Below are positions 1-64,000 of a stretch of 64,000 bases of DNA, one piece after another. How positions within the stretch are numbered: position 1 is the first letter of the stretch; the number at the start of each line of letters is the position of its first letter. The notes beneath the pieces were generated by a model, which was given only the letters and a program-made list of their open reading frames with translations, was not told the origin of the DNA and did no database searches. This DNA comes from Patescibacteria group bacterium (GTDB lineage: Bacteria > Patescibacteriota > Patescibacteriia > PEXW01), in assembly GCA_041665345.1 (NCBI GenBank), contig JBAYJA010000005.1, forward strand, positions 2,913-66,912. Reading direction: 5' to 3'. A program made the position numbers and the translations under genes.

Positions 1-188
1 GGACATTCTCACCCATAAGTGCCAGGTATGCGGGCACACCAAACGGAACCGCGTGGCAAAGCGGGATAATCGAGAAACGTTATACGCCTTTGCCGTGGCT
101 TTAGCCAAACGACGAGCATCACGGGCGTAAGTCATTTAAAGACGCAAAAAATGCCAGGCGATGTTCGCTGGCATTTTTCTGTTTCAGC

Positions 189-752
189 TTACTGACTATC
201 GACTGTCCGCACAACTTCTTCTGGGTTGGTTGGCTTGCCCAGCTTGAAGATTTTGATAATGCCCCAGGTGAGAATGATGTACACAAAGGCAGCGACCAGC
301 GTTGACCATTCAAAGAAAGCTGTGGTTTCCACTCCTTTGGCCGTGGAGGCGCTAAAGAGACTGGAGAACGGACTAGAAAATGGCGCACTCAGACCGTACA
401 CGAATTTGGAAAATCCCGCTTCAGGGTTTGCGCCCAGGAGTTTGAGGGCGAACCGGAAAGCCAGCACAATTTCAATGAAGCCAAAAATGTACCAGACAAT
501 TTGGTAACTATGGAAAAGGGTTTTCTGCTGGCTGTACGTTTTTGTCGCACCGGCGGAAGCGCCCACAGTGCGTTCAGTCTTTACCGAATTACTGGTGGGT
601 GTTGTGGTTGAGGTAGAGATGGTTTGGGCGGATTGGTTTTGGCCGGTTGCCGTACTTTTTCTAATGGTTTGTTCAGAATTTGCATCTGACACCTTGGTCA
701 GTTCATCTTCGGTATGTGAAGGGGGAAGGTTTGGATCCATATGAGTATTCAT
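189..752 (-). CDS. YggT-family small membrane protein with a long low-complexity N-terminal extension
   Basis: C-terminal half (YIFGFIEIVLAFRFALKLLGANP...FVYGLSAPF) resembles the YggT/Ycf19 repeat. N-terminal 90 aa is Ser/Thr-rich low complexity, so the true start is uncertain. Confidence 0.5.
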   Translation of the reverse strand: MNTHMDPNLPPSHTEDELTKVSDANSEQTIRKSTATGQNQSAQTISTSTTTPTSNSVKTERTVGASAGATKTYSQQKTLFHSYQIVWYIFGFIEIVLAFRFALKLLGANPEAGFSKFVYGLSAPFSSPFSSLFSASTAKGVETTAFFEWSTLVAAFVYIILTWGIIKIFKLGKPTNPEEVVRTVDSQ

Positions 753-945
753 TAAACGCTGCTGAAATTCGCACTTGTCACTACAAAAAAGGTTGAGTGA
801 ATAATTCCTCTCCTCGAACGGTTTCCTGGGTTAGCTACGCACCCGTAGACACGGGCACAACCTAGCGAATACTAGGGTATGTGCAGTATACACCCTTAAG
901 GCGCCAATAGATAGCATGACAAATGGGCAAATAATTACGAATAGG

Positions 946-991
946 AAAAAATAAAAAAGCTGCCCAGATATCCGTGAGGGATCTGCGCAGC
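946..991 (-). terminator. Rho-independent terminator after CDS 1010..1453
   Basis: Near-perfect hairpin gctgcccagatatccgtgagggatctgcgcagc, followed on the minus strand by a T-run (plus-strand A-run aaaaaataaaaaa). Confidence 0.55.
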
Positions 992-1009
992 TTCCAAGGT
1001 TCGAGTTTC

Positions 1010-1453
1010 TTATGCCTCGATTGGGTTTGGCGGTGATCCTTCACTGGCAGCTCCTTCTGCGTCTACAATCGGTTCATCTTTCACAAGTACACCATCGTGG
1101 ATCGTGTACACCCCATGCACATTTCTCCCTTCTACAGAGAACCAGACGAGGACGTCGTACGGCACATCAAGTTGCATACGCTCGGGTCCGTACATGTCCA
1201 CGCGCAGACAGTCAGGCAGGAGTTGCAGGTTTGTAACCAAACCGGCGTAGATGCCGCGACGTGTGTCGAGGAATCTTGCCAGGCAAAGGCCATTCCCATT
1301 CGGTGCACCAAAGGTTGGTGACACAGTAAGTCTGAGGGATTCCAGTCTTCTTTGCAGGATGTGGCCAAATGGCTTGCGGTTCACGTCCGCCATTGCATTC
1401 TGCACTTCGACTAGGAAATCAGCAAAAGTCAGCATTTCGCTCATGATTATCAC
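1010..1453 (-). CDS. hypothetical protein (147 aa)
   Basis: Long ORF with a terminator downstream; no motif recognised. Confidence 0.4.
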   Translation of the reverse strand: MIIMSEMLTFADFLVEVQNAMADVNRKPFGHILQRRLESLRLTVSPTFGAPNGNGLCLARFLDTRRGIYAGLVTNLQLLPDCLRVDMYGPERMQLDVPYDVLVWFSVEGRNVHGVYTIHDGVLVKDEPIVDAEGAASEGSPPNPIEA

Positions 1454-1560
1454 CTCCTCGTGGCGAAAAGGACAGTTTGTATTTGCTCGTGCAGTATGGG
1501 CGCAATTTTTGGGATGTCAAGAGCTCAGCGTTGGCTGCTGAGGTTACCCCTGCACCGATA

Positions 1561-2004
1561 CTACCAGCCGAACTGTACGAAGAATATGCCAATGGGTATG
1601 GCGAGCCAGTACCCAAGCGGCAAACCCAAAAACCAGCGTGCGTGCCACCAAATATGCTGTGGCCGAAATTTGGTAATGCCAAAATGCGGGTTGCAAACAA
1701 ACCACAGAAAGTCTTCCAGGGTGAAGTGGAGAATGCAAAAACCCAGCACCAGTGCTTCGCGCTCCCAAGTCCACGGTTGGGCAAAGAGGATTGGCAAGTG
1801 TGCCAGTGCCAGCACCGTCGCGGTCATGGTGAGGTGGTATCCAGTCAGCGGCACTCCTAAAATACTCTGCACCAACTTCCCGTCAAACTTTTTAGTTGGC
1901 AGCTTTGCCGCCCACCCATCCTTGCCTTCAATCTGAATTTCCATCAGCGCATGTGCTGTGGCTGTGCAAAGCAGGAGAATAAGGAAAGCAGGAATGGAAA
2001 TCAT
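1561..2004 (-). CDS. hypothetical polytopic membrane protein (147 aa)
   Basis: Four or five hydrophobic segments. Preferred over the overlapping plus-strand ORFs 1460..1936 and 1477..1860, which have no features and an odd composition. Confidence 0.35.
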   Translation of the reverse strand: MISIPAFLILLLCTATAHALMEIQIEGKDGWAAKLPTKKFDGKLVQSILGVPLTGYHLTMTATVLALAHLPILFAQPWTWEREALVLGFCILHFTLEDFLWFVCNPHFGITKFRPQHIWWHARWFLGLPLGYWLAIPIGIFFVQFGW

Positions 2005-2058
2005 ACTTTCAAGCAGCGCAAGGAAGATGAAAACAGCAAACGATAAAGAACATTCTCT

Positions 2059-3669
2059 CTATATTCCAGCCTCAATTGGTTCTTCTTTTGGAATGCCGGT
2101 TGCTGAATCAATACAATAGGTAGAGGTTTGTCCGCCTTCTGTTTCTGGTTCTAGCAGCGCGCAGATGGTGTAGGCGGTATTCTTATCACGGGTTTCGTAG
2201 CTGTACTTTTCATCTAGTTCAGGTGGTGGAGGGAGCCGGGAAAGATACCGGTTTGGACTGTCAACAAGCTCGGTTAGGGACTGTGGGTATTGGTTACGAT
2301 CATCGTAGAACAAAGCAAGACCGGTACGGATTTGTCCAAGGTCAGATTTTCGTTGGCTGTTCCGAGCTTGGGCACGCGGGCCGCCCAGAAGATCCGAGAG
2401 TGCTTCCTCAAGTGAGGTTGCGTTTTTTGGAACCTCAACAACTGGCTCTTCATTAATATGCCCGAGCATGACACCCAGGGAGAGGTTCAGTTGCTGGTCA
2501 GCTTGCCCAGAGACTTTTGGTAGAGCAACGAGTGAGGTGAATTGCATTTTCCGCGGCATCGCGCTGCCACCTTCAACCCAGATGCTGAGCGTCGCCCCAT
2601 GTGCCACAGCAGCGAATTCCGCATTATTCTCAAACGCGAAAAGCTCCTGCAGGCTTTTGGTAATGCTACTCCCTTGCTTCCCGCGTTTCGTCACGTCTGC
2701 CACGTACGCTGCCTGAAAGGCGCTCCACTGTTCCGGTACGATCCGCGCGTCAATGCGCGTGGTGGACACATCTGCAATGGTTTCTTTTCCGTTCACCTTC
2801 AGGGTGATCGCCTTTTCTTGCAAGCCTACCTTCAGAAAGGTCGCGATTTCTGCTTGTGCATCTTGCAACATGGCATCTGAACCCGTGTTTGCGTTTTTTG
2901 CAGTCTGCCCTAACTCTGCAGTGAGGGAATCTAAGAGTGGGTTATTCGTCATCTCAACCACATACCACTTGCCAGCAAATGTTGTGAGATCCACTATTGG
3001 AATGTACGGTAAGGTCCCGGCGTAGAGGTACAGCTTGCCATCAAGCATGCGGAGTTCAAGATTGCCACGAAAGGATGATCCGCCCAGCGTTACATCACCC
3101 TGGAGTTTTACCACAGCCTTCGCTTGCTTCAGGAGTTCGGGTATATCCGTACCCTCAATCGTTTTGGCAAAGGAGGAAATGCTGGCGTGAACGGCAAAGG
3201 GATTTGGCAGGTCTGCTGTGAGTGCATCCTGGGCATCGGCGGGGTAGGTGGCGGCCGCTGGTGTCAGAGGTTCTGTGACTGCATCCACGTAAAAGGTAAA
3301 TTCTCCGCCCCGGACAGTTTGTAAGGCGGCAAAGGACTTTTCCAGAAGTTGCTCTGGTTTCGTTATGCCGGGTACGGGAATGTAACCTTTCCACGCCCCA
3401 AAAGCCACTCCGCCCAAAATGAGCACGCCCAATGTCGCACCCAGAGCGGTGAGCAATGTACGGCGTGAAAAATGCTTCTTTGGGGTCTCGTTCGGTAAGA
3501 TGGTTTGCACAACTGGCGGCGCAACGGGCGTCTGCGCCTGAAGGAGAGCGGCGGCCTGGTAGTCCTTCCAGCCACTTTCAATAAGTTTTTCCTGAATGGC
3601 GGTATCAGAAAGACCGGCTGCACGTGCCTGCGCTATCCATGTAGCTATTGCTTGGTTACCATCCTCCAT
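2059..3669 (-). CDS. membrane-anchored protein with a large extracytoplasmic domain and a pseudopilin-like C-terminal segment
   Basis: N-terminal cytoplasmic region, one transmembrane helix (LLTALGATLGVLILGGVAFGAW), then about 400 aa. The C-terminus RKSDLGQIRTGLALFYDDRNQYP resembles the conserved start of the type IV pilin/pseudopilin globular domain. Confidence 0.5.
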   Translation of the reverse strand: MEDGNQAIATWIAQARAAGLSDTAIQEKLIESGWKDYQAAALLQAQTPVAPPVVQTILPNETPKKHFSRRTLLTALGATLGVLILGGVAFGAWKGYIPVPGITKPEQLLEKSFAALQTVRGGEFTFYVDAVTEPLTPAAATYPADAQDALTADLPNPFAVHASISSFAKTIEGTDIPELLKQAKAVVKLQGDVTLGGSSFRGNLELRMLDGKLYLYAGTLPYIPIVDLTTFAGKWYVVEMTNNPLLDSLTAELGQTAKNANTGSDAMLQDAQAEIATFLKVGLQEKAITLKVNGKETIADVSTTRIDARIVPEQWSAFQAAYVADVTKRGKQGSSITKSLQELFAFENNAEFAAVAHGATLSIWVEGGSAMPRKMQFTSLVALPKVSGQADQQLNLSLGVMLGHINEEPVVEVPKNATSLEEALSDLLGGPRAQARNSQRKSDLGQIRTGLALFYDDRNQYPQSLTELVDSPNRYLSRLPPPPELDEKYSYETRDKNTAYTICALLEPETEGGQTSTYCIDSATGIPKEEPIEAGI

Positions 3670-3798
3670 ACATTTTTTATTAAGTAATTTGCTTATATTC
3701 TAGCAAAAAAATGTGAGTTTGTCAACTAACTTCTACCTTGTCGGATAAGAATGGGTGGGTATAGAATAGAGCTATTCGCAGGTAAATTGCCTAAAAAT

Positions 3799-4221
3799 AT
3801 GGAAACCCAGAAAAAACTTTACCGATCAAAAACCAACCGCGTCATTGCTGGTGTGGCCGGTGGTTTAGGCGAGTATTTTGCCATTGATCCGGTCATTTTT
3901 CGGGTGCTGTTCGTCGCGCTCGCTTTTGCGGGTGGGTCTGGGCTGCTCCTTTACATCATTGGCATGCTCGTCATCCCCGAAGCGTCAGGCGTGACAACCG
4001 CGCAGTCAGAGGTGGTTATTGATAAGGAAGGAAAAGTGCAGAATACCGCCCAAGGCTGGTTGGTTGATCGCCGGAACCTCATTGGCTTGCTCATTGTGGT
4101 GGTGGGCATCATTGCCCTTTTGAATCAGGTAGCCCCCCTACACTGGTTCCGCTGGGACTTCTTCTGGCCAATTGTCATCATCATCGTGGGTGCATACCTC
4201 ATCATGAAAAACCGACGCTAA
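3799..4221 (+). CDS. PspC-domain membrane protein
   Basis: LYRSKTNRVIAGVAGGLGEYFAIDPVIFRVLFV is the PspC domain signature. Start placed at the internal ATG 3799; the ORF opens at 3751. Confidence 0.7.
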   Translation: METQKKLYRSKTNRVIAGVAGGLGEYFAIDPVIFRVLFVALAFAGGSGLLLYIIGMLVIPEASGVTTAQSEVVIDKEGKVQNTAQGWLVDRRNLIGLLIVVVGIIALLNQVAPLHWFRWDFFWPIVIIIVGAYLIMKNRR

Positions 4222-4222
4222 T

Positions 4223-5242
4223 ATGGATATTACGAATCAAGAGTCAAAAACACAGAACCCGGAACCAGAAAAGCAGGAGCCAAAGGTGGAACCCAAACCG
4301 AATCCAGAACCGCAAGTTGTGAAAGAAGTGCACCACCATCACTACAAGCGCGGGTTCAATCCTGGTAGCATGTTCTTCGGTCTACTTATCATTGTCGTGG
4401 GTGTGGCTTTTTTGGGCCGGAACGCGGGCTGGTTTGACTTCTCCTTTCAAGTAGATTGGAACATCATTTGGCCAGTCATACTCATTTTGGTTGGTCTGTC
4501 TTTCTTCAACCGGCGGGGTTGGGTGTCTGGGGTTATCGGCGGCATCATCACAGTTATTGTGGTTGGCTTAGTGGCGTGGGCAGTGTTTGGCGGAACCGCG
4601 CACCGGGAAACCACTACAGATACCGTGTCCATTCTGAAACAAGAGAAAGTTGCGGAGAGCGTGGTCAATATCAAGACCGGCGCAGGCAAACTCACCATCA
4701 ACGGTAGTATCCCAGCCTCAAGTACGTCACTCATTACTGGTACGCACACGACGAACAATCTGAGTCTCACCAAGGAGAGCTCATTAAGTGAAACTACACA
4801 GCACACAACCTTGAGCACGAAGTCCAGCGGGAGCTGGGTCTTCAACCATCGTAATGAACTTAGCTTGCAGCTGGCGAAGGATATGCCAACCAGTCTCATT
4901 CTGGATACGGGCGCCATGGACATGACCTTGGATCTTTCTGAGATTCAAGCGAAACTAGTGGATGTGGACACGGGCGCTTCTACGCTCAATCTTACCTTAG
5001 GTGATCTGCTGGAAACTTCTGAAGTGCGGGTGGATGCCGGAGCGAGCACCATCAACCTGACGTTACCCAAAACCCTGGGGGCAAAATTGTCTTTGGACTC
5101 AGGTGCAACGTCGAAGAGCCTCGCAGACTTTACCAAAATTGATGAGCATACCTACGAGTCTACCAACTACAGCTCAACTAGTAAGAAGGTAAACCTGGAT
5201 TTTGACCTGGGGGCAGCCACCCTGGATATTCGGTGGAAGTAA
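4223..5242 (+). CDS. membrane protein with a LiaF/DUF4097-like C-terminal beta-rich domain (PspC partner)
   Basis: His-rich N-terminus, two transmembrane segments, then a Thr/Ser/Leu-rich repetitive C-terminal domain of the kind seen in LiaF-like proteins. Adjacent to the PspC gene. Confidence 0.55.
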   Translation: MDITNQESKTQNPEPEKQEPKVEPKPNPEPQVVKEVHHHHYKRGFNPGSMFFGLLIIVVGVAFLGRNAGWFDFSFQVDWNIIWPVILILVGLSFFNRRGWVSGVIGGIITVIVVGLVAWAVFGGTAHRETTTDTVSILKQEKVAESVVNIKTGAGKLTINGSIPASSTSLITGTHTTNNLSLTKESSLSETTQHTTLSTKSSGSWVFNHRNELSLQLAKDMPTSLILDTGAMDMTLDLSEIQAKLVDVDTGASTLNLTLGDLLETSEVRVDAGASTINLTLPKTLGAKLSLDSGATSKSLADFTKIDEHTYESTNYSSTSKKVNLDFDLGAATLDIRWK

Positions 5243-5243
5243 G

Positions 5244-5810
5244 ATGATTCCTCAGAAACTCCTTGATGAAGTGGTCGCAGTTGCTCGTCAGCAGGCTGTG
5301 GATTTTGGCACCCCACCATTTCCGCAAACTGAGTACATTAGTATCCAAGGTCAAAATTTAGTAAAAAAACATGGGGCGAATGGAGAAATTGTCTTGGTTG
5401 GAACGTATTTGATGGACGTCATGCTTGGCAAAGCGTTAGCGGAAGGCCAGCGTGAAGAACATATTCAGTGGGGTGAGGATATTGCTACGAAACTCTTTTT
5501 GCAATATTCAGAAATGACAATTGATGAAAAAGAGAACATCCTTTTATGTATTCGCCAGCACCATGGCGGCGTACAATTTCAAACAATCGAAGCAGAGATC
5601 TGTTGTAATGCAGATTGCTATCGTTTTCTCTCAGTACAAGGAATGCTTATTGGTTTAACGAACAGTCGGAAAATGCCAATTGATGCACTGGTGAAATTGT
5701 ACAAAGAAAAGGTTGAAGAAAAGTGGCATGCATTGACCTTGCCAGACTGCAAAACTGCATTATTGCCGCAGTATCAGGCAATTGCAGCGATGCTTCGTGC
5801 GTTTGTATAG
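5244..5810 (+). CDS. hypothetical protein, possibly HD-superfamily
   Basis: ORF begins right after the upstream stop; RQHHGG and scattered His/Asp residues give only a weak HD resemblance. Confidence 0.35.
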   Translation: MIPQKLLDEVVAVARQQAVDFGTPPFPQTEYISIQGQNLVKKHGANGEIVLVGTYLMDVMLGKALAEGQREEHIQWGEDIATKLFLQYSEMTIDEKENILLCIRQHHGGVQFQTIEAEICCNADCYRFLSVQGMLIGLTNSRKMPIDALVKLYKEKVEEKWHALTLPDCKTALLPQYQAIAAMLRAFV

Positions 5811-5825
5811 TATTGTAAGAGTCAT

Positions 5826-6353
5826 TTGCAAGAAATTGATTCCTGCGGCATCCTGAAAGGTATGCCGCTTCGCGTCTACCCAAAAAGAAAACAGATGGTT
5901 TCAACCCGACGACTTCTTGGCTTTGGGTTTGGTGCTTTCGCAATCGTATTGCTTGGAGTTTCGTTGTACCCTGAGAACAAACCAGTAGCAGTTGAAGCAC
6001 AATGCGATACGGTTTCCGTAGCGCAGCAGTATGCCGCGGCTGACCTTGTCCTCACCGGCGAAGTTTTTCTGGTTGTGCCGGATGGTGTTGAAAACGCAAA
6101 GGTGCTCATTACCCCTAGCCGTTTGTATAAAGGTAAAGTACCAGCAATAGGTATTGCCATTGCCGCCAAAGCAGGAGCCAACAAAGTGGAAAGCGATGTG
6201 GCCGGGGAGCTGCACTTTGCTTCAGGCCAACCGCCGTACCTACTCTTTCTCAAGACGGGCGAAAACGGTGTGTACACAACCAGTCGCTGCATGGGGAGCC
6301 GGTTGCTAGGCGAGGGACTGACATCTGAAGAACGAAAAGCGTTTGGTATATAG
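5826..6353 (+). CDS. hypothetical exported or membrane-anchored protein
   Basis: N-terminal hydrophobic segment LLGFGFGAFAIVLLGVSLY; no catalytic motif recognised. Confidence 0.35.
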   Translation: MQEIDSCGILKGMPLRVYPKRKQMVSTRRLLGFGFGAFAIVLLGVSLYPENKPVAVEAQCDTVSVAQQYAAADLVLTGEVFLVVPDGVENAKVLITPSRLYKGKVPAIGIAIAAKAGANKVESDVAGELHFASGQPPYLLFLKTGENGVYTTSRCMGSRLLGEGLTSEERKAFGI

Positions 6354-6408
6354 CAAAAGTGTGTCCTGGTAAAAAAAGAGACCTCTATTGCGAGGTCTCG
6401 GTGTTTGC

Positions 6409-7179
6409 TTATGCAAACGAACGGTTGTAGTAGGTCAGATCTAGGCGCCCGTTGCTGCCCTGGTCTGGTATACCAGTGTAGAGCGTAGCTCCGCAGTTGA
6501 TCGGTTTCTCCTCCTCATCAATTCGGTTGAACTCATGTTCATCCAAGCGCTCCAGATTCGCGCGTAAAGCTAGGATGGTTAAGTGGTGACTGACCACGAG
6601 AATTTTTTTCCCGGAAAAGTCGCGCGTAAGGGTGTTCAACCAGGAACGGACTCGTTCCCGTACGTCTGGAACATTCTCTCCCTGCTGCCAGCGAAACCAA
6701 TACGGGCCTTCCTGTTCGTACAAACGCCGTTGCTCTGGGTAGAAAGCAAAGTATATACGCCAGTCGTTGTAGAGCAGTGATAATCCGTGTTCGAGTTCTC
6801 GAATACGTTCTTCCTCAACCATTTTTACGTTTGCAAGTTCTGGCCAACCTTTCTGTAAACCGACTAGCGTGCTCTTCGTTCGTTCGTATGGTGAGCAGAA
6901 AATGAGTTCAGGTGCCGCTATTTGGTCTCTTAGGTTTTGACCAGTTATTACCGCACGTTTTGCTTCAGCGTCTGCAAGGGGCGTTCGACAGTCCGCTACT
7001 TCCAATTTATACCGAAGATGCAAAAGCATAGCAAGCGCGCGCGTTTCCGGAGATTCAGGATTTTCTTCGTACGCTAGTTTGAAGCGATCATACTCCGGGT
7101 CTTGCGCCTTCAATTCCCGTAGTCGGTTGAATTTTGACGTGTCGTGCCGGAGGAACAATATGTAGTTCGGCCATTTCAT
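6409..7179 (-). CDS. histidine phosphatase family protein (phosphoglycerate mutase-like)
   Basis: N-terminal LFLRHDTS (RHG-type catalytic motif variant) and a downstream VVSHHLTI motif. Confidence 0.55.
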   Translation of the reverse strand: MKWPNYILFLRHDTSKFNRLRELKAQDPEYDRFKLAYEENPESPETRALAMLLHLRYKLEVADCRTPLADAEAKRAVITGQNLRDQIAAPELIFCSPYERTKSTLVGLQKGWPELANVKMVEEERIRELEHGLSLLYNDWRIYFAFYPEQRRLYEQEGPYWFRWQQGENVPDVRERVRSWLNTLTRDFSGKKILVVSHHLTILALRANLERLDEHEFNRIDEEEKPINCGATLYTGIPDQGSNGRLDLTYYNRSFA

Positions 7180-7249
7180 GTCTTTCTCCTTTTCAAGGTA
7201 ACTGTGTGTTTCATTGCACCTTATGCTATTCCGTTTTTCTCGTCAAGAT

Positions 7250-7347
7250 AAAAAAATCGGGGACCACAGTGGTGCTCTGAGATTTACCGACGAACCAGGT
7301 TTTGCCGAAGTGTTTCTTAGGGAGTAACGCAGCTAGAATTATTTTTG
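7250..7347 (-). repeat. about 100-nt conserved element ending (minus strand) in a hairpin plus U-run; copy 1
   Basis: Near-identical to 7894..7990. Minus-strand reading: ...ttctagctgcgttactc...cttcggcaaaacctggttcg...gagcaccactgtggtccccgattttttt. A TTGAC box follows immediately, then CDS 6409..7179. Confidence 0.6.
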
Positions 7348-7461
7348 TTTAGCGTAGGGAATGTTACGACGAATAAGTTACAAAGCTTCTTTGGTAATTC
7401 TCTTAAAAAGAAAAGCGCCGTACCATATGGTCGTGCGCTGTGTCAATTTTTGTTCACTGTC

Positions 7462-7812
7462 TTATCGACGTAGATCTCGCATATCTTCAGCGACTGAAGT
7501 TTGGTTGGGGAAAGTGATGTCGAATGGAGTGCCGCTACTGTAGAGTGTCCCAGCAAAGCAATCTTTTGCATTTCGCCCAACTTCCCCGAGGACGTACCAT
7601 TCACCATTTTCGACGCGTAGGGCGCCTCCAATTTTTAGGTGCCCCTCCGGAAGCAACAATGCAGCTTTGATAACGATTTCTAGTTGCTCTGTACGATCGC
7701 CACCGGTATGAGCCGTACATACGATAGGCTTCCCATCGGCAAAGGCGTTAAGCATTTCCTTTACCCCGGGTGTTATTAACAGGTTGAGTGTGTCTCGATC
7801 GTGGATCTGCAT
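7462..7812 (-). CDS. hypothetical protein (116 aa from internal ATG)
   Basis: ORF 7462..7911; start placed at MQIHDRD (ATG 7812) because a TTGACA-18-TACTAT promoter and a terminator lie in the region above it. Confidence 0.4.
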   Translation of the reverse strand: MQIHDRDTLNLLITPGVKEMLNAFADGKPIVCTAHTGGDRTEQLEIVIKAALLLPEGHLKIGGALRVENGEWYVLGEVGRNAKDCFAGTLYSSGTPFDITFPNQTSVAEDMRDLRR

Positions 7813-7893
7813 ACGTTCCTTTCTTTTTAAGTTACATTGTATTGTTTTAGTTTCCAGATAGTATAAAGCCATTTCATATTTTGTCAAACGGAT

Positions 7894-7990
7894 AAAAAAA
7901 TCGGGGACCATGTGGTGCCCCGAGATTTGCCAACGAACCAGGTTTTGCCAAAGTGTTGTTTGAGAGTAACGCAGCTAGAACTATTTTCGT
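7894..7990 (-). repeat. about 100-nt conserved element ending in a hairpin plus U-run; copy 2
   Basis: Aligns with 7250..7347 with roughly 85% identity. Hairpin ggggcaccacatggtcccc plus ttttttt on the minus strand, followed by TTGACA-18nt-TACTAT and the start of CDS 7462..7812. Confidence 0.6.
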
Positions 7991-8250
7991 AAGCGTAGGA
8001 ACGTACCTAGCTGAACGTTTGTTCCATCCAGACCCAATGCTGGTAGGAAGATGATGACCTCCAGGCAAAGCTGGTGTCATCACAAAGTGCGATTTTTTCC
8101 TGACTCGGTGCAAGGTGAAAATAGCACGTTTTTTTGTCCTTTTTCAAGGGGTCGCTGGTTTTTGACGGCAGGTTTTGTGGGTGGTAAGGTAAGCAACTAA
8201 TACACAGATCCAAGTAAATATCGAAACTTAACAAATAGAGGAGGTAGCAC

Positions 8251-11200
8251 ATGCTATTTCGTTTTTATCGAAGCCCGGCGCTTTCGGCGATGCGCAGCAC
8301 CGCACTGCTCCAGAAGGCGCAGGCTGAAGTGTCAGCGGATATTACGGCGGTTGAGACCGAGTGGGTCTATACCGTGGCATCAACCCGTACCCTAAAAACG
8401 CAGGAGCGATTGATCCTGGAATGGATCCTGCGGGAAACTTTCCAACCCGAACGTTTTGGTTTGCAGAGCAGCATTGTCACAAATGGCCACATTGAAGTTG
8501 GGCCGCGGCTGGCAATTGTTTCGCCTTTTTCCACCAACGCCGTGGCCATTTGCCACGCGTGTGGGTTGCAGACCATAACCCGGGTGGAGCGTTCTCGACG
8601 TTTCGTTTTCAAACGCGCCGACGGCACAAGCCTTTCTTCAGCAGAGGAAGCGCGCCTGCTCCCCCACCTGTACGATCGGATGACGGAGGAGCGGTACGGA
8701 CAACCACCCAAAAGTTTTGACCAGGAGGTGAGGCGTCAGCCACTTCCGTTGATCCCTATTCTCGCTGAGGGGAAAGCAGCTTTGATACGTGCAAGCAAGG
8801 AGATGGGTTTAGGTTTAGGTGATCAGCTCGTTACCTACGCAGTCGACCACAGCTTGCATACCTTGCAACGGGATTTGAGTGACGTTGAGGTTTTTAAGTT
8901 TGGCCAGCTGAATTCCAACCACTGTCGGCATTTGGTTTTTTGTGCCGAGTACACCATTGACGGTGTGATTATGCCGCATCCTCCCATGGAGATGGTACGT
9001 TTGAGTTTGGCGGGTAATCTTGGAGATATAATCAGCGCGTTGCGGGATAATGCCGGGGCAATGGCGCCACATTTAGTGCGTGCTTTTGTGCCAAGCAATC
9101 CGGGCCAGCCTTCGGCCTACCACCTGGAGGAGGTGGAGTACTGCATTATTTTGAAAGTGGAAACCCATAACCACCCAACGGGTGTTTCGCCCTACGCTGG
9201 CGCAGCCACTGGGACGGGCGGAGAAATTCGTGACCGGCAAGCAAATGGTCGGGGTGGGTTACCACAAACTGGTTTGGCGTGCTACTACGTTGGTAACCTT
9301 TTCTTGCCTGGGTACCGCCAACCTTGGGAAATGGAAATTGGCCAACGTTCACCTTCCATGGCGCCAGCGTTGGAAATTCTCATTCAAGCCTCAAACGGTG
9401 CCTCAGACTATGGCAACTGTTTTGGACAGCCTCTCATTCTCGGGGCGACTCGATCCTTCGAGTTTCTCTTGGATGAGGAGTGGCTGGGGTATGTGAAGCC
9501 AGTAATGGTTGCAGGGGGTGTGGGTTTGATGCGTTCGGACCATGTGCAGAAGCAAAAGCCAGAACCCGGCTTCCTGGTTGTGCAAATTGGCGGCGATGCT
9601 TACTGCATTGGTCTTGGGGGTGCGGGCCGGTCAAGTGTGGACAGCGGTTCGGCTGCTGACTTGCACCTTGATTTTGCTTCGGTGCAACGCGCGAATCCAG
9701 AAATGGAGCAGCGCGTTGATCGGGTCATCCGTGCCTGTGTTGCCTTAGGCCCGCGTAACCCAATTGTGACCATTCAAGATTTGGGTGCGGGCGGAGATTC
9801 AGTTGCGGTGCCGGAAATTGTGCACCCAGTAGGTGCGCGGATCCAGCTTCGGGCTATTCCTTCTGGTGATCCAACTATGTCCGTGCTTGAGCTCTGGTGC
9901 AACGAGAGCCAAGAACGGTTAGTGTTGATTCTTCGACCAGAAGACCTTGAGCTTTTCATCGCGATCTGCAATCGGGAGCGATGTCCCTTTGCGGTTATTG
10001 GTGTGTGTACCGGGGATGGGAAGATTGTCGTGGAAGATGAGGATGGGACGACGCCAGTTAATCTAGGTTTAGATTTTCTTTTGTCCGATTTGCCCCAGAA
10101 GCAAATTACGTCTGAGCGTGTTGCTCGGGCATTCCAGCCTTTGGTGCTACCCGACGGTCTGACGGTTCGCGCTGCGTTGGAGCAAGTTTTTGGGTTTGTG
10201 GACGTTGGCTCCAAAGCCTTTTTGACGCGGAAGGTTGACCGTTCTGTGGGTGGCTGCGTGGCGCAGCAGCAGACCGTAGGTGCGTTGCAGCTCACTCTTG
10301 CTGATCTTGCAGTAACGGCAGATAGTTTTGATAGCCTCACGGGTACTGCTCAAGCCATTGGTGAGCAGCCAATCAAAGGCATTTTGGACAGCGCAGCGGG
10401 TGCCCGCATGTCTGTGGCCGAAGCCTTAACGAATCTCATGTTCGCAAAGGTTACCGGCCTGGACAAGGTTAATTTCTCTGCCACCTGGCAGTGGCCGGCG
10501 GGTCATCCGGGTGAGGATGCACGGCTGTACGATGCCGTACACGCGGTAACCCTGGGTCTGCAAAAGGATCTCGGGGTACGCATCTTCGTGGGAAAAGACT
10601 CACTCTCCATGGCGACACGTGCGGTGCGTGAAGGTGTGGAAACTGTGGTCAAGGCGCCGGGGACTGTTCAGTTTGTGGCGGTTGCACCTATGGCAGATGT
10701 GACTCGGAAAGTCACCCCAGCATTGCAATATCCTGGAATCAGCCAGCTGTTGTTCCTGGATTTGTCCGGTGGGCAGCAGCGGCTGGGCGCTTCGACCTTG
10801 GCGCGGGCGTATAACCAATTGGGTGATATGACCCCGGATCTTGACGATCCAGACTTGCTTCGCCGGGGCTTCCTGGCGGTGCAAGAGCTGCTACGGCTGG
10901 GTTTGATTCACGCCGGGCACGATCGTTCGGACGGTGGACTCATTACCACGCTGCTAGAAATGGCTTTTGCTGGAAACTGTGGGCTTCGCGTGCACTTCAC
11001 GCACCCAAAATTTGGCACCAATCCATTTTCCCTCCTCTTCAATGAAGAGTTGGGCGTCGTGATGGAGTACCAGCCGTCAAGTTGGCCAATGATTGAAAAA
11101 GTTTTGGCCAGCTACGGTTTGCTGGATCAGTGCCAGGACATTGGGCGAACACTGGTGGCCAAAGAGATTACCGTGGTCGGTCCAGATGGCATTATCCTCG

Positions 11201-12177
11201 CTGAGGATATGCGAGTGTTGCGTGATCTGTGGCAAGCCACATCGTATGAGTTAGATATGCGTCAGACGCATTCCACTTTGGTGGAGTCTGAACGGGAAAG
11301 TAATTTTGACCGTTTCGGGCCCACGTACGCTCTCACCTTCCAGCCGACGCATCGTATGAGCAGCGACACGGAGCAAATCCCTGCTCCGAAAGTTGCAATC
11401 TTGCGAGAGGCGGGGACGAATGGCGACCAGGAAATGGCCAAGGTGTTTCAGCTGGCCGGGTTTACGTCGTACGATGTCACCATGACTGATTTGGCGGACG
11501 GTCGGGTGAGCCTGGCTGATTTCCGAGGTCTGGTACTGTGTGGCGGTTTTTCCAACCGTGACGTGCCAGATGCGGGGAAGGGCTGGGCCGCCACCATTCT
11601 GTTCAATGAGCAGGTGCAAGCGCAGTTTAAGGCGTTCTTTGCGCGGCCAGATACGTTCTCTCTGGGAGTGTGCAATGGCTGCCAAGTCATGACGCTCCTG
11701 GGTATTGTGCCTTGGCCAGGGATTACGGCGGCGCAGCAGCCGCGTTTCGTGACCAACACTTCCGAAATTTTTGAGTCACGGTTCAGCGCGGTCAGCATCT
11801 TACCCAGCCCGTCCATTTTCTTCACGGACATGGCGGGTTCAACCTTGGGCATTTGGGTGGCGCATGGCGAAGGCCGCTTGCACTGTTCCGCCGACATGGT
11901 GGCGGAGATTGAGCGGCTGGGTTTAGCGCCTGTGCGGTTTGTGGATGATCAGCGCAGTGTTACGGAACAATACCCGTTCAATCCCAATGGTTCGCCCTTG
12001 GGTATCACCGCGTTATGTTCGGTAGATGGTCGCCACTTAGCCATGATGCCGCACGCTGAGCGACTGTTCCTCCCCTGGCAGTGGCCCTACTGGCCGCAGA
12101 GTTGGGGTGGGCTCAGGGTCAGTCCGTGGCTCCAAATGTTCCAAAATGCGTACGCCTGGTGCGTCCAGCATTCCTAA
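8251..12177 (+). CDS. purL: phosphoribosylformylglycinamidine synthase, single-chain large type
   Basis: 1308-aa ORF with FGAM synthase N-terminal/linker/AIRS-like domains and a C-terminal glutamine amidotransferase domain (GVCNGCQ catalytic Cys, later HGEG). Confidence 0.9.
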   Translation: MLFRFYRSPALSAMRSTALLQKAQAEVSADITAVETEWVYTVASTRTLKTQERLILEWILRETFQPERFGLQSSIVTNGHIEVGPRLAIVSPFSTNAVAICHACGLQTITRVERSRRFVFKRADGTSLSSAEEARLLPHLYDRMTEERYGQPPKSFDQEVRRQPLPLIPILAEGKAALIRASKEMGLGLGDQLVTYAVDHSLHTLQRDLSDVEVFKFGQLNSNHCRHLVFCAEYTIDGVIMPHPPMEMVRLSLAGNLGDIISALRDNAGAMAPHLVRAFVPSNPGQPSAYHLEEVEYCIILKVETHNHPTGVSPYAGAATGTGGEIRDRQANGRGGLPQTGLACYYVGNLFLPGYRQPWEMEIGQRSPSMAPALEILIQASNGASDYGNCFGQPLILGATRSFEFLLDEEWLGYVKPVMVAGGVGLMRSDHVQKQKPEPGFLVVQIGGDAYCIGLGGAGRSSVDSGSAADLHLDFASVQRANPEMEQRVDRVIRACVALGPRNPIVTIQDLGAGGDSVAVPEIVHPVGARIQLRAIPSGDPTMSVLELWCNESQERLVLILRPEDLELFIAICNRERCPFAVIGVCTGDGKIVVEDEDGTTPVNLGLDFLLSDLPQKQITSERVARAFQPLVLPDGLTVRAALEQVFGFVDVGSKAFLTRKVDRSVGGCVAQQQTVGALQLTLADLAVTADSFDSLTGTAQAIGEQPIKGILDSAAGARMSVAEALTNLMFAKVTGLDKVNFSATWQWPAGHPGEDARLYDAVHAVTLGLQKDLGVRIFVGKDSLSMATRAVREGVETVVKAPGTVQFVAVAPMADVTRKVTPALQYPGISQLLFLDLSGGQQRLGASTLARAYNQLGDMTPDLDDPDLLRRGFLAVQELLRLGLIHAGHDRSDGGLITTLLEMAFAGNCGLRVHFTHPKFGTNPFSLLFNEELGVVMEYQPSSWPMIEKVLASYGLLDQCQDIGRTLVAKEITVVGPDGIILAEDMRVLRDLWQATSYELDMRQTHSTLVESERESNFDRFGPTYALTFQPTHRMSSDTEQIPAPKVAILREAGTNGDQEMAKVFQLAGFTSYDVTMTDLADGRVSLADFRGLVLCGGFSNRDVPDAGKGWAATILFNEQVQAQFKAFFARPDTFSLGVCNGCQVMTLLGIVPWPGITAAQQPRFVTNTSEIFESRFSAVSILPSPSIFFTDMAGSTLGIWVAHGEGRLHCSADMVAEIERLGLAPVRFVDDQRSVTEQYPFNPNGSPLGITALCSVDGRHLAMMPHAERLFLPWQWPYWPQSWGGLRVSPWLQMFQNAYAWCVQHS

Positions 12178-12266
12178 GCACTTTTTATAAGCTCGTATGG
12201 AAATTCCGTACGAGCTTTTTGTTACCTTGCGTCCACGGGGTTTTTCCCGCACAATACACCCTACGT

Positions 12267-14009
12267 ATGCGCCTGCTTTGGACCTACCTCAAAAAGTTTA
12301 AGAAACTCCTGCTTTTTGCCTTGCTCCTGGCCATGATCAACCAGGTGTTCTCCTTATTGGACCCGCAAATTATGCGGCTGCTGGTTGACCGCTACGCTAG
12401 CCGGGTGAGTGAACTTAGCCGGGGTGATTTCTTGCACGGCGTCATTGTGCTGGTTCTCCTCTCCATGGGTACGGCCTTGGTCTCCCGCATCGCTAAGAAT
12501 TTTCAGGATTACTTTGTGAACGTCATTGTACAGCGCATGGGCGCTCGGTTGTACGCGCACAGCGTGAGCCATTCCTTCTCCCTCCCCTACCAGGCATTTG
12601 AAGATCAACGGTCGGGTGAGCTCCTGCAAAAGCTGCAGAAGGCACGAACAGATGCGCAAGCTTTGATTACCAGCGCTATCGGCATTCTTTTTTTCTCCCT
12701 CGTCGGCATCATTTTCGTTCTCAGCTACGCCTTCACGGTGCACTGGTCCATTGGTCTGGTGTACTTTTGCATGATTCCCATTTTGGGTTTCATCACGTTT
12801 TTCATTAGCCGGCAAATTAAAGTTGCGCAGAAGCAGATTGTAGCAGAAATGGCGTCGCTCTCCGGTTCCACCACCGAGACGTTGCGGAATGTGGAGCTGG
12901 TGAAGAGTTTGGGTTTAGATCAACAGGAGATCGAGCGCTTGAATGCCACCAACGACCGGATTCTGCAGTTGGAGCTGAAGAAGATCATTCTGATTCGGAA
13001 ATTCAGTTTTATCCAAGGAACGCTCATCAACACCTTCCGATCCGCTTTGCTCGTGCTCATGTTCTGGCTCATTTTCCAGCAAAGCATTTCTCTGGGTGAG
13101 TACTTCACTTTGCTCATTTACTCCTTCTTCATCTTCAGTCCGTTAGCGGAACTTGGCATGGTTGCCCAGAGCTACCAAGAAGCGCGCGCCAGCATGGAGC
13201 AACTGGAGAAAGTGTTGCAAACACCCGCTGAAGCGAAACCCGAACACCCTCAGCCAATTGCTGCCCTCACCCGCGTTGCCTTTACTCAAGCTGGGTTTGT
13301 GTATGCGACAGCGCCTCGACCAGCAATTGATAATGTCTCCTTGGAAATAACGCAGGGACAAACCGTGGCATTTGTGGGTCCGTCTGGTTCAGGAAAGACA
13401 ACCCTGGTAAAACTCCTCTCTGGTTTGTACCAACCGACGACTGGGACATTACAGTTCAATGCTGTGGATGCGAAGCAAGTGGATTTCCCCGCCTTCCGGC
13501 GCAGGATTGGCTTGGTGGCGCAGGAAACTCAGCTCTTTGCCGGGACTATTCGGGAGAACCTACAGTTTGTGAAACCAAATGCCACGGATCAAGAATGTCT
13601 GGCCGCTTTGGAATCCGCTGCAGCTGGAACCATCCTTCGGCGCTCCAGCCAGGGTTTGGATACGAAGATTGGCGAAGGTGGGCTCAAACTCTCTGGTGGC
13701 GAACGTCAGCGCTTGGCCATTGCCCGTGCCCTGCTGCGCGACCCAGACCTGATTATTTTTGACGAAGCCACCAGCAGTTTGGACTCACTCACGGAGCAGC
13801 AGATCACGGAGACGATCAAGCAGGTGTCCAAGATCAAGCCCAACCTCATGACTGTGCTCATTGCGCACCGGCTTTCCACGGTGAGTCATGCCGACCGGAT
13901 TTTTGTGCTGGAGCAAGGCAGGATCGCCGAGCAGGGTACACATACCGAGCTCCTCGCAAAGGGTGGGCTGTATTCTGCCATGTGGCGACAGCAGGTGGGG
14001 GCGAACTAG
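12267..14009 (+). CDS. ABC transporter, fused permease/ATP-binding exporter (MsbA-like)
   Basis: Six-transmembrane N-terminal domain. Walker A GPSGSGKTT, ABC signature LSGGERQRLAIARA, Walker B LIIFDEATSSLD. Start moved to ATG 12267 because the ORF's 5' end overlaps purL. Confidence 0.85.
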   Translation: MRLLWTYLKKFKKLLLFALLLAMINQVFSLLDPQIMRLLVDRYASRVSELSRGDFLHGVIVLVLLSMGTALVSRIAKNFQDYFVNVIVQRMGARLYAHSVSHSFSLPYQAFEDQRSGELLQKLQKARTDAQALITSAIGILFFSLVGIIFVLSYAFTVHWSIGLVYFCMIPILGFITFFISRQIKVAQKQIVAEMASLSGSTTETLRNVELVKSLGLDQQEIERLNATNDRILQLELKKIILIRKFSFIQGTLINTFRSALLVLMFWLIFQQSISLGEYFTLLIYSFFIFSPLAELGMVAQSYQEARASMEQLEKVLQTPAEAKPEHPQPIAALTRVAFTQAGFVYATAPRPAIDNVSLEITQGQTVAFVGPSGSGKTTLVKLLSGLYQPTTGTLQFNAVDAKQVDFPAFRRRIGLVAQETQLFAGTIRENLQFVKPNATDQECLAALESAAAGTILRRSSQGLDTKIGEGGLKLSGGERQRLAIARALLRDPDLIIFDEATSSLDSLTEQQITETIKQVSKIKPNLMTVLIAHRLSTVSHADRIFVLEQGRIAEQGTHTELLAKGGLYSAMWRQQVGAN

Positions 14010-14109
14010 ATTGAGGGTTTGGGTGTGGCGGTGAGTATAGAGGGAAGGTAGGGGTGAAGAGGCGGCATAGGTAACGACCTGCCATTTTTTGTGAGGTATA
14101 CTTAGGCAT

Positions 14110-15063
14110 ATGCAAACCATTGCCGTGCTTATGGGCGGACCTTCAACAGAGCATGAAGTGTCTCTGGCCTCAGGTGAGAATGTATGTGCCAATCTAGATC
14201 GAAAAAAGTACCAAGTGCTTCCAGTGCGTATTTCCAAAAAAGGTTTGTGGACATTTGGAAATGCAGCGCGCCACTACCCATTACTCGCAGGCATTGCTGA
14301 GTTGCAGCGGAGGAAAATCGCCGTTGTCTTCATCGCACTGCATGGCGTTTTTGGTGAAGATGGAAAGTTGCAGGCGCTATTGGAAACAGCAAACATTCGG
14401 TACACGGGCTCTGGACCCGCAGCCTCAGCGTTGGCAATGGATAAGAAGTTAAGCGGTTTGCTTTTCCAGGCAGCTGGTTTGCGGGTACCAGCCTTCACAC
14501 TTGTTCGCCAGGGGGAGAAAGGAAGACTGTCAAAATTCCCGGTGATTCTCAAGCCCCGATTTGGCGGTTCCAGTGTGGGTATTACGATTGCAAAAAATCC
14601 ACAAGCGTATACCCATGGATTACAAAACGCCTGGAGATATGAGCCGGAGGTTGTTGTGCAGAAGTATATTTCTGGCGTTGAGTTAACCTGCGGGGTTATT
14701 GAATCAGTCAGTGGCAAACCCCAAGCACTGTTGCCCACGTTGATTCGGCCCGTGACTGCACATTTTTTTGGCTACAAGGCAAAGTACACTCCGGGTATGA
14801 CGGAAGAAATTACCCCGGCGCCACTGCCCAATGGAGTGTTACGAAAAATCCAAGCGCAGGCTTTGCTGGCACATACGACGTTAGGCTGCCGTGGCTTTTC
14901 ACGAACCGATTTCATTATCCGGGGACAAACTATGTACGTGTTAGAAACCAATAGTATCCCCGGGTTAACCCAGGAGAGCTTGCTGCCCAAAGCGGCCCGG
15001 GCGAGCGGTTTACCTTTCGCACAATTGCTCGACCGGATTATTCGCGCTGGGGTGAGGCGGTAG
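14110..15063 (+). CDS. ddl: D-alanine--D-alanine ligase
   Basis: IAVLMGGPSTEHEVSLASG at the N-terminus and an ATP-grasp C-terminal region (TPGMTEE...ETNSIPG). Confidence 0.85.
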   Translation: MQTIAVLMGGPSTEHEVSLASGENVCANLDRKKYQVLPVRISKKGLWTFGNAARHYPLLAGIAELQRRKIAVVFIALHGVFGEDGKLQALLETANIRYTGSGPAASALAMDKKLSGLLFQAAGLRVPAFTLVRQGEKGRLSKFPVILKPRFGGSSVGITIAKNPQAYTHGLQNAWRYEPEVVVQKYISGVELTCGVIESVSGKPQALLPTLIRPVTAHFFGYKAKYTPGMTEEITPAPLPNGVLRKIQAQALLAHTTLGCRGFSRTDFIIRGQTMYVLETNSIPGLTQESLLPKAARASGLPFAQLLDRIIRAGVRR

Positions 15064-15092
15064 GAGGTTAGGACGGAGAGGGCTGCAGCATA

Positions 15093-15120
15093 AAAAAACA
15101 GGCAAACATGTGTTTGCCTG
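15093..15120 (-). terminator. terminator between convergent ddl and the PurM-like gene
   Basis: A-run plus hairpin caggcaaacatgtgtttgcctg; reads as hairpin plus U-run on the minus strand. Confidence 0.55.
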
Positions 15121-15130
15121 TGTGGTGGAA

Positions 15131-16258
15131 TTATTTGCCCGGAGGACGCAAGAACCGATTTTTTTCAGGTCCGAAAATGACCCCGCGTCGCCCTGTAACG
15201 ACTTTGCCGAGTTCAAACATTTCGTACCCGGAAGCAACGCCTGCATCTATAGCGAGGTTGACCATTTTGCGTGGCACAAAGGCACAGTAGCCAATGCCCC
15301 AGTTAAAGGTCTTGAGGCAGGTTTTGAGGTCAACACCGAGTTCACGCATGAAGCGAAAGATGAGTGGGATATCCTTTGGCCAGCCGTCCTTGCTGATGAC
15401 GTATGTGAATGAGCGCTGATCAAATGCCATTTTGCTTACGCCATCGCCAGTCATGGGAGCCAACGCATGGATGTCAACGCCATATTCCTGCATTTTTTCA
15501 ACCCAGGCAACATACGATCGGGTCGGTATCAATGTTTCATCACCCAAAGTATTACCGTTCGGCAGTTTGGTTAAGAATTGATCCTGCAAGGTAAGCGCAC
15601 GTTTGATAATCAACGAAATGCCGTTCGCGTGTACACCGGAAGACGTAGCACCAATAATGACGTCACCCACACGTAAACGTTTTCCGGTAATACGTAGTTT
15701 CGGATTCGTGATAATACCAAGTGCACATCCAGAAAGCGACGGCGCGCTCTTGACCGGCGGTTCCGCTTTAATCAGGTAGCGCAGCGATGGCGATTCGCCA
15801 GCCGGCAATGCCATCCCCGCTAGCTTGCAGATTTGGTAGAAGCTTTCTGCTAGTACCTTCGCGCGCTTTTTGTCGCTGAACCACTCGCTGTCTCCTGCAG
15901 CAACTTCATCGGTATATCCGAAAGGCATAGCGCCTTGGGCAATGAGGTCGTTTACCGCCATGAGCGCAGCATCGATTCCGATGCCTTCATAGTAGGTTCG
16001 TCCAGTACCCGCATGTTGGTACATCCATTCGGATATCCAGTTCTTGTTGCCCAATCCCTCAGTGGTCTGGACAAGAATCGACTTGTTCGTCCAACGGCTA
16101 AATCGGTACATTGCACCATGCGCGTGCGGGGCATGGACAACAAACACGCCTCGACGATTTGGGAAGCGCAATGTTCGTTTTCCCGTTTCTTGCATCATGT
16201 GCTTGAATGGGTCGATTTTTCGGTAATTGACGCCAGCAAGGGCGTATTCGTTTTTCAA
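15131..16258 (-). CDS. PurM-like (AIR synthase-related) family protein
   Basis: LAGVNYRKIDPFK near the N-terminus and GDVIIGATSSGVHANGISL in the C-terminal half resemble the PurM/ThiL/HypE superfamily. Not canonical purM, so the specific function is unknown. Confidence 0.45.
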   Translation of the reverse strand: MKNEYALAGVNYRKIDPFKHMMQETGKRTLRFPNRRGVFVVHAPHAHGAMYRFSRWTNKSILVQTTEGLGNKNWISEWMYQHAGTGRTYYEGIGIDAALMAVNDLIAQGAMPFGYTDEVAAGDSEWFSDKKRAKVLAESFYQICKLAGMALPAGESPSLRYLIKAEPPVKSAPSLSGCALGIITNPKLRITGKRLRVGDVIIGATSSGVHANGISLIIKRALTLQDQFLTKLPNGNTLGDETLIPTRSYVAWVEKMQEYGVDIHALAPMTGDGVSKMAFDQRSFTYVISKDGWPKDIPLIFRFMRELGVDLKTCLKTFNWGIGYCAFVPRKMVNLAIDAGVASGYEMFELGKVVTGRRGVIFGPEKNRFLRPPGK

Positions 16259-16516
16259 TGAACACCTCCTACGTAGATGGTTTAGTTTCAGTCCAACCTT
16301 ACAATATCCTCCTTTTTTGTCAATTTTTCTCGTAGTTCTTTGGAAGTAGCTGGAATCGTGCTAAGTACATTCCCCCTTCCCTCCTGAACTTGCCAGGGGT
16401 ATACTTTTTATGCCCTTCAGAGTTCTTTAAACCGTGTCTGATTTGGCAAACCGCCTTTCGCAACAGAGTAACTGACTGTACGTGAGGCGGTTACTTTTTT
16501 CACCAAAACTCACCCT

Positions 16517-16963
16517 ATGAAGAGACAGTTTACCTATGTGCTCATTGCGATTTTCAGCGCTGCCGGGGCAGCTTTGTCAGGCTACTTATCGTACATTAAC
16601 CTGTGGGGAACCGGGTGCCAGCAAGCCGCGCTTTCCTGCGGTAATTCGGGTCCGGTGATGATCTTTGGCTTGCCAAACTGCATTTACGGGTTTGGGATGT
16701 TCACGGCGGTCTTCGTGCTCAGCATTGCTATTCTGCTCCATACGACAGCAGCAGTGCTGCCGAAAATTGTCTTTTGGTTTAGCGTGGTTGGCACGGCGTT
16801 TGCGCTGGGGCTAGTGGTGTACGAGTACGGTTGGTTGAAAGAAACCGGCATCCCAGCTTGTGTCTACGGCCTCATTTTCTACGCCCTGATTTTCATTCTT
16901 GCAATCATGCACCGGAAACAAGCGAATGCAGTATCAACTCCGCCCCTATCGCCTAACGCGTAA
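16517..16963 (+). CDS. small four-transmembrane protein, distantly VKOR-like (loop Cys pair, no CXXC)
   Basis: GCQQAALSC loop followed by GPVMIFGLPNCIYGFGMF resembles the VKOR periplasmic loop; the redox CXXC is absent. Confidence 0.4.
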   Translation: MKRQFTYVLIAIFSAAGAALSGYLSYINLWGTGCQQAALSCGNSGPVMIFGLPNCIYGFGMFTAVFVLSIAILLHTTAAVLPKIVFWFSVVGTAFALGLVVYEYGWLKETGIPACVYGLIFYALIFILAIMHRKQANAVSTPPLSPNA

Positions 16964-16967
16964 ACGT

Positions 16968-17693
16968 ATGGACACCCAACCAAGCGCCTCACCAATTATT
17001 GAGAAGACGTCATCCACAAAACCCACCCATCATCATCGCTGGCTGTGGTGGCTCATTGGGGTTGTGGTTGTGCTGCTCGTTATCATTGGTGGCATTGGGA
17101 TAGTGCAGGTGCCTGTGGTGTCTGCAGTGCTGGGCGTAGCCAAACCCGTTGACCTAGGTGTGGTTGCCAGCGAGCAAGCATTGACCAGCCTGGAGCAAAA
17201 AATTCCTGTGAAGGTTGTTGGTAATCCAACAGATTTTGTGGCGGGTGGTAATGAAACATACACCGGTTCTATTTCAGTGGACACCACAACAACTTCAGAA
17301 GAAGTTACTTCTTTCCTACAGCTTTTTCCGCGCGGCAACAACAGCGTCTTTAAAGACACGCAGGTAAAGAAGGTGGAAGGCGGTGTGGAAATTTCCACCA
17401 TGCTGGAAAAGTACGTGCACGCGCCAGTATACGTCCGCGTCAACATTAGCAAACTGACGAACAAGAGCGTGACCCTGGATATCCAAAGCGCAAAGCTTGG
17501 TCGTATCCCGGTTCCCGCAAAGTACCTGCAGCAAGCGGAGGAGTACATCCAAGATTTGGTGAATGACCGCATTGCGCAGGTTGATGGGTTCACCATCGAC
17601 ACGCTGCAGTACCATGATGGGTACACGACTTTTAAGGGAACGTATCCAGCAGAAGTGAAGTCTGCTGCTGGGCGGTGGATCGAGTTGTACTAG
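16968..17693 (+). CDS. hypothetical membrane-anchored protein
   Basis: Single transmembrane segment WLWWLIGVVVVLLVIIGGIGIV; starts directly after the upstream stop codon. Confidence 0.4.
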   Translation: MDTQPSASPIIEKTSSTKPTHHHRWLWWLIGVVVVLLVIIGGIGIVQVPVVSAVLGVAKPVDLGVVASEQALTSLEQKIPVKVVGNPTDFVAGGNETYTGSISVDTTTTSEEVTSFLQLFPRGNNSVFKDTQVKKVEGGVEISTMLEKYVHAPVYVRVNISKLTNKSVTLDIQSAKLGRIPVPAKYLQQAEEYIQDLVNDRIAQVDGFTIDTLQYHDGYTTFKGTYPAEVKSAAGRWIELY

Positions 17694-17738
17694 TCTGGTT
17701 CACATCAATGAGAACGCGAATAGCCTACCCTCGACAGG

Positions 17739-20567
17739 GTGGGTTTTTTGCGCTATACTGAACCACTCATGATGTTCCAAAAAGCACCGGTAATTTGGCA
17801 AAAGTTCACTTCCCCCCACGCTTTCTTGGCGATTGGAGTGTTTGTGTTGGTGGGTACGTTTACGTGGATACTGCCAACTCAGGCGGCTACGTACTACGTG
17901 GATAATACAGACGCTAGTTGCAGCGATTCATTCACCACGGCGCAGAACTCCACGACCCAGCCGTGGTGTACCATTACCCGGGCAAATAGCGCGCATGCGG
18001 CGGGTGATACGGTTGTGATTAAAAAAGGCACGTACCGCGAGTCTATTATCCCCAAAGCCGGAGTGAGCAATACCCAGCGGACAGTGTACTCGGGTGCCAG
18101 CACTGATCCCTCACAAGTTCTTGTGCTGGGCAGTGATGCTGTCACTGGGTGGCAGCAGTACTCGGGAAATATTTATCGGGCGCCGTTTGTGGGTGGCAAC
18201 CAGTGTCGGGATCCAGGGGACGGCACTACGGTGGTGAACACGAACTGCTGGGTGGACCGGAGCACATGGTTGTTGCGCGGCGCCTTGACGAGTTCTGGCG
18301 ATAGCCTGTCTGACCTGAATGCAGCGGGTGAGTTTTTCTACGATGCGAACGCCCATTACGTTTACGCCTGGATGCCAAATAGCGACAGCCCGAGTAATCA
18401 CCTAGTTGAGTGCTCCAGACGGAATGTTTTTGAAACTGGTGCGTACACCCCAAATCCCGAGGTGTACAACTTTACGCTCCAGAATATTACGGTGATGCAA
18501 ACTCTGGGGCGAGGGCTGACCTTTGGCTCCAATCCGCACCGGCCGGGCAACATAACTATTCAGAATAATGAAATTGCCTTTACCACTGGGAGCAACTTTT
18601 GCGCTGACAATCCCGCCGCCATATACCATGGGAATAGCGACGATTACAGCCCAGACATTCCGAACATACAGATTCTGAATAATACGATCCACGATGCTGG
18701 GAGTCACGGCGGCCCACCTTCTGATGATCGGATTCCAAATACGCACAAGGGTGCAGGAATCGAATTTTACACGGTGAAAGATAGCTTGATTCAAGGGAAT
18801 ACGATTTACAATACCTACGGGCCCATTGGTATGAAGCGCGGCAATTCTGGCATTACCATTCAAGACAATGTGGTGTGTGACTCGTGGGAAGGGATTTGGG
18901 TGGGCCCACCCAATCTAGATGGAACGACCAGTACCGAACTGAATGCAACCGTCGTGGGGAATGTGGTGTACGATTTGAATAATTACGGCGATGCTTGGGG
19001 TTTCTACAGTAGTAATGGGAACACGACATTCAAACTCATAAATAATACTTTTGTCAATACGACGGGCATCCACATTTCTACCGATAAAGCTTCGGACAAT
19101 GACTATCGGAAAGATAATGTGCATGCCACGGTGGCCAATAATGTGGTTTCCAATCTCAAGCGTTTCCCGTATACCCAGCCCGGGTACCGTTTCCTCTCAG
19201 TGTATTGGAATGCGGTAGCAAACCTTACGTCACACAACAATCTTTACTACGATCCGACCAACACCAATTTTGGGGCGACGGCCGTTGGGGGTCGTGACAC
19301 TACGTACACGAATTACACCTCATTGCAGCAATGGCAAACTGCAACAAGTAAAGATGGTCAGAGCATTTTTAGTAATCCCCTATTTGTCAATTTCACTGGC
19401 AAGAATTTTCAACTTTCTGCAACGAGTCCAGCGGTGAATCTTGGGTCTGTTATTTCTGGAGTGCACTGCGCGCAATCTGACGACGTGAATCCAACCCAAA
19501 CCGGGTGTCGACATTGGAAAGGCGCAGCGCCAGATATTGGCGCGCATGAGTATGGCCTGAGCGTCACTACCCCAGCCACGCCAGGTGGTTCCACGCCCAC
19601 CAGCACCCCTGGAACGGTGAGTGTGCCCACCACGCCGGATACCGCTGCAAGTTTCGTAGTTGCGGTAGACGGCGGGGCTAGTCCGGCAGTGCGCGTCATC
19701 ACAGGTGGCACGTTCCAGCGTGAATTCTTCGCCTTTGAAAAAACGTTCCGTGGTGGCATGAGTTTAGCGTTTGGCGACCTGGGAACTGACGGCCAGAAGG
19801 AAATTGTGGTTGGCGCGGGCATTGGGCGGGTTGGTGAAGTGCGGGTATTTTCTACTACCGGTTCACACGTAGCGACCTTCTTACCCTACGGCAGCGCGTT
19901 TCGGAATGGTGTGAACGTGACACTTGCAGACGTGAATGGCGATGGTACCAAAGAAATTATCACCGCCCCCATGCGTGGTGACCAGCGCGTGCGAACTTTT
20001 GGGTATCGCAGTGGTCGGTACACCCAGGTGCAGCCTGAATTTGGCAGCGGCTATTTGAGCACGAGCTTGGCAGCCGGTGATTTGAATGCGGATGGTAAAG
20101 CTGAAATTGTGGTGATGTCCGAAGCGGCAGGCAGCCCAACCATACTGGCCTACGCGTTGCGTGGCACGCGGTACCAACGCATTGCCGCGCTGCAAGGTGT
20201 GTTTAGCACGCGTTACCGAACAGGCTATAGTCTGGCCGTGGGTGACGTGCAGGGGGACGGCATTCAAGATATTGTGGTTACCCGTTCGTCTATCACCGAG
20301 CCGGAAGTACGGACGTTTACACTTCGCGGGAGCAGCTTCCGTCAACAGTCAGTGTTCACGGCGCTTGGGAAAACTGCGCGTGGTGGTGGTCGCATTGCTG
20401 TTATGGACTACAATGGCGATGGGGCTGACGATATACTGCTTACCCGCAATATTCCCGCCGATCCAAAAGTCTACATCTACAGCATGGTTGGCGGCGTACG
20501 GCGCATTGGCACATTGCAGGCATACCCAGCGAACCGTCGCTTTGTGCTGGTGCCGGCGGGAAAGTAA
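17739..20567 (+). CDS. secreted right-handed beta-helix (pectate-lyase-like) protein with C-terminal FG-GAP repeats
   Basis: Signal peptide; repeated NNxI/GNxI beta-helix rungs (ILNNTIHDAGSHGG, IQGNTIYNT, VVGNVVYD). At least five FG-GAP-type DxNGDG repeats (DVNGDGTKEIITAP, DLNADGKAEIVVMS, DVQGDGIQDIVVT, DYNGDGADDILLT). Confidence 0.65.
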   Translation: MGFLRYTEPLMMFQKAPVIWQKFTSPHAFLAIGVFVLVGTFTWILPTQAATYYVDNTDASCSDSFTTAQNSTTQPWCTITRANSAHAAGDTVVIKKGTYRESIIPKAGVSNTQRTVYSGASTDPSQVLVLGSDAVTGWQQYSGNIYRAPFVGGNQCRDPGDGTTVVNTNCWVDRSTWLLRGALTSSGDSLSDLNAAGEFFYDANAHYVYAWMPNSDSPSNHLVECSRRNVFETGAYTPNPEVYNFTLQNITVMQTLGRGLTFGSNPHRPGNITIQNNEIAFTTGSNFCADNPAAIYHGNSDDYSPDIPNIQILNNTIHDAGSHGGPPSDDRIPNTHKGAGIEFYTVKDSLIQGNTIYNTYGPIGMKRGNSGITIQDNVVCDSWEGIWVGPPNLDGTTSTELNATVVGNVVYDLNNYGDAWGFYSSNGNTTFKLINNTFVNTTGIHISTDKASDNDYRKDNVHATVANNVVSNLKRFPYTQPGYRFLSVYWNAVANLTSHNNLYYDPTNTNFGATAVGGRDTTYTNYTSLQQWQTATSKDGQSIFSNPLFVNFTGKNFQLSATSPAVNLGSVISGVHCAQSDDVNPTQTGCRHWKGAAPDIGAHEYGLSVTTPATPGGSTPTSTPGTVSVPTTPDTAASFVVAVDGGASPAVRVITGGTFQREFFAFEKTFRGGMSLAFGDLGTDGQKEIVVGAGIGRVGEVRVFSTTGSHVATFLPYGSAFRNGVNVTLADVNGDGTKEIITAPMRGDQRVRTFGYRSGRYTQVQPEFGSGYLSTSLAAGDLNADGKAEIVVMSEAAGSPTILAYALRGTRYQRIAALQGVFSTRYRTGYSLAVGDVQGDGIQDIVVTRSSITEPEVRTFTLRGSSFRQQSVFTALGKTARGGGRIAVMDYNGDGADDILLTRNIPADPKVYIYSMVGGVRRIGTLQAYPANRRFVLVPAGK

Positions 20568-20666
20568 GGAACCTCAGTTTTTACATCACCACCAAGCCGC
20601 AGCTTCTCCAAGCTGCGGCGTTTAGGGCTATAGATTGAGCTTTACCACACATGGTACACTACAGCC

Positions 20667-21002
20667 ATGCGCGTAACCTGGGTCATGGTCATGTGTCCAA
20701 CCAAGGGCGAAGCCGAGACAATCGGCAACGCCTTGCTTCGGGCTAGGCTGGTTGCCTGCTACGATATTTTCCCCCGCTGGAAGGCTGGGTACTTTTGGCC
20801 ACCGAAGAGTGGGAAAATTGAAACAGCAAAAGGCACCATGCTCGTCCTTGATACGCTGCCAGCAAAAGTTGCAGCGGTTCGAAAATTGGTCAAAAGTGTA
20901 CATAGCGACATGCTCCCCTTCATTGGGTCTTTTGCCATGACCGTGGAGCCGGCGTACTATCAATGGGTTCGAAAAGAACTAACTGGTAAAAAATATGAGT
21001 AG
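20667..21002 (+). CDS. cutA: divalent-cation tolerance protein CutA
   Basis: 111 aa; VACYDIFPRWKAGYFW...HSDMLPF matches the conserved CutA1 pattern. Confidence 0.7.
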   Translation: MRVTWVMVMCPTKGEAETIGNALLRARLVACYDIFPRWKAGYFWPPKSGKIETAKGTMLVLDTLPAKVAAVRKLVKSVHSDMLPFIGSFAMTVEPAYYQWVRKELTGKKYE

Positions 21003-21588
21003 CAAATTTACACGCGCGGTGATTGTTCATGGTTGGGATGGGAGTCCGAATGGTAATTGGTTTCCTTGGGCAAAAGCCGTGCTTGAGCAGCAAGGCATCA
21101 GCACGGTGGTGCCGTCCATGCCGCACCCCAGCCAACCTGAAATTGGAACTTGGGTTCCCACCCTAGCCGAAGCTGTGGGAGAGCCATCCAGTGAACTTGT
21201 GCTTATTGGCCACAGCATGGGTTGCCAGACGATCATGCGGTACTTGGAAACGCTCCCGGCTGAGCAACATGTGGGTGCTGTCATCCTCGTCGCTGGTTTC
21301 TTTCACCTCACAGGTTTGCAAACGGATGAGGAGCGATCCATTGCGCAGCCATGGTTGGTAACACCTTTGGATTTTGCAACAATCCAAGATCGGGCGCAGC
21401 ATATTACCGTCATTCTCTCTGACAATGATCCATTTGTTCCCGTGGCTGAAAATAAGCATGAGTTTGAAACCAAACTTGGAGCCCGAGTAATAGTGCTACA
21501 TGGGAAAGGGCATTTGAATGAAGAAGCTGGGATTAGCGAGCTCCCGCTTCTTTTGGAAATCTTAGCCGAATTGCAGCAGGTGCAATGA
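20995..21588 (+). CDS. alpha/beta-fold serine hydrolase, RBBP9/YdeN family
   Basis: VHGWDGSP...W...LIGHSMGC (GHSMG nucleophile elbow); overlaps cutA by 8 nt, suggesting an operon. Confidence 0.6.
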   Translation: MSSKFTRAVIVHGWDGSPNGNWFPWAKAVLEQQGISTVVPSMPHPSQPEIGTWVPTLAEAVGEPSSELVLIGHSMGCQTIMRYLETLPAEQHVGAVILVAGFFHLTGLQTDEERSIAQPWLVTPLDFATIQDRAQHITVILSDNDPFVPVAENKHEFETKLGARVIVLHGKGHLNEEAGISELPLLLEILAELQQVQ

Positions 21589-22166
21589 CCAAGGCACGGC
21601 AGCAAAAATTGGAAGTTGTGGCCAAGCAACGTCAGGCTGGGTTCATTGTTGTGCTGGAAGACATTCACGACCCGCATAACGCCGCGGCGATTTTGCGTAC
21701 CTGCGATGCTTTTGGCGTGCAGGATGTCTGGTTCATTTTTGCTAAAGAGAAACGCTACAACCCACGTCGGGTAGGCAAATCCAGTTCGTCATCTGCAAAT
21801 AAGTGGCTGGACTTCAAGGTGTTCACTTCAGTTGCAGAATGTAGCGCCGCACTGAAAAAATTGAAGTACGAATCCGTGGGCACGGTACTGCATGACAAGG
21901 CCAAAGACTTTACCAAAGTGAGACTCACGAACAAGCGGATTGCTCTGTGGGTGGGGAACGAGCACGCTGGATTGTCCGCTGAAGCCGTGAAAGCTTGTGA
22001 CCGGCTACTGCTCTTGCCCATGCGAGGGTTTGTGGAAAGTTTAAATGTGTCCGTCATGACCGCCATCTGCGTGTACGAAATTTCCCGGCAGCGTGCTGGG
22101 CAGAGGGGGTATGAGCGATCTTCATTAGAGGTGAAGAAACTTACAAAGCAATTTGTCCAAAAATAA
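21585..22166 (+). CDS. SpoU-class RNA 2'-O-methyltransferase (TrmH-like)
   Basis: VLEDIHDPHNAAAILRTCDAFGV, GNEHAGLS and SLNVSV are SPOUT motifs; ATGA overlap with the upstream gene. Confidence 0.8.
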   Translation: MTKARQQKLEVVAKQRQAGFIVVLEDIHDPHNAAAILRTCDAFGVQDVWFIFAKEKRYNPRRVGKSSSSSANKWLDFKVFTSVAECSAALKKLKYESVGTVLHDKAKDFTKVRLTNKRIALWVGNEHAGLSAEAVKACDRLLLLPMRGFVESLNVSVMTAICVYEISRQRAGQRGYERSSLEVKKLTKQFVQK

Positions 22167-22194
22167 AAGCGCTCCTGATGAGCGCTTGTGAGAT

Positions 22195-22878
22195 TTAGGC
22201 AGTCCTGTGGAAAACTGTGGTTTTCGGCATACCCTGTTGTTTGCGAACTCGGTTGCACGCGTAGGTGAGTTCATCGGTGAAGTAGCCTGATAGGTACTGG
22301 AATCGTTTTGGTACTATCGTCGCAAAGTTTTCAATGAGCACTGGAAAAATTTCCTCTGTCTCCTTCAATTGCTTCAGTTGGAATGCTTTGGGTTCTTTGA
22401 GAATCGTTCGCATATTGTGCAAACGGTCTGCAAGTTTTACTAGGATGATCCACCAGTCTTTGGGTTCAACAGACTGCAAACCCCAGTAGTAATTCTTGCC
22501 CTCTTCCTTCGTGAGTATGCGCAAGCCACGGTACACATCTTTCCCAAAGACATGCTCCACGCCCCACCAATTGAGAATGCGTGAATCTTCGCCAAGGTCG
22601 TGGGTGAGGCCAACGCATAATGGCCGGAAGAGAAAAACCTTGCATTCCAACATGATTATGAGCGCAACACTCTTGCAGTGGTCAAAGTAGCGGGTCTTCA
22701 GGTCATGTCGGAATTGATTTTTATGGCCGTACTTTGCCAAACGGTACGCCAGCATCACTAATTCAAACTCCTGGGAGTAGAGCTGGGTCTGGGCGATCCG
22801 TTCGAATGTTGGCCGGTCAAAAATCCTCTGACTGTACCCAATCCGAATACGTCTGGGCTTCCCGGTAGTTGGTGCCAT
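22195..22878 (-). CDS. HD-domain protein of the RelA/SpoT (p)ppGpp hydrolase type
   Basis: HD...HDLGED and KLADRLHNMRT are the signature of the RelA/SpoT hydrolase domain; no synthetase domain is present. Confidence 0.6.
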   Translation of the reverse strand: MAPTTGKPRRIRIGYSQRIFDRPTFERIAQTQLYSQEFELVMLAYRLAKYGHKNQFRHDLKTRYFDHCKSVALIIMLECKVFLFRPLCVGLTHDLGEDSRILNWWGVEHVFGKDVYRGLRILTKEEGKNYYWGLQSVEPKDWWIILVKLADRLHNMRTILKEPKAFQLKQLKETEEIFPVLIENFATIVPKRFQYLSGYFTDELTYACNRVRKQQGMPKTTVFHRTA

Positions 22879-23034
22879 TGGCTCCTCCTTGTGTAGGTTC
22901 GATATTGATGTTCAGGAGAGTGTATGAGAAATGAGTAGGACTGTCAAACGTAGTATTGACAGTACGTGATGGGGATGATAGGTTTTGGGGAATAAAAGAT
23001 AAGTAAAAGTGAAACCTTCACAAAGGAGTGTATT

Positions 23035-24042
23035 GTGGATTACCCAGGATTGTCAGCGTTTTTTAGTGGGAAAATTGCATGGCACCTTCAAGCTACCGTT
23101 TTTTGCTGTATTGGGCTCTCGGTACTCATGGTAGTTGCCGTCGCATTGTTTTTCACTTTTGATCGAACAAGAAGGCTCTTGAATACCATTTGGTATGTCT
23201 GTACAATCAGTGCTTTTCTTGGACTTGGCTATGTTCAGGTTCTTAACTGGCAAGATTATAGTGAGAAGAAGGCGAATATTGTCCAGCAAGATAAGGCAAA
23301 TTGGGAAACAGCCATGCTGTTCAATGAGAAGTACGTTGCACTGGAAGCAATGCTTGCGCAAATTGTGGAAACCCCTGATCCAAATGTCTTAGAGGGTAGC
23401 GGTGCGTATTTGGACATTTTTGAACCTGCTCAGTTACGCCAGTGCAGGATCGTCACTGTGGAAGCACATAACTTCACCAAGATTTCTGGTACCACAAGCG
23501 GGTACGTGCCACACGGTGGAATCTTTAGCAGTTACGGATGGGTGAACTTGAATCAGGACGCGACAGCTGCGGTTGATCTGCGAGAAGGTCAGGCGCTCGT
23601 TCTCTCGGTTGAACAGGGTGGTGCCTACCGACGGTTGGTTTTTCCAAGTACAATGTGGCTTGACCAACAGCGGAAAGACCTCGAACAGAAGTACAAGCTT
23701 CGGGACAGTGAGCATCAAACTCACATTGATGAAATTTTCACTCAGCACACTAAAGTGATTGATAGCCTGTTTGTAGGAGCGAATGGTTTATCTACCGGAA
23801 GCGTGAGTAGCCTCTGGGCATTGCTTCAAGATAGGCGTAATCAATCCGAGGATATCATCATTGATGCTACGGCGCTGACTGGTTCCTTTGGCCAGGATGC
23901 ATATTACGTTGATGAGATAACAGTTCAGCAGGCGAGTCATTGCCCAGAGGGAATGCAAAAGCCAATTGTTAGCCCGGGCGCGTTTGCACTGCAGGCGTAC
24001 ACAGACATCACTGAGAGGTACATGCAGCAAAGGCCACACTAG
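23035..24042 (+). CDS. hypothetical membrane protein (335 aa)
   Basis: Two N-terminal transmembrane segments followed by a soluble domain; no motif recognised. Confidence 0.4.
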   Translation: MDYPGLSAFFSGKIAWHLQATVFCCIGLSVLMVVAVALFFTFDRTRRLLNTIWYVCTISAFLGLGYVQVLNWQDYSEKKANIVQQDKANWETAMLFNEKYVALEAMLAQIVETPDPNVLEGSGAYLDIFEPAQLRQCRIVTVEAHNFTKISGTTSGYVPHGGIFSSYGWVNLNQDATAAVDLREGQALVLSVEQGGAYRRLVFPSTMWLDQQRKDLEQKYKLRDSEHQTHIDEIFTQHTKVIDSLFVGANGLSTGSVSSLWALLQDRRNQSEDIIIDATALTGSFGQDAYYVDEITVQQASHCPEGMQKPIVSPGAFALQAYTDITERYMQQRPH

Positions 24043-24065
24043 TTCAACATTCCCAGCACATTTCA

Positions 24066-24090
24066 GGCTCCTAGCAATAGGAGCCTTTTT
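24066..24090 (+). terminator. terminator after CDS 23035..24042
   Basis: ggctcctagcaataggagcc followed by ttttt. Confidence 0.6.
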
Positions 24091-24204
24091 CATATCTTTA
24101 AATTTCCTAGCGACTTTCGTCGCATTAGATGATAGTAGTCAAAGTTGACGCGACTAAAGTCGCTTTGAAGGAGATAGGGACTAGCCGTAAGTGAGGGTAG
24201 TTAC

Positions 24205-26031
24205 TTACCCGCGTTTCACTGCCCGCACAATTGCCTGGCTATCAACCCCCTCGTACCGCAGGAGTTGCTCGGGTTTGCCACTATGCGGGGTTTTGCGAAC
24301 CGCGAGTGTGGTGAGTTGTACATCAATCCCAGCAATTGCCTCACGGACTGCTTCACCAATCCCACCCTGGGCATAGTGATCTTCCACTGTGATCAGGTGT
24401 TTGGTTTGCTTGGCTGCTCGGCGGAGGGTTTTTGTGTCGATTGGCTTGACGCAGTAGAGGTCAATCACCCGAGCGCTAATTTTTTTCTTCGCTAGTTCAG
24501 CCGCGGCTTTCAGGGCTTCATGCAAGGTAATGCCAGCTGCAATAATTGTCGCCACATCATGCCGGTTTTCGCGTAGGGTTTTGCTGCCGCCAATGGGAAA
24601 TGCCTCGGTGTTCTTGTACAGCACCGGGGTTTTTTCTCGCGTGGAGCGGAGGTAGACAATGCCTTTCGCTTTCGCAGCTTGTTCCACTAATTTCTCGCAG
24701 CTTACTGCATCACTGGGATAGAGCACGACGCTGTTCTGTAGCATGCGGAACATACCAATATCTTCCAAGCCCATTTGCGATGCGCCATCCACGCCAATGG
24801 AAACCCCGGCATGGGAGCCACAGGCCACCAGGTGTGTATCGCTGTACTGCGCCATGCGGAACTGGTCAAAAGCCCGGGACAAGAATGCAGCGAAGGTGGA
24901 GACAAACGGCAGTTTGCCGCGTCCAGCCAAGCCCAACGCCACGCTCACCATATTCTGTTCGGCTATGTACATTTCCAGAAATTTCTTTGGGTAGGCTTTT
25001 TGGAAATGATCAGCGAAGGTGGAATTGCTCACTTCTGCATCTAGCACAGTCAATTGTGGAAAAGTTGGTGCCAGGCGGACTAGAGCATTCCCATAGGCTT
25101 CGCGGGTGGCAATGAGCGCGCCCCGAGTGTAACTCACTTTTTTTGCGGGTTTGGCATTTGCTACTTTGAGCGCACGGCGTTTTGGCAGTGAGACAACGCC
25201 TCGAATCTTGCCGTCATACTTCCCAAGTTCGTGTAAGGCTAACCGAAGCTCGAATTTTGGTAATGCTTTGCCGTGCCAACCATTCTTGTTCTCTAGGAAC
25301 GATACGCCTTTCCCCTTCAGGGTTTTAGCAATAATGGCTGAGGGTTTGCCTTTCTCGCGTAGAGCTTTTTTGTATGCCTCAATGATCGTTGGAATATCAT
25401 GTCCGTCAACGATAAAAGTTTGCCAACCAAAAGCCTGTAGCCTTTTGGCGTAGGCGGCAACATTATGGCCCAGCATCGTTTGGCCGCGCTGACCCAGCCG
25501 ATTCACATCAATGATGGCCGTGAGGTTGGAAAGTTTTTGGAACCCGGCATACTGCACTGCTTCCCACACTTGCCCTTCAGCCATTTCACTGTCGCCCATG
25601 AGCACGAAGGTTCGGTACGTGAGCTTGTCCATCCGGCTGGCCAGCGCCATGCCCACACCCACAGATAGACCTTGGCCCAGTGAACCAGTGGCAGCTTCGG
25701 TGTATGGGAACGCTGGGGTGGGGTGGCCTTCCATCCGGCTGCCAAATTTCCGAAGAGTCAGGAGTTCGTGATCAGCAATTTTTCCCGCCGCAGCATACAA
25801 CGCGTACAGTAGGGGCGCGGCATGGCCTTTGGAAAAAATGAGCCGGTCGTTGTTTGGGTACTTTGGGTTCTTCAGGTCAGCATGAAAAAAGCCGCCAAAG
25901 AAAAGTACGGCCATCAGGTCAGCTGCAGACAAGCAAGAAGTAGGATGGCCAGAGCCAGCCGCAGTGGTTGAGCGCAGTACATCAGCCCGCAGGCGAGTGG
26001 CAAGTGCTTGCAGTTTGGTTTGGGAAGTCAT
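24205..26031 (-). CDS. tkt: transketolase
   Basis: 608 aa; GSGHPTSCLSAADL (TPP-binding), NNDRLIFSKGHAAP, and C-terminal transketolase domains. Confidence 0.9.
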   Translation of the reverse strand: MTSQTKLQALATRLRADVLRSTTAAGSGHPTSCLSAADLMAVLFFGGFFHADLKNPKYPNNDRLIFSKGHAAPLLYALYAAAGKIADHELLTLRKFGSRMEGHPTPAFPYTEAATGSLGQGLSVGVGMALASRMDKLTYRTFVLMGDSEMAEGQVWEAVQYAGFQKLSNLTAIIDVNRLGQRGQTMLGHNVAAYAKRLQAFGWQTFIVDGHDIPTIIEAYKKALREKGKPSAIIAKTLKGKGVSFLENKNGWHGKALPKFELRLALHELGKYDGKIRGVVSLPKRRALKVANAKPAKKVSYTRGALIATREAYGNALVRLAPTFPQLTVLDAEVSNSTFADHFQKAYPKKFLEMYIAEQNMVSVALGLAGRGKLPFVSTFAAFLSRAFDQFRMAQYSDTHLVACGSHAGVSIGVDGASQMGLEDIGMFRMLQNSVVLYPSDAVSCEKLVEQAAKAKGIVYLRSTREKTPVLYKNTEAFPIGGSKTLRENRHDVATIIAAGITLHEALKAAAELAKKKISARVIDLYCVKPIDTKTLRRAAKQTKHLITVEDHYAQGGIGEAVREAIAGIDVQLTTLAVRKTPHSGKPEQLLRYEGVDSQAIVRAVKRG

Positions 26032-26200
26032 GGTACTTCCATTGTACCACTCTCACCTCTCCTGTCATTGCGAGGAACGAGTCCGCGAGTGACGCGGCAA
26101 TCCCGAAGTACGTAAGAACCAAGGTTATATGCTTGTCTAGTACCGTGTTACAACGGGATTGCCACGTCGTCCCAAGACGGGACTCCTCGCAATGACAGAA

Positions 26201-26232
26201 AAATAAAAAGTACCGTCCAAATTGGACGGTAC
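26201..26232 (-). terminator. terminator after CDS 26240..26725
   Basis: gtaccgtccaaattggacggtac hairpin followed on the minus strand by tttttattttt. Confidence 0.6.
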
Positions 26233-26239
26233 AAAGTTT

Positions 26240-26725
26240 TTAGGTAACAGCTGAGGATTGATTGGCCGGAGTTCTTTTTTTTCGAATGAAGATGCCAATG
26301 GAGAATCCGATAGCACCGACGAAACTTGGCCACAAGCCAGGAATAATTTCCCAGGCAACGGATATCCAAACCCAGAGCGCAAAACTGAATCCGACAATTA
26401 GACTCGTTAGGTCGTTGCCCGCATCTTTCCATCGGCGCGAAAGCCCAGCGAAGACTCCAAGCACACCAATTGCTCCCCACCGCCAATTATCTGGGAATGT
26501 TGCAGCCTTGGTAAAAAGCATTCCAATGAGTCCGATCATACATCCCAGCCCAACGCCGATCCAGAAATCCTTCCAGCCAAATGAGCTATCCTTCTTTTGC
26601 TCTTCTTCCACTTTCCCTCCTTGGGTTATATTGTGTTTCACCGTATCTTGGCATGGGTTTTGGTGGCCGTCAAGCGCTGCCTGGACGGTCAGGAAGTCTG
26701 GTGGTAGGGTAGAGAAAAGAAACAT
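26240..26725 (-). CDS. hypothetical membrane protein
   Basis: Four hydrophobic segments; start uncertain. Confidence 0.35.
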   Translation of the reverse strand: MFLFSTLPPDFLTVQAALDGHQNPCQDTVKHNITQGGKVEEEQKKDSSFGWKDFWIGVGLGCMIGLIGMLFTKAATFPDNWRWGAIGVLGVFAGLSRRWKDAGNDLTSLIVGFSFALWVWISVAWEIIPGLWPSFVGAIGFSIGIFIRKKRTPANQSSAVT

Positions 26726-26743
26726 TTATTCAGGAGGTGAACC

Positions 26744-27151
26744 TTGAAATTTTACGTCATTACAGCATGCGTCACTGCGGCTATCATGTTGTTGCTGGTT
26801 AGCGTATTGCCCGGCGACTTGCTTACGCTTGTAGCATCGATGCTAGTCCTTAGCGGGATAGTACCCCTTGCATTTTTGGTTTTCGTTTTTGAAGGTGGGG
26901 GCGAGGTGTTTACTCCAGCTTTAGTCTGGCACCCGCCGGCCGTTTGTATTCTTACGACAGCCGCATACTTCCTAGTGTCCAGTTGGTCCTGGCTTCTGCT
27001 TTTTCTCATTCTTGGGAGTTTAGTTGCGTACGCCTTGCACCGAATTGTTGCTAGCGAATTTCCAATGCAACGCTCTTTCAGATTCCTTTGTACAGGAGCC
27101 GCACTCTGCGCCACAATATTTGTATCATTAGTAACGCAGTATCCAAAGTAG
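26744..27151 (+). CDS. hypothetical membrane protein (135 aa)
   Basis: Four predicted transmembrane helices. Confidence 0.35.
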   Translation: MKFYVITACVTAAIMLLLVSVLPGDLLTLVASMLVLSGIVPLAFLVFVFEGGGEVFTPALVWHPPAVCILTTAAYFLVSSWSWLLLFLILGSLVAYALHRIVASEFPMQRSFRFLCTGAALCATIFVSLVTQYPK

Positions 27152-27177
27152 ACAGCATCGTTTCCAAGGAGGAGAAT

Positions 27178-27552
27178 GTGGAAGACCTATGTAAGTGTGA
27201 CTGCCACACACAAGGTGCATACAACGGCGGTCTTGAGAATCGGCATCTGTGTAACTGTACCCTGTGTGCGTACTGTGGGCAGTACATCAAAGCCGGGTAT
27301 TGGGAATCGCACAGTGAAACTTGCATAGCCCGACTAGCGCTACAGCAAGTGCAGTCCGGTTGTACAGGGCCTGACTTCTGGGAATGCAGATGCATGTGCC
27401 ATTCCAGTGGCGGGGATCATTGCAAGCCCTGTTGCACACCCTGTTCGAATTGTGGCAAAAGGATTAGAACAGGATTTGAGAGCGATCATCTGACGAAGTG
27501 CAATCCTCGGTTTCGGATTTTGGCAGCTCCTGGTCCTACTCTTGCTCCATAG
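27178..27552 (+). CDS. Cys/His-rich small protein with internal tandem repeat (CxCxCH...CxCxxCxxC...H), paralog A
   Basis: GTG start 27178 preceded by AGGAGG. 18 Cys in about 125 aa. Two repeats: CKCDCH-x14-CNCTLCAYCGQYIKAGYWESHSETC and CRCMCH-x6-CKPCCTPCSNCGKRIRTGFESDHLTKC. Terminator follows at 27558. Confidence 0.45.
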   Translation: MEDLCKCDCHTQGAYNGGLENRHLCNCTLCAYCGQYIKAGYWESHSETCIARLALQQVQSGCTGPDFWECRCMCHSSGGDHCKPCCTPCSNCGKRIRTGFESDHLTKCNPRFRILAAPGPTLAP

Positions 27553-27557
27553 CACTT

Positions 27558-27589
27558 TCCCCTCACTCAAAAGAGAGTGAGGGGTTTTT
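27558..27589 (+). terminator. Rho-independent terminator
   Basis: cccctcactcaaaagagagtgagggg followed by ttttt. Confidence 0.7.
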
Positions 27590-27609
27590 CGTACAGTTAC
27601 ATTCATTTA

Positions 27610-28239
27610 CTATCGTTTTGTCGCGGGTTTCACCGCTTCAATGCTCAGCCAGCGTACTTCGCGGCGTTTACTTTCATCGGCAAAATGTTGAGATGCTTGA
27701 ATGCGGAAACCTGCAGTACGCAGAAGGCTGGTCATTTCTGCTTTGGTAAAGTAGGTGAAGAAGCGGGGCTGAGGGGCAAGTTGGTCGGTCACCCAACCAG
27801 AATCGCGTCCAATTTTTACGCGGACATGGAGAAGCCCACCAATCCGGAGGATGCGGAAGAAATGTCGCAATACCCGGGGAATGTCCTTTCTTTGCAGATG
27901 CAGAAGAACGGCATTTGCCCAAATCGCATCAAAGGTTTGCGGGCGAAAAAGTATTTTTCGTGCGTCCATGACTTTGAATACTGCTTTTGGCACCCGAGCT
28001 TTTGCAATTCTAATAAAAACCGTACTTGAATCAATGCCAGTCAGCCGAAAACCCTGCTGGACAAAAAAATTCGCATCTCGTCCACCAGCGCACCCAACGT
28101 CAAGAATATGTGCACCTGGGGTTAGATGCTTCGCAAAAGTTTTTCGCTCTGGTGGGGCGAGTGATTCCACTGCTGCGGTATACAAACGCCCAAGCGTGTT
28201 GTACGCCTGGCGCGTTTTTTGGTAGACCGTGTTTGGCAT
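27610..28239 (-). CDS. class I SAM-dependent methyltransferase
   Basis: ILDVGCAGGRDANFF (motif I); start ATG overlaps the gdhA stop by 1 nt. Confidence 0.6.
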   Translation of the reverse strand: MPNTVYQKTRQAYNTLGRLYTAAVESLAPPERKTFAKHLTPGAHILDVGCAGGRDANFFVQQGFRLTGIDSSTVFIRIAKARVPKAVFKVMDARKILFRPQTFDAIWANAVLLHLQRKDIPRVLRHFFRILRIGGLLHVRVKIGRDSGWVTDQLAPQPRFFTYFTKAEMTSLLRTAGFRIQASQHFADESKRREVRWLSIEAVKPATKR

Positions 28240-29516
28240 TACTTTACCAACCCCCGGGCTTGCATGGCATCCACAATGCGCTGGATGGCCAGCACGAAAG
28301 CTGCGGTGCGGAGGGAGATTTTCTTCTCTTGTGCAATGGCCCACACTTGGTCAAAGCTCTTTTCCATAATTGGCTGCAAACGACGCAGTACCTCGGCTTC
28401 CGTCCAACGGTCGCCCTGGTTATTCTGCACCCACTCAAAGTAGGAGACAGTCACGCCACCCGCATTAGCCAGCACGTCTGGCACCACCGGGATCCCCCGC
28501 TTCTGCAGACGCTCATCCGCATCGGGCGTCAGCGGGCCATTCGCCATTTCGACAATCGCCTTCGCTTTGATTTTCCCCACATTGTCTTTGGTGATGGCAT
28601 TCTCCAGCGCCGCCGGCACCAGCACATCCACATCCAGTTTCAAAAGTTGTTCGTTGGTAATTTGCTGGTAGTGCTCGCAGTCGCACACTGTACCCACGCA
28701 GTAGCAGCCATCAATGAGCCCTTTCTCCTTCTTCGCATCCATAATGTGCTTGGGATCCATGCCCTTGCGGCGCTTGTCCAGAATGCCACCGCGAGAGTCA
28801 GACACGGCAATCACTTTGTACCCAGCAGCGTGCAGCTTCTGGGCAATGAAGTAACCCACATTCCCAAAGCCCTGGATTGCAACTGTGGTCTTCCCAGGTT
28901 TCAGTTTCAGTTTTTTTGCCAAGGCTTCAAACACGTAGAATCCCCCTTGGCCAGTTGCTTCGGTGCGGCCTTCGGAGCCACCGATGGCAAGTGGCTTCCC
29001 GGTGAATGTTCCAGGTTGCCATTCGCCAGTCACCCGGCTAAATTCATCAACCATCCAGCCCATGATGGTGGGGTTGGTGTACACGTCTGGCGCCGGGACG
29101 TCACGGTTGGGACCCAGGTACTGGGCAAACGCTCGTACCCATCCGCGGGAGAGTTGCTCCAGTTCATGCTGGCTCAGTTTTTTTGGATCAACCGTCACGC
29201 CGCCTTTCCCTCCACCAAAGGGAATGCCCACCACTGCACACTTTACCGCCATCCAAAATGATAATGCCTTCACTTCATGCAAATCCGTTTTGGGGTGGAA
29301 TCGAATGCCGCCCTTGAATGGTCCGCGGGCATCGTTGTACTGCACCCGGTAGGCTTGGAACACTTTGGTGGATCCATCATCCATCCGCACCGGTACGCCG
29401 GATTCCAGTATGCGCGTGGGTCGTTCAAGTTGTCCCCGAATGTCTGTTGAGAGGTTGAGGATATCCGCAGCTTTTTTCAACTGGCTCATTGCACTGGTGA
29501 ATGGATTGGTAGGCAT
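28239..29516 (-). CDS. gdhA: glutamate dehydrogenase
   Basis: 425 aa; GGGKGG, the Glu/Leu/Phe/Val dehydrogenase N-terminal domain, and a Rossmann GFGNVG motif. Confidence 0.9.
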   Translation of the reverse strand: MPTNPFTSAMSQLKKAADILNLSTDIRGQLERPTRILESGVPVRMDDGSTKVFQAYRVQYNDARGPFKGGIRFHPKTDLHEVKALSFWMAVKCAVVGIPFGGGKGGVTVDPKKLSQHELEQLSRGWVRAFAQYLGPNRDVPAPDVYTNPTIMGWMVDEFSRVTGEWQPGTFTGKPLAIGGSEGRTEATGQGGFYVFEALAKKLKLKPGKTTVAIQGFGNVGYFIAQKLHAAGYKVIAVSDSRGGILDKRRKGMDPKHIMDAKKEKGLIDGCYCVGTVCDCEHYQQITNEQLLKLDVDVLVPAALENAITKDNVGKIKAKAIVEMANGPLTPDADERLQKRGIPVVPDVLANAGGVTVSYFEWVQNNQGDRWTEAEVLRRLQPIMEKSFDQVWAIAQEKKISLRTAAFVLAIQRIVDAMQARGLVK

Positions 29517-29790
29517 AGTAGTTACGAATTACGAATACGGTTACGAATTACGAAATAGAGACACGTCACCGCTCTGAGCGGGATCCCGCCTTCTTTAGCT
29601 CAGGTGCAGAAAGTGGCGGGAAAAATACGAATGGGGAAAGATTAGATAGAAGAAGAGCTATTGTCCTTCACCCAATCCGTTCTCCCCTTACCAAGGGGAG
29701 GGGCGGAGGGATAACCCTACTGAGAAAAACCTGACCCTTAAAAGAAAGATTATTACAACTGGCGTGATCTCTACAGCTCTATGGCTTTAC
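29517..29790 (-). repeat. modular intergenic repeat, copy E1 (TTCGTAA heptad array plus G-rich modules)
   Basis: ttacgaattacgaatacggttacgaattacgaa directly abuts the gdhA ATG; atacgaatggggaaag and ccccttaccaaggggagggg modules are shared with the other copies. Confidence 0.55.
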
Positions 29791-29794
29791 GGCT

Positions 29795-30769
29795 CTACAG
29801 CTTTTTCTTCGCGCCCCAGTCAATGAAGACTGCGGGTTTCCCCTGGGATTTTTGAATATACTCAAAAGCTTTCAGTGCAGCCTTTGCGCCTTCACCCGCG
29901 GAGACAACAACCTGCTTAAACGAGATGGTGGTCACATCCCCAGCGGCAAAAATACCTGGAACACTGGTTTCACAATCTTTCGAAATGACAATTTGATTTC
30001 GCTTATCCAGCTCCAGCAAACCTTTTACCAAGTCTGGCTTTACCACATATCCAATTTCTGGGAATACTCCATCCACAGCCAAGCGCTGCACTTTTGTTGG
30101 ATCATCTGCTCTGGCAACGACTATCTCTTTTACCATTTCATCTCCAACAATCTCCAAGACGTTTGAAAAAGGAGTCAACTCAACCGTTTCCGCGGCCACC
30201 ACTTTTTGCGCCAGCGTGGCTTCGCCAACCGGGCACTCGCCCAAGCAAATGAGGTAGACTTTCGCCGCAACGTTTGAGAGTAGTAACGCTGAGTCCATGG
30301 CCGAGTTGCCGCCACCCACTACCGCCACAGTTTTCCCGCGGAATTTTTCCGCATCGGCATACGCGCTGTACGAAACGCCATGGCCAATGAGCGCATCTTC
30401 ACCCGGGACATTCATATGCTTGTGTGACAAGCCGTACGCCAGAATGACTGCACGGGCAGTGAATTGATTCCGAGCAGTGAGCACGTGGAAGAATTCATCA
30501 TCAGCTTTCTCCACTTTGCGGACTTCGTCAATTTTCACCACCGCGCCAAATTTTTCCGCCTGCTCCCGAAACAGCGTGGACAGATCTCGCCCATGGATCA
30601 TGCCCATGCCGGGGTAATTCTCAATGTGCGGCGTGGTGGCTGCCTGACCGCCAATGTCTTGGGAGATGATGAGCGTCGACAAACCCCGACGTGTCGCAAA
30701 AATGCCAGCCGTTAAACCAGCTGCTCCACCCCCAACAATGATGACGTCCAGCACTTGCTCGTCGGCCAT
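29795..30769 (-). CDS. trxB: thioredoxin-disulfide reductase
   Basis: VIIVGGGAAGLTAG FAD site, CLGEC?-type redox-active region, second GGGNSAMD NADPH site; adjacent to trxA. Confidence 0.85.
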   Translation of the reverse strand: MADEQVLDVIIVGGGAAGLTAGIFATRRGLSTLIISQDIGGQAATTPHIENYPGMGMIHGRDLSTLFREQAEKFGAVVKIDEVRKVEKADDEFFHVLTARNQFTARAVILAYGLSHKHMNVPGEDALIGHGVSYSAYADAEKFRGKTVAVVGGGNSAMDSALLLSNVAAKVYLICLGECPVGEATLAQKVVAAETVELTPFSNVLEIVGDEMVKEIVVARADDPTKVQRLAVDGVFPEIGYVVKPDLVKGLLELDKRNQIVISKDCETSVPGIFAAGDVTTISFKQVVVSAGEGAKAALKAFEYIQKSQGKPAVFIDWGAKKKL

Positions 30770-30773
30770 ATAC

Positions 30774-31097
30774 TTACATGAAGCGTTTTACTTGTTCCAG
30801 AATTGCCGGCTTCTGCTGCAAGCCCGCAGCACGCCATACTTCTTTGCCGCCTTTGAAGATGGCCAACGTTGGAATGCTCATAATGCCATACTGCTGTGCG
30901 GTGGCGGGGTTTTCATCAACATCCAATGCTCCAACAGTAGCCTTATCCCCAAGTTCCTTCGCAATTTCTTCAATTATTGGTCCCTGCACCTTGCATGGCC
31001 CGCACCAGGTAGCCCAAAAATCAACCAATACGGGTTTTGCCATTTCGCCCAGTACATCACTCTGAAAATTCTGATCTGTAAACTGTCTACCTGACAT
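30774..31097 (-). CDS. trxA: thioredoxin
   Basis: WATWCGPCK active site; 107 aa. Confidence 0.9.
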   Translation of the reverse strand: MSGRQFTDQNFQSDVLGEMAKPVLVDFWATWCGPCKVQGPIIEEIAKELGDKATVGALDVDENPATAQQYGIMSIPTLAIFKGGKEVWRAAGLQQKPAILEQVKRFM

Positions 31098-31109
31098 AGG
31101 AGTTATTCA

Positions 31110-31487
31110 TTAAGGATGAGAACGTTTTGATAGTATAGAGGGGTCTTTTGTCCTGGGCAAACCCGTTTGTTTTAGATACTTTGATGACCAGCTGGACATG
31201 GCAATGAGGACTTTGGTAAAGGCCTTGCCGCTTTGGGTAAGGCGGTACTCAACACGGGGTGGGCGTTCCGCAAACCGTTCTTGGGAAATGACCCCACAGG
31301 CAGCCAAGGTTTTTAATTTCACGGTGAGGGTGCGAGTGCTTACGGGTGCAACTGCTTGCAGTAGCTCACTGAAACGTTGGGGCGATTTTTCTCGTAAACG
31401 TTCTAAGATGACAAATGATGCCCGGTCACTAAAAGTCGTGCATAGCCGGTCTACCTGGCAAACTGGAGCTTGTTTTAATACTTTCAT
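31110..31487 (-). CDS. HxlR-family winged-helix transcriptional regulator
   Basis: C-x2-RASFVILERL...TRTLTVKLKTL...RVEYRLTQSG matches HxlR/DUF24. The promoter TTGACA-17-TACACT ends about 7 nt before the ATG, so the transcript is probably leaderless. Confidence 0.7.
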   Translation of the reverse strand: MKVLKQAPVCQVDRLCTTFSDRASFVILERLREKSPQRFSELLQAVAPVSTRTLTVKLKTLAACGVISQERFAERPPRVEYRLTQSGKAFTKVLIAMSSWSSKYLKQTGLPRTKDPSILSKRSHP

Positions 31488-31493
31488 AAGTAA

Positions 31494-31521
31494 AGTGTAA
31501 GGCGCTTCGTGTTAGGTGTCA
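31494..31521 (-). promoter_or_regulatory. sigma70-type promoter of the HxlR gene (leaderless)
   Basis: Minus strand TTGACA - 17 nt - TACACT, then 6 nt to the ATG. TTCGTAA heptads lie immediately upstream. Confidence 0.5.
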
Positions 31522-31535
31522 AGCTTGAGTTTGGA

Positions 31536-31960
31536 TCATTACGAAATACGAAAAAAGATACGAATATACGAATTACGAAATAAAGGAGATACGCCCCGCG
31601 GAGCGGGGTCCGGCTTCGCCGGAAATATACGAATATACAAATGGGGAGAGGACGGGGGTAACTCCGAGTGCGGGTCTCTGTGCCCGCAGCTCGACCCGGG
31701 ATGGATTGGAGGATGGGGAGGGTTTGGGTGTAGAGGCTTGTTAGGTTGGAAGGTTAGGGTATGGGCTTCAGAAGGACAGACCCTTTCTTCCAAACCCTAC
31801 ACCCTAACGAGCATCCATACCCTTGCCTACCTCACCGGTCACTTTCCGAGCCGGCCACCGGCCCGGAGAGTGACCGACCCAGGTTCCACCCCGGGCTCCC
31901 TCCGGGGCAGAGCCCGCCCCAGAGGGAGGGAGGACAGAAAAGCCACGCCTCGTTGCTACT
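31536..31960 (-). repeat. modular intergenic repeat, copy E2
   Basis: Heptads (ttacgaaatacgaa...atacgaattacgaa), the conserved double hairpin gatacgccccgcggagcggggtccggcttcgccgga (31585..31625), GGGGAG/GGGTTTGGGTGTAG G-rich modules, and cctaacgagcatccatacccttgc at the far end. Confidence 0.6.
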
Positions 31961-32014
31961 ATGGCTGCAAAGCCAAACAAAAAACTGCCAGCATTTCTAC
32001 TGGCAGTATAGGTG

Positions 32015-32224
32015 TTACGCCTCTCCGGTGCCATTACACGTTTGGCACGTCCCAGTCCCGAGGCAAAAGGTACAAGGTCCATTCTCTGACGGAACCAGTT
32101 CTTGGTCGCCAATGATTTCATGAGCATCTCCAAGTTGCTGGCCGCTTCCGTGGCAGTGACTGCAAATGCCGCTGCCTTTCTGATCAGCCACATGCTCGCC
32201 ATCGCAGTCTAAACAGTTCGCCAT
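32015..32224 (-). CDS. small DnaJ-CR-type zinc-finger protein (four CxxCxGxG motifs)
   Basis: CLDCDGEH, CSHCHGSG, CTFCLGTG, CQTCNGTG; GGAGGA sits 6 nt upstream of the ATG. Confidence 0.5.
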   Translation of the reverse strand: MANCLDCDGEHVADQKGSGICSHCHGSGQQLGDAHEIIGDQELVPSENGPCTFCLGTGTCQTCNGTGEA

Positions 32225-32248
32225 ACTTTCCTCCTCAGGGCATTACCA

Positions 32249-32647
32249 CTACGCAATGCGTATTTCCACACTTGGGTTTCTTCGCTTACACTCTTCGGCA
32301 AGTAATCGCCGATGACAATGTGTTGCCGACTCTTCCACACATAGGACCGTCACATTTTCCACTAGCGCTAATCCAATAAGCTGTGCCATTCGTTTATTTG
32401 CAGGTCCAGAGCTTTGCAAATACGCTAGGTACCGCTGTTCAAACTCGTGCCAGCGAAGCTCACTTCGGTAGTATGCACCCACCAACTTTGCTGGTGGTGC
32501 CAATTCAACCCAATGCCCGTCCAAGGAAGTAACTGGAATTGCCGGGTCTGGGGTCTGTCCGTCGGGAAGAGTGTGACGGCTCATAACAGAGTAGTGTCGT
32601 CCATCATGTTCTGAAAAGGGATTTTTTATACATTTTGTAAGAAGCAT
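32249..32647 (-). CDS. DUF488-family protein
   Basis: C-terminal VTVLCVEESATHCHRRLLAE matches the DUF488 signature. Confidence 0.55.
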   Translation of the reverse strand: MLLTKCIKNPFSEHDGRHYSVMSRHTLPDGQTPDPAIPVTSLDGHWVELAPPAKLVGAYYRSELRWHEFEQRYLAYLQSSGPANKRMAQLIGLALVENVTVLCVEESATHCHRRLLAEECKRRNPSVEIRIA

Positions 32648-32788
32648 TATTCCTCCCAGGGCTACTTTGCTTTAGCATATCTCCGCTGGAAAACTTTCTC
32701 AAGGAAGAAGTATGCCTTTTAATACTTTACTAATAAAAGTATTAAAAAAGACCAGGGCATGTACTGGTCTTTTAAAAAATACTGAGCT

Positions 32789-33532
32789 TTAAGTTGCTAG
32801 CAATGCGAGTGCCTGCTGAACGTACGTTTTTGCTTTACGAAGATCCAAATGGTCATTCGCGTCACGGAGCCTTCCCTGCGCGTCAATGCTGCAATCCGCA
32901 AAAGTTCTAAACAACTTCTTGAGCGTGCTGAGATTATTTCCCTCTAATCCACCGGCGACCCCCATCCCATAATTGCCTAAGGCTTTTTCGGTAAACTTCC
33001 AGGCAAGTTCGGGGTCAATCGCTTTCCCCTCTCCTCCACTAAGGTCAAAAAGTATATCAGTGGCTATCCCTTCGTACTTCTGTGTCTCATCTGCACACGC
33101 ATCAATATCCCTATCGAATTCCTGCAGCGCATCGCGCCCAATTTGGAGCACCAGCCTTGCCTTCGGGTACACTTTTCGAAACCTCTGCAGTACCCGTGAG
33201 TCTGGCCAGGCGATATTCAGCTGCAGCCCGTCGCAGTCTTTCCCTGCCAGCTCATACGCGTAGGCCATTTGGTGAAAAAGTCCAATGCTGTCGCTTGTGT
33301 AGTAGTGAAGAAGGTTCAGAATACCTTTTCTTTTTGGAAAAATCTTTTCAATTTCCAATCGGGATGGTGTTTGATTTGGGAAAAGGTCTGGCTCACCAGC
33401 CAGGGTTTTGTTTGATGCAAGCACACCAAGCATCAAGTCATGGCTACATACTTCAGGCAATAGTCGAGCCAAGGTCAAAGCCTGGTGCCTTGATGTAATG
33501 CCTGTTACACCAATGTACGGTCTATTATTCAT
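32789..33532 (-). CDS. TIM-barrel protein, phosphoribosylanthranilate-isomerase-like
   Basis: IGVTGITS near the N-terminus and GVAGGLEGNNL near the C-terminus resemble PRAI. Start moved to MNNRPY (33532); the ORF's first 26 codons are a translation of the 22-bp palindrome. Confidence 0.4.
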   Translation of the reverse strand: MNNRPYIGVTGITSRHQALTLARLLPEVCSHDLMLGVLASNKTLAGEPDLFPNQTPSRLEIEKIFPKRKGILNLLHYYTSDSIGLFHQMAYAYELAGKDCDGLQLNIAWPDSRVLQRFRKVYPKARLVLQIGRDALQEFDRDIDACADETQKYEGIATDILFDLSGGEGKAIDPELAWKFTEKALGNYGMGVAGGLEGNNLSTLKKLFRTFADCSIDAQGRLRDANDHLDLRKAKTYVQQALALLAT

Positions 33533-33591
33533 GTAAAACTCCTTTGTTGGTTTCTTTTCTTTCACCCTAAAGGTGATATCAGAAAAAAGCA

Positions 33592-33612
33592 ATTGTTCCA
33601 CGTGGAACAATC
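33592..33612. promoter_or_regulatory. palindrome AATTGTTCCACGTGGAACAAT (copy 1), about 60 nt upstream of CDS 32789..33532
   Basis: Exact copy of the palindromes at 34167 and 34442. Confidence 0.55.
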
Positions 33613-33733
33613 AAATTTAAATCATTCACGTGTATTAGCATGTACGATCTTTTTTCTCAATCGGGGACAAGCCAATAAGACCACCATTCTCGATTAGGCA
33701 GTTATTAGTGCTGCATTAAAATCTCTGAATCTT

Positions 33734-33869
33734 GGGGTCCCCGCGAACGTGGCGCGCAACCCCGCTACGGGGTGAGCACGCGTTTGTGGGGTAAAGCGAG
33801 GCTTCGCGCGGAGTCCGGAGTGGAGTCGTAGCAACGGCTACACGCAGGGCGGAGCGCGAAACGAGTAGC
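33734..33869 (-). repeat. tRNA-trailer element copy T5 (downstream of tRNA-Ala GGC, separated by a hairpin-rich insertion)
   Basis: Minus strand: gctactcgtttcgcgctccgccctgcgtgtagccgttgctacg...cgcgaagcctcgctttaccccacaaacgcgtgctc...gcgcgccacgttcgcggggacccc; same family as T1-T4. Confidence 0.6.
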
Positions 33870-34060
33870 TGCCCTTCGACTCCTCGTCTGACTCGTCGCT
33901 CAGGGCGCTCGACTCGAAAAATGGCTTGCCGGCCGAAGCCCGAGGAGGATCATTAGTCCTCCTACGCTCAGAAGCTTCGGCCTACGCCGACCGAAGTCGG
34001 CTCTGGCCGACGTAGGTCGGAGGACAGCCTTCGCCCTCGATAATGCTCGAGGGCGAAGGC
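33870..34060 (-). repeat. about 190-nt hairpin-rich insertion between tRNA-Ala(GGC) and trailer T5
   Basis: Contains at least four strong stem-loops, for example ccttcgccctcgagcattatcgagggcgaagg, cgtaggaggactaatgatcctcctcg and gacgagtcagacgaggagtcg. Confidence 0.45.
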
Positions 34061-34136
34061 TGGTGGACCTCAGGAGACTCGAACTCCTTACCTCTTCCAT
34101 GCCATGGAAGCGCTCTACCAGATGAGCTAGAGGCCC
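34061..34136 (-). tRNA. tRNA-Ala (anticodon GGC), CCA encoded
   Basis: Reverse complement gggcctctagctcatctggtagagcgcttccatggcatggaagaggtaaggagttcgagtctcctgaggtccacca folds as a cloverleaf; G3:U70 Ala identity pair; anticodon loop aTGGCat. Confidence 0.85.
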
Positions 34137-34166
34137 ATATTGGGCGTACTTTAACATACCTACCAT

Positions 34167-34188
34167 AATTGTTCCACGTGGAACAATT
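34167..34188. promoter_or_regulatory. palindrome AATTGTTCCACGTGGAACAATT (copy 2), about 30 nt upstream of tRNA-Ala(GGC)
   Basis: Perfect 22-bp inverted repeat with a CACGTG core. Confidence 0.55.
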
Positions 34189-34201
34189 GTAACTAATCCC
34201 T

Positions 34202-34338
34202 GGATCCCGCGAACGTGGCGCGCACCCTGAGCACAGCCGAAGGGGAGCACGCGTTCGTGGGGAAAGGGGCAACCTTGTGGAGGGTGTAGTGGGGTGGACT
34301 TGCTCTGCCACACGAAACCCGACGCAAGGATTGACCCG
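34202..34338 (-). repeat. tRNA-trailer element copy T6 (after tRNA-Ala CGC), with a diverged 5' half
   Basis: 3' half ccccacgaacgcgtgctc...gcgcgccacgttcgcgggatcc matches the family; the 5' half is diverged. Confidence 0.5.
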
Positions 34339-34412
34339 TGGTGGACCTGGGGAGAATCGAACTCCCGTCTCAGCAATGCGAATGCCGTGTTCTACCACTG
34401 AACCACAGGCCC
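34339..34412 (-). tRNA. tRNA-Ala (anticodon CGC), CCA encoded
   Basis: Reverse complement gggcctgtggttcagtggtagaacacggcattcgcattgctgagacgggagttcgattctccccaggtccacca; G3:U70; anticodon loop tTCGCat. Confidence 0.8.
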
Positions 34413-34441
34413 ATATTTGGCTTAGGTAAGCGTTATTTTCT

Positions 34442-34463
34442 AATTGTTCCACGTGGAACAATT
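34442..34463. promoter_or_regulatory. palindrome AATTGTTCCACGTGGAACAATT (copy 3), about 30 nt upstream of tRNA-Ala(CGC)
   Basis: Exact 22-bp palindrome. Confidence 0.55.
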
Positions 34464-34570
34464 AAATTTCAATAATTTGGCTTTATCCTGACCCAAAGCC
34501 ACCTTCTCTTAGCCTGGGTCAAGGGACCCAGGCCACCCACTTTTGAGCTATTCTTTAAGAGTACTAAAAT

Positions 34571-34721
34571 CTTCGGGGGTCCCCACAGATGTGGCGCGCA
34601 GTCTCCCGAGCGTAGTCGAGGGGGACGAGCACGCGTCTGTGGGGTAAAGCGAGGCTTCGTGCGACGGGCGGAGCGGATTCGGTAGCAACCGGATACGCGC
34701 AGCTCTGAGCACGAAACGAGC
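34571..34721 (-). repeat. tRNA-trailer element copy T4 (after tRNA-Arg CCU)
   Basis: Minus strand: gctcgtttcgtgctcagagctgcgcgtatccggttgctaccgaatccg...cacgaagcctcgctttaccccacagacgcgtgctc...gcgcgccacatctgtggggacccccgaag. Confidence 0.65.
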
Positions 34722-34796
34722 TGGTGCCCCCGGAGGGAATCGAACCCCCATCTCTCCCTTAGGACGGGATTGCTCAATCCATTGAGCTACAGGGGC
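34722..34796 (-). tRNA. tRNA-Arg (anticodon CCU), CCA encoded
   Basis: Reverse complement gcccctgtagctcaatggattgagcaatcccgtcctaagggagagatgggggttcgattccctccgggggcacca; cloverleaf with anticodon loop gtCCTaa. Confidence 0.75.
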
Positions 34797-35106
34797 AAAA
34801 AATCCCTTATTTTAGTTACTTATTAGAGTCGCATTATGTAAACGAGCCGCTACCCTATCGACAAAACCATTTCTATGGTCAAAGTAGAGGACTGTACCAA
34901 AAGCAACAGCGATGAGAATGAGAAGAATGTAGAGCTTCTTCAAATCCTTTTTGATATATTGTGCTTGGTCCATAGGCGTTGGTTATGCGTAAGGGATTGT
35001 ACAGATGGTTTTGGTTTTCATCAATGCCAAAAGCCCTCAGCCTTTCGTTTTCCCAGTAAATACTATACCTTGAAAGTGTCTTCCTTTTCACATTGACGAT
35101 ATTCCT

Positions 35107-35469
35107 ATGTTCAAGAATGACGCAGCAGCAAGTAAAGTTGGCGACACAATTATTGGTCCTTCAGTGAAAGTCGAAGGTCATTTTGTTGGTGAAGGAAATG
35201 TGTCTGTAGAAGGCCAGTTGCAGGGCAGCCTGAAAACCAAACACAACGTCGCAATAGGTGCGGCTGCGGTTGTGAAAGCTGATGTTGAAGGAGTGGATAT
35301 TTTTCTCGCTGGTGATCTCACTGGTAATGTGAAGGCAACGGGCAAATTTACTCTCACAAGCAGCGCCCGGCTTACGGGGAATGTTGAAGCAGCAAGCTTG
35401 AGTGTAGAAGAGGGTGCCCGCATTTCTGGAAAGTGTTCCATTGGTGGCGGTGCCAAGGAAGTGAAGTAG
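35107..35469 (+). CDS. bactofilin (CcmA-like cytoskeletal protein)
   Basis: 120 aa of repetitive VxGxVxG beta-helix units (VKVEGHFVGEGNVSVEGQLQGSL...) typical of the bactofilin DUF583 domain. Confidence 0.75.
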   Translation: MFKNDAAASKVGDTIIGPSVKVEGHFVGEGNVSVEGQLQGSLKTKHNVAIGAAAVVKADVEGVDIFLAGDLTGNVKATGKFTLTSSARLTGNVEAASLSVEEGARISGKCSIGGGAKEVK

Positions 35470-35472
35470 CGC

Positions 35473-36219
35473 ATGTACACGTACATCATTGAGGCAGAAG
35501 CTGCCGCGAAGAAGTACGAAATGGAGCTTGCAAGAATTGAAGCTCGAACTTTGGAGTTGCACATGCCCGGCCGTTTTGAAAAACTTACTATTCTTAAAAG
35601 TCTTCGCGAAATTATTGCTGATGCTGTGAAGCAGAAGGCTGAAACGATTGTGGTCATTGGTAGCGACAAAATTGTGAGTTTAGCTGTAACCGAAATTGCG
35701 CCACTTGGTGGAACGCTTGGCATCATTCCAGTTGGTGGGCCGTCAAACATCGCGCATGCGTTGGGTATTCCCGACGGCGTGGCCGCGTGTGATACGCTCT
35801 CCGCCCGGATTCGGGAGCAGCTGGATTTAGGCAAAGTGAATGGCCGGTACTTTCTGTTTGGCGTAGATATTCCAGATGCACCTTCACTCACCTTAGAGTG
35901 CGATGGACAATTTCATGTTTCCACTGCTTCGCCTTCCTCCATTTCCATTCGAAACTTTGGTGATGACAGTGACCCATGCGATGGGCGTTTGGAGGTTGTG
36001 GTTCGGCCCAAAGTAGAAGGTGGTTTTTTTCAGCGGTTCAGCCAGCGGACATTTTCCAAAGCCAGTGTTTTCCCTTTTAAGAAAGTGACCATCCGCTGCC
36101 CTGGGGATAGTGTTCCCATTCAAGAAGCCGGACAGACGATTGTGAAAACCCCAGCGACGGTGGAAGTTGCTCCTGCAAAGCTAAAAGTTATTGTAGGGAA
36201 GCAGCGATCGTTTGCATAA
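35473..36219 (+). CDS. hypothetical protein, possibly a DAGK-catalytic/NAD-kinase-like fold
   Basis: IVVIGSDKIV...GIIPVGGPSNIAHALG resembles the GGDG...IPxGtgN core of lipid kinases; weak. Confidence 0.35.
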   Translation: MYTYIIEAEAAAKKYEMELARIEARTLELHMPGRFEKLTILKSLREIIADAVKQKAETIVVIGSDKIVSLAVTEIAPLGGTLGIIPVGGPSNIAHALGIPDGVAACDTLSARIREQLDLGKVNGRYFLFGVDIPDAPSLTLECDGQFHVSTASPSSISIRNFGDDSDPCDGRLEVVVRPKVEGGFFQRFSQRTFSKASVFPFKKVTIRCPGDSVPIQEAGQTIVKTPATVEVAPAKLKVIVGKQRSFA

Positions 36220-36265
36220 AAAAAGAGATGCTGGGAGCATCTCTTTTTTGCAAAGGGCGGTTTTT

Positions 36266-37366
36266 TTAGTACACCCGTTCGTGGTTGGAAGGAAACGGCA
36301 CCACTTTGGTAATGTCGTGCCGGCCCAGAATGTACTGGAATATCCGCGACATGCCAAACCCGCAACCAGCATGTGGCACTGAGTGGTAGCGCCGGAGCGC
36401 TTCAATGTACCAGGCAAAGCCCAGTTTGGCATCCGGGTCTTTTTCCAGTAAGCGTTGGAACATCAGGGAGCTGTAGAGACGTTCCTGGAACACGTCTACC
36501 TGGTGCACCCGGGCGGCCGAACCCACGCACTCACCGCCAAAGGGCACAATGCAGTCCGCGCTCAGGACGTACTCCGGATTTTCCGGATCGGGCTGCATGT
36601 TGAAGAACTTGATGGCTTTGCCGTTGGGATCGGCGGCCAGCAGTGCTTTCATGCGTGGATGTTCCGGGTTGGGGAAGTGGGTAATGAAAATTGGCCCGCC
36701 ACATTCCGCTACCAATTCCTGCTCCTGGGTTGAGGACAAGTCATTCCCCCAGGGAACGTTCATTCGAGCGATAGCTTCTTCGTACCGAAGTCGGGTGAAG
36801 CGAGCTGGGTGATTGGACAGGTGCGTCAACTCCGCAGGGAGACCATATTGGGCTCGCTCTGCAGAAGGGATCGCCATTGCTGCATCCACCAGGGCAGTGA
36901 TTGTCCCTTCAATGTGCTCCAGCAGCTGGGTGAAGCTGAAGGCACCTTCAATTTCCACCATCTCGAATTCAGTCAGGTGCCGGGTGTCTACCCCGCGTTC
37001 TGCGCGTGCCGATGGCCCCACGCAGTACAGGAGGGGGTTCTGCGGGTTGCCCAGCAAGGATTCCAGGTAGAGCTGACCGGTCTGCGCAAAGTACACTCGC
37101 TTCTTCATGGGCTGTCCTTCAGCATCGCGCACAATGAACCAGTGCGGATCATTGCCCACGAAAATTTCAAACAGCGTGTCCACGTTTTCACACGCGCCAG
37201 CTGCCGGGACAATGCGGGGGACAGTTACACGCAGGAAGCCCAGCCGCCGAAGGTGGGCTTCACAGGCCTGCATCATGGCGTCACCAAAGCGAATGACGTC
37301 GAAATTCGGTTCGGCAAAAGGCGTGGCGGTCACCAACGGCAGGGTGGTTTGGGTGGAAGATTCCAT
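36266..37366 (-). CDS. class II aminoacyl-tRNA-synthetase-like catalytic-domain protein (AsnA/AsxRS paralog lacking the anticodon-binding domain)
   Basis: Motif 2 RHLTEFEMVEIE and motif 3 GCGFGMSRIFQYILG; 366 aa with no N-terminal OB domain. Confidence 0.55.
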   Translation of the reverse strand: MESSTQTTLPLVTATPFAEPNFDVIRFGDAMMQACEAHLRRLGFLRVTVPRIVPAAGACENVDTLFEIFVGNDPHWFIVRDAEGQPMKKRVYFAQTGQLYLESLLGNPQNPLLYCVGPSARAERGVDTRHLTEFEMVEIEGAFSFTQLLEHIEGTITALVDAAMAIPSAERAQYGLPAELTHLSNHPARFTRLRYEEAIARMNVPWGNDLSSTQEQELVAECGGPIFITHFPNPEHPRMKALLAADPNGKAIKFFNMQPDPENPEYVLSADCIVPFGGECVGSAARVHQVDVFQERLYSSLMFQRLLEKDPDAKLGFAWYIEALRRYHSVPHAGCGFGMSRIFQYILGRHDITKVVPFPSNHERVY

Positions 37367-37420
37367 AGTAGTACTCCTTTCTGAGTATTCGGTTGTTCAA
37401 GAACAGTTTTTTGGGGGTAT

Positions 37421-37447
37421 AAAAAAATACCCCGTCAGTTGACGGGG
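37421..37447 (-). terminator. intrinsic terminator hairpin inside the roughly 190-nt 5' leader of the aaRS-like gene (candidate attenuator)
   Basis: Minus strand aaaagcccccgtcaactgacggggtattttttt lies about 55 nt before the ATG and about 130 nt after the TTGACA-17-TATCAT promoter. Confidence 0.45.
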
Positions 37448-37546
37448 GCTTTTGCAATAAATCCGGCACAGAGCCGGAATTTCTTCTTTTCCAGTACGTG
37501 GTCTCGCCAGTGATAATCGGTGTGGCGGGTCTGCATACTGGGGTAG

Positions 37547-37575
37547 ATGATACAGAAGCTGGGGAGAGGTGTCAA
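37547..37575 (-). promoter_or_regulatory. sigma70-type promoter of the aaRS-like gene
   Basis: Minus strand TTGACA - 17 nt - TATCAT, preceded immediately by TTCGTAA heptads. Confidence 0.5.
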
Positions 37576-37815
37576 ATAGGGTTACGAATTACGAAAAGAT
37601 ACTACGAAAATACGAATGTACGAATGGGGATACGCCCCGCGGAGCGGGGTCCGGCTCCGCCGGAAATTACGAATGGGGAGGGTGGGAATACGGGACTCAA
37701 GATTGTAGAGTGTCTCCCTCGCCCTCTGAGGGAGAGAGAGGGTTGGTTATGGTTCCCAGCGCGGGTGTCCCTGCCCGCGCTGGACTGGGGATGGTTGGAG
37801 GGTGAGGGGTAGGTA
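37570..37815 (-). repeat. modular intergenic repeat, copy E3
   Basis: gttacgaattacgaaaagatactacgaaaatacgaatgtacgaatgggg; double hairpin gatacgccccgcggagcggggtccggctccgccgga (37627..37665); G-rich modules. Confidence 0.6.
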
Positions 37816-37888
37816 AAGAAAACCCCACCTCGTGCAGAAGTGGGGTTATGAAGATTACCAACGAAAATGACTATTCGATGCATGAAGT

Positions 37889-38191
37889 TTAAGAAGCGAA
37901 ATGTTTAAAAAATTGAAAAACTATGTTCAACGCTCCGGCCATTAACCACTCGACACAAAAAATAACACCACCTTTTTGCACCCAAAGAGCTTCATCAAAC
38001 TCATCAACTTCCCTACTAACAAAGGTAATGATTCGAAAACTAAATGTTACGTAGGTCAATGTTCCAATCACACACCACCATCGCGGTTCATGGGTATAGT
38101 ACGCGGGGAAGTAAAAACCCAATAAGCAAATCATTGCGATGGTAACGATTATGCCTATAATCCACACTAGAAATTGATCTTCTTTTGGCAA
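37889..38191 (-). CDS. small membrane protein (100 aa)
   Basis: Three hydrophobic segments; terminator hairpin at 37818..37847. Confidence 0.3.
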   Translation of the reverse strand: MPKEDQFLVWIIGIIVTIAMICLLGFYFPAYYTHEPRWWCVIGTLTYVTFSFRIITFVSREVDEFDEALWVQKGGVIFCVEWLMAGALNIVFQFFKHFAS

Positions 38192-38228
38192 GATTCCTAC
38201 CTTTCAGAAATAACTCTTCTTTAAAAAA

Positions 38229-38663
38229 TTATTTCACTAATATCCTAAGGATGAGTACGGGTATGCCGAACACAATCCCTAAGACAAGCAGTGTGAGTCC
38301 AACAGCAAGCACGATATTGAAAGCAAATGCAGCGATTGGAGTTACCACAAGAACTTTCCAACTCTTTGCAAAACCTTCCCAAAAACTGTCGCCACCCTGC
38401 CATCCACCAATTTGGACAACTCCGTACATTGTAAAAATGTACAAGGCTGTCCAGTAAGGTATGTAAAACAAAGGCGCATACGGACCGAGTGCGTTTGGAT
38501 GACATGGATCCGAAGGAACGTGGATAGTGAACCCCAGAATTATGACCCCTAACCATACTGGGACAAAGCCAACAAAGAAACGGAAGCGGTAATGAGGGAA
38601 GAGGTCCTTATATAACTGGTGTAGCTGGTACAATTTTCTTCGTAAAAAAATAGGTGCTGGCAT
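38229..38663 (-). CDS. hypothetical membrane protein (144 aa)
   Basis: Four predicted transmembrane helices. Confidence 0.35.
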   Translation of the reverse strand: MPAPIFLRRKLYQLHQLYKDLFPHYRFRFFVGFVPVWLGVIILGFTIHVPSDPCHPNALGPYAPLFYIPYWTALYIFTMYGVVQIGGWQGGDSFWEGFAKSWKVLVVTPIAAFAFNIVLAVGLTLLVLGIVFGIPVLILRILVK

Positions 38664-38795
38664 GCAACCTCCTTTATTCAGTTTTCAAAGTTTTTTGTTA
38701 TTAACCAAGCAGTATATTATTGAAAGTGCATTTTGTCAATAATCTTCTTATGAAATGTTGACAAATTATCAATATTCTATATAATATATACATTA

Positions 38796-39572
38796 TTGAC
38801 GAAAATATTCGTCATCAATATGACTGAGCTGCAAACCCAATTGCGTACCCTTGGTTGGCCGGATAAGCAGATTACTGTGTACTCTGCCCTTTTGGGCTTA
38901 GGATCCGCAGGTGCGTCAGAAATTGCTGAAGGAGTGAAGCTCCCCCGGCAGACTGTCTATAGCCTTCTCTCCGAACTCCTGGAAAAAGAAGTTATCGAGC
39001 AAAGTGACCAACAAGGGGTGAAGCAGTTTGTGGCAAATCCAGACGCGTTGCTACTTCGTCTAGAGAAAGACCAGCTACAATTGCAAAAAACCAAGACCGA
39101 GTTAGCTGCAGAACTACCCAAGATTCTTGCCAAGCAACGTCGCAAACCTTCTTACCCGCAGGTGACGTACTACGAAGGGAAAGAAGGTTTGAAACGATTA
39201 TTCAACGGCATTCTCCATTTTTACCAACGTGATGGCGAAAAAGCCTTTCGGGGCTACGGCGTAAACTTCATGAAGCCTGCCCTGGGTGATTTTCTGTACA
39301 CGTTTGTGAAGAAGCGGAGTGAGTATGGAGTGGACACCAAGCTCTTCATTGGTCTGGGGCCAGATGATTTTGGGATAACTGGACCAGAGAACCAACTCCA
39401 GCGAGATATCAAGCGTCTGAACATGCCTGCGGCGAAAGCGGGGGTGTATTTGGTTGGTGATCGGGCGTACCTTTTTTCTTTTGTAGACAATGTGGGTGTC
39501 ATGGTAGAGAACCCGGCAATCGTTGAACTCCTCAAGCGTGCTTTTGATGATCATTGGAAGAAATCCAATTAA
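38796..39572 (+). CDS. TrmB-family transcriptional regulator (paralog 1)
   Basis: N-terminal winged helix (LGLGSAGASEIAEGVKLPRQTVYSLLSELLEKEVIE) plus a roughly 180-aa C-terminal domain. Palindrome TGACGAAAATATTCGTCA overlaps its start region. Confidence 0.6.
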   Translation: MTKIFVINMTELQTQLRTLGWPDKQITVYSALLGLGSAGASEIAEGVKLPRQTVYSLLSELLEKEVIEQSDQQGVKQFVANPDALLLRLEKDQLQLQKTKTELAAELPKILAKQRRKPSYPQVTYYEGKEGLKRLFNGILHFYQRDGEKAFRGYGVNFMKPALGDFLYTFVKKRSEYGVDTKLFIGLGPDDFGITGPENQLQRDIKRLNMPAAKAGVYLVGDRAYLFSFVDNVGVMVENPAIVELLKRAFDDHWKKSN

Positions 39573-39658
39573 CAAAGTGTTACTTGCTTGTTCTTGCCTT
39601 TTCTCAATAATTCTTTAGACTGCAAACAAGAGGAAAGCAAACACGGAAAGGAGAAAAA

Positions 39659-39865
39659 ATGGCTCTCAGTGATTATTGTCCCCCAGACTGGAGTTACTGC
39701 AAATGTGAATGTCATATGACGGCAAGCGATAGTTGCGGGTGCAATTGTCAATTTTGTAACGCCTGTAAGCGCTACATTGCTGGACCTTTCGAAAAACATC
39801 AGCAAGAGGTACACCCAAAAACGGTCTCTCAAAAATGCTGTTCTGGACCAATCTCCATAGTCTAG
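39659..39865 (+). CDS. Cys/His-rich small protein, paralog B of 27178..27552
   Basis: CKCECH-x6-CGCNCQFCNACKRYIAGPFEKHQQEVH, the same motif order as paralog A; 68 aa. Confidence 0.45.
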   Translation: MALSDYCPPDWSYCKCECHMTASDSCGCNCQFCNACKRYIAGPFEKHQQEVHPKTVSQKCCSGPISIV

Positions 39866-39926
39866 TTCCTCGAAGCGCCTCTCCATTGACGGAAAGGCGC
39901 TTTTTTTGTAGAATCATGGCACTCCT

Positions 39927-41918
39927 ATGAATGTTACCGAACTCGCCCGCCGCCTCCGCATTCCTGTCCAAGACCTTCGCCATGCCTTGCCGAAGTTGGG
40001 TTTTGGTATTGGTTCCAAGGCGCACAAGGTTTCCGACGTGGTAGCAACAAAAATTATTGGGAAGCATAAGACTGAGCCTGAACTCTTTGCCCCGGAGAAG
40101 GAAGAGGACGTTATTGAAGTAGCAGAAAAGGCTGCACCGGTTGGCCGCATTGCCATTCCATCTCGCATTACGGTTCGGGAGTTTGCCGCGCGTCTGAACA
40201 AGCCAGCTTCACTGGTTATTTCTCACCTGATGAAAAATGGAATCCTGGCCGCGCTGAATGAGGAAATTGATTTTGATACCGCCTCCATTGTGGGAGCAGA
40301 TTTTGGTGCGGAAGTGCAGCGGCAGCAAGAGCAAACCACGGCCGAGCGGGAAACTGCCATGGCGGATAAAGTTGGGACGCTCATTGCGGCGGATGAAAAG
40401 CGAACCACGGTGCGCCCACCGGTCGTGGTGGTCATGGGCCATGTTGACCATGGGAAAACCAGTTTGCTGGACGCGATCCGAACGGCCAACGTCGCCGGCA
40501 AAGAGCACGGTGGTATTACCCAGCACATTGGCGCCTACCAAGTGACGTTGAACGACCGAGGGATTACCTTCATTGATACGCCGGGGCACGAAGCGTTTAC
40601 GGCCATGCGTTCCCGCGGCGCGAACGTGGCGGACGTGGCCATTGTGGTCATTGCTGCCGATGATGGGATGAAACCTCAGACTCGGGAAGTGCTGAGCATT
40701 GTGGAACGGAACAAGCTCCCATTTGTGGTGGCGATTACGAAGATTGATAAAGACGGTACGAGCGTGGACAAAGTGAAAACGGATTTAGCGTCAATCAACC
40801 TCCAACCGGAGGACTGGGGTGGAAAAGTCATAACCCAAGCGGTCTCCGCGAAAACCGGGAAAGGCATTCCTGAACTTTTGGAATCTGTTCTACTGGTTGC
40901 GGATTTGGAAAAGGACACGCTCCTGGCAAACCCGGATGGGAAATTGGTTGGAACTATTATTGAATCCCACGTGGACCAAGGTGAAGGCCCAGTGGCCACC
41001 ATGATTGTGCAGAACGGTACCCTGCGCCGTGGGGATTTCATTGTGGCTGGCCCAGTGGTGGGGAAAATTCGGAGTTTGAAAGATTGGAATGGGAAGATTG
41101 TCGACGCCGCAGGTCCGTCCATGCCGGTGGTCATCCTGGGACTCAAAGCCGCGCCGTCCGTTGGTGATGTGGTGGAAGCGCCGGAAGATGAACGGGCAGC
41201 CAGAAAACTCATGAAGCAGCAAGAAGCCACGCTGCGCTTGATGCAGGTGAAAGCTCGGGAAGCCTCGCAAACTGCGTCGGTGATTGGCGGCAGCGTGGAC
41301 ACCAAGGACGTGAAGAAGCTTCCACTCTTCCTGAAAGCAGACAAGGTGGGTTCTTTGGAGGCAATTGTGGAAAGCATGAAAGGCTTTGCCTACCCAGATG
41401 TGCAGCCCGTGATTGTGGGCCAAGGTTTGGGCGATATTACCGATGCGGATGTGATGCGCGCCGAACAAGCTGATGCCTGGCTCCTGGGGTTCAACGTGGA
41501 CGTTGGCCAGAAAGCTGTGAGCAATGCGCGCGTACCCGTGAAAACCTTTACCGTCATCTACCAGCTGCTGGATGAAATTCGGGACGGCCTGGCTGCCAAA
41601 CTTGGAGTGGAAATTGTGGAAGAGCCCATTGGCCAAGCTCGGGTGCTCAAGATTTTCCGCCAGGAAGGGAAGGTGACCATTGCCGGCGCCAAGGTCACGG
41701 AAGGTGTGGCCAAAGCAAAGGCACGGGTCAAAGTCTTCCGCAGTGGGAAAGTGCTGGGCGCTGTATCCCTGGATCAGCTGCAGCAGAACAAGCAGAACGT
41801 GGGTGAGGTCGCCACCAACCTGGAGTGCGGTCTGAAACTCAGCGGCCTGGCCGGGATTGTGGAAGGGGACACCTTGCTGTTCACGGAAGAGAAGCAGGTA
41901 GCGAGGAAACTTGAATAG
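39927..41918 (+). CDS. infB: translation initiation factor IF-2 (short N-terminus)
   Basis: GTPase G1 [30 protein letters not shown]; 663 aa. Confidence 0.9.
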
Positions 41919-42049
41919 CGAACAGATAGAAGGTTTGGTTTTCGATAGCGGTATAGATTGAAGGCAAAGGCGAATGAATACCCGTTACCAAAACCGTCCA
42001 CCATCTACCCATACAATAATCCAAACCCAAACCTTCTACCCCTGCAACC

Positions 42050-42424
42050 ATGCCCTCCAAGCGCGTGAACCAACTCAATGCACTGCTCCAGCAAAAACTG
42101 GGCGAACTTTTTTTAACCGAAATCAACTTTGCCGCAGGGACGTTAGTGAGTATTACCCGCGTGGAAACCACGGGTGACATTCGGCACTGCAGCGTGTTCC
42201 TGTCCGTGATGCCAGAGGAGTATGGGAATGGTGTGCTCAATCTCTTGCAAAAGCGCCTGCCCTTTCTGCAGCACGAGCTCATGAAGCGGCTTACCTTGGC
42301 GCGCATTCCGTCGCTCCACTTCCGTCTGGATATCCGGGGCCAAAATGCCGCGCACATGGAAGCATTGCTGGATGAGGTGAAGAAGACGTTGCCGCCGGAG
42401 GAAGAAGTCCAACCGGAAAAGTAA
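42050..42424 (+). CDS. rbfA: ribosome-binding factor A
   Basis: 124 aa; RVNQLNALLQQKLGELF...SITRVETTGDIRHCSVFLSV matches the RbfA KH-like fold; located downstream of infB. Confidence 0.8.
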   Translation: MPSKRVNQLNALLQQKLGELFLTEINFAAGTLVSITRVETTGDIRHCSVFLSVMPEEYGNGVLNLLQKRLPFLQHELMKRLTLARIPSLHFRLDIRGQNAAHMEALLDEVKKTLPPEEEVQPEK

Positions 42425-42454
42425 ACTTATTTTTTTGAAAGGAAAAAGGCGAAT

Positions 42455-42480
42455 GCTTGTCAAAAAAGCCTAAGGTGTTC
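42455..42480. terminator. bidirectional terminator between rbfA and CDS 42505..43098
   Basis: aaagcctaaggtgttccctaggcttt hairpin with flanking A- and T-runs. Confidence 0.5.
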
Positions 42481-42504
42481 CCTAGGCTTTGCTCACTCGT
42501 TTAC

Positions 42505-43098
42505 TCATGCGTTTACTGCATGTGCATTAAATCTTGGTACAGGCTTTGGAAGTTCTTGCTCATGGACCAAGCTCCAGGAACGGAATTCCAAGCAGCCAAT
42601 AGGAGTGTACGTCTCTTCATCCAGAGTATTGAAGAACTCCCTCCGTCCGGTAAAATCCAGAAAGTCCCCCGTATTTTTCGATTGAATGTACACGCATGGC
42701 AGGCCACCACCACCCATAATCCCGATGGATCTGCGCATCGGCTCTCTTTGCAGTACATCCAACAGCTCAAAGTCCACCACGGCCTGTAATTGACTGGGGA
42801 ACGTGCCCTGGTAGTGCATAGTCCAGACCGGCGTGCCGTCCACGTAAATGGTCATGGTGCCGGTGACATTTCCTGAGACCTCATTCCGGGAAAATGTGTC
42901 CCACATCTCAAAGCTTCTTGGTTCGGGCGGGAAGAAGTACTTCTGGTGATGGTAGTACCAGACGCCTGGCTCCAGGGGGTGTGGTAGTGCTTTGACCCTC
43001 TCTGGATCACGCATTCGTCGTCGTATTGCCTCGCGAAAGAATTCTCGCACCTCGTATACCATGGCGCGGAAGACTTCATTTGCATCATTGTCCGGCAT
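42505..43098 (-). CDS. hypothetical protein (197 aa)
   Basis: Long ORF; no motif recognised. Confidence 0.4.
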   Translation of the reverse strand: MPDNDANEVFRAMVYEVREFFREAIRRRMRDPERVKALPHPLEPGVWYYHHQKYFFPPEPRSFEMWDTFSRNEVSGNVTGTMTIYVDGTPVWTMHYQGTFPSQLQAVVDFELLDVLQREPMRRSIGIMGGGGLPCVYIQSKNTGDFLDFTGRREFFNTLDEETYTPIGCLEFRSWSLVHEQELPKPVPRFNAHAVNA

Positions 43099-43182
43099 TG
43101 TGTCCTCAACTTTCAGTTTGTGAACGTTCAGTATGTTTAGAGCTATCCTAGATTGCTGGGGAATGGTTTGTCAAATAAAAAA

Positions 43183-43220
43183 AAGCGCCAGGTTGTCCGG
43201 GCGCTTAGAGCTATTTTTTT
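43183..43220. terminator. terminator hairpin family copy 1 (conserved loop GGTTGTCCGGGCGC)
   Basis: aaaaaaaagcgccaggttgtccgggcgcttagagctattttttt. Confidence 0.5.
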
Positions 43221-43228
43221 GCGAGCAC

Positions 43229-43483
43229 TTACGTGAAGTCTTTTACTCCGAAGGATTCTGAGGGTAGCATGGCCGATAAAGCATCTTGCACTTTTTCTCG
43301 GTCACCTATGGCGAGCACTCGCGCATGCCCACCCCAAGAATGCCAATCTACGTGTTTCTTGCCAGTTACTCGCCTGACCTCTTGAATGACACTCTCGAAA
43401 TCCGGTGGTGTGGATTTTGAGTAGAGTAGAGCTACGCATGAACCAAGGTGCCAAACAAGTCTACTGCACCTGTTTGCTGGCAT
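43229..43483 (-). CDS. hypothetical protein (84 aa)
   Basis: ORF bracketed by two copies of the terminator hairpin family. Confidence 0.3.
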   Translation of the reverse strand: MPANRCSRLVWHLGSCVALLYSKSTPPDFESVIQEVRRVTGKKHVDWHSWGGHARVLAIGDREKVQDALSAMLPSESFGVKDFT

Positions 43484-43566
43484 ATATGACCTCCTCGTTA
43501 CTTTTGTTTTTTCACTGCTACTTTACCACCCACAAACATTGTGTCAATAAAATTGTTTGTAAGTAA

Positions 43567-43593
43567 AAAGCGCCAGGTTGTCCGGGCGCTTTT
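43567..43593. terminator. terminator hairpin family copy 2
   Basis: aaagcgccaggttgtccgggcgcttttt; 27 nt identical to copy 1. Confidence 0.5.
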
Positions 43594-43608
43594 TGGAAGG
43601 TTCTTCGA

Positions 43609-43935
43609 TTAGTCGGTTTTTAACCACCCGATGTAGCGCTGAAGGATTGGTGCCTGCAGATCTCTCCGATCCAACGCGTCCTTCGCCCGTTGGACAAGTG
43701 CTCCTTCAAGAGGTGCACCGCATTCTTGGAGTCTTTTTTCGTACTTCTGCAGCAATGCTCGTAGGGCAGGGATTTCATACGGCTGAATAGCCCTGACAAA
43801 GTCTGGATTCTCAGCTTTTTCATGTACAGCAACTAAGAAGTTAGATCTCGTCGTCAGTATTTCCTTGAGTATTCTAAAATTTTCTCTCTCGACTTCTTCT
43901 TGTTGTTCAGGGCTTAATGAATAAAACATAACCAC
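43609..43935 (-). CDS. hypothetical protein (108 aa)
   Basis: ORF only. Confidence 0.3.
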   Translation of the reverse strand: MVMFYSLSPEQQEEVERENFRILKEILTTRSNFLVAVHEKAENPDFVRAIQPYEIPALRALLQKYEKRLQECGAPLEGALVQRAKDALDRRDLQAPILQRYIGWLKTD

Positions 43936-44308
43936 GTAGAGCTCCTTTCGATGTTGTTTTTGTATTTAAGCTAATTCTCCTGTTTGAATCCTCCTTTTCA
44001 CCTCCCTCCATTCTTCAGCCGAGAGCACAATAACTTTTTCGGGTTCACTTGACTGTCGTAGCGCTTTCCCGCCATCTGGAGTTTCTGCAATCTCCAGGCA
44101 GCTGCCAATGACACAGCTAAATTTTAATGACTCATGCATTATTCCTCCGATTGTGTTGATGTAAAAAAAGAACCTGTTCGTCTCTACTCTATGAACAGCG
44201 GAAGCAGAGCGCCAGACGTGAGAAGCGTTACGAATATTTACCCCTAAGGTTAGCGGAGAATCAGCATAAATAATTGACAATATTCTTGTCACTTAATATC
44301 ATAAGGTT

Positions 44309-45115
44309 ATGCCACCCATGCCTACAAAATTTTTTCAGCTCCTCAACCTCTCAGCAGTTGAGCAAAAGATTATTCTGCAACTGCAGGTACACGCTTCAAT
44401 GACGGTCTCAGCATTAGCCCGGGAGATTGCGATACCACGAACAACGACACATTTTCTCCTCAAGAACTTGGAACGACGTGGCTTATTACACCGAGTGAGG
44501 GTCGGAAAGCATGGAGAATGGAGCCTTGCGGATTCAGCAGTGATAACCAACCAGCTCCAAATTGGGCTGCAACTATTTTCCCATGCAAAGAACCTGGGCG
44601 AGCGGGTTGTCCTGGGAGATAACGTTGTGCAGTATTCTCAGGGTCTGCACAACATTCAAACAACCTACACAGCATTGCTGCGGGCACATGTTGGGGAAAG
44701 AATTTACTTTATCCAGGGAACACAATCCGCCAAAATCGCGCTGCAAAATCTTTCACCGGAATTCTTCCAGAAGTTTCATGCGCAGATAAAGAAGCGAAGA
44801 ATTATCCTGGAAGGGATTGGGAGCACAGAGCTGCTTGCGCTATTTCACACCCTCGATAAAAAAGCGTTGGCCTCACACCAAGGACGCCCATTGATTACCT
44901 CGTTGGTTCCCAGCCGTTTTCTTCGTCCGGATATTGATGTGCTCATTTTCCGTTCCACGCTCTACGTCATAAATATGAAGAAGGAAACGCTGCTGACTTT
45001 GGAAAGTGAGGAGGTGGCAGATGTCCTCAAAAATTTTCTGGCATACATTCTTGCCGGTGAGCGGCGTATGAATGTGAATGAGTATGTCCAGCAACTGCTT
45101 GAGCGGAAGAAATAA
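44309..45115 (+). CDS. TrmB-family transcriptional regulator (paralog 2)
   Basis: N-terminal winged helix LSAVEQKIILQLQVHASMTVSALAREIAIPRTTTHFLLKNLERRGLL. Palindrome TTGACAATATTCTTGTCA sits 25-45 nt upstream. Confidence 0.6.
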   Translation: MPPMPTKFFQLLNLSAVEQKIILQLQVHASMTVSALAREIAIPRTTTHFLLKNLERRGLLHRVRVGKHGEWSLADSAVITNQLQIGLQLFSHAKNLGERVVLGDNVVQYSQGLHNIQTTYTALLRAHVGERIYFIQGTQSAKIALQNLSPEFFQKFHAQIKKRRIILEGIGSTELLALFHTLDKKALASHQGRPLITSLVPSRFLRPDIDVLIFRSTLYVINMKKETLLTLESEEVADVLKNFLAYILAGERRMNVNEYVQQLLERKK

Positions 45116-45145
45116 AAAAGCACTCGGTTGTCCGGGCGCCTTTTT
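45114..45145. terminator. terminator hairpin family copy 3
   Basis: aaaaaagcactcggttgtccgggcgccttttt; the loop core ggttgtccgggcgc is shared with copies 1 and 2. Confidence 0.45.
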
Positions 45146-45158
45146 AGAAAAGTGCAAT

Positions 45159-45926
45159 CTACGGTTTCTTCGCAACGAACTGTATGAAGGCTGGGTGCCC
45201 CCACGGACTCCCTGCCCACAGCGCGCTTTTGGCAATGTGCTCTGGCCGGACGTACGTGTCTTGCCGGCGGATAACTTCCAATCCTGCTTCGCGCAGCAGA
45301 CGTGGGAATAGATCCTCCGGGTGGTACCACACTTCTGAGACGAAGACATCGCCGTGGATATTCATGTAGCGCTCCTCGAACTTCTGCGACCGTGTAAGCG
45401 GAACGTTTGGCTCTACTGGTTTGTACTGTACCCATTTTGCATGGCCGGTACGGGTTGGCGATGTGGATTGGTACAAGAATGGGTGCATGATACTCACCAC
45501 TAGCCGTCCACCTGGCCTGAGGACGTGTGAGGCATTCAGAAAAAATGCTGCACACTCCTTGGGGCTGTCGTGAATAAGTACTGCTGCGCAGAAAACTGCG
45601 TCAGCATCATGAACGTAGGGAAAGAGACTTTGGGTAATGTCTCCCATGCAGTAGCCCTCCACTTTTGGGTCAGCTTGTTCTCGTTGCCTTGCTCGGGCTA
45701 ACATTTTTTCGCTCCGATCAATGCCAACCACGCATGCGCCACTATCAGCGATGACCCGGGTCAGCAGACCTTCACCACAGCCCGCGTCAAGAATGAGCTC
45801 ACCAGGCTGTGGGTTGAGCAGCTCCACTGCCGGAACGCGACCCAGCCAGTCACCCATGACGGTCCAACCCAGGCGGGATTTCCAGAAGTCAGTCTGCTCT
45901 TCGTACGGTTTCTGCGTGTTATCCAT
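45159..45926 (-). CDS. class I SAM-dependent methyltransferase
   Basis: ILDAGCGEGLLTRVIADSGACVVGIDRSEKM (motif I) and a downstream acidic motif. Confidence 0.6.
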   Translation of the reverse strand: MDNTQKPYEEQTDFWKSRLGWTVMGDWLGRVPAVELLNPQPGELILDAGCGEGLLTRVIADSGACVVGIDRSEKMLARARQREQADPKVEGYCMGDITQSLFPYVHDADAVFCAAVLIHDSPKECAAFFLNASHVLRPGGRLVVSIMHPFLYQSTSPTRTGHAKWVQYKPVEPNVPLTRSQKFEERYMNIHGDVFVSEVWYHPEDLFPRLLREAGLEVIRRQDTYVRPEHIAKSALWAGSPWGHPAFIQFVAKKP

Positions 45927-46041
45927 TTTTCAATCCTCTCGTTTTTGGTTTTTTATCCTTCTCCCAACCAACAATTTTATTTGCGTTCTGGGAGAAGTCC
46001 CCATGTTTTGATAAGTGATCGACAAACATGGGGGTGAATTA

Positions 46042-46629
46042 TTATTTTCTAGAGTTTGGCACTGCAGCAAATACACATTCGTGACAATGGACCGCGTTTA
46101 AGTAAAGGCTACACAACCAGGGCTTCTGATGTATCAAACGAATGTAAGGTACAATTTTTCCTGGTGAAATGCTGACAGAATTGAGAGCAAAAATTGGTCG
46201 TTCACACAGAATTTTTCGCTGCTCTCCAAAAGCAAGGAGTTCTTGGAGGTTTGCTGGACGATACCCACATTTCTCCAGTAACCATCTCACATCATCAGCA
46301 TCACCACATTCGGTGTCAAACTGTACTAGCTTCAATGTAATGGAGTGCGTGCCACCGCCGGTTCGTGGAAAGTTCACTTCATGTATTTCCGGATCGACAT
46401 TACCATATTTCCCGGCAGCGATGTATTGACCAATGGAACGATTCATATTGACTATCAGCCGAACTGAATCAATATACGCTGTGATTGAGTGTTCTGGTTC
46501 AGTAACATCTGTTAGGCCAGTGAATTCGACACCATACGTGCCAAAACGGAAGGTTGGTTTTCTTACTCGTCTCGATTTTGAAATGACGATTACTTTTTTG
46601 CGCATTGTTGTACTATGCCATCCTTTCAC
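46042..46629 (-). CDS. hypothetical protein (195 aa)
   Basis: ORF only. Confidence 0.35.
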   Translation of the reverse strand: MKGWHSTTMRKKVIVISKSRRVRKPTFRFGTYGVEFTGLTDVTEPEHSITAYIDSVRLIVNMNRSIGQYIAAGKYGNVDPEIHEVNFPRTGGGTHSITLKLVQFDTECGDADDVRWLLEKCGYRPANLQELLAFGEQRKILCERPIFALNSVSISPGKIVPYIRLIHQKPWLCSLYLNAVHCHECVFAAVPNSRK

Positions 46630-46780
46630 AATGTTTTTTCTTTTATTTCATTTTTAACAAAGAAGTATAAAGAAGAGTTTAGATATTGTCAATGCTTTAA
46701 GCAAAATATTAAAGTGGAATTGACAAAATGGCTAAAATAAGCTAAAATTGTGATATAGTATTTGTCATAATCTTCGTCAA

Positions 46781-47554
46781 ATGAACATTCAAGAGGCATT
46801 AACGCACTTTGGACTCAATGAAAAGGAGGCTGGGGTATACCTTGCTGCTCTTGCTTTAGGGAGGGCGAAAGGTCAGGAAGTTGCAAGAAATGCTGGGTTA
46901 CCACGTTCCACCACGTACAGCATTCTGGATACGCTGGTGCAGAAGAAGCTCATTCTTACCCTGGACGACCGCAAAGTGCGTGAGTATGCAGCAGAAGACC
47001 CTGACAAGTTGGTGGAACAAAGCGAAGCAGCCTACCGCACCATGAAAGCCGCGCAACCGGATTTGGCGGCGCTGTTCCGGGGGGCGAAGAACCGGCCGCG
47101 GGTGCGGTACTACGACGGGTTGCAGGCAATTAAGGGTATGTACGAGGGGATTTTGCTCCAGCGGAAGAAGGGGCTGAAAGACTACCAAGTCATTGCTTCC
47201 GAATCCGCTTTCCTTAGCCGTGATCGGGAGTGGTTTACCAATTTTGTGAAGCGCCGAGCAGCGTTTGGCATGCACTCGCGGTTAATTCTGGAAGCCAGTG
47301 AAGATACCCGGCAAAAGCAAAAAGAGGAAAAGGAGATTAATTCAGAAATCCGGATTTTGGACAACTTTTACGAACAGCGGAGCAAGGCGGGAATTTACAT
47401 TTTGCTGAAGAGTGTCATTTTTGTGGAGTACACCAAAAACCCCGTGGCCGTGGAAATGGAGAGTAAAGAACTGGTTTCCATGCACCGCATGCTGTTTGAA
47501 GCCCTGTGGAAGACTTTGCCCGCAGCTTCGCAGCCTGCGCTGCAGTCCACGTAA
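46781..47554 (+). CDS. TrmB-family transcriptional regulator (paralog 3)
   Basis: N-terminal winged helix LNEKEAGVYLAALALGRAKGQEVARNAGLPRSTTYSILDTLVQKKLI. TTGTCAA...TTGACAA inverted repeats lie upstream. Confidence 0.6.
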   Translation: MNIQEALTHFGLNEKEAGVYLAALALGRAKGQEVARNAGLPRSTTYSILDTLVQKKLILTLDDRKVREYAAEDPDKLVEQSEAAYRTMKAAQPDLAALFRGAKNRPRVRYYDGLQAIKGMYEGILLQRKKGLKDYQVIASESAFLSRDREWFTNFVKRRAAFGMHSRLILEASEDTRQKQKEEKEINSEIRILDNFYEQRSKAGIYILLKSVIFVEYTKNPVAVEMESKELVSMHRMLFEALWKTLPAASQPALQST

Positions 47555-47614
47555 GGTACTTTTTCAGAGTATAGACACTCGTTCACTTCAAGCCGTAGGC
47601 GTATACTTCACAAT

Positions 47615-48196
47615 ATGAAAAAGCTACTCTGTGTCGTTGACTACCAAAATGACTTTGTCAGCCCTGACGGGAAGGTAGCCAAGCAGCTGGGCAATGACAA
47701 GCTACTGAAAGCGCAGGCACTACTGCCAAAAATTCAGCAGCTGCTTGATGCCTGGCACAAGCGTTCAGATCCTGTGCTTTTTCTGCAGTCAGACTACAGC
47801 CTGAAAAATTACAAAGCGTCTTTTCAGGAGGGGAGGAAGAATAGTGCGTACAGCAATGCAGCAATCGTTGGCACCTGGGGGCATGCACTTTTCGGGCTGC
47901 AACCGGCTGCTTCTGATGCACGCTTGGTCAAACTGTATTTCGATGGTTTCTACCAATCTGCTTTGGAAGACACGCTTGTGAAGCAAGAAATTACCGACGT
48001 GTATTTTTGTGGCATTAATACCGATGTTTGCGTGTTCCACACGGCAATTGGTGCAATCGTCCGCGGCTATCGTTCCTACGTCATTGAGGATGCAACCGAG
48101 ACCGTTTCAAGCGCTGAGCAGAAAGCCATATTCTTGCAATACTTGAAGAACTATGTCGGCGTGCAGATCGTACCCTTACGTGATGTACTTCTATGA
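47615..48196 (+). CDS. isochorismatase-family cysteine hydrolase (nicotinamidase-like)
   Basis: LLCVVDYQNDF (catalytic Asp), K residue, and CGINTDVCV (catalytic Cys). Confidence 0.7.
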   Translation: MKKLLCVVDYQNDFVSPDGKVAKQLGNDKLLKAQALLPKIQQLLDAWHKRSDPVLFLQSDYSLKNYKASFQEGRKNSAYSNAAIVGTWGHALFGLQPAASDARLVKLYFDGFYQSALEDTLVKQEITDVYFCGINTDVCVFHTAIGAIVRGYRSYVIEDATETVSSAEQKAIFLQYLKNYVGVQIVPLRDVLL

Positions 48197-49023
48197 CTGA
48201 AAATTTCCAAGAACTGTACAACCCAGAAAACGCACCAGAGTGGAATGAAGAGAAGACCATGGAGCATGCTTCCGGGATCTGGGGCAGGGATCCAATGCTT
48301 CAATACCTCCGAGATGAAGTGATTAAGCCCGGAGATAAAGTCCTGGATATTGGCTCTGGCGCAGGGTACCCATCTGCCCGAATGGCAGAGATGGTAGGAA
48401 AAGATGGAACCGTGGTTGGCCTGGAGTACAGCAAATCTATGCTGGGCATTGCTGATGATGAAAAAGGTGAACCAGCGAGTAAGAAGTATGAGGCACTGAA
48501 GCAGCTGATGTTCATCAATGGTGATGCCACAAACATGCCCATACAAGAAAAATCTTTTGACGTTGCCACGTCTTTTATGGTGCTGCACAATTTGGAGCTT
48601 CCACAAGTGCAGAAAGTACTTCAGGAAACTGCCCGGGTTCTCAAACCTGGCGGCAAGGCAGTGTTTCTTACCATGCATCCGGATATGCTGGAGTCAGATT
48701 GGAAATTAGACTTCATGGAATATCCTGACGATGCTATTGCCGCCTACAAGGCACTGGAAGAAAAGGAGGGATTCCGATTAAGCGGGAAAGTGAAAAATGC
48801 TGGTGGGGGTGAAAAGCAGATTGGCTTGGTGGTACATACCCGGGAAAATATGCAGCAGGCCATTGCACAAGCCGGGTTAGAGCTTGCACATGAAGAAGGA
48901 TATTTTATTGATGCCGACACAGCAGCCGAAAAGTTTGGTGAAAATGCATCGCGGGTAATGCCAACCACGCCAACTTTTTGGAAATTGGAATTGGTGAAGC
49001 CGGAAAGCACTGAAGCAAGCTAA
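48193..49023 (+). CDS. class I SAM-dependent methyltransferase
   Basis: VLDIGSGAGYPSARMAE (motif I); ATGA overlap with the upstream gene. Confidence 0.6.
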   Translation: MTENFQELYNPENAPEWNEEKTMEHASGIWGRDPMLQYLRDEVIKPGDKVLDIGSGAGYPSARMAEMVGKDGTVVGLEYSKSMLGIADDEKGEPASKKYEALKQLMFINGDATNMPIQEKSFDVATSFMVLHNLELPQVQKVLQETARVLKPGGKAVFLTMHPDMLESDWKLDFMEYPDDAIAAYKALEEKEGFRLSGKVKNAGGGEKQIGLVVHTRENMQQAIAQAGLELAHEEGYFIDADTAAEKFGENASRVMPTTPTFWKLELVKPESTEAS

Positions 49024-49049
49024 TAATATGGGTGGAGTGTGGGCGGCCC

Positions 49050-49078
49050 TTGACGCATACGCATTGGTAGGGTACAGT
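49050..49078 (+). promoter_or_regulatory. sigma70-type promoter of the DHH phosphoesterase gene
   Basis: TTGACG - 17 nt - TACAGT, about 10 nt upstream of the ATG at 49089. Confidence 0.45.
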
Positions 49079-49088
49079 AGCTAACTTT

Positions 49089-50066
49089 ATGACCGACCAC
49101 ACTGCCAGCTACCGCGCAATTCACCGCGCCATTACCGAAGCCAAAGAGGTGCTCCTCATTGCCCACCAGAAACCGGACGGGGATACCCTGGGCGCGAATT
49201 TGGCCATGGCTAACTGGTTGCGGGATCAAGGCAAGCATTTCCATATTTTTTGCGCGCATCCGGTGCCGTCACACTACCAGTTCTTGCCCTTGTGGGAGCA
49301 TGTGAAGAGCACCGAAGAGGAAATTGCCCACATCCCATTCAACGTTGTGGTGGCCCTGGACTCTTCCAGCCTGGATTATGCCGGCGCGACTTCTTTAGTT
49401 GCAAAACTAAAAGGGAGTCCGACGATTATCAACATTGACCACCACGGTACCAACCCGCACTTTGGGGATATGAATATTGTGGAACCCACTGCGTCGTCCT
49501 GTTCTGAATTGGTGTATAAATTTTTGGATCACCATCGCATTCACATTAGCCAAGAAATTGCTACCTGCTTGCTCACCGGCATTCTCACAGACACGGGTGG
49601 TTTCAGCAATCTGGGCACCACCACTGATGCGGTGGAAATTGCTGGTACCCTCATGCGGCGTGGCGCTAAGTTCCGCACAATTACAGAAAACACTGTGCGG
49701 AATAAGTCCGTGAACACCCTGAAGCTCTGGGGCATTGCCTTGGACCGGCTGACACAGCATGCGGATGGGCTGGTGAGTACAGTCATCACCCAGGCTGATT
49801 TGGATGCGTGTGGTGCAGTGGAAGAAGATATGGAAGGTGTAGCAAATTTTCTCAACGCCCTGCAAGACGCCAGAATGGTGATGGTGCTGAAAGAGCGTGA
49901 GGGTGTGGTGAAAGGGAGTTTACGTACGACGCAGGCTGATGTGGACGTGGCCGAGTATGCCAAGAAGCACTTTGGCGGTGGTGGTCACAAAAAAGCCGCG
50001 GGCTTTGCCGTGCCGGGTCATCTGGTACAAACGCCGGATGGCTGGCGAGTGCAACCAAATACGTAA
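49089..50066 (+). CDS. nrnA: DHH/DHHA1 phosphoesterase (NrnA-like bifunctional oligoribonuclease/pAp phosphatase)
   Basis: DGDTLGA, IDHHGTN (DHH motif), and C-terminal GGGH (DHHA1). Confidence 0.75.
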   Translation: MTDHTASYRAIHRAITEAKEVLLIAHQKPDGDTLGANLAMANWLRDQGKHFHIFCAHPVPSHYQFLPLWEHVKSTEEEIAHIPFNVVVALDSSSLDYAGATSLVAKLKGSPTIINIDHHGTNPHFGDMNIVEPTASSCSELVYKFLDHHRIHISQEIATCLLTGILTDTGGFSNLGTTTDAVEIAGTLMRRGAKFRTITENTVRNKSVNTLKLWGIALDRLTQHADGLVSTVITQADLDACGAVEEDMEGVANFLNALQDARMVMVLKEREGVVKGSLRTTQADVDVAEYAKKHFGGGGHKKAAGFAVPGHLVQTPDGWRVQPNT

Positions 50067-50190
50067 GAGACAGCGGAGCGGAAGAATGTACACCCCAGGA
50101 ATTCTTGGTGATGTTTGGGTTGCATTTGACACCGTCAGGCTGACTGGAACATACTGGCGTTACAAAAAAACATGGTAGGAGGTAAAACCC

Positions 50191-50379
50191 ATGTACCCTG
50201 CTCACAACTACTATTGGACCTGCAGCTGTGGCGCGAACCCAATATCAGATCATGCTGATGAGAGAACTGGTGTCCCTCTTGGTCAGGCTCCCACTTGTCC
50301 CAACTGCGGGAAACCCATGCAAGGTAGTCCGATGAAACTGGATGGCCCTTTCCCTGAAGATCCAAAACCGCTCTACTAA
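50191..50379 (+). CDS. small zinc-ribbon protein (62 aa)
   Basis: CSC...CPNC; strong RBS ggaggt 7 nt upstream; terminator hairpin follows. Confidence 0.45.
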   Translation: MYPAHNYYWTCSCGANPISDHADERTGVPLGQAPTCPNCGKPMQGSPMKLDGPFPEDPKPLY

Positions 50380-50451
50380 ACTATACAGGAGTACCAACAG
50401 GGCACTCCTTTTTCCTTGCACGGGCGTGGCCTGGTATGGAATACTTTATCC

Positions 50452-50754
50452 ATGGAACGCGAACCAGGAAAGCAAGAGCGGGAGGTACACTATCGTGATA
50501 TAAGCGAGGAATTTTTGAGTATTCCAGGGTATGATTTTCCAGAATTTCTTCGTACGCTAGACCATGAGCCAGCGCTGGAAATAAAAGTTGATTGGAAAGA
50601 CAAGTACATGGCACGGCGGTTAAAGGCTTTTCTCGAAGATTTTCATGCGCTGGATATCAAACAAAAGCGTCGTGCTACTATACGCGCAACAGAAGCACAG
50701 TGGATGGAGGAGCTGAATGTCTTTGCCTCAGGAGTGAAGTGGGAAAAGGTATAA
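50452..50754 (+). CDS. hypothetical protein
   Basis: The ORF opens at 50416 inside the upstream terminator, so the start is moved to an internal ATG; weak. Confidence 0.3.
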   Translation: MEREPGKQEREVHYRDISEEFLSIPGYDFPEFLRTLDHEPALEIKVDWKDKYMARRLKAFLEDFHALDIKQKRRATIRATEAQWMEELNVFASGVKWEKV

Positions 50755-50756
50755 AA

Positions 50757-50785
50757 AAAGGACACCTTGGGGTGTCCTGTGGATG
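50757..50785. terminator. bidirectional terminator
   Basis: aaaaaaaggacaccttggggtgtcc with flanking A- and T-runs. Confidence 0.5.
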
Positions 50786-50786
50786 C

Positions 50787-51023
50787 GGGCTATTTTTTTG
50801 GCGCCTCTGGTTCGGAAGAGGCAGCACGGATTGCTTCCCAATCCAGAATTTCTTGCTGGATGAGTCGGCATGGGGGCTGCTGTGCACCAAGCCGTGTCTT
50901 CCGAATGAGCGCTGGCGGGAGCGGACGAACCTTTCCGTTTTTCGCTACATCGTTCATGTAGCTCAGATGCTGTTTGGGATGGCCTTGTTCCGTTTGGTCT
51001 GTTCCATCTTTTGTTTCTGGCAC
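50787..51023 (-). CDS. small hypothetical protein (78 aa, GTG start)
   Basis: AGGAGG sits 4 nt upstream of the GTG; the stop abuts the terminator. Second gene of a two-gene minus-strand operon. Confidence 0.35.
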
Positions 51024-51037
51024 TTCTCCTCCTGGAG

Positions 51038-51301
51038 TTATCTGGTTTGGGGATCTCCCTGGAAACGCTCAAGGAAATTCCGAGGGTCAATTTCATGCTG
51101 CAGCACTGCAGGCAGTTCTTCGTGAGGCACGTCTTTGTGCCGCTCGGCCAATATTCCCGCCTGGATTGCGCACGCAACATGTTCATCCCGTTCCAGGGAA
51201 ATGCCAAAGGTAAACATGGCCTGCAGGATAGTTGGAGCAATCAGCTCTGGCTCACCATTTGCTTTTTTCGCAGCAAAGGCAAGTTTCTTTACAAAGGGCA
51301 T
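51038..51301 (-). CDS. small hypothetical protein (87 aa)
   Basis: GGAGGA sits 5 nt upstream of the ATG. Confidence 0.4.
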   Translation of the reverse strand: MPFVKKLAFAAKKANGEPELIAPTILQAMFTFGISLERDEHVACAIQAGILAERHKDVPHEELPAVLQHEIDPRNFLERFQGDPQTR

Positions 51302-51379
51302 TTTTCCTCCTACGAAAACGTTTTGCTATGAGCTTCTAGTGTACTAAAAAAATGGTAGAGCTAAAAGTAGCCCTTTTAA

Positions 51380-51680
51380 TCCGCTTCGCCAAGGGTTTTG
51401 TGAGGGTTTGTGGTAGAGCAAGGGTTTGGATGCTCGTTAGGACGTTGGGTTGGGAAGGAGGGTGATACATTTTCGAAAAACACACCCAACCTTCCAACTC
51501 CACCTGGCGCTTCAACAAAACCTCTTTCCCTCTCCCTTGTTCCCTCTCCCTCAAAGGGCGAGGGAGACGTTCTGCAATCTTGTGTACCGTATTCCTATCC
51601 CTCTCCATCTTCATTCGTATCCCTTTTCGTAATTCGTAACCGGGTTGACTTTTCCCCCAAACCGCAGTATACCTTCAAGA
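51380..51680 (+). repeat. modular intergenic repeat, copy E4 (oriented toward clpP)
   Basis: gcaagggtttggatgctcgttagg...ggttgggaagg...ccctctccct...cattcgtatcccttttcgtaattcgtaa, immediately followed by the TTGACT -35 box. Confidence 0.6.
51645..51673 (+). promoter_or_regulatory. sigma70-type promoter of clpP
   Basis: TTGACT - 17 nt - TATACC; 95-nt leader before the ATG at 51769. Confidence 0.45.
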
Positions 51681-51768
51681 CGTAGATCGTGCTTCTGCCT
51701 TCTCTTCCCCTCAACCAACCCCTCCATCCATACTCGCTTCCACACCCAAACCCTTTACCCCTCCAACC

Positions 51769-52353
51769 ATGTACCTAGTCCCAACCGTCATTGAAAAATC
51801 CAACTTTGGTGAGCGTGCATACGACATCTACTCTCGCCTGCTCAAAGACCGTATCATCTTCCTAGGTGATGCCATTGACGATGGCGTTGCCAACACAGTC
51901 ATTGCGCAGTTACTGCTCTTGGAAAACCAAGACCGAGACAAGGATATTAAAATTTACCTGAACACCCCCGGCGGTTCGGTCACGGCTGGCATGGCGATTT
52001 ATGACACCATGCAGTACGTGAAACCGGACGTGAGCACCATTTGCGTGGGGATGGCTGCCAGCATGGGGGCGGTGCTCCTGGCCGGTGGCGCGAAGGGAAA
52101 GCGCTTCACTTTACCGAATGCAGAAATCCTCATTCACCAAGTTATGGGTGGGACGGAAGGTCAGGCCTCAGATATTAAAATCCGCGCGGAGCATATCTTG
52201 AAGATTAAAGACCGGCTGAACCAAATTTTGGCCAAGCACACTGGCCAGTCCGTTAAGAAAATTGAGGAAGATTCAGACCGGGATAAGTACATGTCTGCTG
52301 AGGATGCCAAAAAGTACGGCATCGTGGACAAAATAATTTCCAAGGCAAGTTGA
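51769..52353 (+). CDS. clpP: ATP-dependent Clp protease proteolytic subunit
   Basis: 194 aa; [15 protein letters not shown] (Ser nucleophile region), and the His and Asp of the catalytic triad. Confidence 0.9.
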
Positions 52354-54260
52354 TGCGACGCATACATTCCACGCTGCTCTTCCTGGGAGGAGCGCTTGGC
52401 ATTCTTTTGTCGTGCCTCATTTTTGCCGCGCCGGCCCAAGCTGCAGTTTCCGTTGAAGTCATTTCGGCCACGCAGCCAGACCCAAAGTACGCAAACACCC
52501 CTGCCAAAGATTTTGTCTCGGATGCGCCGTGGGTCCACCGGCTAGGTGCCAATGCTGACATTCCTGTCATCACCTTCATTAAAGATGCGCAATCAGACAG
52601 CGCGCTGCTGGATTACATTAGCTACACGCGGACCGATACGAACACCGAAATTATTCGGTACGACCCCAACCCAGATCTGGTTGTGAATGCATCATTCTGG
52701 GGGATTCGCGTACGCGAACTGACGCCTACCGAGGTTGGTCTAACGCCTGGCCAGACCTTGCCGCTGCGGGTGGACATTCGCTTCCGCGATCAACTCATCT
52801 GGCATACCTACAGCCAGCACTTGCAGGTGAAGATTGCTAGTCCCTGGCCATCGCTGCCTGGTTGGTACCGGGGCGATACACATTTCCACAGCGAGTTTAC
52901 GGATAACGCCTTTGAGTATGGCGGAAATTTTGATTTCAATGTGGAAGCGTCGCAGGCAATTGGCATGCAGTGGACCACGCTCACGGAGCATTCCTACGAT
53001 GTGACCGCCACCGAATGGGATCAGCTCGTTGCACGCAGCCTGGCAGCGTCCAATGCAACGTTCCGCCTCATTCCCGGCTTGGAATTTTCCGTAGATACGA
53101 ATGAGACGAACGAATCGGTGGATGATCGTATTCATGTTTTGGGTTTAGGGTTGAACAAGTGGATCGCGGGGCCGGATATAGTACCAAGCTTCAACGTCAC
53201 GGCAAACCAACCCCGCACGCTGTCCGCCGTCCTAACGGATATTACCGACGCGAACGGCGTGGCGTATGCCTCACATCCGGAGAGCGATTCGTTGCCCATC
53301 GACGTCTTTGGCTTCTTACCACCGTGGTCAAACGCGAATTACACCACCGCGCTCAGCTTCCCGGTTTTTGTGGGTCTGGAGATTTTCAACGAGCGGCCAA
53401 CCTCCGTCACGAATAGTAATGTGACCACAGACAACATGAGCCCGTTTCCTTGGACGGCAAATACCAACTGGGACGCGGAATGGCAGCGCGGCATTGTTCG
53501 GTACAATGCTTTGGTCCGCGCAAATATTTTTCGCAACATTTCTCTGCTGGGCGGTTCGGACGCGCATGGTGATGCAAATTACAAAGTCTTCAACGCAAAT
53601 GGCGCCTTTGACGTGGCGGCGAATGAGACGGCTTCCGGAAAAGTGCACACGGTTGTTCCATTGCCTGGTGGTCTGACGCAAACCGGGATTATGGACGCCT
53701 TACGCAATGGTCGAGGCATCGTTTCTGATGGTCCGCTGGTTATACCCGAAATTCGTCTTGGGAGTACAACACTCGCGCAGGTGGGGGATCGAATTACTTT
53801 TCAGCCAACCGCAAATGTACACGTACGCTCGCTTTCCAGCGTAGAGTTTGGGAACCTCAGCACCCTTACCCTACACGTCCTTTCCCCTGGTACGGAGGCG
53901 CATCAGGTTGTACCGCTCACCGGCCTGGATCAAACGTTCACGCGGACACTCGCCGATCTTAACGTTGCTCCACCTTTTGCCGTGTGGGTAGAGGCACGTA
54001 CGACCCTTGGTCATCGAAGTTTTAGTAATCCCATTTGGCTCAATGGCCCAATGCTCTGTGGTGATGCAGATGGAGATGGCAAAATTTCTATTGGAGACGC
54101 GGTGAATATTATTAACTATATCTTCGCCAATGGCACCACCCCGGTTTCCGGTGACCCAAATAACGATGGCCAAACGGATATTGGCGATGCGGTGTACCTC
54201 ATTAATTACATTTTTGGAGGGGGTCCCGCCCCTACCTGCAGTCAGCAAAAGCGAAAGTAA
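52350..54260 (+). CDS. secreted PHP-family metallophosphoesterase with C-terminal tandem dockerin repeats
   Basis: Signal peptide; PHP motifs [20 protein letters not shown]. The C-terminus [23 protein letters not shown]...[21 protein letters not shown] is two dockerin type-I calcium-binding repeats. Confidence 0.6.
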
Positions 54261-54439
54261 CCAAGAAAGTCTTCAGTTCAGGCCATCCTTGTGCAATGCG
54301 TGATAATGTGGGGCGATGATGCATTCTCCAAGCGACCTTTGCGTCCCAAAAACCTCTGTGCTAAGGTAGGAAAGCTCAGTTCCTGCACGCATTTCGTGCA
54401 CGCAGAGCACTCTATGACCAACCTTACCTCCATACTTCT

Positions 54440-55984
54440 ATGTCCTTCGACAACTTCAGCACCTGGTTTTGGGTACTCCTTTTACCAATTGGCACCTTCG
54501 GCGGCATGCTCGTGGGTTACTTCGCTCGTAAAGTTTGGGCTTCCAAGCAAGTAGAAACCGCAGAAGCCCGCTTGCAGAAAGCGGAAGAAGAAGCACGACA
54601 GCAAGAAAAAGAAATTCTCTTCAAGGCCAAGGAAAAAGGCATGAAGATTATTGAAGATGCAAAACGGGACGAAGACCAACGTCGCCGGGAGATTCAGGCA
54701 CAGCAGCAGCGTTTAGAAACGCGTGAGAGCACGTTCGATCAAAAGTTAATGCAAATCGAGAAGAGCCAGAAGCAATTGGTAGAAAAGGAAAACCGTTTGG
54801 AAAACGTGCATAAAGAACTTTCGACCATTCGTGAGCAGCAGGTGGCGAAGTTAGAGAAAATTGCCGCCCTGAGTAAAGACGAGGCGAAGCGGGTGTTGCT
54901 GGATGCCACGGAGCGGGATATGAAGGATGAATTAGCTGACCGTTTGAAGAAGCACCAAGAGCAAGCCGCCGAAGCCATTGACCAGCAAGCGAAAAATCTC
55001 ATTAGCCTGGCAATTCAGCGCGTGGCTTCACCCCACACCGCGGAAACCACTACTACGCTGGTGGCTTTGCCCAACGAGGAAATGAAAGGCCGCATCATTG
55101 GCAAGGAAGGTCGCAATATTAAATCCCTGGAACTGCAGACTGGCGTAGAAATTCTGGTGGATGAATCTCCCGACTCGGTTGTGGTATCTGGCTTCTCGCC
55201 CACCCGTCGCCAAGTGGCCAAACGTGCGTTGGAAAAACTCATGTCCGATGGCCGCATTCACCCCGGACGCATTGAAGAGGCTGTTGCGCAAGCCAAGAAA
55301 GATATTTCCCAAGAAATGAAGAAGGCGGGTGAAGAAGCGGCATACGAAGTAGGGGTTGCAGGTTTGGACCCCAAACTCTTGCAGCTGGTTGGTCGCTTGA
55401 AGTACCGCACCAGCTACGGCCAGAATGTACTCCGCCACTCGGTGGAAGTCGCCATTGTGGCTGGGCTGCTGGCCGAAGAGCTGAATGCCAACGTGAGCGT
55501 GTGTAAGAAAGGTGGTTTGCTTCACGACATTGGCAAAGCATTGGATCATGACATCCAAGGGACGCATCCGGAAATTGGCTACGACATTCTGCGCCGGAAG
55601 TTCCGCATGCCAGAGGAAGTTGCCTACCAGTGCATTTCCCATCATGAGGACAGTCCCAAGACACTGGAAGGTGCAATTGTGAAAGCTGCGGATGCAATTT
55701 CCGGTTCACGCCCAGGCGCGCGCAAAGACAGCATTGAGCAGTACATCCAGCGCCTGGAAGATTTGGAACGTTTGGCCGGCGGGTTTGAAGGGGTGGACAA
55801 GGCGTACGCCATTCAAGCAGGCCGAGAAATTCGGGTGTTCGTCACCCCAGAGAAGTTGGACGACTTTGGCGCCATCAAGCTTGCCCGGGAAATTGCCAAC
55901 GGCATTGAAAAAGAGCTGCAGTACCCGGGAGAAATTAAGGTGACGGTAATCCGCGAGCGACGCGTTATCGAGTACGCCAGGTAA
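54440..55984 (+). CDS. rny: ribonuclease Y
   Basis: N-terminal transmembrane helix, coiled coil, KH domain (GRIIGKEGRNI), HD domain (GLLHDIGKA...HH). Confidence 0.9.
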   Translation: MSFDNFSTWFWVLLLPIGTFGGMLVGYFARKVWASKQVETAEARLQKAEEEARQQEKEILFKAKEKGMKIIEDAKRDEDQRRREIQAQQQRLETRESTFDQKLMQIEKSQKQLVEKENRLENVHKELSTIREQQVAKLEKIAALSKDEAKRVLLDATERDMKDELADRLKKHQEQAAEAIDQQAKNLISLAIQRVASPHTAETTTTLVALPNEEMKGRIIGKEGRNIKSLELQTGVEILVDESPDSVVVSGFSPTRRQVAKRALEKLMSDGRIHPGRIEEAVAQAKKDISQEMKKAGEEAAYEVGVAGLDPKLLQLVGRLKYRTSYGQNVLRHSVEVAIVAGLLAEELNANVSVCKKGGLLHDIGKALDHDIQGTHPEIGYDILRRKFRMPEEVAYQCISHHEDSPKTLEGAIVKAADAISGSRPGARKDSIEQYIQRLEDLERLAGGFEGVDKAYAIQAGREIRVFVTPEKLDDFGAIKLAREIANGIEKELQYPGEIKVTVIRERRVIEYAR

Positions 55985-56055
55985 TTACCCGAAGCAAAAG
56001 AAAACCAGCGGTTTTACTACCGCTGGTATTTTTGCATTTATGGGATTATGGAGTT

Positions 56056-56481
56056 CTAGCCCCGACCAGGCAACCATATGGCCCGCACGGCCCAGCACTG
56101 TTGCAGGACACGCAAATCACACATATCGATGGTTATTGAGCATCGACCGCCATCTTTCCGAACATCAGTAGCAACAGTTGCAATAACGGAATCAATTGCT
56201 GTTAATGTCGCAATATTTTGGTTAATCGGATCGATCCAAACGTTTGTTCGCCAAGAGGTAGGTCCATTTCCGTTACCAACTCTGAATGGCATGTGGTAAG
56301 CAGAATAAAGTCTGCTTGCTTCACTTTCTGCCTGATCCATACTATCCACCTCGCAGGCTAGATGGTATAGCTGGTCAAGTGGCGGGGAAAGTTTACTAGA
56401 CAGGGTGGATGGGGGCGAACTCGTACATGATGCTAGTAACCAACCAAAAAGTAGGACAATGAACATTTTCGCTTTCAACAC
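56056..56481 (-). CDS. putative lipoprotein (141 aa)
   Basis: Signal peptide with lipobox LLASC. Confidence 0.4.
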   Translation of the reverse strand: MLKAKMFIVLLFGWLLASCTSSPPSTLSSKLSPPLDQLYHLACEVDSMDQAESEASRLYSAYHMPFRVGNGNGPTSWRTNVWIDPINQNIATLTAIDSVIATVATDVRKDGGRCSITIDMCDLRVLQQCWAVRAIWLPGRG

Positions 56482-56584
56482 TTTTTACTCCTTTCCTTGT
56501 GTGAACAGCTTACGGGCAGGAGCATTTGGGTGTCAAGCTTATGCAGGAATTGCCTACGCCCACGAAGTACGGTATGGTTTGTGC

Positions 56585-57373
56585 ATGCGCATTCTTTTTT
56601 TAGGCGATGTTGTGGGTAAACCTGGTCGGGCTATCGTGTCCAAGCTGTTGCCACAGCTCAAAAAGGAGTTTTCCCCGGACGTGATTCTGGCTAATGTGGA
56701 AAATCTGGCGCATGGCAAAGGCGTGACCAAGAAAACTTGGGCCGAAGTGCAGGCTGCAGGGGTGATGATTGGCACGTCTGGGAATCACATCCTGAGCAAA
56801 GAAATGGATGCAGCAGCGCTGCTGACTGACCCGGACACGCACGTACTGCGGCCGGCGAATTATCCATCCACCTTCCCTGGGGTTGGTGCGAAGGTTTTTC
56901 CCGTTGCGGGCAAAGAGGTTCTCGTTATGAACTTGAGCGGTGAGGTGAACATGGCGCATGAACCAACATCACCGTTTGTGGCGGTGGAAAAACTGCTGAC
57001 TGAAAACCCAAAGCATGACCTGGTTATTCTGGATCTCCATGCTGAGGCGACCAGTGAAAAAGTCGCCATGGGTTGGTACTTGGACGGTCGGGCAACATTG
57101 GTGGTAGGCACGCACACGCATGTCCCAACGGCGGACGCGCGGATTCTCCCAGGTGGTACGGCCTACGTTACAGACCTGGGTATGTGCGGATTGCAGAATG
57201 GCATTATTGGCGTGGATCGGGAGGCAATTATGCCGCGCTTCTTGGAAAATCGGAAACCGCCCCACGAAATTGCTGAGCATGGGCCCGTGCAATTCTGCAG
57301 CGTTTTGGTGGAAGTTGGGACTGATGGGAAGGCAACAGCCATCCAGCGCATTGACCGCCAAAGTACGGTATAA
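56585..57373 (+). CDS. ymdB: YmdB-family metallophosphoesterase (2',3'-cNMP phosphodiesterase)
   Basis: MRILFLGDVVGKPGR...NVENLAHGKG matches the YmdB/TIGR00282 N-terminus; conserved rny-ymdB gene order. Start moved to the internal ATG at 56585. Confidence 0.75.
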   Translation: MRILFLGDVVGKPGRAIVSKLLPQLKKEFSPDVILANVENLAHGKGVTKKTWAEVQAAGVMIGTSGNHILSKEMDAAALLTDPDTHVLRPANYPSTFPGVGAKVFPVAGKEVLVMNLSGEVNMAHEPTSPFVAVEKLLTENPKHDLVILDLHAEATSEKVAMGWYLDGRATLVVGTHTHVPTADARILPGGTAYVTDLGMCGLQNGIIGVDREAIMPRFLENRKPPHEIAEHGPVQFCSVLVEVGTDGKATAIQRIDRQSTV

Positions 57374-57415
57374 TAGGAGCAGCTACTTCTTCCAAACCGA
57401 AAGGGGGTGAGCCGT

Positions 57416-57700
57416 ATGAACAAAGCAGAACTCATTGATCGTTTAGCCGAAAAGCTCAACCAGCCCAAGAAGCAGGTGGAGGATGTGCTGGAAGGTTTTC
57501 AGAAAACCGTTATGGAAACGCTCCAAGCGAATGAAGAGGTTACCCTCACAGGTTTTGGCACGTTCATGGCGAAAGAGCGTTCCGCACGTACCGGCGTCAA
57601 CCCTCAGAATCCAACCGAGAAAATTCAGATTGCTGCCGTCCGCGTCCCCAAGTTCAAGGCTGGCAAAGCCCTGAAAGACTGTTTGAAGCACCCAGCGTAA
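57416..57700 (+). CDS. hup: DNA-binding protein HU
   Basis: MNKAELIDRLAEK...GFGTF...R-x-G-x-NP; 94 aa; RBS aaggggg upstream. Confidence 0.85.
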   Translation: MNKAELIDRLAEKLNQPKKQVEDVLEGFQKTVMETLQANEEVTLTGFGTFMAKERSARTGVNPQNPTEKIQIAAVRVPKFKAGKALKDCLKHPA

Positions 57701-57720
57701 ATTTTCTTCCATAATGTAAA

Positions 57721-57757
57721 CCGCCCTTGTGGACATACAAGGGCGGAGTTTTGTTTT
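57721..57757 (+). terminator. terminator after hup
   Basis: ccgcccttgtggacatacaagggcgg followed by a T-run. Confidence 0.65.
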
Positions 57758-58060
57758 AAAGTGTGCATGCTTGGAAACACTATCCGTATTGAATTTCGTA
57801 GAGCAACGCGCCAATCAACCAAGTAACAAAAATAATTCCCACAGAAGTTTCAAAGAGCTCATTTGCGCGGAGTGTATTCCAACTCAGAGAACCACCAATC
57901 AGGACAATAACTGTCCAAGGCAGGAAAAAATGCCACCGTTTGTGCGCCATTTTCAACTCTCACTTTTTTAAAGTTTCTACTATTCCAAGCATACCAATGA
58001 GTCTGGAAGCAGTCAAAAAAGAAACATGAAAAGCCCCGGCCATGTGGTCGGGGCGTTGTA

Positions 58061-58429
58061 TTAGCGTGCGGGTTGTATGAACTTCGGATACTGTGCACTC
58101 AGCGACATGTAGTCATCCTCTGCATCCTGGAGTTGGCAGGCGCAGCTCTCTAAATCCCCATTGGTAAAGGCGGAAAAACTCAGTGCTAACTTTGCCTGGC
58201 AGGAAATCCGGTACGTGTCTGCTGGGAGTGATTGCACGAGATAGTGTACCCATGCCAACCGAAGGAGAAGAATTTTTGCGATTTTTCGGGGACGCTTTGC
58301 CAGGGAATGTGCGGTGTTGCCAAAATGGTCTTTTGCGGTTTTCTCAAGTGCTTGTAACTCAGCTTTTTGCTGCTGGTTCAGCGTTGTGTTTATAGACACA
58401 TCAGCCTCCTCGTCAGTGTGTGTAGTCAT
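58061..58429 (-). CDS. hypothetical protein (122 aa from internal ATG)
   Basis: ORF 58061..58534; start moved to MTTHTDEE to avoid overlap with the VKOR promoter region. Confidence 0.3.
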   Translation of the reverse strand: MTTHTDEEADVSINTTLNQQQKAELQALEKTAKDHFGNTAHSLAKRPRKIAKILLLRLAWVHYLVQSLPADTYRISCQAKLALSFSAFTNGDLESCACQLQDAEDDYMSLSAQYPKFIQPAR

Positions 58430-58499
58430 TGTACATGACCACTGGAGTGCGGCAAGCGCCTTGGCGGATGGTATTTTCCCGAGTACTATAACAGCACCT

Positions 58500-58967
58500 A
58501 TGTCGACCCGAACCCGCCTGCTCACAATCGCCATTCTGTCCCTTGCTGGGATTGCTGTTTCCGCTTACGCCCTGAAGCTCCACTATTCCGTGGAACCTTC
58601 TACGTTTTGCAACTTCAACGCAACCTTCAACTGCGATGTGGTAAATAAGAGTTGGGCCAGCCAAATTGCCGGGGTGCCGGTTGCTTTGCTTGGGATCATT
58701 GGGTATGCCCTTATGCTGGTCGTTAGTCTCTGGTTGCTGCTAATGAAAAAACTGCCCACCCTGGCGTGGGGCGGGCTGGCGCTGGCAAGTCTTGGCGGGC
58801 TGGGCTTTTCTTTGTTTCTGACAGGTGTGGAAATTTTTGACCTGAAAACGTTTTGCGTGCTGTGCTTAGGTTCGCAAGTAGTTATGCTGGCAATCGCCTT
58901 GCTGGTGTGGACCAGTGTGGAGGCGCGTCATTCCTTCCGCTCCTGGTTCTTCTCCTCAGCTTCCTGA
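58500..58967 (+). CDS. vitamin K epoxide reductase (VKOR) family protein
   Basis: Loop cysteines FCNFNATFNC and redox CVLC in a transmembrane helix. Confidence 0.7.
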   Translation: MSTRTRLLTIAILSLAGIAVSAYALKLHYSVEPSTFCNFNATFNCDVVNKSWASQIAGVPVALLGIIGYALMLVVSLWLLLMKKLPTLAWGGLALASLGGLGFSLFLTGVEIFDLKTFCVLCLGSQVVMLAIALLVWTSVEARHSFRSWFFSSAS

Positions 58968-59182
58968 GCACCAAGTTTTGCCAATCGCATTGTCAGCCAG
59001 ACAACAACAACGGTAACAATGATTGCATAGCCAAACTTGGCCACGAGGCCACTTGCGGTGCCAAAAATCCTGGCGAACAAGTCTTTCACCGCCTCATTCC
59101 AGGCTAACGCCGCTATCAGACCCAGGGCTCCAGTAATGAGCGTTCGGATCTGCTCTGCAACGGCTTTGGTCGTCTTTGGCAT
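58928..59182 (-). CDS. small membrane protein (84 aa)
   Basis: Two hydrophobic helices; convergent with VKOR and overlaps it by 40 nt. Confidence 0.35.
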   Translation of the reverse strand: MPKTTKAVAEQIRTLITGALGLIAALAWNEAVKDLFARIFGTASGLVAKFGYAIIVTVVVVWLTMRLAKLGAQEAEEKNQERKE

Positions 59183-59212
59183 ATGTGAAGTATATCATGG
59201 ACAGGATGAGGA

Positions 59213-59455
59213 GTGCGGCAAGGGTTTGGATGCTCGTTAGGGTTTAGGGTATGGAAGGGGGGAGATTTTCTTGGAGGTTGCACCAATCTTTCGTCACGAA
59301 GGCAAGCTTCTCCTGGTAAGCATTACCCCTCCGCACCTCCCCTTAGTAAAGGGGAGGACGGGTTTTGTGGTGAAAGCTCAAGACTCTTCCTATTCGTAAT
59401 TCGTACTTTCGTAGCATCTATTCGTATTTCGTAACTGTATTCGTATATTTGACGA
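59213..59455 (+). repeat. modular intergenic repeat, copy E5 (oriented toward pilT)
   Basis: gcaagggtttggatgctcgttagggtttagggtatggaagg...cccctccgcacctccccttagtaaaggggagg...ctattcgtaattcgtactttcgtagcatctattcgtatttcgtaactgtattcgtat, abutting the TTGACG -35 box. Confidence 0.6.
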
Positions 59456-59477
59456 AAGTGAAAAAACATGCTAGAAT
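59449..59477 (+). promoter_or_regulatory. sigma70-type promoter of pilT
   Basis: TTGACG - 17 nt - TAGAAT. Confidence 0.5.
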
Positions 59478-59663
59478 ACATTTAGAAATAAAGAACAAAT
59501 ATGAAAAAACTTTCACCAGCCTTCCCCTCGGGGCATATTAGCTTGGTCATGCTAGGACAGACCATGTACTACGAAAAGGCATCAATGTCACTGGGCCACC
59601 GCATGGCCAAGCGCATTTTTGGTGCATTGAAAAAGAAACCCGCCCAGCGGTAACGCGTCCTTT

Positions 59664-60710
59664 ATGATTAAAATTGACGACCTGTTTCGCATCGCGGTTG
59701 ACCGCCGGGCCTCCGACGTCCATATTGTTTCCGGCAAACCACCAATCCTCCGCATTGATGGGAATTTAGTTGAGGTTGAAGGTATTCCACCCTTGGCGCC
59801 AAAAGACACCCAGGCGTTGATTTTCTCCATCATGAATGACAAGCAGAAGCAGTTGTTCATTGGTGACCGGGAATTGGATATGTCCTACGAGATTCCCGGT
59901 GGGTATCGCTTCCGTGTGAATTGTCACTGGGAGCGTAACAACGCCGGTTTAGTTGCGCGTATCATTTCCCAGCAAATTCCAGCCATGGAAGATTTGGCCA
60001 TGCCGCAGGTAGTGTACGACCTGATCAAGCAGAAGCAGGGGCTCATTTTGGTCACTGGCCCTACGGGTTGTGGGAAGTCCACTTCCTTGGCTGCCATGAT
60101 TGACTACATTAATAATGACCGTGCGGCGCACATCATCACCCTGGAAGATCCCATTGAATTCATCTACGAATCCAAGAAGTCCATTATCAAGCAGCGCCAA
60201 CTTGGAACGGACATTCTCTCCTTTGGCCAGGCACTGAAGCATGTGTTGCGCCAAGACCCCAACGTGATTTTGGTGGGGGAAATGCGCGATTTGGAAACCA
60301 TTTCTGCCACCATTACCTTGGCGGAGACTGGACACTTGGTTCTGGCTACCCTGCACACCTTCAACGCCGCGCAAACCGTGGATCGCATCATCGACGTGTT
60401 CCCACCCTACCAGCAAGACCAAGTCCGCATTCAGCTCTCCCTCTTCTTAAAGGGAATTATCTCCCAGCAGCTCTTGCCCCGGATGAATGGCGGACGTATT
60501 TCGTCCCGGGAAATTCTCATTAACACGCCAGCAATTGCAAACTTGATTCGGGAGAACAAGGTGGCGCAAATTAAAACCGTCATTCAAACGTCGGCAGAAG
60601 ATGGCATGATCACCATGGACCAAGATTTGAAGCGTTTGTACGACGCGGGGGAAATTGCGGAAGACATTGCCCGGGCGTACATGCTGAATCCAGAAACACT
60701 GAAAGGGTAA
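59664..60710 (+). CDS. pilT: type IV pilus retraction ATPase PilT
   Basis: Walker A GPTGCGKST, Asp box, Walker B, and His box of the PilT/PilU family; 348 aa. Confidence 0.85.
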   Translation: MIKIDDLFRIAVDRRASDVHIVSGKPPILRIDGNLVEVEGIPPLAPKDTQALIFSIMNDKQKQLFIGDRELDMSYEIPGGYRFRVNCHWERNNAGLVARIISQQIPAMEDLAMPQVVYDLIKQKQGLILVTGPTGCGKSTSLAAMIDYINNDRAAHIITLEDPIEFIYESKKSIIKQRQLGTDILSFGQALKHVLRQDPNVILVGEMRDLETISATITLAETGHLVLATLHTFNAAQTVDRIIDVFPPYQQDQVRIQLSLFLKGIISQQLLPRMNGGRISSREILINTPAIANLIRENKVAQIKTVIQTSAEDGMITMDQDLKRLYDAGEIAEDIARAYMLNPETLKG

Positions 60711-60800
60711 GCAATATAGTCTACGAAGTGCAATAAACGAGCCCCGCAGCCAGCGGGGTTTCTTGCATATCAGCGCGTTCACTGCTACGTTGGAAGCCGA

Positions 60801-60876
60801 GCGCCCGTAGCTCAACGGATAGAGTACATGGCTTCGAACCATGGGGTTGGGGGTTCGATTCCCTCCGGGCGCACCA
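60801..60876 (+). tRNA. tRNA-Arg (anticodon UCG), CCA encoded
   Basis: gcgcccgtagctcaacggatagagtacatggcttcgaaccatggggttgggggttcgattccctccgggcgcacca; anticodon loop cTTCGaa. Confidence 0.8.
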
Positions 60877-61026
60877 GCTCGTTTCGTGCTCCGCCCTGCG
60901 TGTAGCCGTTGCTACGGCTCCACTCCGGACTCCGCACGAAGCCTCGCTTTGCCCCACAAACCCGTGCTCCCCTTCGATTCGCTTCGCTCACTCAGGGTCC
61001 GCTTCGTGTTTGTGGGGACCCCGAAG
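60877..61026 (+). repeat. tRNA-trailer element copy T1
   Basis: gctcgtttcgtgctccgccctgcgtgtagccgttgctacggctcc...cacgaagcctcgctttgccccacaaac...gtttgtggggaccccgaag; starts at the first nucleotide after CCA. Confidence 0.65.
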
Positions 61027-61033
61027 AAAGCTC

Positions 61034-61110
61034 GGGCAACTAGCTCAGTTGGTTAGAGCGTCTCGTTTACACCGAGAAGGTCGTAGGTTCGACTCCTACG
61101 TTGCCCACCA
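61034..61110 (+). tRNA. tRNA-Val (anticodon UAC), CCA encoded
   Basis: gggcaactagctcagttggttagagcgtctcgtttacaccgagaaggtcgtaggttcgactcctacgttgcccacca; anticodon loop tTTACac. Confidence 0.85.
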
Positions 61111-61247
61111 GCTCGTTTCGCGCTCAGAGCTGCGCGTATCCGGTTGCTACCGAATCCGCTCCGCCCGTCGCGCGAAGCCTCGCTTTACCCCAGAAACGCG
61201 TGCTCGTCCTGATGCAGGACTGCGCGCCACATTTCTGGGGACCCCGG
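61111..61247 (+). repeat. tRNA-trailer element copy T2
   Basis: gctcgtttcgcgctcagagctgcgcgtatccggttgctaccgaatccg...cgcgaagcctcgctttaccccagaaacgcgtgctcgtcctgatgcaggactgcgcgccacatttctggggaccccgg. Confidence 0.65.
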
Positions 61248-61257
61248 AAAAAATTAT

Positions 61258-61333
61258 GGGCCCTTAGCTCATTTGGTAGAGCGCCGCGTTTGCAACGCGG
61301 AGGTGACCGGTTCGAGCCCGGTAGGGTCCACCA
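61258..61333 (+). tRNA. tRNA-Ala (anticodon UGC), CCA encoded
   Basis: gggcccttagctcatttggtagagcgccgcgtttgcaacgcggaggtgaccggttcgagcccggtagggtccacca; G3:U70; anticodon loop tTTGCaa. Confidence 0.85.
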
Positions 61334-61470
61334 GCTCGTTTCGCGCTCAGAGCTGCGCGTAGACGTTGCTACGTCTCCGTTCCGCCCTTCGCGCGAAGCC
61401 TCGCTTTGCCCCACGAACGCGTGCTCGTCCTGCGGCAGGACTACGCGCCACATTCGTGGGGACCCCGGAG
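61334..61470 (+). repeat. tRNA-trailer element copy T3
   Basis: gctcgtttcgcgctcagagctgcgcgtagacgttgctacgtctcc...cgcgaagcctcgctttgccccacgaacgcgtgctcgtcctgcggcaggactacgcgccacattcgtggggaccccggag. Confidence 0.65.
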
Positions 61471-61595
61471 ATGCTGAGCATATTTGAGTAATATTACTCC
61501 GCACGAATTTCGTCCCACTGCGTTTTTCACAGCGGCAGCTTTTTTCAGATACCAGTGCATTGCCATGACGAACACAGAATTGCTACTCTATTATT

Positions 61596-61994
61596 ATGAC
61601 TAACGAGATAACCGCTTACAATAATTTACAAGCAAAGAAGGAGAAAAGCATTTGCGATGCCCTACGTCGGGTGATTGATGCCTCTTTGCCAAAGGCTGAG
61701 AGTAAAGTGTGGCACGGTGGGCCAGTGTGGTTTTTGGCTGGGAATCCAATTGTTGGTTACTCGCTGCGGAAGCAGGGTGTGCAGCTTCTGTTCTGGAGCG
61801 GTATGTCGTTTGCTGAAACAGACCTCCTGCCCGTTGGGAACGTCAAAAAGTTCAAGGCTGCTGGTGTTATCTACACTGACCGTAAGGAGCTGAAGCATGC
61901 ACTCATCAAACGTTGGCTGCGGAAAGCAAAAACCATCCAGTGGGATTATAAGAATATTATCAAGCGACGAGGGAAACTGGTGCGGCTGAAGTAG
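61596..61994 (+). CDS. DUF1801 (YdhG-like) domain protein
   Basis: LRRVIDASLPKAESKVWHGGPVWFLAGNPIVGYSL matches the DUF1801 pattern. Confidence 0.55.
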   Translation: MTNEITAYNNLQAKKEKSICDALRRVIDASLPKAESKVWHGGPVWFLAGNPIVGYSLRKQGVQLLFWSGMSFAETDLLPVGNVKKFKAAGVIYTDRKELKHALIKRWLRKAKTIQWDYKNIIKRRGKLVRLK

Positions 61995-62170
61995 GATGTG
62001 TTACCTGATCGCCTGCTTCAGCAACGTAACAATTTTCTTTCCTCAGTAGTCCCTAACTTCTTCAAAGCAAAAGCAACGGGCCACATGCTGCCATCGTCGA
62101 GCTTGGCCGTGTTCTGAAAATTCAGGGTTGAGTAGCGGTCCTTGAATTTATTTGCAACCATTTTCCCCAT

Positions 62171-63334
62171 TTAGCTTTGCTTGGCTTTTAGGGCTTCCCC
62201 GGCTTCCTGGCCAATTACCTGAAGTTCATCAACATATTCCCTGGCCCTTTTCCGCTGTCCCGGATGCTTGACTATGTAGCCGGTGGATTTCACTTTCCCC
62301 CATTCAAAATCATTTAACCCCTGATACTCCATATCTTGACTGCGAACGTCGTGCCGATCTCTTGAATGCAATGCTTTACTTGTTGGCTTCCTGGAGATTT
62401 CTTTATTTATTGGCCATTTGATATTTTTTTCTTGAGCGTATCTTTCGCCCTCATTCTGTATTTGGTTTCTTGCGGAATCTTCTAGTTTTTTTTCCCAAAA
62501 ATCATTAATACTAATCTCATTGTCTAAGCAATACCGTTTAATATGCTCTTTCACTTGATTAGGTACATTTTCTTTGTGCCACAAGTCCATTCTTGCTGAG
62601 CTATTTATTAAAACTTCTGGTGTTGACTGTTGAGATCCCCATATCTCAGGCTCGTTGTCTTTCAAAATTTTGTGGAAAGTTTTTATAACCGAGATCAGAG
62701 ACCCATAATACATACCACGTTTTTGGGTTTCACTATTTTTGGTATCAAGTTTTGCGGTATTGTTATCAAATTTATACAAGAAATTATCGTAATCTTTTTG
62801 CGTTGGCGCGTCGCTGTAAGTTTCAATGCCATGAATATTCCCCTCATCAAAGACAATAATTTTGGGGTTCTCCTTGCTAATAATTCTTTTCAATCGCTCC
62901 TCCATTTGAGGAGCGTAAGATTCTTGCGCCATTTTTTGAACCAACCCGTCATCGTTATTTTCTAACCATTTAAATAGCATTGGATCCACCCGTAGAAACC
63001 TGGGGATTGATTCCTCTCCCTGGAAGGCTGCTTTCCACGCCGCTTTGAGTACGTAACCATATGGAATGGCGCTCGAATCCGTAACAAAAACGTAGTCTGG
63101 CTTGATTTCATCGTGCCACTGCGTTACGACCTTAGCTGCCCAGTTTTTGATCCTCTCAGTTTGATGTTCCGTAAGCTGCTCCCGCCAGCCCTTATTAAAA
63201 TCGTAGTTTTCTGCCTTCGTATTCGGCTTATTCACACTCTGGCTTCTCTCTATCGTCTGACTATCATCCTGCTGCCCCAGCGCAGGACTTGGTTCACTCT
63301 CCTGTACATGTCGGTAGTCTTCAGGATTCCCCAT
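62171..63334 (-). CDS. hypothetical protein in a low-GC (about 38-40%) segment; weak PRTase-like core
   Basis: 387-aa ORF with flanks markedly AT-richer than the rest of the window. DYVFVTDSSAIPYGYVL...KIIVFDEGNIHGIET loosely resembles a type I phosphoribosyltransferase fold. Confidence 0.4.
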   Translation of the reverse strand: MGNPEDYRHVQESEPSPALGQQDDSQTIERSQSVNKPNTKAENYDFNKGWREQLTEHQTERIKNWAAKVVTQWHDEIKPDYVFVTDSSAIPYGYVLKAAWKAAFQGEESIPRFLRVDPMLFKWLENNDDGLVQKMAQESYAPQMEERLKRIISKENPKIIVFDEGNIHGIETYSDAPTQKDYDNFLYKFDNNTAKLDTKNSETQKRGMYYGSLISVIKTFHKILKDNEPEIWGSQQSTPEVLINSSARMDLWHKENVPNQVKEHIKRYCLDNEISINDFWEKKLEDSARNQIQNEGERYAQEKNIKWPINKEISRKPTSKALHSRDRHDVRSQDMEYQGLNDFEWGKVKSTGYIVKHPGQRKRAREYVDELQVIGQEAGEALKAKQS

Positions 63335-63521
63335 GCATTCATTTTAGCACATGGTCAGGCTAAGGAATTTCCCGCATTTTTCGTAGTTAATTAAAACCAA
63401 GTGAACCCACTTTACGTGATGAATCCATACCTTTATATCGTATCTTGCTCCTTTGTCGAGTTTTGGAATAGAAAAGAAGAGTGGGTAAATGAAAAAGCCA
63501 CGCGCATGTGCAACGTGGCTG

Positions 63522-64000
63522 TTAGAAGGTTCGATCTTTTTGGAGAAAATCTTGGAGCAGCTTCGCACGTAGGGGGTGCTGAAACCACTTGAGGATTATC
63601 TTTTTTATTTGACGAGTTCGTTCTCTTGAGAGATTGTACCGTTCACCAATCTCTTCTAAGGTTAATGGCCCCTCACCATTCAACCCAAAGTAGAGCATGA
63701 AGATTTCTGCGTCCCTCGATGGAAGCGTATAAAGCAATGAACGGATGATGTTGCGGAGCTCCTCTTGTTCCAGGGCAATGGGTGCTAGAACTGCATGATC
63801 ATCGGCGATGGTGTCCATTGCGGATCCATCACTTTCACCGTCAAAGAACATTTCAAGTGAGACGTGGGAATCACGAACCTGGTAGGTCGCCAGAATTTCC
63901 GCCTCGGTCATCTTTGTTGCAGCAGCAATCTCTTCCACACTTGGCTCGCGATCAAAACTGTGTAGCAATTTTTGGCTCACCTCATTCACAGTGTGCTTAT
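63522..64000 (-). CDS. sigma-70 family RNA polymerase sigma factor (C-terminal part; N-terminus beyond window edge)
   Basis: Regions 3/4: LTLEEIGERYNLSRERTRQIKKIIL is the region 4.2 helix-turn-helix; the ORF runs open to the window end. Confidence 0.7.
   Translation of the reverse strand, partial: KHTVNEVSQKLLHSFDREPSVEEIAAATKMTEAEILATYQVRDSHVSLEMFFDGESDGSAMDTIADDHAVLAPIALEQEELRNIIRSLLYTLPSRDAEIFMLYFGLNGEGPLTLEEIGERYNLSRERTRQIKKIILKWFQHPLRAKLLQDFLQKDRTF

Follow-up and report, generated by a model that had tools for sequence, protein, structure and literature searches.

A two-hairpin RNA element, probably new, behind the CCA ends of tRNA genes in Patescibacteria

A GC-rich element of 135–150 nt (64–70% GC versus about 50% for the window, i.e. 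the whole 64-kb stretch of Patescibacteria DNA analysed here) lies 3′ of all six tRNA genes of the window and is found again in a small set of groundwater bacteria that have not been cultivated. How tRNA 3′ ends mature in bacteria with reduced genomes, the Patescibacteria among them, is little understood. The elements, which we call trailers, match no described RNA family and probably represent a structured RNA that is new and linked to tRNA. The 39 copies, the 26 covarying pairs and the absence of a match in the Rfam scans described below support them well as candidate members of a new RNA family. A large fold supported by covariation is fused exactly to the CCA of many tRNAs, and a sister family is found on tmRNA; this arrangement would imply an undescribed processing step or RNA–protein recognition or else a new selfish RNA lifestyle in stable-RNA genes. 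The trailers also account for spurious ORF calls over the tRNA clusters in these MAGs.

Trailers of the window and of related genomes

Six tRNA genes were identified in the window by ARAGORN and the Rfam tRNA model, three on the minus strand and three on the plus strand. An earlier sequence-only reading of this DNA had proposed that all six carry the same element and had suggested a covariance-model search as a check. We built such a model of the trailer (R1) and ran it over the 64 kb; it returned exactly six matches (T1–T6), all of them 3′ of a tRNA gene and in its orientation, and no stand-alone copy away from a tRNA was found in the window. The features are as follows (coordinates of the window).

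34722–34796, minus strand: tRNA-Arg(CCT), CCA encoded (ARAGORN; Rfam tRNA, 57.3 bits)
34576–34721, minus strand: T4, family 1 trailer, +1 after CCA (R1, 142.1 bits; fold −63.3 kcal/mol, z = −4.4)
34339–34412, minus strand: tRNA-Ala(CGC), CCA encoded (ARAGORN; Rfam tRNA)
34201–34338, minus strand: T6, trailer whose 5′ domain is a variant with unchanged helices and whose 3′ domain is kept but weaker at its base (R1, 71.7 bits; predicted fold; counterpart in contig L030)
34061–34136, minus strand: tRNA-Ala(GGC), CCA encoded (ARAGORN; Rfam tRNA)
33867–34060, minus strand: family 2 trailer module, +1 after CCA, beginning GCCTTCGC (fold −105.3 kcal/mol, z = −5.8; modules in common with the tmRNA trailers of contigs L028 and L032)
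33734–33866, minus strand: T5, family 1 trailer (R1, 133.5 bits; predicted fold)
60801–60876, plus strand: tRNA-Arg(TCG) (ARAGORN; Rfam tRNA)
60877–61022, plus strand: T1 trailer, 11 nt to the next tRNA (R1, 119.6 bits)
61034–61110, plus strand: tRNA-Val(TAC) (ARAGORN; Rfam tRNA)
61111–61245, plus strand: T2 trailer, 12 nt to the next tRNA (R1, 149.7 bits; fold z = −4.8)
61258–61333, plus strand: tRNA-Ala(TGC) (ARAGORN; Rfam tRNA)
61334–61466, plus strand: T3 trailer, last unit of the operon (R1, 143.0 bits)

The start of T1–T4 is the first nucleotide after CCA, while the gap is 2 nt for T6 (R1 match 34201–34336, E about 9e-15) and 194 nt for T5. The succession of tRNA-Arg(CCU) and T4 described in the sequence-only reading is recovered at the positions listed. 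A 20-nt core pattern occurs five times in the window, compared with 0.02 expected from shuffles. The element does not supply CCA, which is encoded in every tRNA gene of these contigs, with or without a trailer.

We collected 39 distinct copies, some from the window and others from related contigs, most of which belong to MAGs labelled Patescibacteria. CCA precedes 36 of them, and a called tRNA end lies 0–2 nt from the copy in 26, always on the tRNA strand. The host tRNAs are those for Arg, Val, Ala, Thr, Trp, Ser, Leu, Asn, Asp, Gly, Pro and Met; a lower-scoring variant behind tRNA-Gln lies outside the 39. Of the 18 genome matches, three (L004, L008 and L018) were set aside because they came from unrelated bacteria and matched the 20-mer by chance. 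The sequence-only reading would have regarded the tRNA linkage as coincidental if other tRNA loci in the genome lacked the element entirely, and such loci do exist in part: about 15 of about 51 called tRNAs in the related contigs are without it. The linkage is strong, not universal.

Fold, covariation and variant copies

The predicted fold consists of two hairpins, both long and imperfect. In domain 1, the closing pair GCUCGUUUCG/CGAAGCCUCGC is invariant and the P1 helix is usually GUUUCGYGC/GCRCGAAGC, and domain 2 (CCCCA...UGGGG) is followed by an ACCCC tail; the invariant nucleotides are concentrated at the junction beside CCA. Strong support for the two-hairpin fold comes from the 39-copy alignment, in which 96.4% of the cells are pairing cells (38–49% in slid controls), 26 of the 32 pairs have compensatory changes on both sides and none of 500 shuffles reaches the observed values. 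Compensatory change is also present in 16 of the 32 pairs of a MAFFT alignment that was not fitted to any model. The fold is strand-specific, as seen from the excess of G·U over A·C cells (55 versus 19) and from the U·G wobble of P1, which is retained in 36 of the 39 copies. An all-against-all covariation scan gave a single additional pair, an extension of domain 2, and no pseudoknot or tertiary pair beyond it. Hairpin tips vary by indels and stems by compensatory base-pair changes. The suggestion that the copies behave as a repeat family under selection is supported with regard to structure, and the family extends to other genomes.

Individual copies of the minus-strand cluster bear on this fold. 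T4 had been credited with a fourth covarying triplet, and the four triplets (CAA/UUG, GAA/UUC, CGA/UCG and CAG/CUG) do fall in the basal helix of the 3′ hairpin. T5 and T6 are both predicted to adopt the two-domain architecture of the other copies. T5 has no CCA junction, being directly preceded by GCT, and the basal helix of its domain 2 has two A·C mismatches. Sequence comparison agrees that the 5′ half of T6 has diverged and its 3′ half has been kept; nevertheless, this is not the simple decay that had been proposed, as the 5′ helices are rebuilt, with CAAUCCUUG/CAAGGUUG replacing the usual P1 and the helices of the domain remaining the same. A copy behind tRNA-Gln in contig L030 has the T6-like CGGGUCA start and architecture. 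Owing to this counterpart, T6 looks like a member of a subfamily and not simply like a decayed copy.

A second trailer family and comparison with known RNAs

The segment of about 190 nt, full of stem-loops, that the sequence-only reading placed between tRNA-Ala(GGC) and T5 measures 194 nt and is hairpin-rich as described. However, it is not the anonymous insertion it was taken for, since it belongs with the trailers found behind tmRNA. It has in common with those of L028 and L032 the way it starts (CCA|GCCTTCGC) as well as two other modules; the alignment scores are 38 and 37, and shuffles reach 29 at most. In relatives, this trailer begins at +1 after the CCA of the tmRNA gene, which was recognized as tmRNA in an Rfam E-value scan of one locus. 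The tmRNA trailers form a second family, related to family 1, to which the 194-nt module also belongs. tRNA-Ala(GGC) therefore bears two stacked trailer modules.

A further resemblance occurs in the 23S gene of contig L034, where a GC-rich expansion of helix 45 contains modules (GTCCTCC..GGAGGAC and CCTTCGCC..GGCGAAGG) similar to the family 2 trailer, in matches of 15–18 nt only (E 0.04–0.17). Intervening sequences in helix 45 of 23S rRNA are GC-rich hairpin inserts in stable-RNA genes and are removed by RNase III. The trailers are likewise GC-rich hairpin modules in stable-RNA genes, but the sequence likeness is confined to those short matches, and RNase III would be the presumed processing enzyme for both.

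The trailers were compared with Rfam 15, whose families include RtT, the HDV-like, hatchet, hammerhead and twister ribozymes, tRNA-like elements, 6S RNA and Y RNA. Over the whole window, only tRNAs pass the gathering threshold; over 33400–35000 (T4, T5 and T6), no match falls on the trailers at E up to 10; and over 12 related loci, just tRNA and 23S rRNA pass the gathering threshold. A weak mascRNA match in the scan at E up to 10 falls on a tRNA, not on a trailer. No description of such trailers was found in the literature searched, and neither a paper on group I introns in Patescibacteria tRNAs nor one on 224 RNA motifs mentions them. The element is contiguous with CCA and on the tRNA strand, which is the position of ETS/ITS-class RNAs, and we infer that it is co-transcribed.

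Several known systems share features with the trailer. The RtT repeats of E. coli tyrT, which we take to be Rfam family RF00391, are also repeated units in a tRNA operon, downstream of tRNA and in several copies per genome. The trailer differs in giving no RtT match at E up to 10 in 33400–35000, in its +1 position after CCA of 12 or more tRNA species, in its covariation-supported two-hairpin fold and in its conservation across several genomes of a lineage unrelated to E. coli. Bosl and Kersten (1991), as cited in PMC3318445, describe a small RNA of unclear function that comes from the tRNA primary transcript of these repeats. According to Lalaouna et al. (2015), summarized in PMC8166272, 3′ETS-leuZ is a 53-nt, single-copy sRNA sponge, which is made by tRNA-processing nucleases from the trailer of a polycistronic tRNA transcript and base-pairs with RyhB and RybB. 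The present trailer would share this origin, but it is 135–150 nt long, multi-copy and highly structured.

The REP/BIME/REPIN and MITE-type repeats are GC-rich, hairpin-forming, multi-copy intergenic elements with mosaic copies and variable presence among relatives; REPs and REPINs in particular are imperfect palindromes of ~20–40 nt, often in inverted pairs, that are mobilized by a RAYT (Y1) transposase. The trailers resemble them in their GC-rich hairpins, many mosaic copies and variable presence. Nevertheless, they have no TIR or TSD, are much longer than REPs, are fixed in orientation and at the CCA junction and have strand-specific G·U pairs, and no RAYT or other transposase was seen among the annotated or clustered genes nearby. 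A MITE is rejected on two counts: the ends (GCTCGTTTCG... and ...GGGGACCCC) are not mutual inverted repeats, and there is no target-site duplication, the 5′ flank being CCA and the 3′ flank variable. A REP or REPIN is rejected because the unit is 135–150 nt long, contains two unlike hairpin domains and always has the orientation of the tRNA. Similarly, an integron attC site, a single imperfect palindrome bounded by RYYYAAC...GTTRRRY core sites behind each cassette and with IntI nearby, does not fit two hairpins with such core sites at neither end, and the annotated neighbours include no integrase. PATEs derived from IS200/IS605 have subterminal hairpins at both ends, insert 3′ of a fixed target of 4–5 nt and go with a TnpA (Y1) transposase in the genome. 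The two hairpin domains of the trailer and the CCA ahead of 36 of the 39 copies would agree with a PATE on the surface; however, only these 3 nt are fixed and the discriminator base varies, which cannot account for the specificity for tRNA ends.

In MALAT1-mascRNA, plant tRNA-snoRNA dicistrons and the stable RNAs of the phage T4 tRNA cluster, RNase P or RNase Z makes the end of an RNA that is joined to a tRNA or to a tRNA-like unit. These cases resemble the trailers in the physical fusion of a non-tRNA RNA to tRNA, but they involve other organisms and other partners, and to our knowledge none of them is a repeated module on many different tRNAs.

Proposed processing and propagation, and rival readings

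The explanation that we prefer, with about as much doubt as confidence, is that of a lineage-specific family of co-transcribed trailer RNAs, which are excised by tRNA processing and whose copies are exchanged by recombination. The module would be transcribed within the tRNA precursor and fold into its two hairpins. An endonucleolytic cut at CCA|G would free its 5′ end, and its 3′ end would be set by the RNase P cut at the next tRNA or by a downstream terminator. The conserved junction core may be the recognition site for a 3′-end-processing activity or another RNA-binding partner. The module would define and insulate the 3′ end of the tRNA, and it may also survive as an independent small RNA; recombination would spread and homogenize the copies among CCA-ending RNA genes. 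The existence, position, fold, strand specificity, distribution and mosaicism of the trailers are observed, whereas co-transcription, excision and the role in processing are inferred. The position of the copies, their covarying and strand-specific fold, the invariant core beside a diverged pilT gene (see below) and the trailers of tmRNA speak for this reading. Since the next tRNA lies only 11–12 nt away, with no sigma-70-like promoter called in between and no terminator called, T1 and T2 must be read through and removed. The mosaic make-up of some copies is a further point: domain 1 of T1 is a 94% match to the third unit of the L016 operon, not to the orthologous first unit, and T5 combines mismatched helix arms. 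An observation against the processing reading is that GC-rich structure abutting CCA would hinder, not help, 3′ exonucleases, and it is for this reason that a dedicated endonuclease has to be postulated. The module is also missing from some orthologous tRNAs (see below) and therefore cannot be essential for maturing any given tRNA, and a few copies have no full tRNA before them: the one in L005, which comes directly after a protein gene, and others in L015, L020, L023 and L014.

The main rival, which is possible though we consider it less probable, is that the module is selfish, a structured repeat that does nothing for its host. For such a repeat the 3′ ends of CCA-terminated RNA genes would be safe harbours, because tRNA processing removes it; the core would serve its own propagation, and the repeat could spread either by recombination or as an RNA intermediate that becomes attached to mature CCA-3′OH ends by joining or template switching. 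Presence or absence at orthologous tRNAs, which differs among related genomes, favours this reading: Arg(TCG) in L015, Ser(GGA) in L005 and Thr(TGT) in L001 have no module. The copies are also modular and mosaic, and L001, L006, L014 and L023 carry additional domain 2 units in tandem. Stand-alone copies still follow CCA and sometimes stand behind degenerate tRNA 3′ ends (L030 and L007), and in L032 the 3′ end of tRNA-Asp is duplicated exactly over 21 nt. The simplest way to obtain an exact +1 junction on at least 12 unrelated tRNA types is a process that 'sees' mature CCA ends. Furthermore, the lineage tolerates other removable RNA inserts, namely the group I introns of its tRNAs (PMC13011429) and the helix 45 expansion of L034.

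Other observations weigh against a selfish repeat. Neither terminal inverted repeats nor target-site duplications are present, and no match was found among viral contigs, phage records and plasmid records. Among the five proteins annotated in the related loci, and in a clustering of all their ORFs of at least 90 aa, no transposase, reverse transcriptase or integrase recurs beside the copies; the clusters consist of housekeeping genes in synteny (pilT, FG-GAP proteins, PRPP synthase, ABC ATPase and phosphoglucomutase) and of spurious ORFs that cover the repeats. The pilT gene adjoining tRNA-Arg(TCG) is 73–75% identical between the window and Patescibacteria-labelled contigs, and the core motifs of the trailer are nonetheless invariant, which would fit selection for host function and for propagation alike.

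Another reading, which we regard as rather improbable, is that the module is an RNA element of a new kind, which itself specifies the 3′ end of CCA-terminated RNAs, either as a new self-cleaving fold or as the dedicated platform recognized by a lineage-specific endonuclease, and which spreads among tRNA and tmRNA genes via an RNA intermediate on mature CCA-3′OH ends. Such a trailer parasite would be analogous to introns in that its own removal would be guaranteed.

It is unlikely that the trailer is a U-tract-independent hairpin terminator or insulator of tRNA genes. Stable GC-rich hairpins directly after genes would suit this role, as would an L005 copy that lies directly behind the stop codon of a protein gene. 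The minus-strand cluster offers further points in its favour: T4 is followed by a promoter-like site, and a palindrome stands after T4 and after T6, before the next tRNA.

34444–34461, no strand assigned: palindrome TTGTTCCACGTGGAACAA, inside the spacer and −10-like hexamer of the promoter-like site, upstream of tRNA-Ala(CGC)
34169–34186, no strand assigned: second palindrome copy, lying upstream of tRNA-Ala(GGC)
33593–33610, no strand assigned: third copy, then a T-run; terminator-like on the minus strand

However, the terminator scan gave no call at the 3′ end of any of T1–T6, whose tails (GAAGAAAGC, GGAAAAAAUU and GGAGAUGCU) are not followed by a U-tract; with tRNAs 11–12 nt downstream of T1 and T2, a canonical Rho-independent terminator is rejected. 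An efficient stop at T1 or T2 would silence tRNA-Val and tRNA-Ala, and for termination alone a length of 135 nt and invariant nucleotides in the junction and internal loop would be superfluous.

Less likely still is a new ribozyme that cleaves itself 5′-terminally, as HDV-like and hatchet ribozymes do, and thereby frees the tRNA with its CCA. The element does start at the exact nucleotide after CCA, and invariant nucleotides and the conserved U·G wobble lie near the would-be cleavage site. Within 33400–35000, however, no ribozyme family matches at E up to 10, and the T6/L030 variant swaps the whole 'invariant' P1, which sits ill with a sequence-specific active site. Covariation reveals no pseudoknot or tertiary pair beyond the extension of domain 2 and hence no HDV-like nested double pseudoknot (P1, P1.1, P2, P3 and P4); an HDV-like ribozyme is also rejected because no G-rich stretch with which the ACCCC tail could pair follows the 5′ strand of P1.

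Protein coding by ORFs 33900–34376, 33982–34461 and 34469–34777 has next to no probability: these minus-strand open frames (102–159 aa) cross three bona fide tRNA genes, have no Pfam match and change by compensatory base pairs and hairpin-tip indels, in keeping with the earlier view of them as artefacts. The ORF listing had a cut-off of 80 aa; ORF 34548–34751 lies almost wholly inside T4.

A two-hairpin trailer at the window tRNAs

ARAGORN called six tRNA genes in the window, in two clusters, and all were confirmed with Rfam.

tRNA genes of the window
34061-34796, minus strand: tRNA-Arg(CCT), tRNA-Ala(CGC), tRNA-Ala(GGC)
60801-61333, plus strand: tRNA-Arg(TCG), tRNA-Val(TAC), tRNA-Ala(TGC)

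When both clusters were read, a common motif string was found immediately 3' of the encoded CCA in four of the six, in the order GCTCGTTTCG, about 50 nt, CGAAGCCTCGCTTTNCCCCA, CGTGCTC, a variable hairpin, GCGCGCCAC and GGGGACCCC. At the fifth tRNA the string lies 194 nt downstream (copy T5), and in copy T6 the 5' half is a sequence variant. The 20-nt core of the trailer occurs five times in the window (0.02 expected from shuffles), and the copies have a GC content of 64-70% compared with ~50% for the window. A covariance model, R1, built from 19 copies, matched the 64 kb exactly six times, always 3' of a tRNA and on the tRNA strand. The sequence-only reading had placed the element with all six tRNAs, and its coordinates and descriptions of the copies are borne out by the tRNA calls and the R1 search.

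Trailer copies T1-T6, with R1 scores
60877-61022, plus strand: T1, after tRNA-Arg(TCG), 119.6 bits
61111-61245, plus strand: T2, after tRNA-Val(TAC), 149.7 bits
61334-61466, plus strand: T3, after tRNA-Ala(TGC), 143.0 bits
34576-34721, minus strand: T4, after tRNA-Arg(CCT), 142.1 bits
33734-33866, minus strand: T5, 194 nt after tRNA-Ala(GGC), 133.5 bits
34201-34336, minus strand: T6, after tRNA-Ala(CGC), 71.7 bits

RNAalifold predicted two long imperfect hairpins, from the five clear window copies and from 19 copies of several genomes. In domain 1, G1C2 pairs with GC and GUUUCGYGC with GCRCGAAGC to close the hairpin, leaving a CUC bulge; the internal loop is conserved and the apical hairpin variable. 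Through a UUUR linker the fold passes to domain 2, in which the basal helix CCCCAnnnnn/nnnnnUGGGG is topped by GCGUGC/GCGCGC pairing and a tip of varying length (0-45 nt); an unpaired ACCCC tail comes last. This fold is strongly supported. Compensatory change was seen in 16 of 32 pairs in a MAFFT alignment fitted to no model, and T4 does supply a fourth compensatory helix-triplet variant, as first proposed (CAA/UUG, GAA/UUC, CGA/UCG, CAG/CUG). When 39 distinct copies were aligned to the model, a fit that biases towards structure, 96.4% of cells paired against 38-49% in slid-partner controls, and both sides had changed in 26 of 32 pairs; the observed values were reached in none of 500 shuffles. 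The fold is specific to the tRNA-sense strand, since 36 of the 39 copies keep a U.G wobble in P1, the closing helix region of domain 1, and G.U cells are more numerous than A.C cells (55 versus 19). An all-against-all covariation scan of the trailer copies found no pseudoknot, and the structure departs from that of an HDV-like ribozyme. MITEs, REPs and attC sites were likewise rejected: the trailer is strictly co-oriented with tRNAs and lacks terminal inverted repeats, target-site duplications and core sites.

Variant copies and a second trailer family

The 5' half of T6 has indeed diverged, as had been noted, yet mere decay does not describe it. The fold of T6 has both domains of the other copies and a GGG/CCC closing helix, and in its P1, CAAUCCUUG/CAAGGUUG, every change from the main type is compensated; the base of domain 2 and the tail are weakened. 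A copy after tRNA-Gln in the related locus L030 has the same CGGGUCA start and architecture. Because of the shared domains, the compensated P1 and this counterpart, T6 is best classed as a variant subfamily. In T5 the CCA junction is gone, with GCT standing before the copy, and the domain-2 basal helix contains two A.C mismatches; the T1-like 5' arm of T5, joined to a T6-like 3' arm, suggests a recombinant.

The hairpin-rich segment before T5, first described as an insertion of about 190 nt, measures 194 nt and is highly folded (-105 kcal/mol, z = -5.8). It is not an anonymous insertion. Directly after CCA it starts with GCCTTCGC, and in two related loci the same string stands at +1 after the end of a tmRNA gene, which ARAGORN missed but Rfam RF00023 matches with 81.5 bits.

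tmRNA genes with a GC-rich modular trailer directly after CCA
L028, 3317-3965
L032, about 3690-4000, minus strand

The modules GGCGAAGGCTGYCCTCCG and GGGCTTCGGCYGGCRRGCCAT are common to both tmRNA trailers and the window segment (33867-34060), and local alignments between them scored 38 and 37, compared with a mean of 18 and a maximum of 29 in shuffles (0 of 300 as high). Owing to this agreement in start, modules and alignment score, we assign the segment to a second, modular trailer family. By the same comparison, CCA-ending stable-RNA genes generally draw such modules in the lineage of the window and its relatives.

Two minor observations concern similar sequences. The 23S rRNA gene of L034 (12187-14583) has a GC-rich expansion of ~120 nt at the helix-45 position (about 13715-13840), whose modules GTCCTCC..GGAGGAC and CCTTCGCC..GGCGAAGG are family-2-like, the matches being weak (15-18 nt). 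A motif common to trailers or insertions near tRNAs may represent a third small repeat family.

Occurrences of GAAGGGCAGC(A/T)(G/A)CGA
window, 33867-33885
L032, about 130-150
L007, about 2700-2720
L027, about 13790-13810

Linkage to CCA, distribution and spread

Among the 39 distinct copies, the trailer starts 0-2 nt after the ARAGORN-called tRNA in 26 and is preceded by CCA in 36. The tRNAs concerned are Arg, Val, Ala, Thr, Trp, Ser, Leu, Asn, Asp, Gly, Pro and Met, and one more variant, which scores lower and is not counted among the 39, follows tRNA-Gln. All tRNA genes of the related contigs encode CCA, with or without a trailer. Complete absence from other tRNA loci would have made the linkage coincidental; in the related contigs, about 15 of the 51 called tRNAs lack the element. 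Orthologous tRNAs differ in this respect, as Arg(TCG) is without it in L015, Ser(GGA) in L005 and Thr(TGT) in L001. CCA still precedes copies that have no full tRNA in front (L005, L030, L007, L032): the L005 copy lies 24 nt past the stop codon of a protein gene, and those of L030 and L007 lie behind degenerate tRNA 3' ends. In L032, 21 nt of the tRNA-Asp 3' end are exactly duplicated (CGATTCCCTTCGGGTCCGCCA, at 61-81 and 221-241) and bracket a 139-nt hairpin-rich insert between tRNA-Asp and its trailer, a pattern that looks like the trace of integration at the 3' end of a tRNA. L027 holds a second tRNA-Val(GAC)-like sequence (14053-14172, minus strand; only 29.4 bits with the tRNA model), whose D-loop region seems to be enlarged by an insert of about 45 nt; a partial trailer comes after it.

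An exact-pattern scan of 185,579 species genomes gave 18 loci, three of which were discarded as chance matches in unrelated bacteria. The others belong to MAGs labelled Patescibacteria or Candidatus Kerfeldbacteria and to two TPA bins labelled 'uncultured Gammaproteobacteria', CAZBMC01 (L006, L007, L011, L016) and CAZAMC01 (L012, L017). A different pattern found only 15 loci in JGI/ENA metagenome contigs, from Hainich groundwater and two JGI samples. The window belongs to ENA assembly ERZ27249449. The pilT gene of the window is 90% identical to that of L016 and 73-75% identical to those of three Patescibacteria-labelled contigs, and all five share the pilT-tRNA-Arg(TCG) synteny. We therefore place the window in the lineage of these contigs. 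The Gammaproteobacteria label is thus probably wrong, given the trailer, the tRNA synteny and the 90% pilT identity. Searches of viral contigs, phage records and plasmid records gave no trailer copies, no Rfam family matched the trailer in the window and twelve of the related loci, and the literature searched gave no description of such trailers.

Domain subtypes are common across genomes and shuffled among tRNA loci. For domain 1 of T1 the match, at 94% identity, is the third unit of the L016 operon rather than the first, which is the orthologous one; domain 2 of T1 matches L007 in a Leu context. L001, L006, L014 and L023 carry additional domain-2 units in tandem. In L016 (2343-6611), the closest relative, the Arg-Val-Ala operon and its trailers are inverted relative to both flanking genes when compared with the window (59448-61993), with about 1.6 kb of extra DNA on one side. 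The neighbours of trailers are housekeeping genes; no mobile-element gene was among the five neighbouring proteins annotated, and ORF clustering in related loci gave no other recurrent gene family.

Proposed processing of the trailer, and nearby sites

The best-supported reading, to which we give an even chance, is a co-transcribed trailer excised by tRNA processing, because position, fold, strand specificity and polycistronic context fit. We infer that the module is transcribed within the tRNA precursor and would be removed by an endonucleolytic cut at CCA|G together with RNase P cleaving at the tRNA that comes next. Beside CCA, the invariant junction core could serve as a recognition surface for the cleaving activity or another binding partner, the excised RNA may persist, and recombination would spread and homogenise the copies. 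A selfish repeat, tolerated because processing removes its copies, is a less probable but serious possibility, which the presence/absence polymorphism and mosaicism favour. A canonical terminator was rejected: no copy ends in a U-tract or a terminator call, and the tRNA after T1 or T2 begins 11-12 nt further on, an interval in which no sigma-70-like promoter was called. A U-tract-independent terminator or insulator is unlikely, being contradicted by the plus-strand operon layout, and a self-cleaving ribozyme is very unlikely, as nothing besides the position of the trailer speaks for it. Protein-coding ORFs can be virtually dismissed: the three tested over the minus-strand cluster cross tRNA genes and have no Pfam match, in agreement with the earlier suspicion that they are artefacts.

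Among known kinds, the nearest are RNAs from tRNA-operon spacers or trailers, such as the RtT and tyrT repeats as outlined in PMC3318445 and 3'ETS-leuZ as outlined in PMC8166272; REP-like repeats and 23S intervening sequences show a looser likeness. Neither sequence nor structure makes the trailer a member of any of these. Its novelty lies in combining a large fold backed by covariation, an exact +1 junction with CCA, attachment to tRNAs of many kinds alongside a sister family at tmRNA, and retention among uncultivated bacteria of one clade.

The minus-strand tRNA cluster, and no other part of the window, contains three copies (0.03 expected) of a perfect 18-nt palindrome, TTGTTCCACGTGGAACAA, which is probably an operator or promoter element.

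Copies of the palindrome
34444-34461: within a promoter-like site upstream of tRNA-Ala(CGC), in its spacer and -10-like hexamer
34169-34186: about 30 nt upstream of tRNA-Ala(GGC)
33593-33610: in the interval from T5 to the next gene, with a T-run after it

Its 16-nt core also lies upstream of tRNA-Ala(CGC) in L024. Finally, a 366-aa ORF (36266-37366, minus strand) has its match, under the curated cut-off, in the catalytic core of asparagine-tRNA ligase alone (profile positions 132-449) and may be AsnA-like or a truncated paralogue rather than a complete AsnRS.

Follow-up and report, generated by a model that had tools for sequence, protein, structure and literature searches.

Three TrmB-type genes and their promoters

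The window, by which we mean the whole 64-kb stretch analyzed here, taken from a contig of a Patescibacteria (CPR) bacterium with a tiny genome, carries on its plus strand three divergent TrmB-type paralogues of 250, 268 and 257 aa, named P1 (38820..39572), P2 (44309..45115) and P3 (46781..47554). Against PF01978 (IPR002831, gathering cutoff 25.6 bits), P1 and P3 scored 42.3 and 47.5 bits, and P2, a divergent family member, scored 25.5 bits, i.e., 0.1 below the cutoff. P1 and P3 share 31% identity, P2 and P1 only 18%; nevertheless, P2 was aligned by hhalign with the profile of the P1 family over its full length (94%, 232 columns). By sequence, all three are thus members of the TrmB family with an N-terminal TrmB-type winged helix, in agreement with the initial annotation, which had described three paralogous winged-helix regulators of ~260 aa.

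P1 (recognition helix LPRQTVYSLL) had been given a TTG start at 38796, which we moved to the ATG at 38820, where an identical database protein (P0013, 250 aa) and every orthologue begin. The candidate operator of P1 is a perfect 18-nt dyad (7+4+7, TGACGAA-AATA-TTCGTCA) whose arms are kept in orthologues; its position, earlier given as 38799, is 38797..38814, so with the corrected start 5 nt separate it from the gene and there is no overlap. Relative to the predicted P1 promoter (TTGACA-16-TATAAT, 12/12 consensus, 38758..38785, plus strand), the dyad covers about +5 to +22, downstream of the -10 box. Further 3' on the same strand are infB and rbfA (39927..42424). In the window infB has its own promoter (TTGACG-17-TAGAAT, 39886-39914), 45 nt lie between P1 and infB in L002/L003, and P1 orthologues that are more distant are not linked to infB.

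The P2 database gene call starts at Met4 (265 aa), and the protein also has weak Pfam matches to MarR_2 and HTH_IclR (28.1 bits). Its operator candidate, a 17-nt dyad (6+5+6, TGACAA-TATTC-TTGTCA, 44275..44291), spans the -35 hexamer and the spacer of the P2 promoter (TTGACA-17-TATCAT, 11/12, 44274..44302, plus strand), the left arm being the -35 hexamer itself. As the -10 box ends 6 nt before the ATG, the mRNA leader is predicted to be short or absent.

P3 (recognition helix LPRSTTYSIL) is preceded by a promoter (TTGACA-17-TAAAAT, 11/12, 46720..46748, plus strand) that is kept in L002, L092, L004 and L093. The element TTTGTCATAATCTTCGTCAA at 46761-46780 contains no clean palindrome; it has a TGTC-N9-GTCA core, extended arms (ATTTGTC/GTCAAAT) that match at 6 of 7 positions, and an imperfect 17-nt dyad (TGTCAT-AATCT-TCGTCA, 46763..46779) that we consider the candidate operator. 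This dyad covers about +8 to +24 of the predicted promoter and ends 1 nt short of the ATG, and the asymmetry of TGTC...GTCA makes it a poorer fit to a symmetric homodimer. Three genes on the same strand and separated by short gaps (47615..50066) are probable operon partners of P3: an isochorismatase-family gene (47615-48196), a methyltransferase (48193-49023) and a DHH/DHHA1 phosphoesterase (49089-50066), the last of which directly follows P3 in L002, L004 and L092.

Each promoter thus carries one 17–18 nt dyad of the form TG(A/T)C-N9/10-G(A/T)CA and, as in TrmB-family operators, the palindromic element of P1, P2 and P3 is located at or beside core promoter elements. The earlier reading of a single TTGAC(A/G)AA-N4-TT(C/T)GTCA dyad per promoter stands as far as the presence of a dyad is concerned, while that consensus suits P1 only, the P2 dyad being 6+5+6 and that of P3 imperfect.

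More distal inverted repeats were rejected as operators, including TTGTCAA...TTGACAA upstream of P3, which the initial annotation had listed among them. The pairs at 46686/46720 and 38732/38758 are back-to-back -35 hexamers of divergent promoters, each with a 16–17 nt spacer and a -10 box. Near P1, the TTTGTCAA arm is the -35 box of a minus-strand promoter (TTGACA-17-TATACT, 38711..38739) for a 144-aa membrane-protein gene (38229-38663, minus), and near P3, the 'TTGTCAA' is the -35 box of another (TTGACA-17-TATACT, 46664..46692, minus) for a 195-aa gene (46042-46629, minus).

Domain architecture and known relatives

The paralogues share a layout of an N-terminal winged helix-turn-helix (wHTH), a helix of ~30 residues and a TrmBL2-like C-terminal domain with a PLD-like fold. 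In the AlphaFold model of P1 (pLDDT 90), the wHTH is followed by a long helix, unbroken over residues 74-105 (pLDDT about 90), and by an alpha/beta C-domain; the helix is probably the dimer interface. Profile searches matched TrmB 3QPH (residues 7-108) and TrmBL2 (5BOX/5BPD) across the wHTH plus helix, and full-length Foldseek searches matched TrmBL2 chains over 257-275 columns (E 1e-10) and TrmB 3QPH over 253 columns (E 2e-7). By fold, the C-terminal domain is homologous to the core of the TrmB/TrmBL2 effector domain; searched alone, it also matches PLD-like folds (PPK, vaccinia F13), and at the sequence level it had no Pfam or NCBIfam match, including none to the TrmB C-terminal domain in Pfam. 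The NCBIfam equivalogs TrmB, TrmBL1 and TrmBL2 matched only the N-terminal ~80-110 residues, with 13-26 bits vs. cutoffs of 530-650. At 250-268 aa vs. ~340 aa, the proteins fall outside the sugar-sensing TrmB/TrmBL1 subgroup, which is characterized by a sugar-binding C-terminal subdomain. The family is very large: the sequence library contains at least 9,400 of its clusters (50% identity, E ≤ 1e-10), and up to four paralogues lie inside 20 kb (L086, L015).

TrmBL2 (TK0471/PF0496) is the best full-length structural match (over about 260 aa) and has the same three-part architecture without the sugar-binding subdomain. This closest structural relative is reported to be a global repressor that binds DNA in a chromatin-like, largely non-specific manner (PMC3031468), a counterpoint to specific operators. 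The CPR proteins are only 14-16% identical to TrmBL2 and have private dyads that co-vary with the recognition helix, which argue for specific binding.

In site geometry and position, the closest systems are the archaeal TrmBL1 (Pyrococcus furiosus) and Tgr (Thermococcus kodakarensis), which bind the 6-N5-6 palindrome TATCAC-N5-GTGATA (TGM) and repress when the site is at or after the transcription start; autoregulation was proposed for Tgr (PMC4158304). They share the TrmB-family wHTH, the 17-nt geometry and the site position with P2, P3 and most of the CPR family, but they are archaeal proteins of about 340 aa that have a large glycolytic regulon and carry a C-terminal subdomain for sugar binding, and their half-site TATCAC is unrelated to the CPR TGTCGA/TGACGA. 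The CPR proteins have about 250 aa and bacterial sigma-70-type promoters, and no regulon beyond their own operon was seen in the sampled DNA (the 64-kb window and a set of 871 kb). The founding member TrmB (P. furiosus/T. littoralis) shares the PF01978 wHTH, and probably the coiled coil, with them, and its ligand-released repression acts through a palindromic operator (TACT-N3-AGTA) overlapping promoter elements (PMC4158304); it differs in its length of about 340 aa, in a sugar-binding effector domain that the CPR proteins lack, and in the length and sequence of the operator. The control logic proposed below for P1-P3 resembles that of classical bacterial autorepressors of the MarR/IclR type, to which the weak Pfam matches of P2 also point. 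In those systems a wHTH dimer occupies a 16-20 bp dyad over its own -35/-10 or +1 region, often with a divergent neighbour. Their dimerisation and ligand domains are different, however, and the full-length fold of the CPR proteins is that of TrmBL2/TrmB and not of MarR or IclR.

Placement, conservation and co-variation of the dyads

TGWC-N9/10-GWCA occurs six times in the 64 kb, which is near the expectation from composition, yet three of the six occurrences lie within 20 nt of the TrmB start codons (binomial estimate about 1e-7). The three dyads therefore exceed chance by their placement rather than by their number.

Conservation of the dyads upstream of orthologues, the absence of which was to have counted against the initial annotation, was found to different extents. 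TGACGA-N6/7-TCGTC is kept in all nine independent P1 orthologues (43-63% identity), where spacer, flanks and promoter hexamers diverge and the distance from dyad to ATG ranges from 5 to 23 nt. P3 has orthologues at 62-78% identity; those of L002, L092, L004 and L093 keep TTTGTC...CG(T/A)CAAATG, the L092 site being of the fully palindromic type TGTCAT-ATTTT-TCGACA, and L094 (43% identical to P3) has TGTCGA-TATTG-TCGACA. For the P1 and P3 dyads this comparative evidence is strong. For P2, the only orthologue found (L084, 88% identity, split ORF) keeps the dyad, but with essentially a single orthologue at this identity such conservation is uninformative, and comparative support is thin.

The upstream regions of about 100 family members from CPR metagenomes were then considered together. 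Expectation maximization (EM) from several seeds converged on one palindrome, TTGTC(A/G)AAAWTTT(T/C)GACAA. In held-out halves, it was found at ≥ 12 bits in 39% of the family upstream regions vs. 1.6% of 627 control upstream regions (24-fold), figures to be read knowing that training and scoring used regions of one kind, with two-fold cross-validation as the only mitigation. Regions upstream of family genes make up 1.8% of a total of 871 kb, and 36 of the 48 sites with ≥ 14 bits fall there. In the window, the P3 site ranks first (15.8 bits) and the P2 site third (12.9 bits), and the other high matches inspected (58825, 19384) lie within coding sequence.

Regulator and operator, whose co-variation the initial annotation had proposed to examine, do co-vary: across about 100 family members, the type of half-site follows the motif of the recognition helix. 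The PRQT helix is paired with a TGACG/18-nt dyad in 8 of 9 cases (0 of 92 others, p = 4e-11), KRPT with TGTCA/17 in 9 of 9 (13 of 92, p = 2e-7) and KRTT with TGTCG/17 in 9 of 18 (7 of 83, p = 1e-4), all statistics that ignore kinship. Together with the conservation of the P1 and P3 sites, this pattern supports the earlier prediction of autoregulated paralogues with related but distinct operators.

Proposed autoregulation and its alternatives

We consider it likely, on comparative sequence grounds, that P1, P2 and P3 bind as dimers to their own dyads, which cover the -35 box or lie at the transcription start or beyond it, and thereby exert negative autoregulation. Each dimer would occupy its own 17–18 bp TG(A/T)C-N9/10-G(A/T)CA, with the half-site centres approximately one helical turn apart. 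P1 and P3 would sit just 3' of the -10 box, covering the transcription start and the first transcribed positions, while P2 would cover the -35 hexamer and spacer; at these positions, occupancy should block RNA polymerase. Repression by P3 would probably reach the isochorismatase, methyltransferase and DHH genes downstream, in close relatives infB-rbfA would probably also be under P1, and the repressor would come off the DNA when its C-terminal domain binds a ligand. Own-site binding, repression, dimerisation and ligand control are what we infer for P1-P3.

The operators could be real but recognized by a different paralogue or by a single master member of the family, e.g., P1 acting on TTCGTCA within the P3 site, or P3 acting upstream of P1. 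Such cross-regulation is possible because the P3 site has the P1 half-site as its right half (TTCGTCAA); moreover, TG(A/T)C is the core of all three sites, TTTGTCAATAATCTTC upstream of P1 resembles the P3 site TTTGTCATAATCTTCGTCA, and the P1 orthologue of L085 has a P3-like TTTGTCAAGTATATTTCGTCA about 90 nt upstream. We nevertheless regard it as unlikely, as the helix of the adjacent gene tracks the half-site class at about 100 loci, P1-type dyads occur at loci where no P3 orthologue was seen nearby, the fetched locus of L084 has P2 but neither P1 nor P3, and TTTGTCAA upstream of P1 is accounted for as a divergent -35 box. It is still less probable that there is no dedicated repressor site and that the dyads are coincidental by-products of AT-rich promoter DNA and TTGACA -35 boxes, including those of divergent promoters that overlap. 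The distal TTGTCAA/TTGACAA pairs are of this very kind, the P2 left arm is a -35 box and its right arm a weak (9/12) minus-strand one, and TTGACRAA exceeds its expected count in the window (14 vs. 6.9), largely at promoters. However, promoter hexamers are not expected 3' of the -10 box, where P1 and P3 have their dyads, the P1 arms TGACGA are invariant in nine lineages in which promoter hexamers, spacer and flanks diverge, and the 24-fold difference at 12 bits was obtained against control regions that also carry promoters.

We see only a slim chance that the TTCGTAA heptad arrays (E1-E5) are targets through which one paralogue controls adjoining promoters, a link raised in the initial annotation that we do not retain. 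Although TTCGTAA is one base off the P1 half-site TTCGTCA, the array at 59394-59445 abuts a -35 box reading TTGACGAA, identical to the P1 left half-site, and a half palindrome can be used by TrmB at one promoter (PMC4158304), the substitution affects the C of the GTCA core (on the opposite strand, the G of TGAC), among the most conserved positions of the motif. In addition, the arrays are 7-nt direct repeats without the 17–18 nt dyad geometry, none of the five contains a full dyad, and no array was present at the syntenic loci of L002 and L004 (P1 and P3 with operators) or L084 (P2). Most improbable, in our view, is that the inverted repeats are 5'-UTR hairpins acting on mRNA stability or translation: the P1 dyad could form a 7-bp leader hairpin (-7.4 kcal/mol, z = -2.6) 5 nt before the AUG, but the P3 element does not fold (-2 kcal/mol, z = 0), and the P2 dyad overlaps the -35 box and is not expected to be transcribed. 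Furthermore, P1 orthologues keep the arm sequence and not mere complementarity, with no compensatory changes, and the partner in co-variation is a DNA-reading helix.

To our knowledge, gene regulation in CPR/Patescibacteria is almost unstudied, and these bacteria have few recognisable transcription factors; a full-text literature search returned no paper pairing TrmB with Patescibacteria, candidate phyla radiation or Saccharibacteria. What the window gains is a clearer annotation, with three predicted autoregulated repressors, their promoters and candidate operators, and a corrected start codon. Self-repression, the most likely reading, is an ordinary control logic, here proposed for a very large and unstudied protein family. 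If the operators are real, an uncultivated lineage would gain a concrete set of regulators with their operators, regulons could be predicted in thousands of MAGs from a motif common to the family, and some 100 natural regulator/operator pairs would be a basis for deriving a recognition code. We tentatively suggest that Patescibacteria may have expanded an archaeal-type, TrmBL2-like scaffold into a main regulator family, with nearly every paralogue having a private self-operator whose half-site may be predicted from the xRxT motif of the recognition helix (PRQT, TGACGA; KRTT, TGTCGA; KRPT, TGTCAG/A; NRIT, TGTAGA). If true, this code would offer orthogonal repressor/operator pairs for organisms still without genetic tools.

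Three TrmB-type winged-helix regulators

Three paralogous regulator genes are encoded on the forward strand of the window (~50% G+C), namely P1 (38820–39572, 250 aa), P2 (44309–45115, 268 aa, or 265 aa when counted from Met4) and P3 (46781–47554, 257 aa), all annotated in the public database, with identical sequences, as 'helix-turn-helix domain-containing protein'. Their initial assignment as TrmB-type winged-helix (wHTH) genes was confirmed with Pfam PF01978 (threshold 25.6 bits), for which P1 scored 42.3 bits, P3 47.5 bits and P2 25.5 bits. Pairwise identity was 31% for P1 vs. P3 and 18% for P1 vs. P2, while P2 aligned to the P1-family profile over 232 columns (hhalign probability 94%). The start of P1, formerly taken from a mechanical ORF list as TTG 38796, was moved to ATG 38820, where the database protein and all orthologues begin.

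The NCBIfam equivalogs TrmB, TrmBL1 and TrmBL2 matched the N-terminal 80–110 residues only, with scores far under their cutoffs. With a profile of P1 homologues, the best solved relatives were TrmB (3QPH) and TrmBL2 (5BOX/5BPD/5BQT), across the wHTH and the next helix. The AlphaFold model of P1 (pLDDT 90.1) consists of a wHTH (1–72), a continuous helix (74–105) and an alpha/beta domain (114–248). Foldseek searches retrieved TrmBL2 (E 1e−10, 257–275 columns) and TrmB (E 2e−7) with the whole chain, and a resemblance to PLD-like folds with the C-domain alone. Given the whole-chain matches and the model, the predicted architecture is TrmBL2-like, i.e., TrmB minus the sugar-binding subdomain. Outside the window, many family members have 380–1,080 aa (e.g., database proteins P0059, P0065, P0074, P0077, and P0124) and carry one wHTH plus helix followed by 2–7 tandem C-terminal (PLD-like) domains of ~135 aa, so that their length rises in ~135-aa steps.

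Candidate operators at the regulator promoters

The initial annotation had proposed a dyad at the promoter of each regulator, and one was present for all three genes: TGACGAA-AATA-TTCGTCA for P1 (38797–38814, perfect), TGACAA-TATTC-TTGTCA for P2 (44275–44291) and TGTCAT-AATCT-TCGTCA for P3 (46763–46779). The proposal needs qualification at P3, where the palindrome is imperfect; its extended arms ATTTGTC/GTCAAAT agree at 6/7 positions, with the mismatch at the T/A in the middle of TG(T/A)C. Promoters located by a sigma-70-type consensus scan were near-perfect for all three genes. The P1 (TTGACA-16-TATAAT, 38758–38785) and P3 (TTGACA-17-TAAAAT, 46720–46748) promoters place the respective dyads at ~+5 to +22 and ~+8 to +24, while the P2 dyad spans the −35 box and spacer of its own promoter (TTGACA-17-TATCAT, 44274–44302). 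The 108-aa gene on the reverse strand at 43966–44292 has its called start, a GTG, within the P2 dyad; it probably encodes ~55 aa from an internal Met (MHESLKFSCVIGSCLEIAETPDGG...), and its counterpart at the related locus L084 has 54 aa.

Six matches to the generic pattern TGWC-N9/10-GWCA are present in the window, about the composition expectation, and three of them lie ≤ 20 nt from the three TrmB start codons (binomial estimate ~1e−7). Elsewhere in the window, the exact P1 pattern had one unrelated site when two mismatches were allowed. In a scan with the family motif the P3 site ranked first and the P2 site third, the P1 site scoring lower only because its dyad has 18 nt instead of 17. Among the other family-type sites, the two highest non-self matches (58825 and 19384) fall inside coding sequence and were rejected as regulon members.

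Conservation and co-variation with the recognition helix

Orthologues of P1 (63% identity) and P3 (72%) were found on a related contig (L002/L003) with the synteny P1-infB-rbfA ... P3-DHH kept. Seven more P1-type genes (43–53% identity) were obtained from GTDB genomes and one metagenome locus; the contig search with 8 closer sequences returned 7 loci, and a broader 22-sequence alignment had no conserved stretch. The dyad proved conserved, as TGACGA-N6(7)-TCGTC(A/G) stands 5–23 nt before the ATG in 9/9 independent P1-group genes, with invariant arms and variable spacer and flanks. The P3 orthologues in L002, L004, and L093 keep TTTGTC(A/T)-N7-CGTCAAATG, and the one in L092 has a fully symmetric site (TGTCAT-ATTTT-TCGACA), therefore the central T/A of the P3 right half is tolerated. 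A perfect TGTCGA-TATTG-TCGACA was found in L094, 43% identical to P3. It sits downstream of the −10 box and is one of two family-type dyads at ~340–420 of that locus, the other (TGTCAA-TAGTT-TTGACA) lying immediately upstream of the −35 box.

For P2, a single orthologue (88% identity) was recovered among 5.8 billion proteins, in L084, split over two ORFs; it keeps TTGACAACATTCTTGTCA, which is little informative at this identity. The two ORFs (5682–6489, 104 aa and 162 aa; a frameshift, pseudogene or assembly error) lie directly upstream of the DHH gene, the slot taken by P3 in other relatives, and P1 and P3 are absent from this locus.

Scanning metagenomes with the P3 profile gave 489 confirmed relatives, of which 80 loci were kept. 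For the family-wide test, 115 family genes were located and 101 non-redundant upstream regions used. By eye, nearly all upstream regions carried a TGTCGA-N5-TCGACA or TTGTCA-N6-TGACAA type dyad close to the start. An unbiased inverted-repeat finder often chose AT-rich noise and was replaced by EM motif discovery and a TG...CA-anchored search; different EM seeds converged on TTGTC(A/G)AAAWTTT(T/C)GACAA (10.3 bits). In two-fold cross-validation, 46% of the held-out family upstream regions reached ≥ 10 bits and 39% ≥ 12 bits, vs. 4% and 1.6% of the 627 upstream regions taken as controls at these loci. In 871 kb, 36/48 sites with ≥ 14 bits fell in the 150 nt that precede family genes (1.8% of the sequence).

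Neutral intergenic DNA is not expected to persist at 25–50% protein identity. When genes were grouped by the four-residue recognition-helix motif that contains the invariant Arg, the co-variation of operator and regulator, named initially as a check, was observed, the half-site type tracking the helix motif: PRQT (the P1 clade) with the 18-nt TGACG dyad (8/9 vs. 0/92, p = 4e−11), KRPT with the 17-nt TGTCA dyad (9/9 vs. 13/92, p = 2e−7) and KRTT with the 17-nt TGTCG dyad (9/18 vs. 7/83, p = 1e−4; all Fisher tests with kinship ignored). Among smaller helix groups, NRIT occurs with TGTAGA...TCTACA and NRTTGY with TGTGGAAA...TTGACA. It is this co-variation that argues most strongly that each protein would read the site beside its own gene.

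Alternative readings, probable autoregulation and neighbouring genes

An origin of the dyads as a promoter by-product is possible for P2 and correct for the distal pairs. The TTGTCAA...TTGACAA pair at P3 (46686/46720), previously regarded as an operator, is given by the scan as divergent −35 hexamers, and distal inverted repeats were dismissed as auxiliary operators at both P3 and P1 (38732/38758), as they form the −35 hexamers of promoter pairs that diverge back to back; each promoter has a −10 box of its own, TATACT on the reverse strand. Action as an RNA hairpin rather than a DNA operator would explain only P1, whose dyad folds with −7.4 kcal/mol, whereas the P3 element does not fold, the P2 dyad lies in the untranscribed −35 region, and the P1 arms are conserved as sequence, not merely as pairing. 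Rfam at gathering threshold returned only tRNAs in the window. Cross-regulation among the paralogues is possible, since the P1 half-site recurs as the right half of the P3 site. Between the divergent −35 boxes upstream of P3, a short palindrome (GCTTTAAGC, 46694–46702) was observed, the equivalent of which differs per orthologue (TACTTAGGCTAAGTA in L002, CCTTGGCCAGG in L004, less clear in L092 and L093).

A speculative link between one of these regulators and the five heptad arrays had also been put forward. The arrays consist of TTCGTAA/TTCGTAT units on the reverse (29523–29553, 31540–31578, and 37583–37623) or forward strand (51615–51638 and 59394–59445), TTCGTAA being found 22 times in the window vs. 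6 expected. The sole hint for the link is the −35 box beside the 59394 array, which reads TTGACGAA, the P1 left half-site. However, the arrays consist of 7-nt direct repeats and lack dyad geometry, their units change the GTCA core at its C (G in the complementary strand), which is among the most conserved motif positions, and the syntenic loci L002, L004, and L084 have none of them; the link is therefore unsupported and at most a remote possibility. Three of the five arrays stop 1–6 nt upstream of a sigma-70-like −35 hexamer (TTCGTAA-CCCTA-TTGACA-17-TATCAT, TTCGTAA-CCGGG-TTGACT, and TTCGTATA-TTTGACG-17-TAGAAT), and the arrays have the look of promoter-upstream elements or of binding arrays for some factor. 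Two arrays adjoin a common GC-rich hairpin-forming element, GATACGCCCCGCGGAGCGGGGTCCGGCT(T/C)CGCCGGAAA (~31585–31625 and ~37635–37672), possibly a small repeat or a mobile element.

Autorepression by a wHTH dimer through a dyad operator is textbook logic. By analogy with TrmBL1/Tgr, the dyads most likely mediate negative autoregulation, in which a dimer of each regulator would bind its own dyad and the C-terminal domain would act as the sensor of some ligand. TrmBL1/Tgr binds a 6-N5-6 palindrome (TATCAC-N5-GTGATA) and represses when this is located at or after the start site (PMC4158304).

Downstream of P3, in the same orientation, lie genes for an isochorismatase-family protein, a methyltransferase and a DHH/DHHA1 phosphoesterase, and the P3-DHH adjacency is kept in L002, L004, and L092. 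Judging from this gene order, P3 probably controls the isochorismatase/methyltransferase/DHH operon. A general tie of P1 to infB-rbfA was discarded, as it was seen in the window and L002/L003 only and not in L085–L090 or L015; infB is served by a separate promoter in the window. Between P1 and infB lies a 68-aa cysteine-rich ORF (39659–39865, forward strand; MALSDYCPPDWSYCKCECHMTASDSCGCNCQFCNACKRY..., 13 Cys) with a Shine-Dalgarno-like GGAAAGGAG; it is absent in L002, where the P1-infB distance is 45 nt. In the window, L002, L085, L087, and L089, the gene divergent from P1 encodes a small membrane protein. Genes with a LivK-type substrate-binding look, judged from N-terminal sequences, are transcribed divergently from distant P1-type orthologues (reverse strand; L088 4912–6075, L015 6573–7691, and L090 531–1622). 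Such divergent neighbours may be co-regulated targets.

A full-text literature search for TrmB combined with Patescibacteria, candidate phyla radiation or Saccharibacteria found nothing, and the PF01978 literature found was nearly all archaeal. An exhaustive profile search yielded 17,285 cluster representatives at E ≤ 1e−3 and 9,411 at E ≤ 1e−10, hence the family is very large. Within the scope of this literature search, the TrmB-type family of the CPR, its candidate operators and their apparent recognition code are undescribed so far.

Follow-up and report, generated by a model that had tools for sequence, protein, structure and literature searches.

The 64-kb window, that is, the whole stretch of DNA analyzed here, contains six tRNA genes, identified by both ARAGORN and Rfam, and six copies of a structured element (T1 to T6; Table 1). 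The tRNA genes form two clusters on opposite strands. According to a Pfam scan, the 10 ORFs flanking both clusters are housekeeping genes, with no transposase, reverse transcriptase (RT), or integrase among them. A DUF1801 gene starts 129 nt downstream of T3, and an ORF that runs across the element (positions 61101 to 61487) is spurious.

Table 1. tRNA genes and element copies in the 64-kb window, with scores from covariance model R1 and folding z values
Feature	Position	Strand	Remarks
tRNA-Arg(CCU)	34722..34796	-	CCA encoded; ARAGORN and Rfam
Element copy T4	34575..34721	-	+1 after CCA of tRNA-Arg(CCU); 128.8 bits; z = -4.73
tRNA-Ala(CGC)	34339..34412	-	CCA encoded; ARAGORN and Rfam
Element copy T5	34200..34336	-	Degenerate; 74.8 bits; alignment
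tRNA-Ala(GGC)	34061..34136	-	CCA encoded; ARAGORN and Rfam
Insert	33867..34060	-	194 nt, GC-rich, several hairpins, between tRNA-Ala(GGC) and T6
Element copy T6	33733..33866	-	Full length; starts ACTCG; no preceding CCA; 123.7 bits
tRNA-Arg(UCG)	60801..60876	+	CCA encoded; ARAGORN; Rfam tRNA 69.3 bits
Element copy T1	60877..61023	+	+1 after CCA of tRNA-Arg(UCG); variant domain B; 111.7 bits; z = -4.47
T1 purine-rich tail	up to 61033	+	GAAGAAAGCTC; ends one base before tRNA-Val(UAC)
tRNA-Val(UAC)	61034..61110	+	CCA encoded; ARAGORN and Rfam
Element copy T2	61111..61246	+	134.3 bits; MFE -62.5 kcal/mol, z = -4.52
T2 domain A	61115-61178	+	Followed by linker CCUCGCUUUA
T2 domain B	61188-61240	+	Followed by tail ACCCCG
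tRNA-Ala(UGC)	61258..61333	+	CCA encoded; ARAGORN and Rfam
Element copy T3	61334..61467	+	Final unit of plus-strand cluster; 131.4 bits

A sequence-only reading of this DNA had proposed a structured element directly downstream of every tRNA gene, beginning with GCTCGTTTCG(Y)GCTC immediately behind the encoded CCA. This start is indeed seen in T1, T2, T3, and T4. All six tRNAs in the window have a copy behind them, but not always an intact or adjacent one: four full copies abut the CCA, the abutting T5 is degenerate (74.8 bits versus 112 to 134 bits), and T6 is full length but lies 194 nt downstream, with no CCA before it. A perfect hairpin of 14 bp opens the sequence between tRNA-Ala(GGC) and T6, starting at +1 from the CCA. 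A covariance model search with filters off returned these six copies and none elsewhere in the 64 kb, and the motif CGAAGCCTCGCTTTRCCCCA occurs five times against zero expected from shuffles. T3, T4, T5, and T6 are the ends of their units, and T1 and T2 serve as spacers that end 10 to 11 nt upstream of the next co-oriented tRNA, too close to leave space for a promoter. Because of this placement, transcription is certain for T1 and T2; for the remaining copies, we infer it.

The element is GC-rich and 125 to 160 nt long across the family (typically ~135 nt), and it folds into two long imperfect hairpins with an invariant linker, CCUCGCUUU, between them. It begins with four invariant unpaired bases, GCUC; next comes domain A, in which GUUUCGYGC/GCRCGAAGC closes a long imperfect hairpin. 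The invariant single-stranded linker CCUCGCUUU(R) then leads into domain B. This domain opens with a stem of 12 layers (CCCC, A, and 6 bp), continues with an irregular core that is conserved (CGUGCUC facing CGCGCCA), and ends in a variable apical hairpin. The tail ACCCC comes after domain B, and the flank beyond it is purine-rich (GAAGA...). In 42 of 43 copies, the base at +1 is G, and nucleotides 5 to 14 pair with 63 to 71 and covary with them. The invariant nucleotides are grouped in the unpaired junctions and one irregular internal loop, and the apical loops vary across the family. Within the window, T1 has a variant 3' half (CCGCTTCGTGTTTGTGGGG), and an alignment shows that the 5' half of T5 (domain A and linker) has diverged, with the domain B core CCCCACGAACGCGTGCTC...GCGCGCCACGTTCGCGGG kept.

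The structure is strongly backed by compensatory covariation beyond both shuffle and slide controls. Predicted partners are paired in 95.8% of alignment cells, versus 78.5% in shuffles and 37 to 49% when partners are slid; double-change cells number 222, versus 60.5 in shuffles; and compensatory changes occur in 19 of 32 pairs. The covariation score is 0.455 versus 0.139 in shuffles, none of 500 of which reaches 0.455, and it is at most 0.095 with partners slid. When mutual information was computed over all column pairs with APC correction, the top-scoring pairs were all helix pairs. Only nested helix pairs were recovered in this way, with no signal for a pseudoknot or compact core, and the invariant junction nucleotides carry no covariation. 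The sequence-only reading had inferred three helices from a few copies, and the case for a conserved structure with compensatory changes gained greatly in strength with the addition of 43 non-identical copies taken from other genomes. The variable triplets of its first helix (CAA/TTG, GAA/TTC, CGA/TCG, and CAG/CTG) and the Y:R pair within TTCGYGC/GCRCGAA of its second are present in the sequence. So are the stems of the third (AGCCG/CGGCT versus AGACG/CGTCT around TTGCTA), but the UUGCUA loop, which had been taken as conserved, is kept only in this genome and a close relative.

The family was found in at least eight Patescibacteria metagenome-assembled genomes (MAGs) and in groundwater metagenomes. 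In 373 kb, comprising the window and 45 loci, there are 56 copies; 35 of them start 0 to 3 nt past the CCA of a tRNA called by ARAGORN, in every case on the tRNA strand. Among the other 21, a CCA still precedes at least 14, mostly on a tRNA 3'-end remnant. The proposed tie to tRNA 3' ends is thus borne out, with linkage and co-orientation, and every tRNA in the loci examined encodes its CCA. The element does not accompany every tRNA beyond the window, as many tRNAs in related MAGs are without it; even in the loci examined, which were selected for containing a copy, it is missing from 15 of 69. In tight tRNA clusters of other MAGs, it stands behind the last tRNA only (Ile-Val-Phe-Pro-E, Phe-Pro-E, Met-Met-Leu-E, and Cys-Gly-E, where E is the element). 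In MAG JBBTVB01, the tRNA-Arg(UCG) near pilT, in the same neighborhood, is followed by an ordinary hairpin and U-run in place of the element.

Well-preserved copies (100 to 132 bits) also occur behind tRNA remnants, behind an ORF (L007), or without a tRNA nearby (L020, L042, and L014). The L007 copy lies 23 nt past the stop codon, between convergent genes. Several copies are intact where the upstream sequence is no more than a tRNA 3' remnant or a hairpin with NCCA (L020, L042, L014:1602, L022:5102, L032:5689, and L044), and copies away from intact tRNAs are about as well preserved as those behind intact tRNAs. At the margins of the family, L024 and L025 give weak model matches (21 and 18 bits), and pattern matches at L005, L006, L010, L012, L016, and L021, in unrelated genomes, are chance occurrences with no model match. 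A motif scan of viral contigs for a phage origin returned one locus with no tRNA nearby; at 9.7 bits, it was rejected as a chance match. We also set aside L052, a contig with an identical PilT protein whose sequence agrees fully as far as the T-arm of tRNA-Val and then continues into AT-rich sequence from another organism, as an assembly chimera or recombination. A second small repeat, "module 2," was seen in tRNA 3' flanks; it duplicates the final ~20 nt of a tRNA and lies between some tRNAs and the element. The element was found on chromosomes of a clade of groundwater Patescibacteria. Of the outcomes that the sequence-only reading had named as contrary to it, none of the testable ones was observed.

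The copies are old and have been reshuffled. The highest identity between any two is 89%, which gives no hint of recent transposition, and a recent transposition burst appears not to have taken place. The nearest relative of a copy usually sits behind another tRNA of that genome or sample, and copies are closer to others in their genome than to those at orthologous sites. For example, the tRNA cluster is inverted between the window genome and L022, and the orthologous Arg-UCG copies of the two are 61% identical, whereas their pilT genes are 90% identical. Subfamilies are common to different genomes and different tRNAs. T1 is a mosaic, with a domain A like those of T6 and L022:5102 and a domain B like that of L009, and tandem or partial domain B units and degenerate copies are found as well (T5, L008:132, L019:5728, and L045:8410). 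Nonetheless, helices are intact in diverged copies, with 96% of pairs kept, which implies either that each locus is under selection or that gene conversion is constant. Judging from these alignments, selection probably acts on individual copies; a selfish burst followed by decay would be expected to look otherwise.

On which strand, and in which nucleic acid, is this structure read? A U6·G70 wobble on the tRNA-sense strand is present in 42 of 43 copies. Across the variable pairs, however, A·C mismatch cells (50) outnumber G·U cells (25), and two conserved C·A mismatches in domain B would be G·U on the opposite strand. Folding z scores are -3.8 to -4.3 for the antisense strand and -2.7 to -4.7 for the sense strand; the antisense MFE is ~10 kcal/mol lower than that of the sense strand, and antisense shuffles are lower likewise. 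With A·C exceeding G·U and the antisense strand folding equally well relative to shuffles, the sense strand bears no RNA-typical signature, and by the same token the structure may alternatively be read on the opposite strand or at the level of DNA. The element had been called a functional structured RNA; the conserved structure stands, but its action as RNA is putative.

The element had not been recognized in the sequence-only reading as any known ribozyme or riboswitch class, and comparison with Rfam agrees. A search of the window and of 17 loci against Rfam 15 at gathering thresholds yielded tRNA, tmRNA, and a single group I intron and nothing else; no family, twister, pistol, hatchet, hammerhead, HEARO, and the tRNA-like ones included, reached its threshold over the element. 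A cmscan of positions 60700 to 61600 at E<=10 yielded tRNA and noise (miRNA and plastid families), with nothing over the element and no match to HDV-type models, and E-value mode on this region and seven loci likewise gave nothing over it. An HDV-like fold was considered and rejected: manual threading and a P1 scan produced nothing conserved, with no P1 partner for nucleotides 1 to 7 (at least 5 bp, G·U allowed) in 21 of 43 copies and inconsistent positions in the rest. Neither ARAGORN nor the Rfam tRNA model detected a tRNA-like part. By inspection, there are no MITE-type terminal inverted repeats (the ends GCTCGTTTCG and GGGGACCCCN are not mutual inverted repeats) and no target-site duplication; one flank is the tRNA CCA, and the other is unrelated sequence. 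Nor is there an att duplication, i.e., a copy of the tRNA 3' end beyond the element. A Rho-independent terminator was also rejected: a terminator scan placed sites at the 3' end of no copy, no U-run follows the element, and T1 and T2 require read-through.

A full-text literature search found no description of the element, which is apparently undescribed so far. The search also turned up a palindrome in Methanopyrus kandleri, which lies ~10 bp downstream of tRNA genes, and group I introns in Patescibacteria tRNAs. The closest precedent is the theta ribozymes, minimal HDV-like ribozymes that adjoin tRNAs in gut Caudoviricetes, for which a role in tRNA 3'-trailer processing has been postulated (PMC10879173). 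Like the element, they are structured, tRNA associated, and sited where a tRNA 3' end could be defined. However, theta ribozymes form the HDV double pseudoknot, whereas the element consists of two long hairpins of ~135 nt with no P1 helix at +1, and their hosts are phages rather than Patescibacteria chromosomes. Only 4.5% of theta-associated tRNAs encode CCA (PMC10879173), in contrast to all of the tRNAs seen here.

Other known systems share one or another property with the element. In plant mitochondrial t-elements, MALAT1-mascRNA, MHV68 tRNA-miRNA units, and tRNA-snoRNA genes, a tRNA or tRNA-like stem and an adjacent RNA are co-transcribed and split by tRNA-processing enzymes; these are eukaryotic, organellar, or viral, whereas the element is bacterial. 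Domain B, with its 12-layer stem and A-CCCC, superficially recalls an acceptor/T-arm minihelix with discriminator and CC. Structured bacterial repeats, such as REP/BIME, Neisseria Correia elements, Rickettsia palindromic elements, and IS200/IS605-derived MITEs, are likewise multicopy hairpins without ORFs that form subfamilies and mosaics and are polymorphic in presence, and some are co-transcribed and processed. To our knowledge, none is tied to the nucleotide after CCA or to tRNA orientation. The element differs from these families in having no terminal inverted repeats or target duplication, and in that its copies are old (at most 89% identical) and yet keep 96% of their pairs. The 3' external transcribed spacers (3'ETS) of Escherichia coli tRNAs, e.g., the small RNA sponge 3'ETS-leuZ, are also tRNA 3' trailers freed by processing to a function of their own, but they are short and single-locus rather than a structured family common to many tRNAs.

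What could such an element do? The sequence-only reading had named a processing signal, a tRNA-linked small RNA, and a mobile module as candidates, and all three are among the readings weighed here. The one that we tentatively prefer, as possible rather than probable, is a co-transcribed 3'-trailer module whose task is to define or protect the CCA end, with recombination between loci driving its evolution. The pre-tRNA would be transcribed with the element as its 3' trailer, acting in cis, and the two stable hairpins would stop 3'-to-5' exonucleases and let neighboring tRNAs fold separately. The invariant CCA|GCUC junction would be the site of one cut by a protein endonuclease, with RNase Z cutting after CCA, or another RNase of reduced genomes, as candidates. 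RNase Z of Thermotoga cuts after CCA. A cut exactly there would be useful because all tRNAs in these loci encode CCA; it would free the tRNA with its CCA intact, along with a stable by-product RNA of ~140 nt. Recombination or gene conversion between tRNA loci would keep the copies functional and alike within a genome. In favor of this trailer model are the linkage to tRNA 3' ends, the covarying fold, the helices kept intact in diverged copies, the position behind the last tRNA of tight clusters, the U6·G70 wobble on the sense strand, and the concerted evolution of copies behind different tRNAs. Three observations run against it. Well-preserved copies away from intact tRNAs are unexpected if the sole job is to mature the adjacent tRNA; 15 of 69 tRNAs, and the Arg-UCG gene of JBBTVB01, show that the element is not needed by every tRNA; and a 135-nt two-domain fold with an invariant linker is more elaborate than a nuclease barrier requires.

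It is tempting to see a parasite instead, and this is a doubtful but serious alternative. The element would be a selfish non-autonomous mobile element or recombining repeat with no host role that targets the tRNA 3' end (stem plus NCCA), read as folded single-stranded DNA or retro-mobilized, with its hairpins recognized by a transposase, recombinase, or RT encoded elsewhere. Sharply bounded multicopy sequence of ~65 to 70% GC in a ~51% GC genome fits this description, as do the shared subfamilies, the mosaics, the tandem, partial, and degenerate units, the presence/absence variation at a syntenic tRNA, the low identity of orthologous Arg-UCG copies relative to pilT, and the inverted cluster. 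The lack of G·U excess over A·C and the equal folding of both strands would suit a DNA structure. The element's own 3' end (12-bp stem plus ACCCC) resembles the target acceptor-type stem plus NCCA, and module 2 duplicates a tRNA end as an integrase att site does. However, this mobile-element reading has to contend with the 89% identity ceiling, the pairing kept in diverged copies, the missing terminal inverted repeats and target-site duplications, and the 10 genes beside the two clusters, which encode no transposase, integrase, or RT. A 3-nt CCA target alone cannot account for the restriction to tRNA ends, and orientation tracks the tRNA, not replication direction: both element orientations occur within the window, where cumulative GC skew is uniformly positive.

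The copies that stay intact behind a mere tRNA 3' remnant or hairpin plus NCCA would fit a further reading, in which the element is itself a functional small RNA, acting in trans or bound by protein, with the upstream tRNA or tRNA-like stem as promoter and 5'-processing handle, as in the eukaryotic and viral small RNAs that work via a tRNA handle (MHV68 tRNA-miRNA, tRNA-snoRNA, and MALAT1-mascRNA). The invariant single-stranded GCUCG-UUU and CCUCGCUUU before each hairpin resemble repeated protein-binding sites, and in clusters, an RNase P cut at the next tRNA would set the 3' end. We consider this unlikely, as the variable apical loops offer no obvious target-pairing seed, diverged subfamilies in one genome are unusual for a single trans-acting RNA, and there is no known partner. 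That a 5' boundary coincides with the mature end of dozens of different tRNAs, with G at +1 in nearly every copy, could also point to a self-cleaving ribozyme of a new class that cuts its own 5' end (CCA|G) and frees the tRNA without a protein nuclease, in function like the HDV-like theta ribozymes beside phage tRNAs. Invariant nucleotides gathered in unpaired junctions and an irregular internal loop, as in catalytic cores, hosts with reduced genomes, and the precedent of tRNA-adjacent ribozymes with postulated trailer processing (PMC10879173) would suit it. Such a ribozyme is nevertheless decidedly unlikely: no known family matches even at E<=10, nucleotides 1 to 7 have no conserved partner and hence an HDV-like P1 is absent, and the fold is two long rods with no covariation for a pseudoknot or compact core. 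A ribozyme would also need no set upstream sequence, yet the CCA or tRNA remnant is kept where the tRNA is gone, and the freed tRNA would carry a 2',3'-cyclic phosphate at its CCA, which would have to be removed. Least probable is a factor-independent terminator without a U-tract ("I-shaped") or a 3' stabilizer for tRNA and some mRNA units. The two very stable GC-rich hairpins, the position behind the last tRNA of clusters in several MAGs, and the L007 copy between convergent genes are in keeping with it. Termination is hard to reconcile with the read-through of T1 and T2, so close to the next tRNA and with no promoter room, or with the missing U-run; the same organisms use canonical hairpin plus U-run terminators (L020 and L045), and the invariant linker and irregular core would be superfluous.

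Exact formation of tRNA 3' ends in bacteria with encoded CCA and minimal RNases is poorly understood, and Patescibacteria have barely been studied by experiment. With its ~20 covarying pairs and its placement at the CCA|+1 bond of many different tRNAs in several lineages, the element gives a concrete, testable handle on 3'-end formation. It is quite unlikely, though consequential, that it represents a new catalytic or enzyme-guiding class of RNA for tRNA 3' ends, either self-cleaving at CCA|G1 or guiding RNase P or RNase Z there as a trailer that mimics a tRNA. If the element does direct or catalyze the cut, this would be a new RNA function, and genome-reduced Patescibacteria would have a way, encoded in cis, to obtain mature CCA ends. 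Should it be a parasite instead, it would be a rare element that recognizes the extreme 3' end of tRNA genes and, together with module 2, would make the tRNA flanks of these tiny genomes sites of active small-element turnover. Either way, the tRNA-adjacent "intergenic" sequence in these MAGs deserves annotation as a family, with no ORFs called across the element.

The same six tRNA genes, each with an encoded CCA, were returned for the window by ARAGORN and Rfam. The sequence-only reading had placed a copy of the element directly downstream of every one of them. This holds for T1 to T4, which abut the CCA and open with GCTCGTTTCG(Y)GCTC as described, but T5 is degenerate in its 5' half and T6 lies 194 nt past its tRNA. 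The compensatory differences quoted between copies are all present in the window sequence, and T1 to T4 carry the motif CGAAGCCTCGCTTTRCCCCA (5 matches, 0 expected). A covariance-model search of all 64 kb with filters off recovered exactly T1 to T6 and no further copies; the remaining matches are antisense echoes of these six at 11 to 16 bits. Genes flanking the tRNA clusters are housekeeping genes (PilT, DUF1801, sigma-70, bactofilin, a class II aminoacyl-tRNA synthetase and VKOR).

Positions of tRNA genes, element copies and neighboring features in the window and in related loci (L numbers)
Feature	Sequence	Position	Strand	Remark
tRNA-Arg(UCG)	window	60801-60876	+	ARAGORN, Rfam
tRNA-Val(UAC)	window	61034-61110	+	ARAGORN, Rfam
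tRNA-Ala(UGC)	window	61258-61333	+	ARAGORN, Rfam
tRNA-Arg(CCU)	window	34722-34796	-	ARAGORN, Rfam
tRNA-Ala(CGC)	window	34339-34412	-	ARAGORN, Rfam
tRNA-Ala(GGC)	window	34061-34136	-	ARAGORN, Rfam
T5	window	34336-34200	-	abuts tRNA-Ala(CGC)
T6	window	33866-33733	-	complete; beyond another hairpin-rich insert; begins ACTCG
GC-rich insert, 194 nt	window	33867-34060	-	separates tRNA-Ala(GGC) from T6
Palindrome TTGTTCCACGTGGAACAA	window	33593-33610; 34169-34186; 34444-34461		perfect, 18 bp
Mechanical ORF, 128 aa	window	61101-61487	+	crosses T2, tRNA-Ala, T3
Mechanical ORF, 126 aa	window	61124-61504	-	crosses T2, tRNA-Ala, T3
Module 2	L044	82-240
Module 2	L032	5400-5510
Module 2	L026	~1771-1900	-
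Module 2	L049	~9261-9372	-
Module 2	L019	5655-5727	-
Module 2	L039	~1000-1088	-
~26-nt hairpin	L035	~14100-14137	-
~26-nt hairpin	L013	2598-2625
~26-nt hairpin	L002	~950-978	-
~26-nt hairpin	L032	~7750-7778	-

Two other features of the window deserve mention. Read on the minus strand, the palindrome precedes tRNA-Ala(GGC) and tRNA-Ala(CGC) by ~30-45 nt in two of its copies, and its third copy overlaps the point at which ORF 32789-33610 is predicted to start. It has the look of an operator or promoter element shared by these units. The two mechanical ORFs are almost certainly spurious products of the GC-rich repeats, as is an 87-aa ORF that gene callers put in the matching region of locus L052.

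Outside the window, a scan for the central motif in one genome per species, with no tRNA required, matched Patescibacteria MAGs (Candidatus Kerfeldbacteria CAIPSZ01, JBBTRU01, JBBTRK01, JBBTVB01, JBAZBR01 and JBGSPR01), two MAGs labelled "uncultured Gammaproteobacteria" (CAZBMC01 and CAZAMC01) and a handful of sequences by chance. The content of both latter MAGs looks Patescibacteria-like, and the label of CAZBMC01 looks wrong because this MAG is syntenic with the window. A two-gap pattern scan added 24 loci from groundwater metagenome contigs (Hainich H51, Ga0172379 and Ga0334722); the window DNA itself corresponds to ENA contig ERZ27249449:k141_391398. Covariance model R1, built from an alignment of 43 distinct full-length copies (A3), finds 56 copies at 50 bits or more in the window plus 45 loci (373 kb) and gives nothing, or weak matches of ~20 bits or less, at loci that the pattern had hit by chance. 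A phage origin was rejected: the sole viral-contig match scored 9.7 bits, a chance level.

The family is tied to tRNA 3' ends. Thirty-five of the 56 copies have an ARAGORN tRNA on their own strand whose CCA ends 0-3 nt before them, and these tRNAs represent at least 20 anticodon species; at least 14 of the other 21 still have a CCA upstream, generally on a recognizable tRNA 3'-end remnant. Two loci, L044 and L032, have in front of the element an exact 20-nt duplication of the tRNA's T-loop-to-CCA segment, and a different small repeat separates this duplicated segment from the intact tRNA. In L022, the element is attached to the decayed 3' part of a window-type tRNA-Ala(UGC), with a different tRNA-Ala(UGC) gene upstream. 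The element thus behaves as the original trailer, kept on the old tRNA end when other DNA inserts upstream. In L007, the stop codon of an ORF of 398 aa lies 23 nt ahead of a copy. Linkage is also incomplete from the side of the tRNAs, as 15 of 69 lack the element even in loci selected for having a copy. Tight tRNA clusters in other MAGs carry it after the last tRNA only, the tRNA-Arg(UCG) downstream of pilT in JBBTVB01 is followed instead by an ordinary hairpin and U-run terminator, and the tmRNA gene in L018 has no element behind it. A tRNA in L017 (7583-7927, minus strand) has a group I intron in its anticodon loop (Rfam Intron_gpI, 52.9 bits), which fits published reports of such introns in Patescibacteria tRNAs, and is followed by degenerate, partly tandem element copies.

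Other small repeats occur at tRNAs in related MAGs. In module 2, a hairpin at +1 after the CCA is followed by GGAAUCGAAC-GGGYGCGAGC...GCRCCCC-GGCC...GGC-GAUUCCC; its outer stem is complementary to the T-arm, it has no Rfam match, and in L044 and L032 an exact ~20-nt tRNA 3'-end duplicate follows it. Module 2 resembles a miniature integrative element whose att site would be the tRNA 3' end. The window's GC-rich insert starts with a perfect 14-bp hairpin right after the CCA, and the sequence at its 3' end, GTCGAAGGGCAGC, is similar to the beginning of the L044 module 2. A ~26-nt hairpin, GGGUGCGACCCAUCGGRAGCACCCC, recurs in several loci, once within a tRNA-Val(GAC)-like sequence uncalled by ARAGORN, where its position is D-loop-like; an origin as a mini-insertion or as an intron-like element is possible.

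RNAalifold predicts a two-domain structure for the 43 copies. Domain A is closed by G5UUUCGYGC/GCRCGAAGC71 and holds two more inner helices plus an apical hairpin that varies between copies. Between it and domain B runs an invariant linker, C72UCGCUUU(R). The stem of domain B consists of CCCC/GGGG, an A opposite U or C, and six freely covarying pairs, and leads to a conserved, irregular core (C92GUGCUC against U143-N144-CGCGCCA151, columns 145-151 being CGCGCCA) topped by another variable apical hairpin. The tail is A-CCCC-N, then a purine-rich flank. Paired cells reach 95.8%, against 78.5% in shuffled alignments and 37-49% with slid partners, and 222 cells are changed on both sides (60.5 in shuffles). 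The earlier claim of helices whose pairing is preserved by covariation is borne out: 19 of 32 pairs show compensatory changes, and the covariation score of 0.455 (0.139 in shuffles) was reached by 0 of 500 shuffles. The UUGCUA loop it had described as conserved is instead confined to the window genome and its close relative. APC-corrected mutual information recovers only the nested helix pairs and the base of the domain B apical hairpin and gives no pseudoknot signal; the junction nucleotides are invariant and hence uninformative for tertiary contacts. The suggestion that the element belongs to no known ribozyme or riboswitch class also stands, as Rfam has no matching family over it even at E≤10, and no description of it was found in the literature searched. 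The element is real, statistically solid and outside every catalogued family.

Which molecule folds is less clear. On the tRNA-sense strand, U6.G70 is an invariant wobble pair. The variable pairs, however, include 50 cells with A.C mismatches against 25 with G.U pairs, and two conserved C.A mismatches in domain B would be G.U pairs on the complementary strand. Antisense MFE is lower in 42 of 43 copies, with antisense shuffles lower by an equal margin, and fold z-scores are alike (sense, -2.7 to -4.7; antisense, -3.8 to -4.3). From the wobble counts and the like z-scores, therefore, sequence alone leaves three readings: the folded molecule may be RNA of the sense strand, RNA of the antisense strand or single-stranded DNA. 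T1 and T2 are the only copies sure to be transcribed in the sense direction, since the next co-oriented tRNA begins 10-11 nt downstream, with no room for a promoter.

No two copies exceed 89% identity. Most copies have their nearest relative after some other tRNA, often within the same genome or sample; in a single case it follows the orthologous tRNA. When the window is compared with L022, pilT is 90% identical, whereas the Arg-UCG trailers share only 61%, no better than paralogous copies. Relative to pilT and DUF1801 on its flanks, the whole Arg-Val-Ala cluster, elements included, has opposite orientations in the two related genomes (L022, CAZBMC010000040.1, 2343-6611; window, 59447-61993); L022 also carries ~1.5 kb of extra sequence. 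T1 is a mosaic, with domain A like T6 and the L022 copy at 5102 and domain B like L009, and some members of the family are partial or degenerate, or consist of domain B alone in tandem. As judged from these comparisons, the family has the pattern of repeats that recombine between loci (concerted evolution or turnover) and does not look like the product of a recent burst of transposition. That the helices stay intact despite this divergence points to selection on every individual copy, or else to continual conversion of copies by selected ones. L052 (Ga0376277_0008246, 4047-4987) has an identical PilT and is window-identical through tRNA-Arg, T1 and tRNA-Val to the T-arm, beyond which it is AT-rich, with a different tRNA-Ala(UGC) and no elements; the switch reflects an assembly chimera or else a recombination event at the T-arm, which is conserved.

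How, then, might the element act? The explanation we rank first, tentatively and as possible rather than probable, is a 3'-trailer module that is transcribed together with the tRNA and works as RNA. It is favored because the junction is exact, the orientation is fixed, the copies sit at the ends of tRNA operons and each copy appears to be under selection. The trailer structure would block exonucleases and insulate neighboring tRNAs, a protein endonuclease would cut once at the invariant CCA|GCUC junction, leaving the encoded CCA intact, and the copies would stay similar by recombining across loci. However, some tRNAs do without the element, its copies are just as well preserved behind dead tRNA ends, and the wobble signature typical of RNA is absent. 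A mobile, DNA-read element with tRNA ends as its target is somewhat unlikely; a classical MITE is disfavored, as inspection of the copies showed neither terminal inverted repeats nor target duplication and none of the copies are near-identical.

We consider it distinctly unlikely that the element is a tRNA-linked small RNA with a function of its own. A new self-cleaving ribozyme, against which the empty Rfam search counts, is very doubtful, and an HDV-like or theta-like fold was rejected since nucleotides 1-7 have no conserved pairing partner. An intrinsic terminator fails on its absent U-run and on the read-through required; a terminator without a U-tract is the most improbable of these readings. 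That the family represents a categorically new catalytic or enzyme-guiding RNA is likewise quite doubtful. Structured modules and repeats linked to tRNAs are already known as a kind, and it is this family that is uncatalogued. The readings are partly compatible: a repeat that spreads through recombination may in addition have been recruited for processing.
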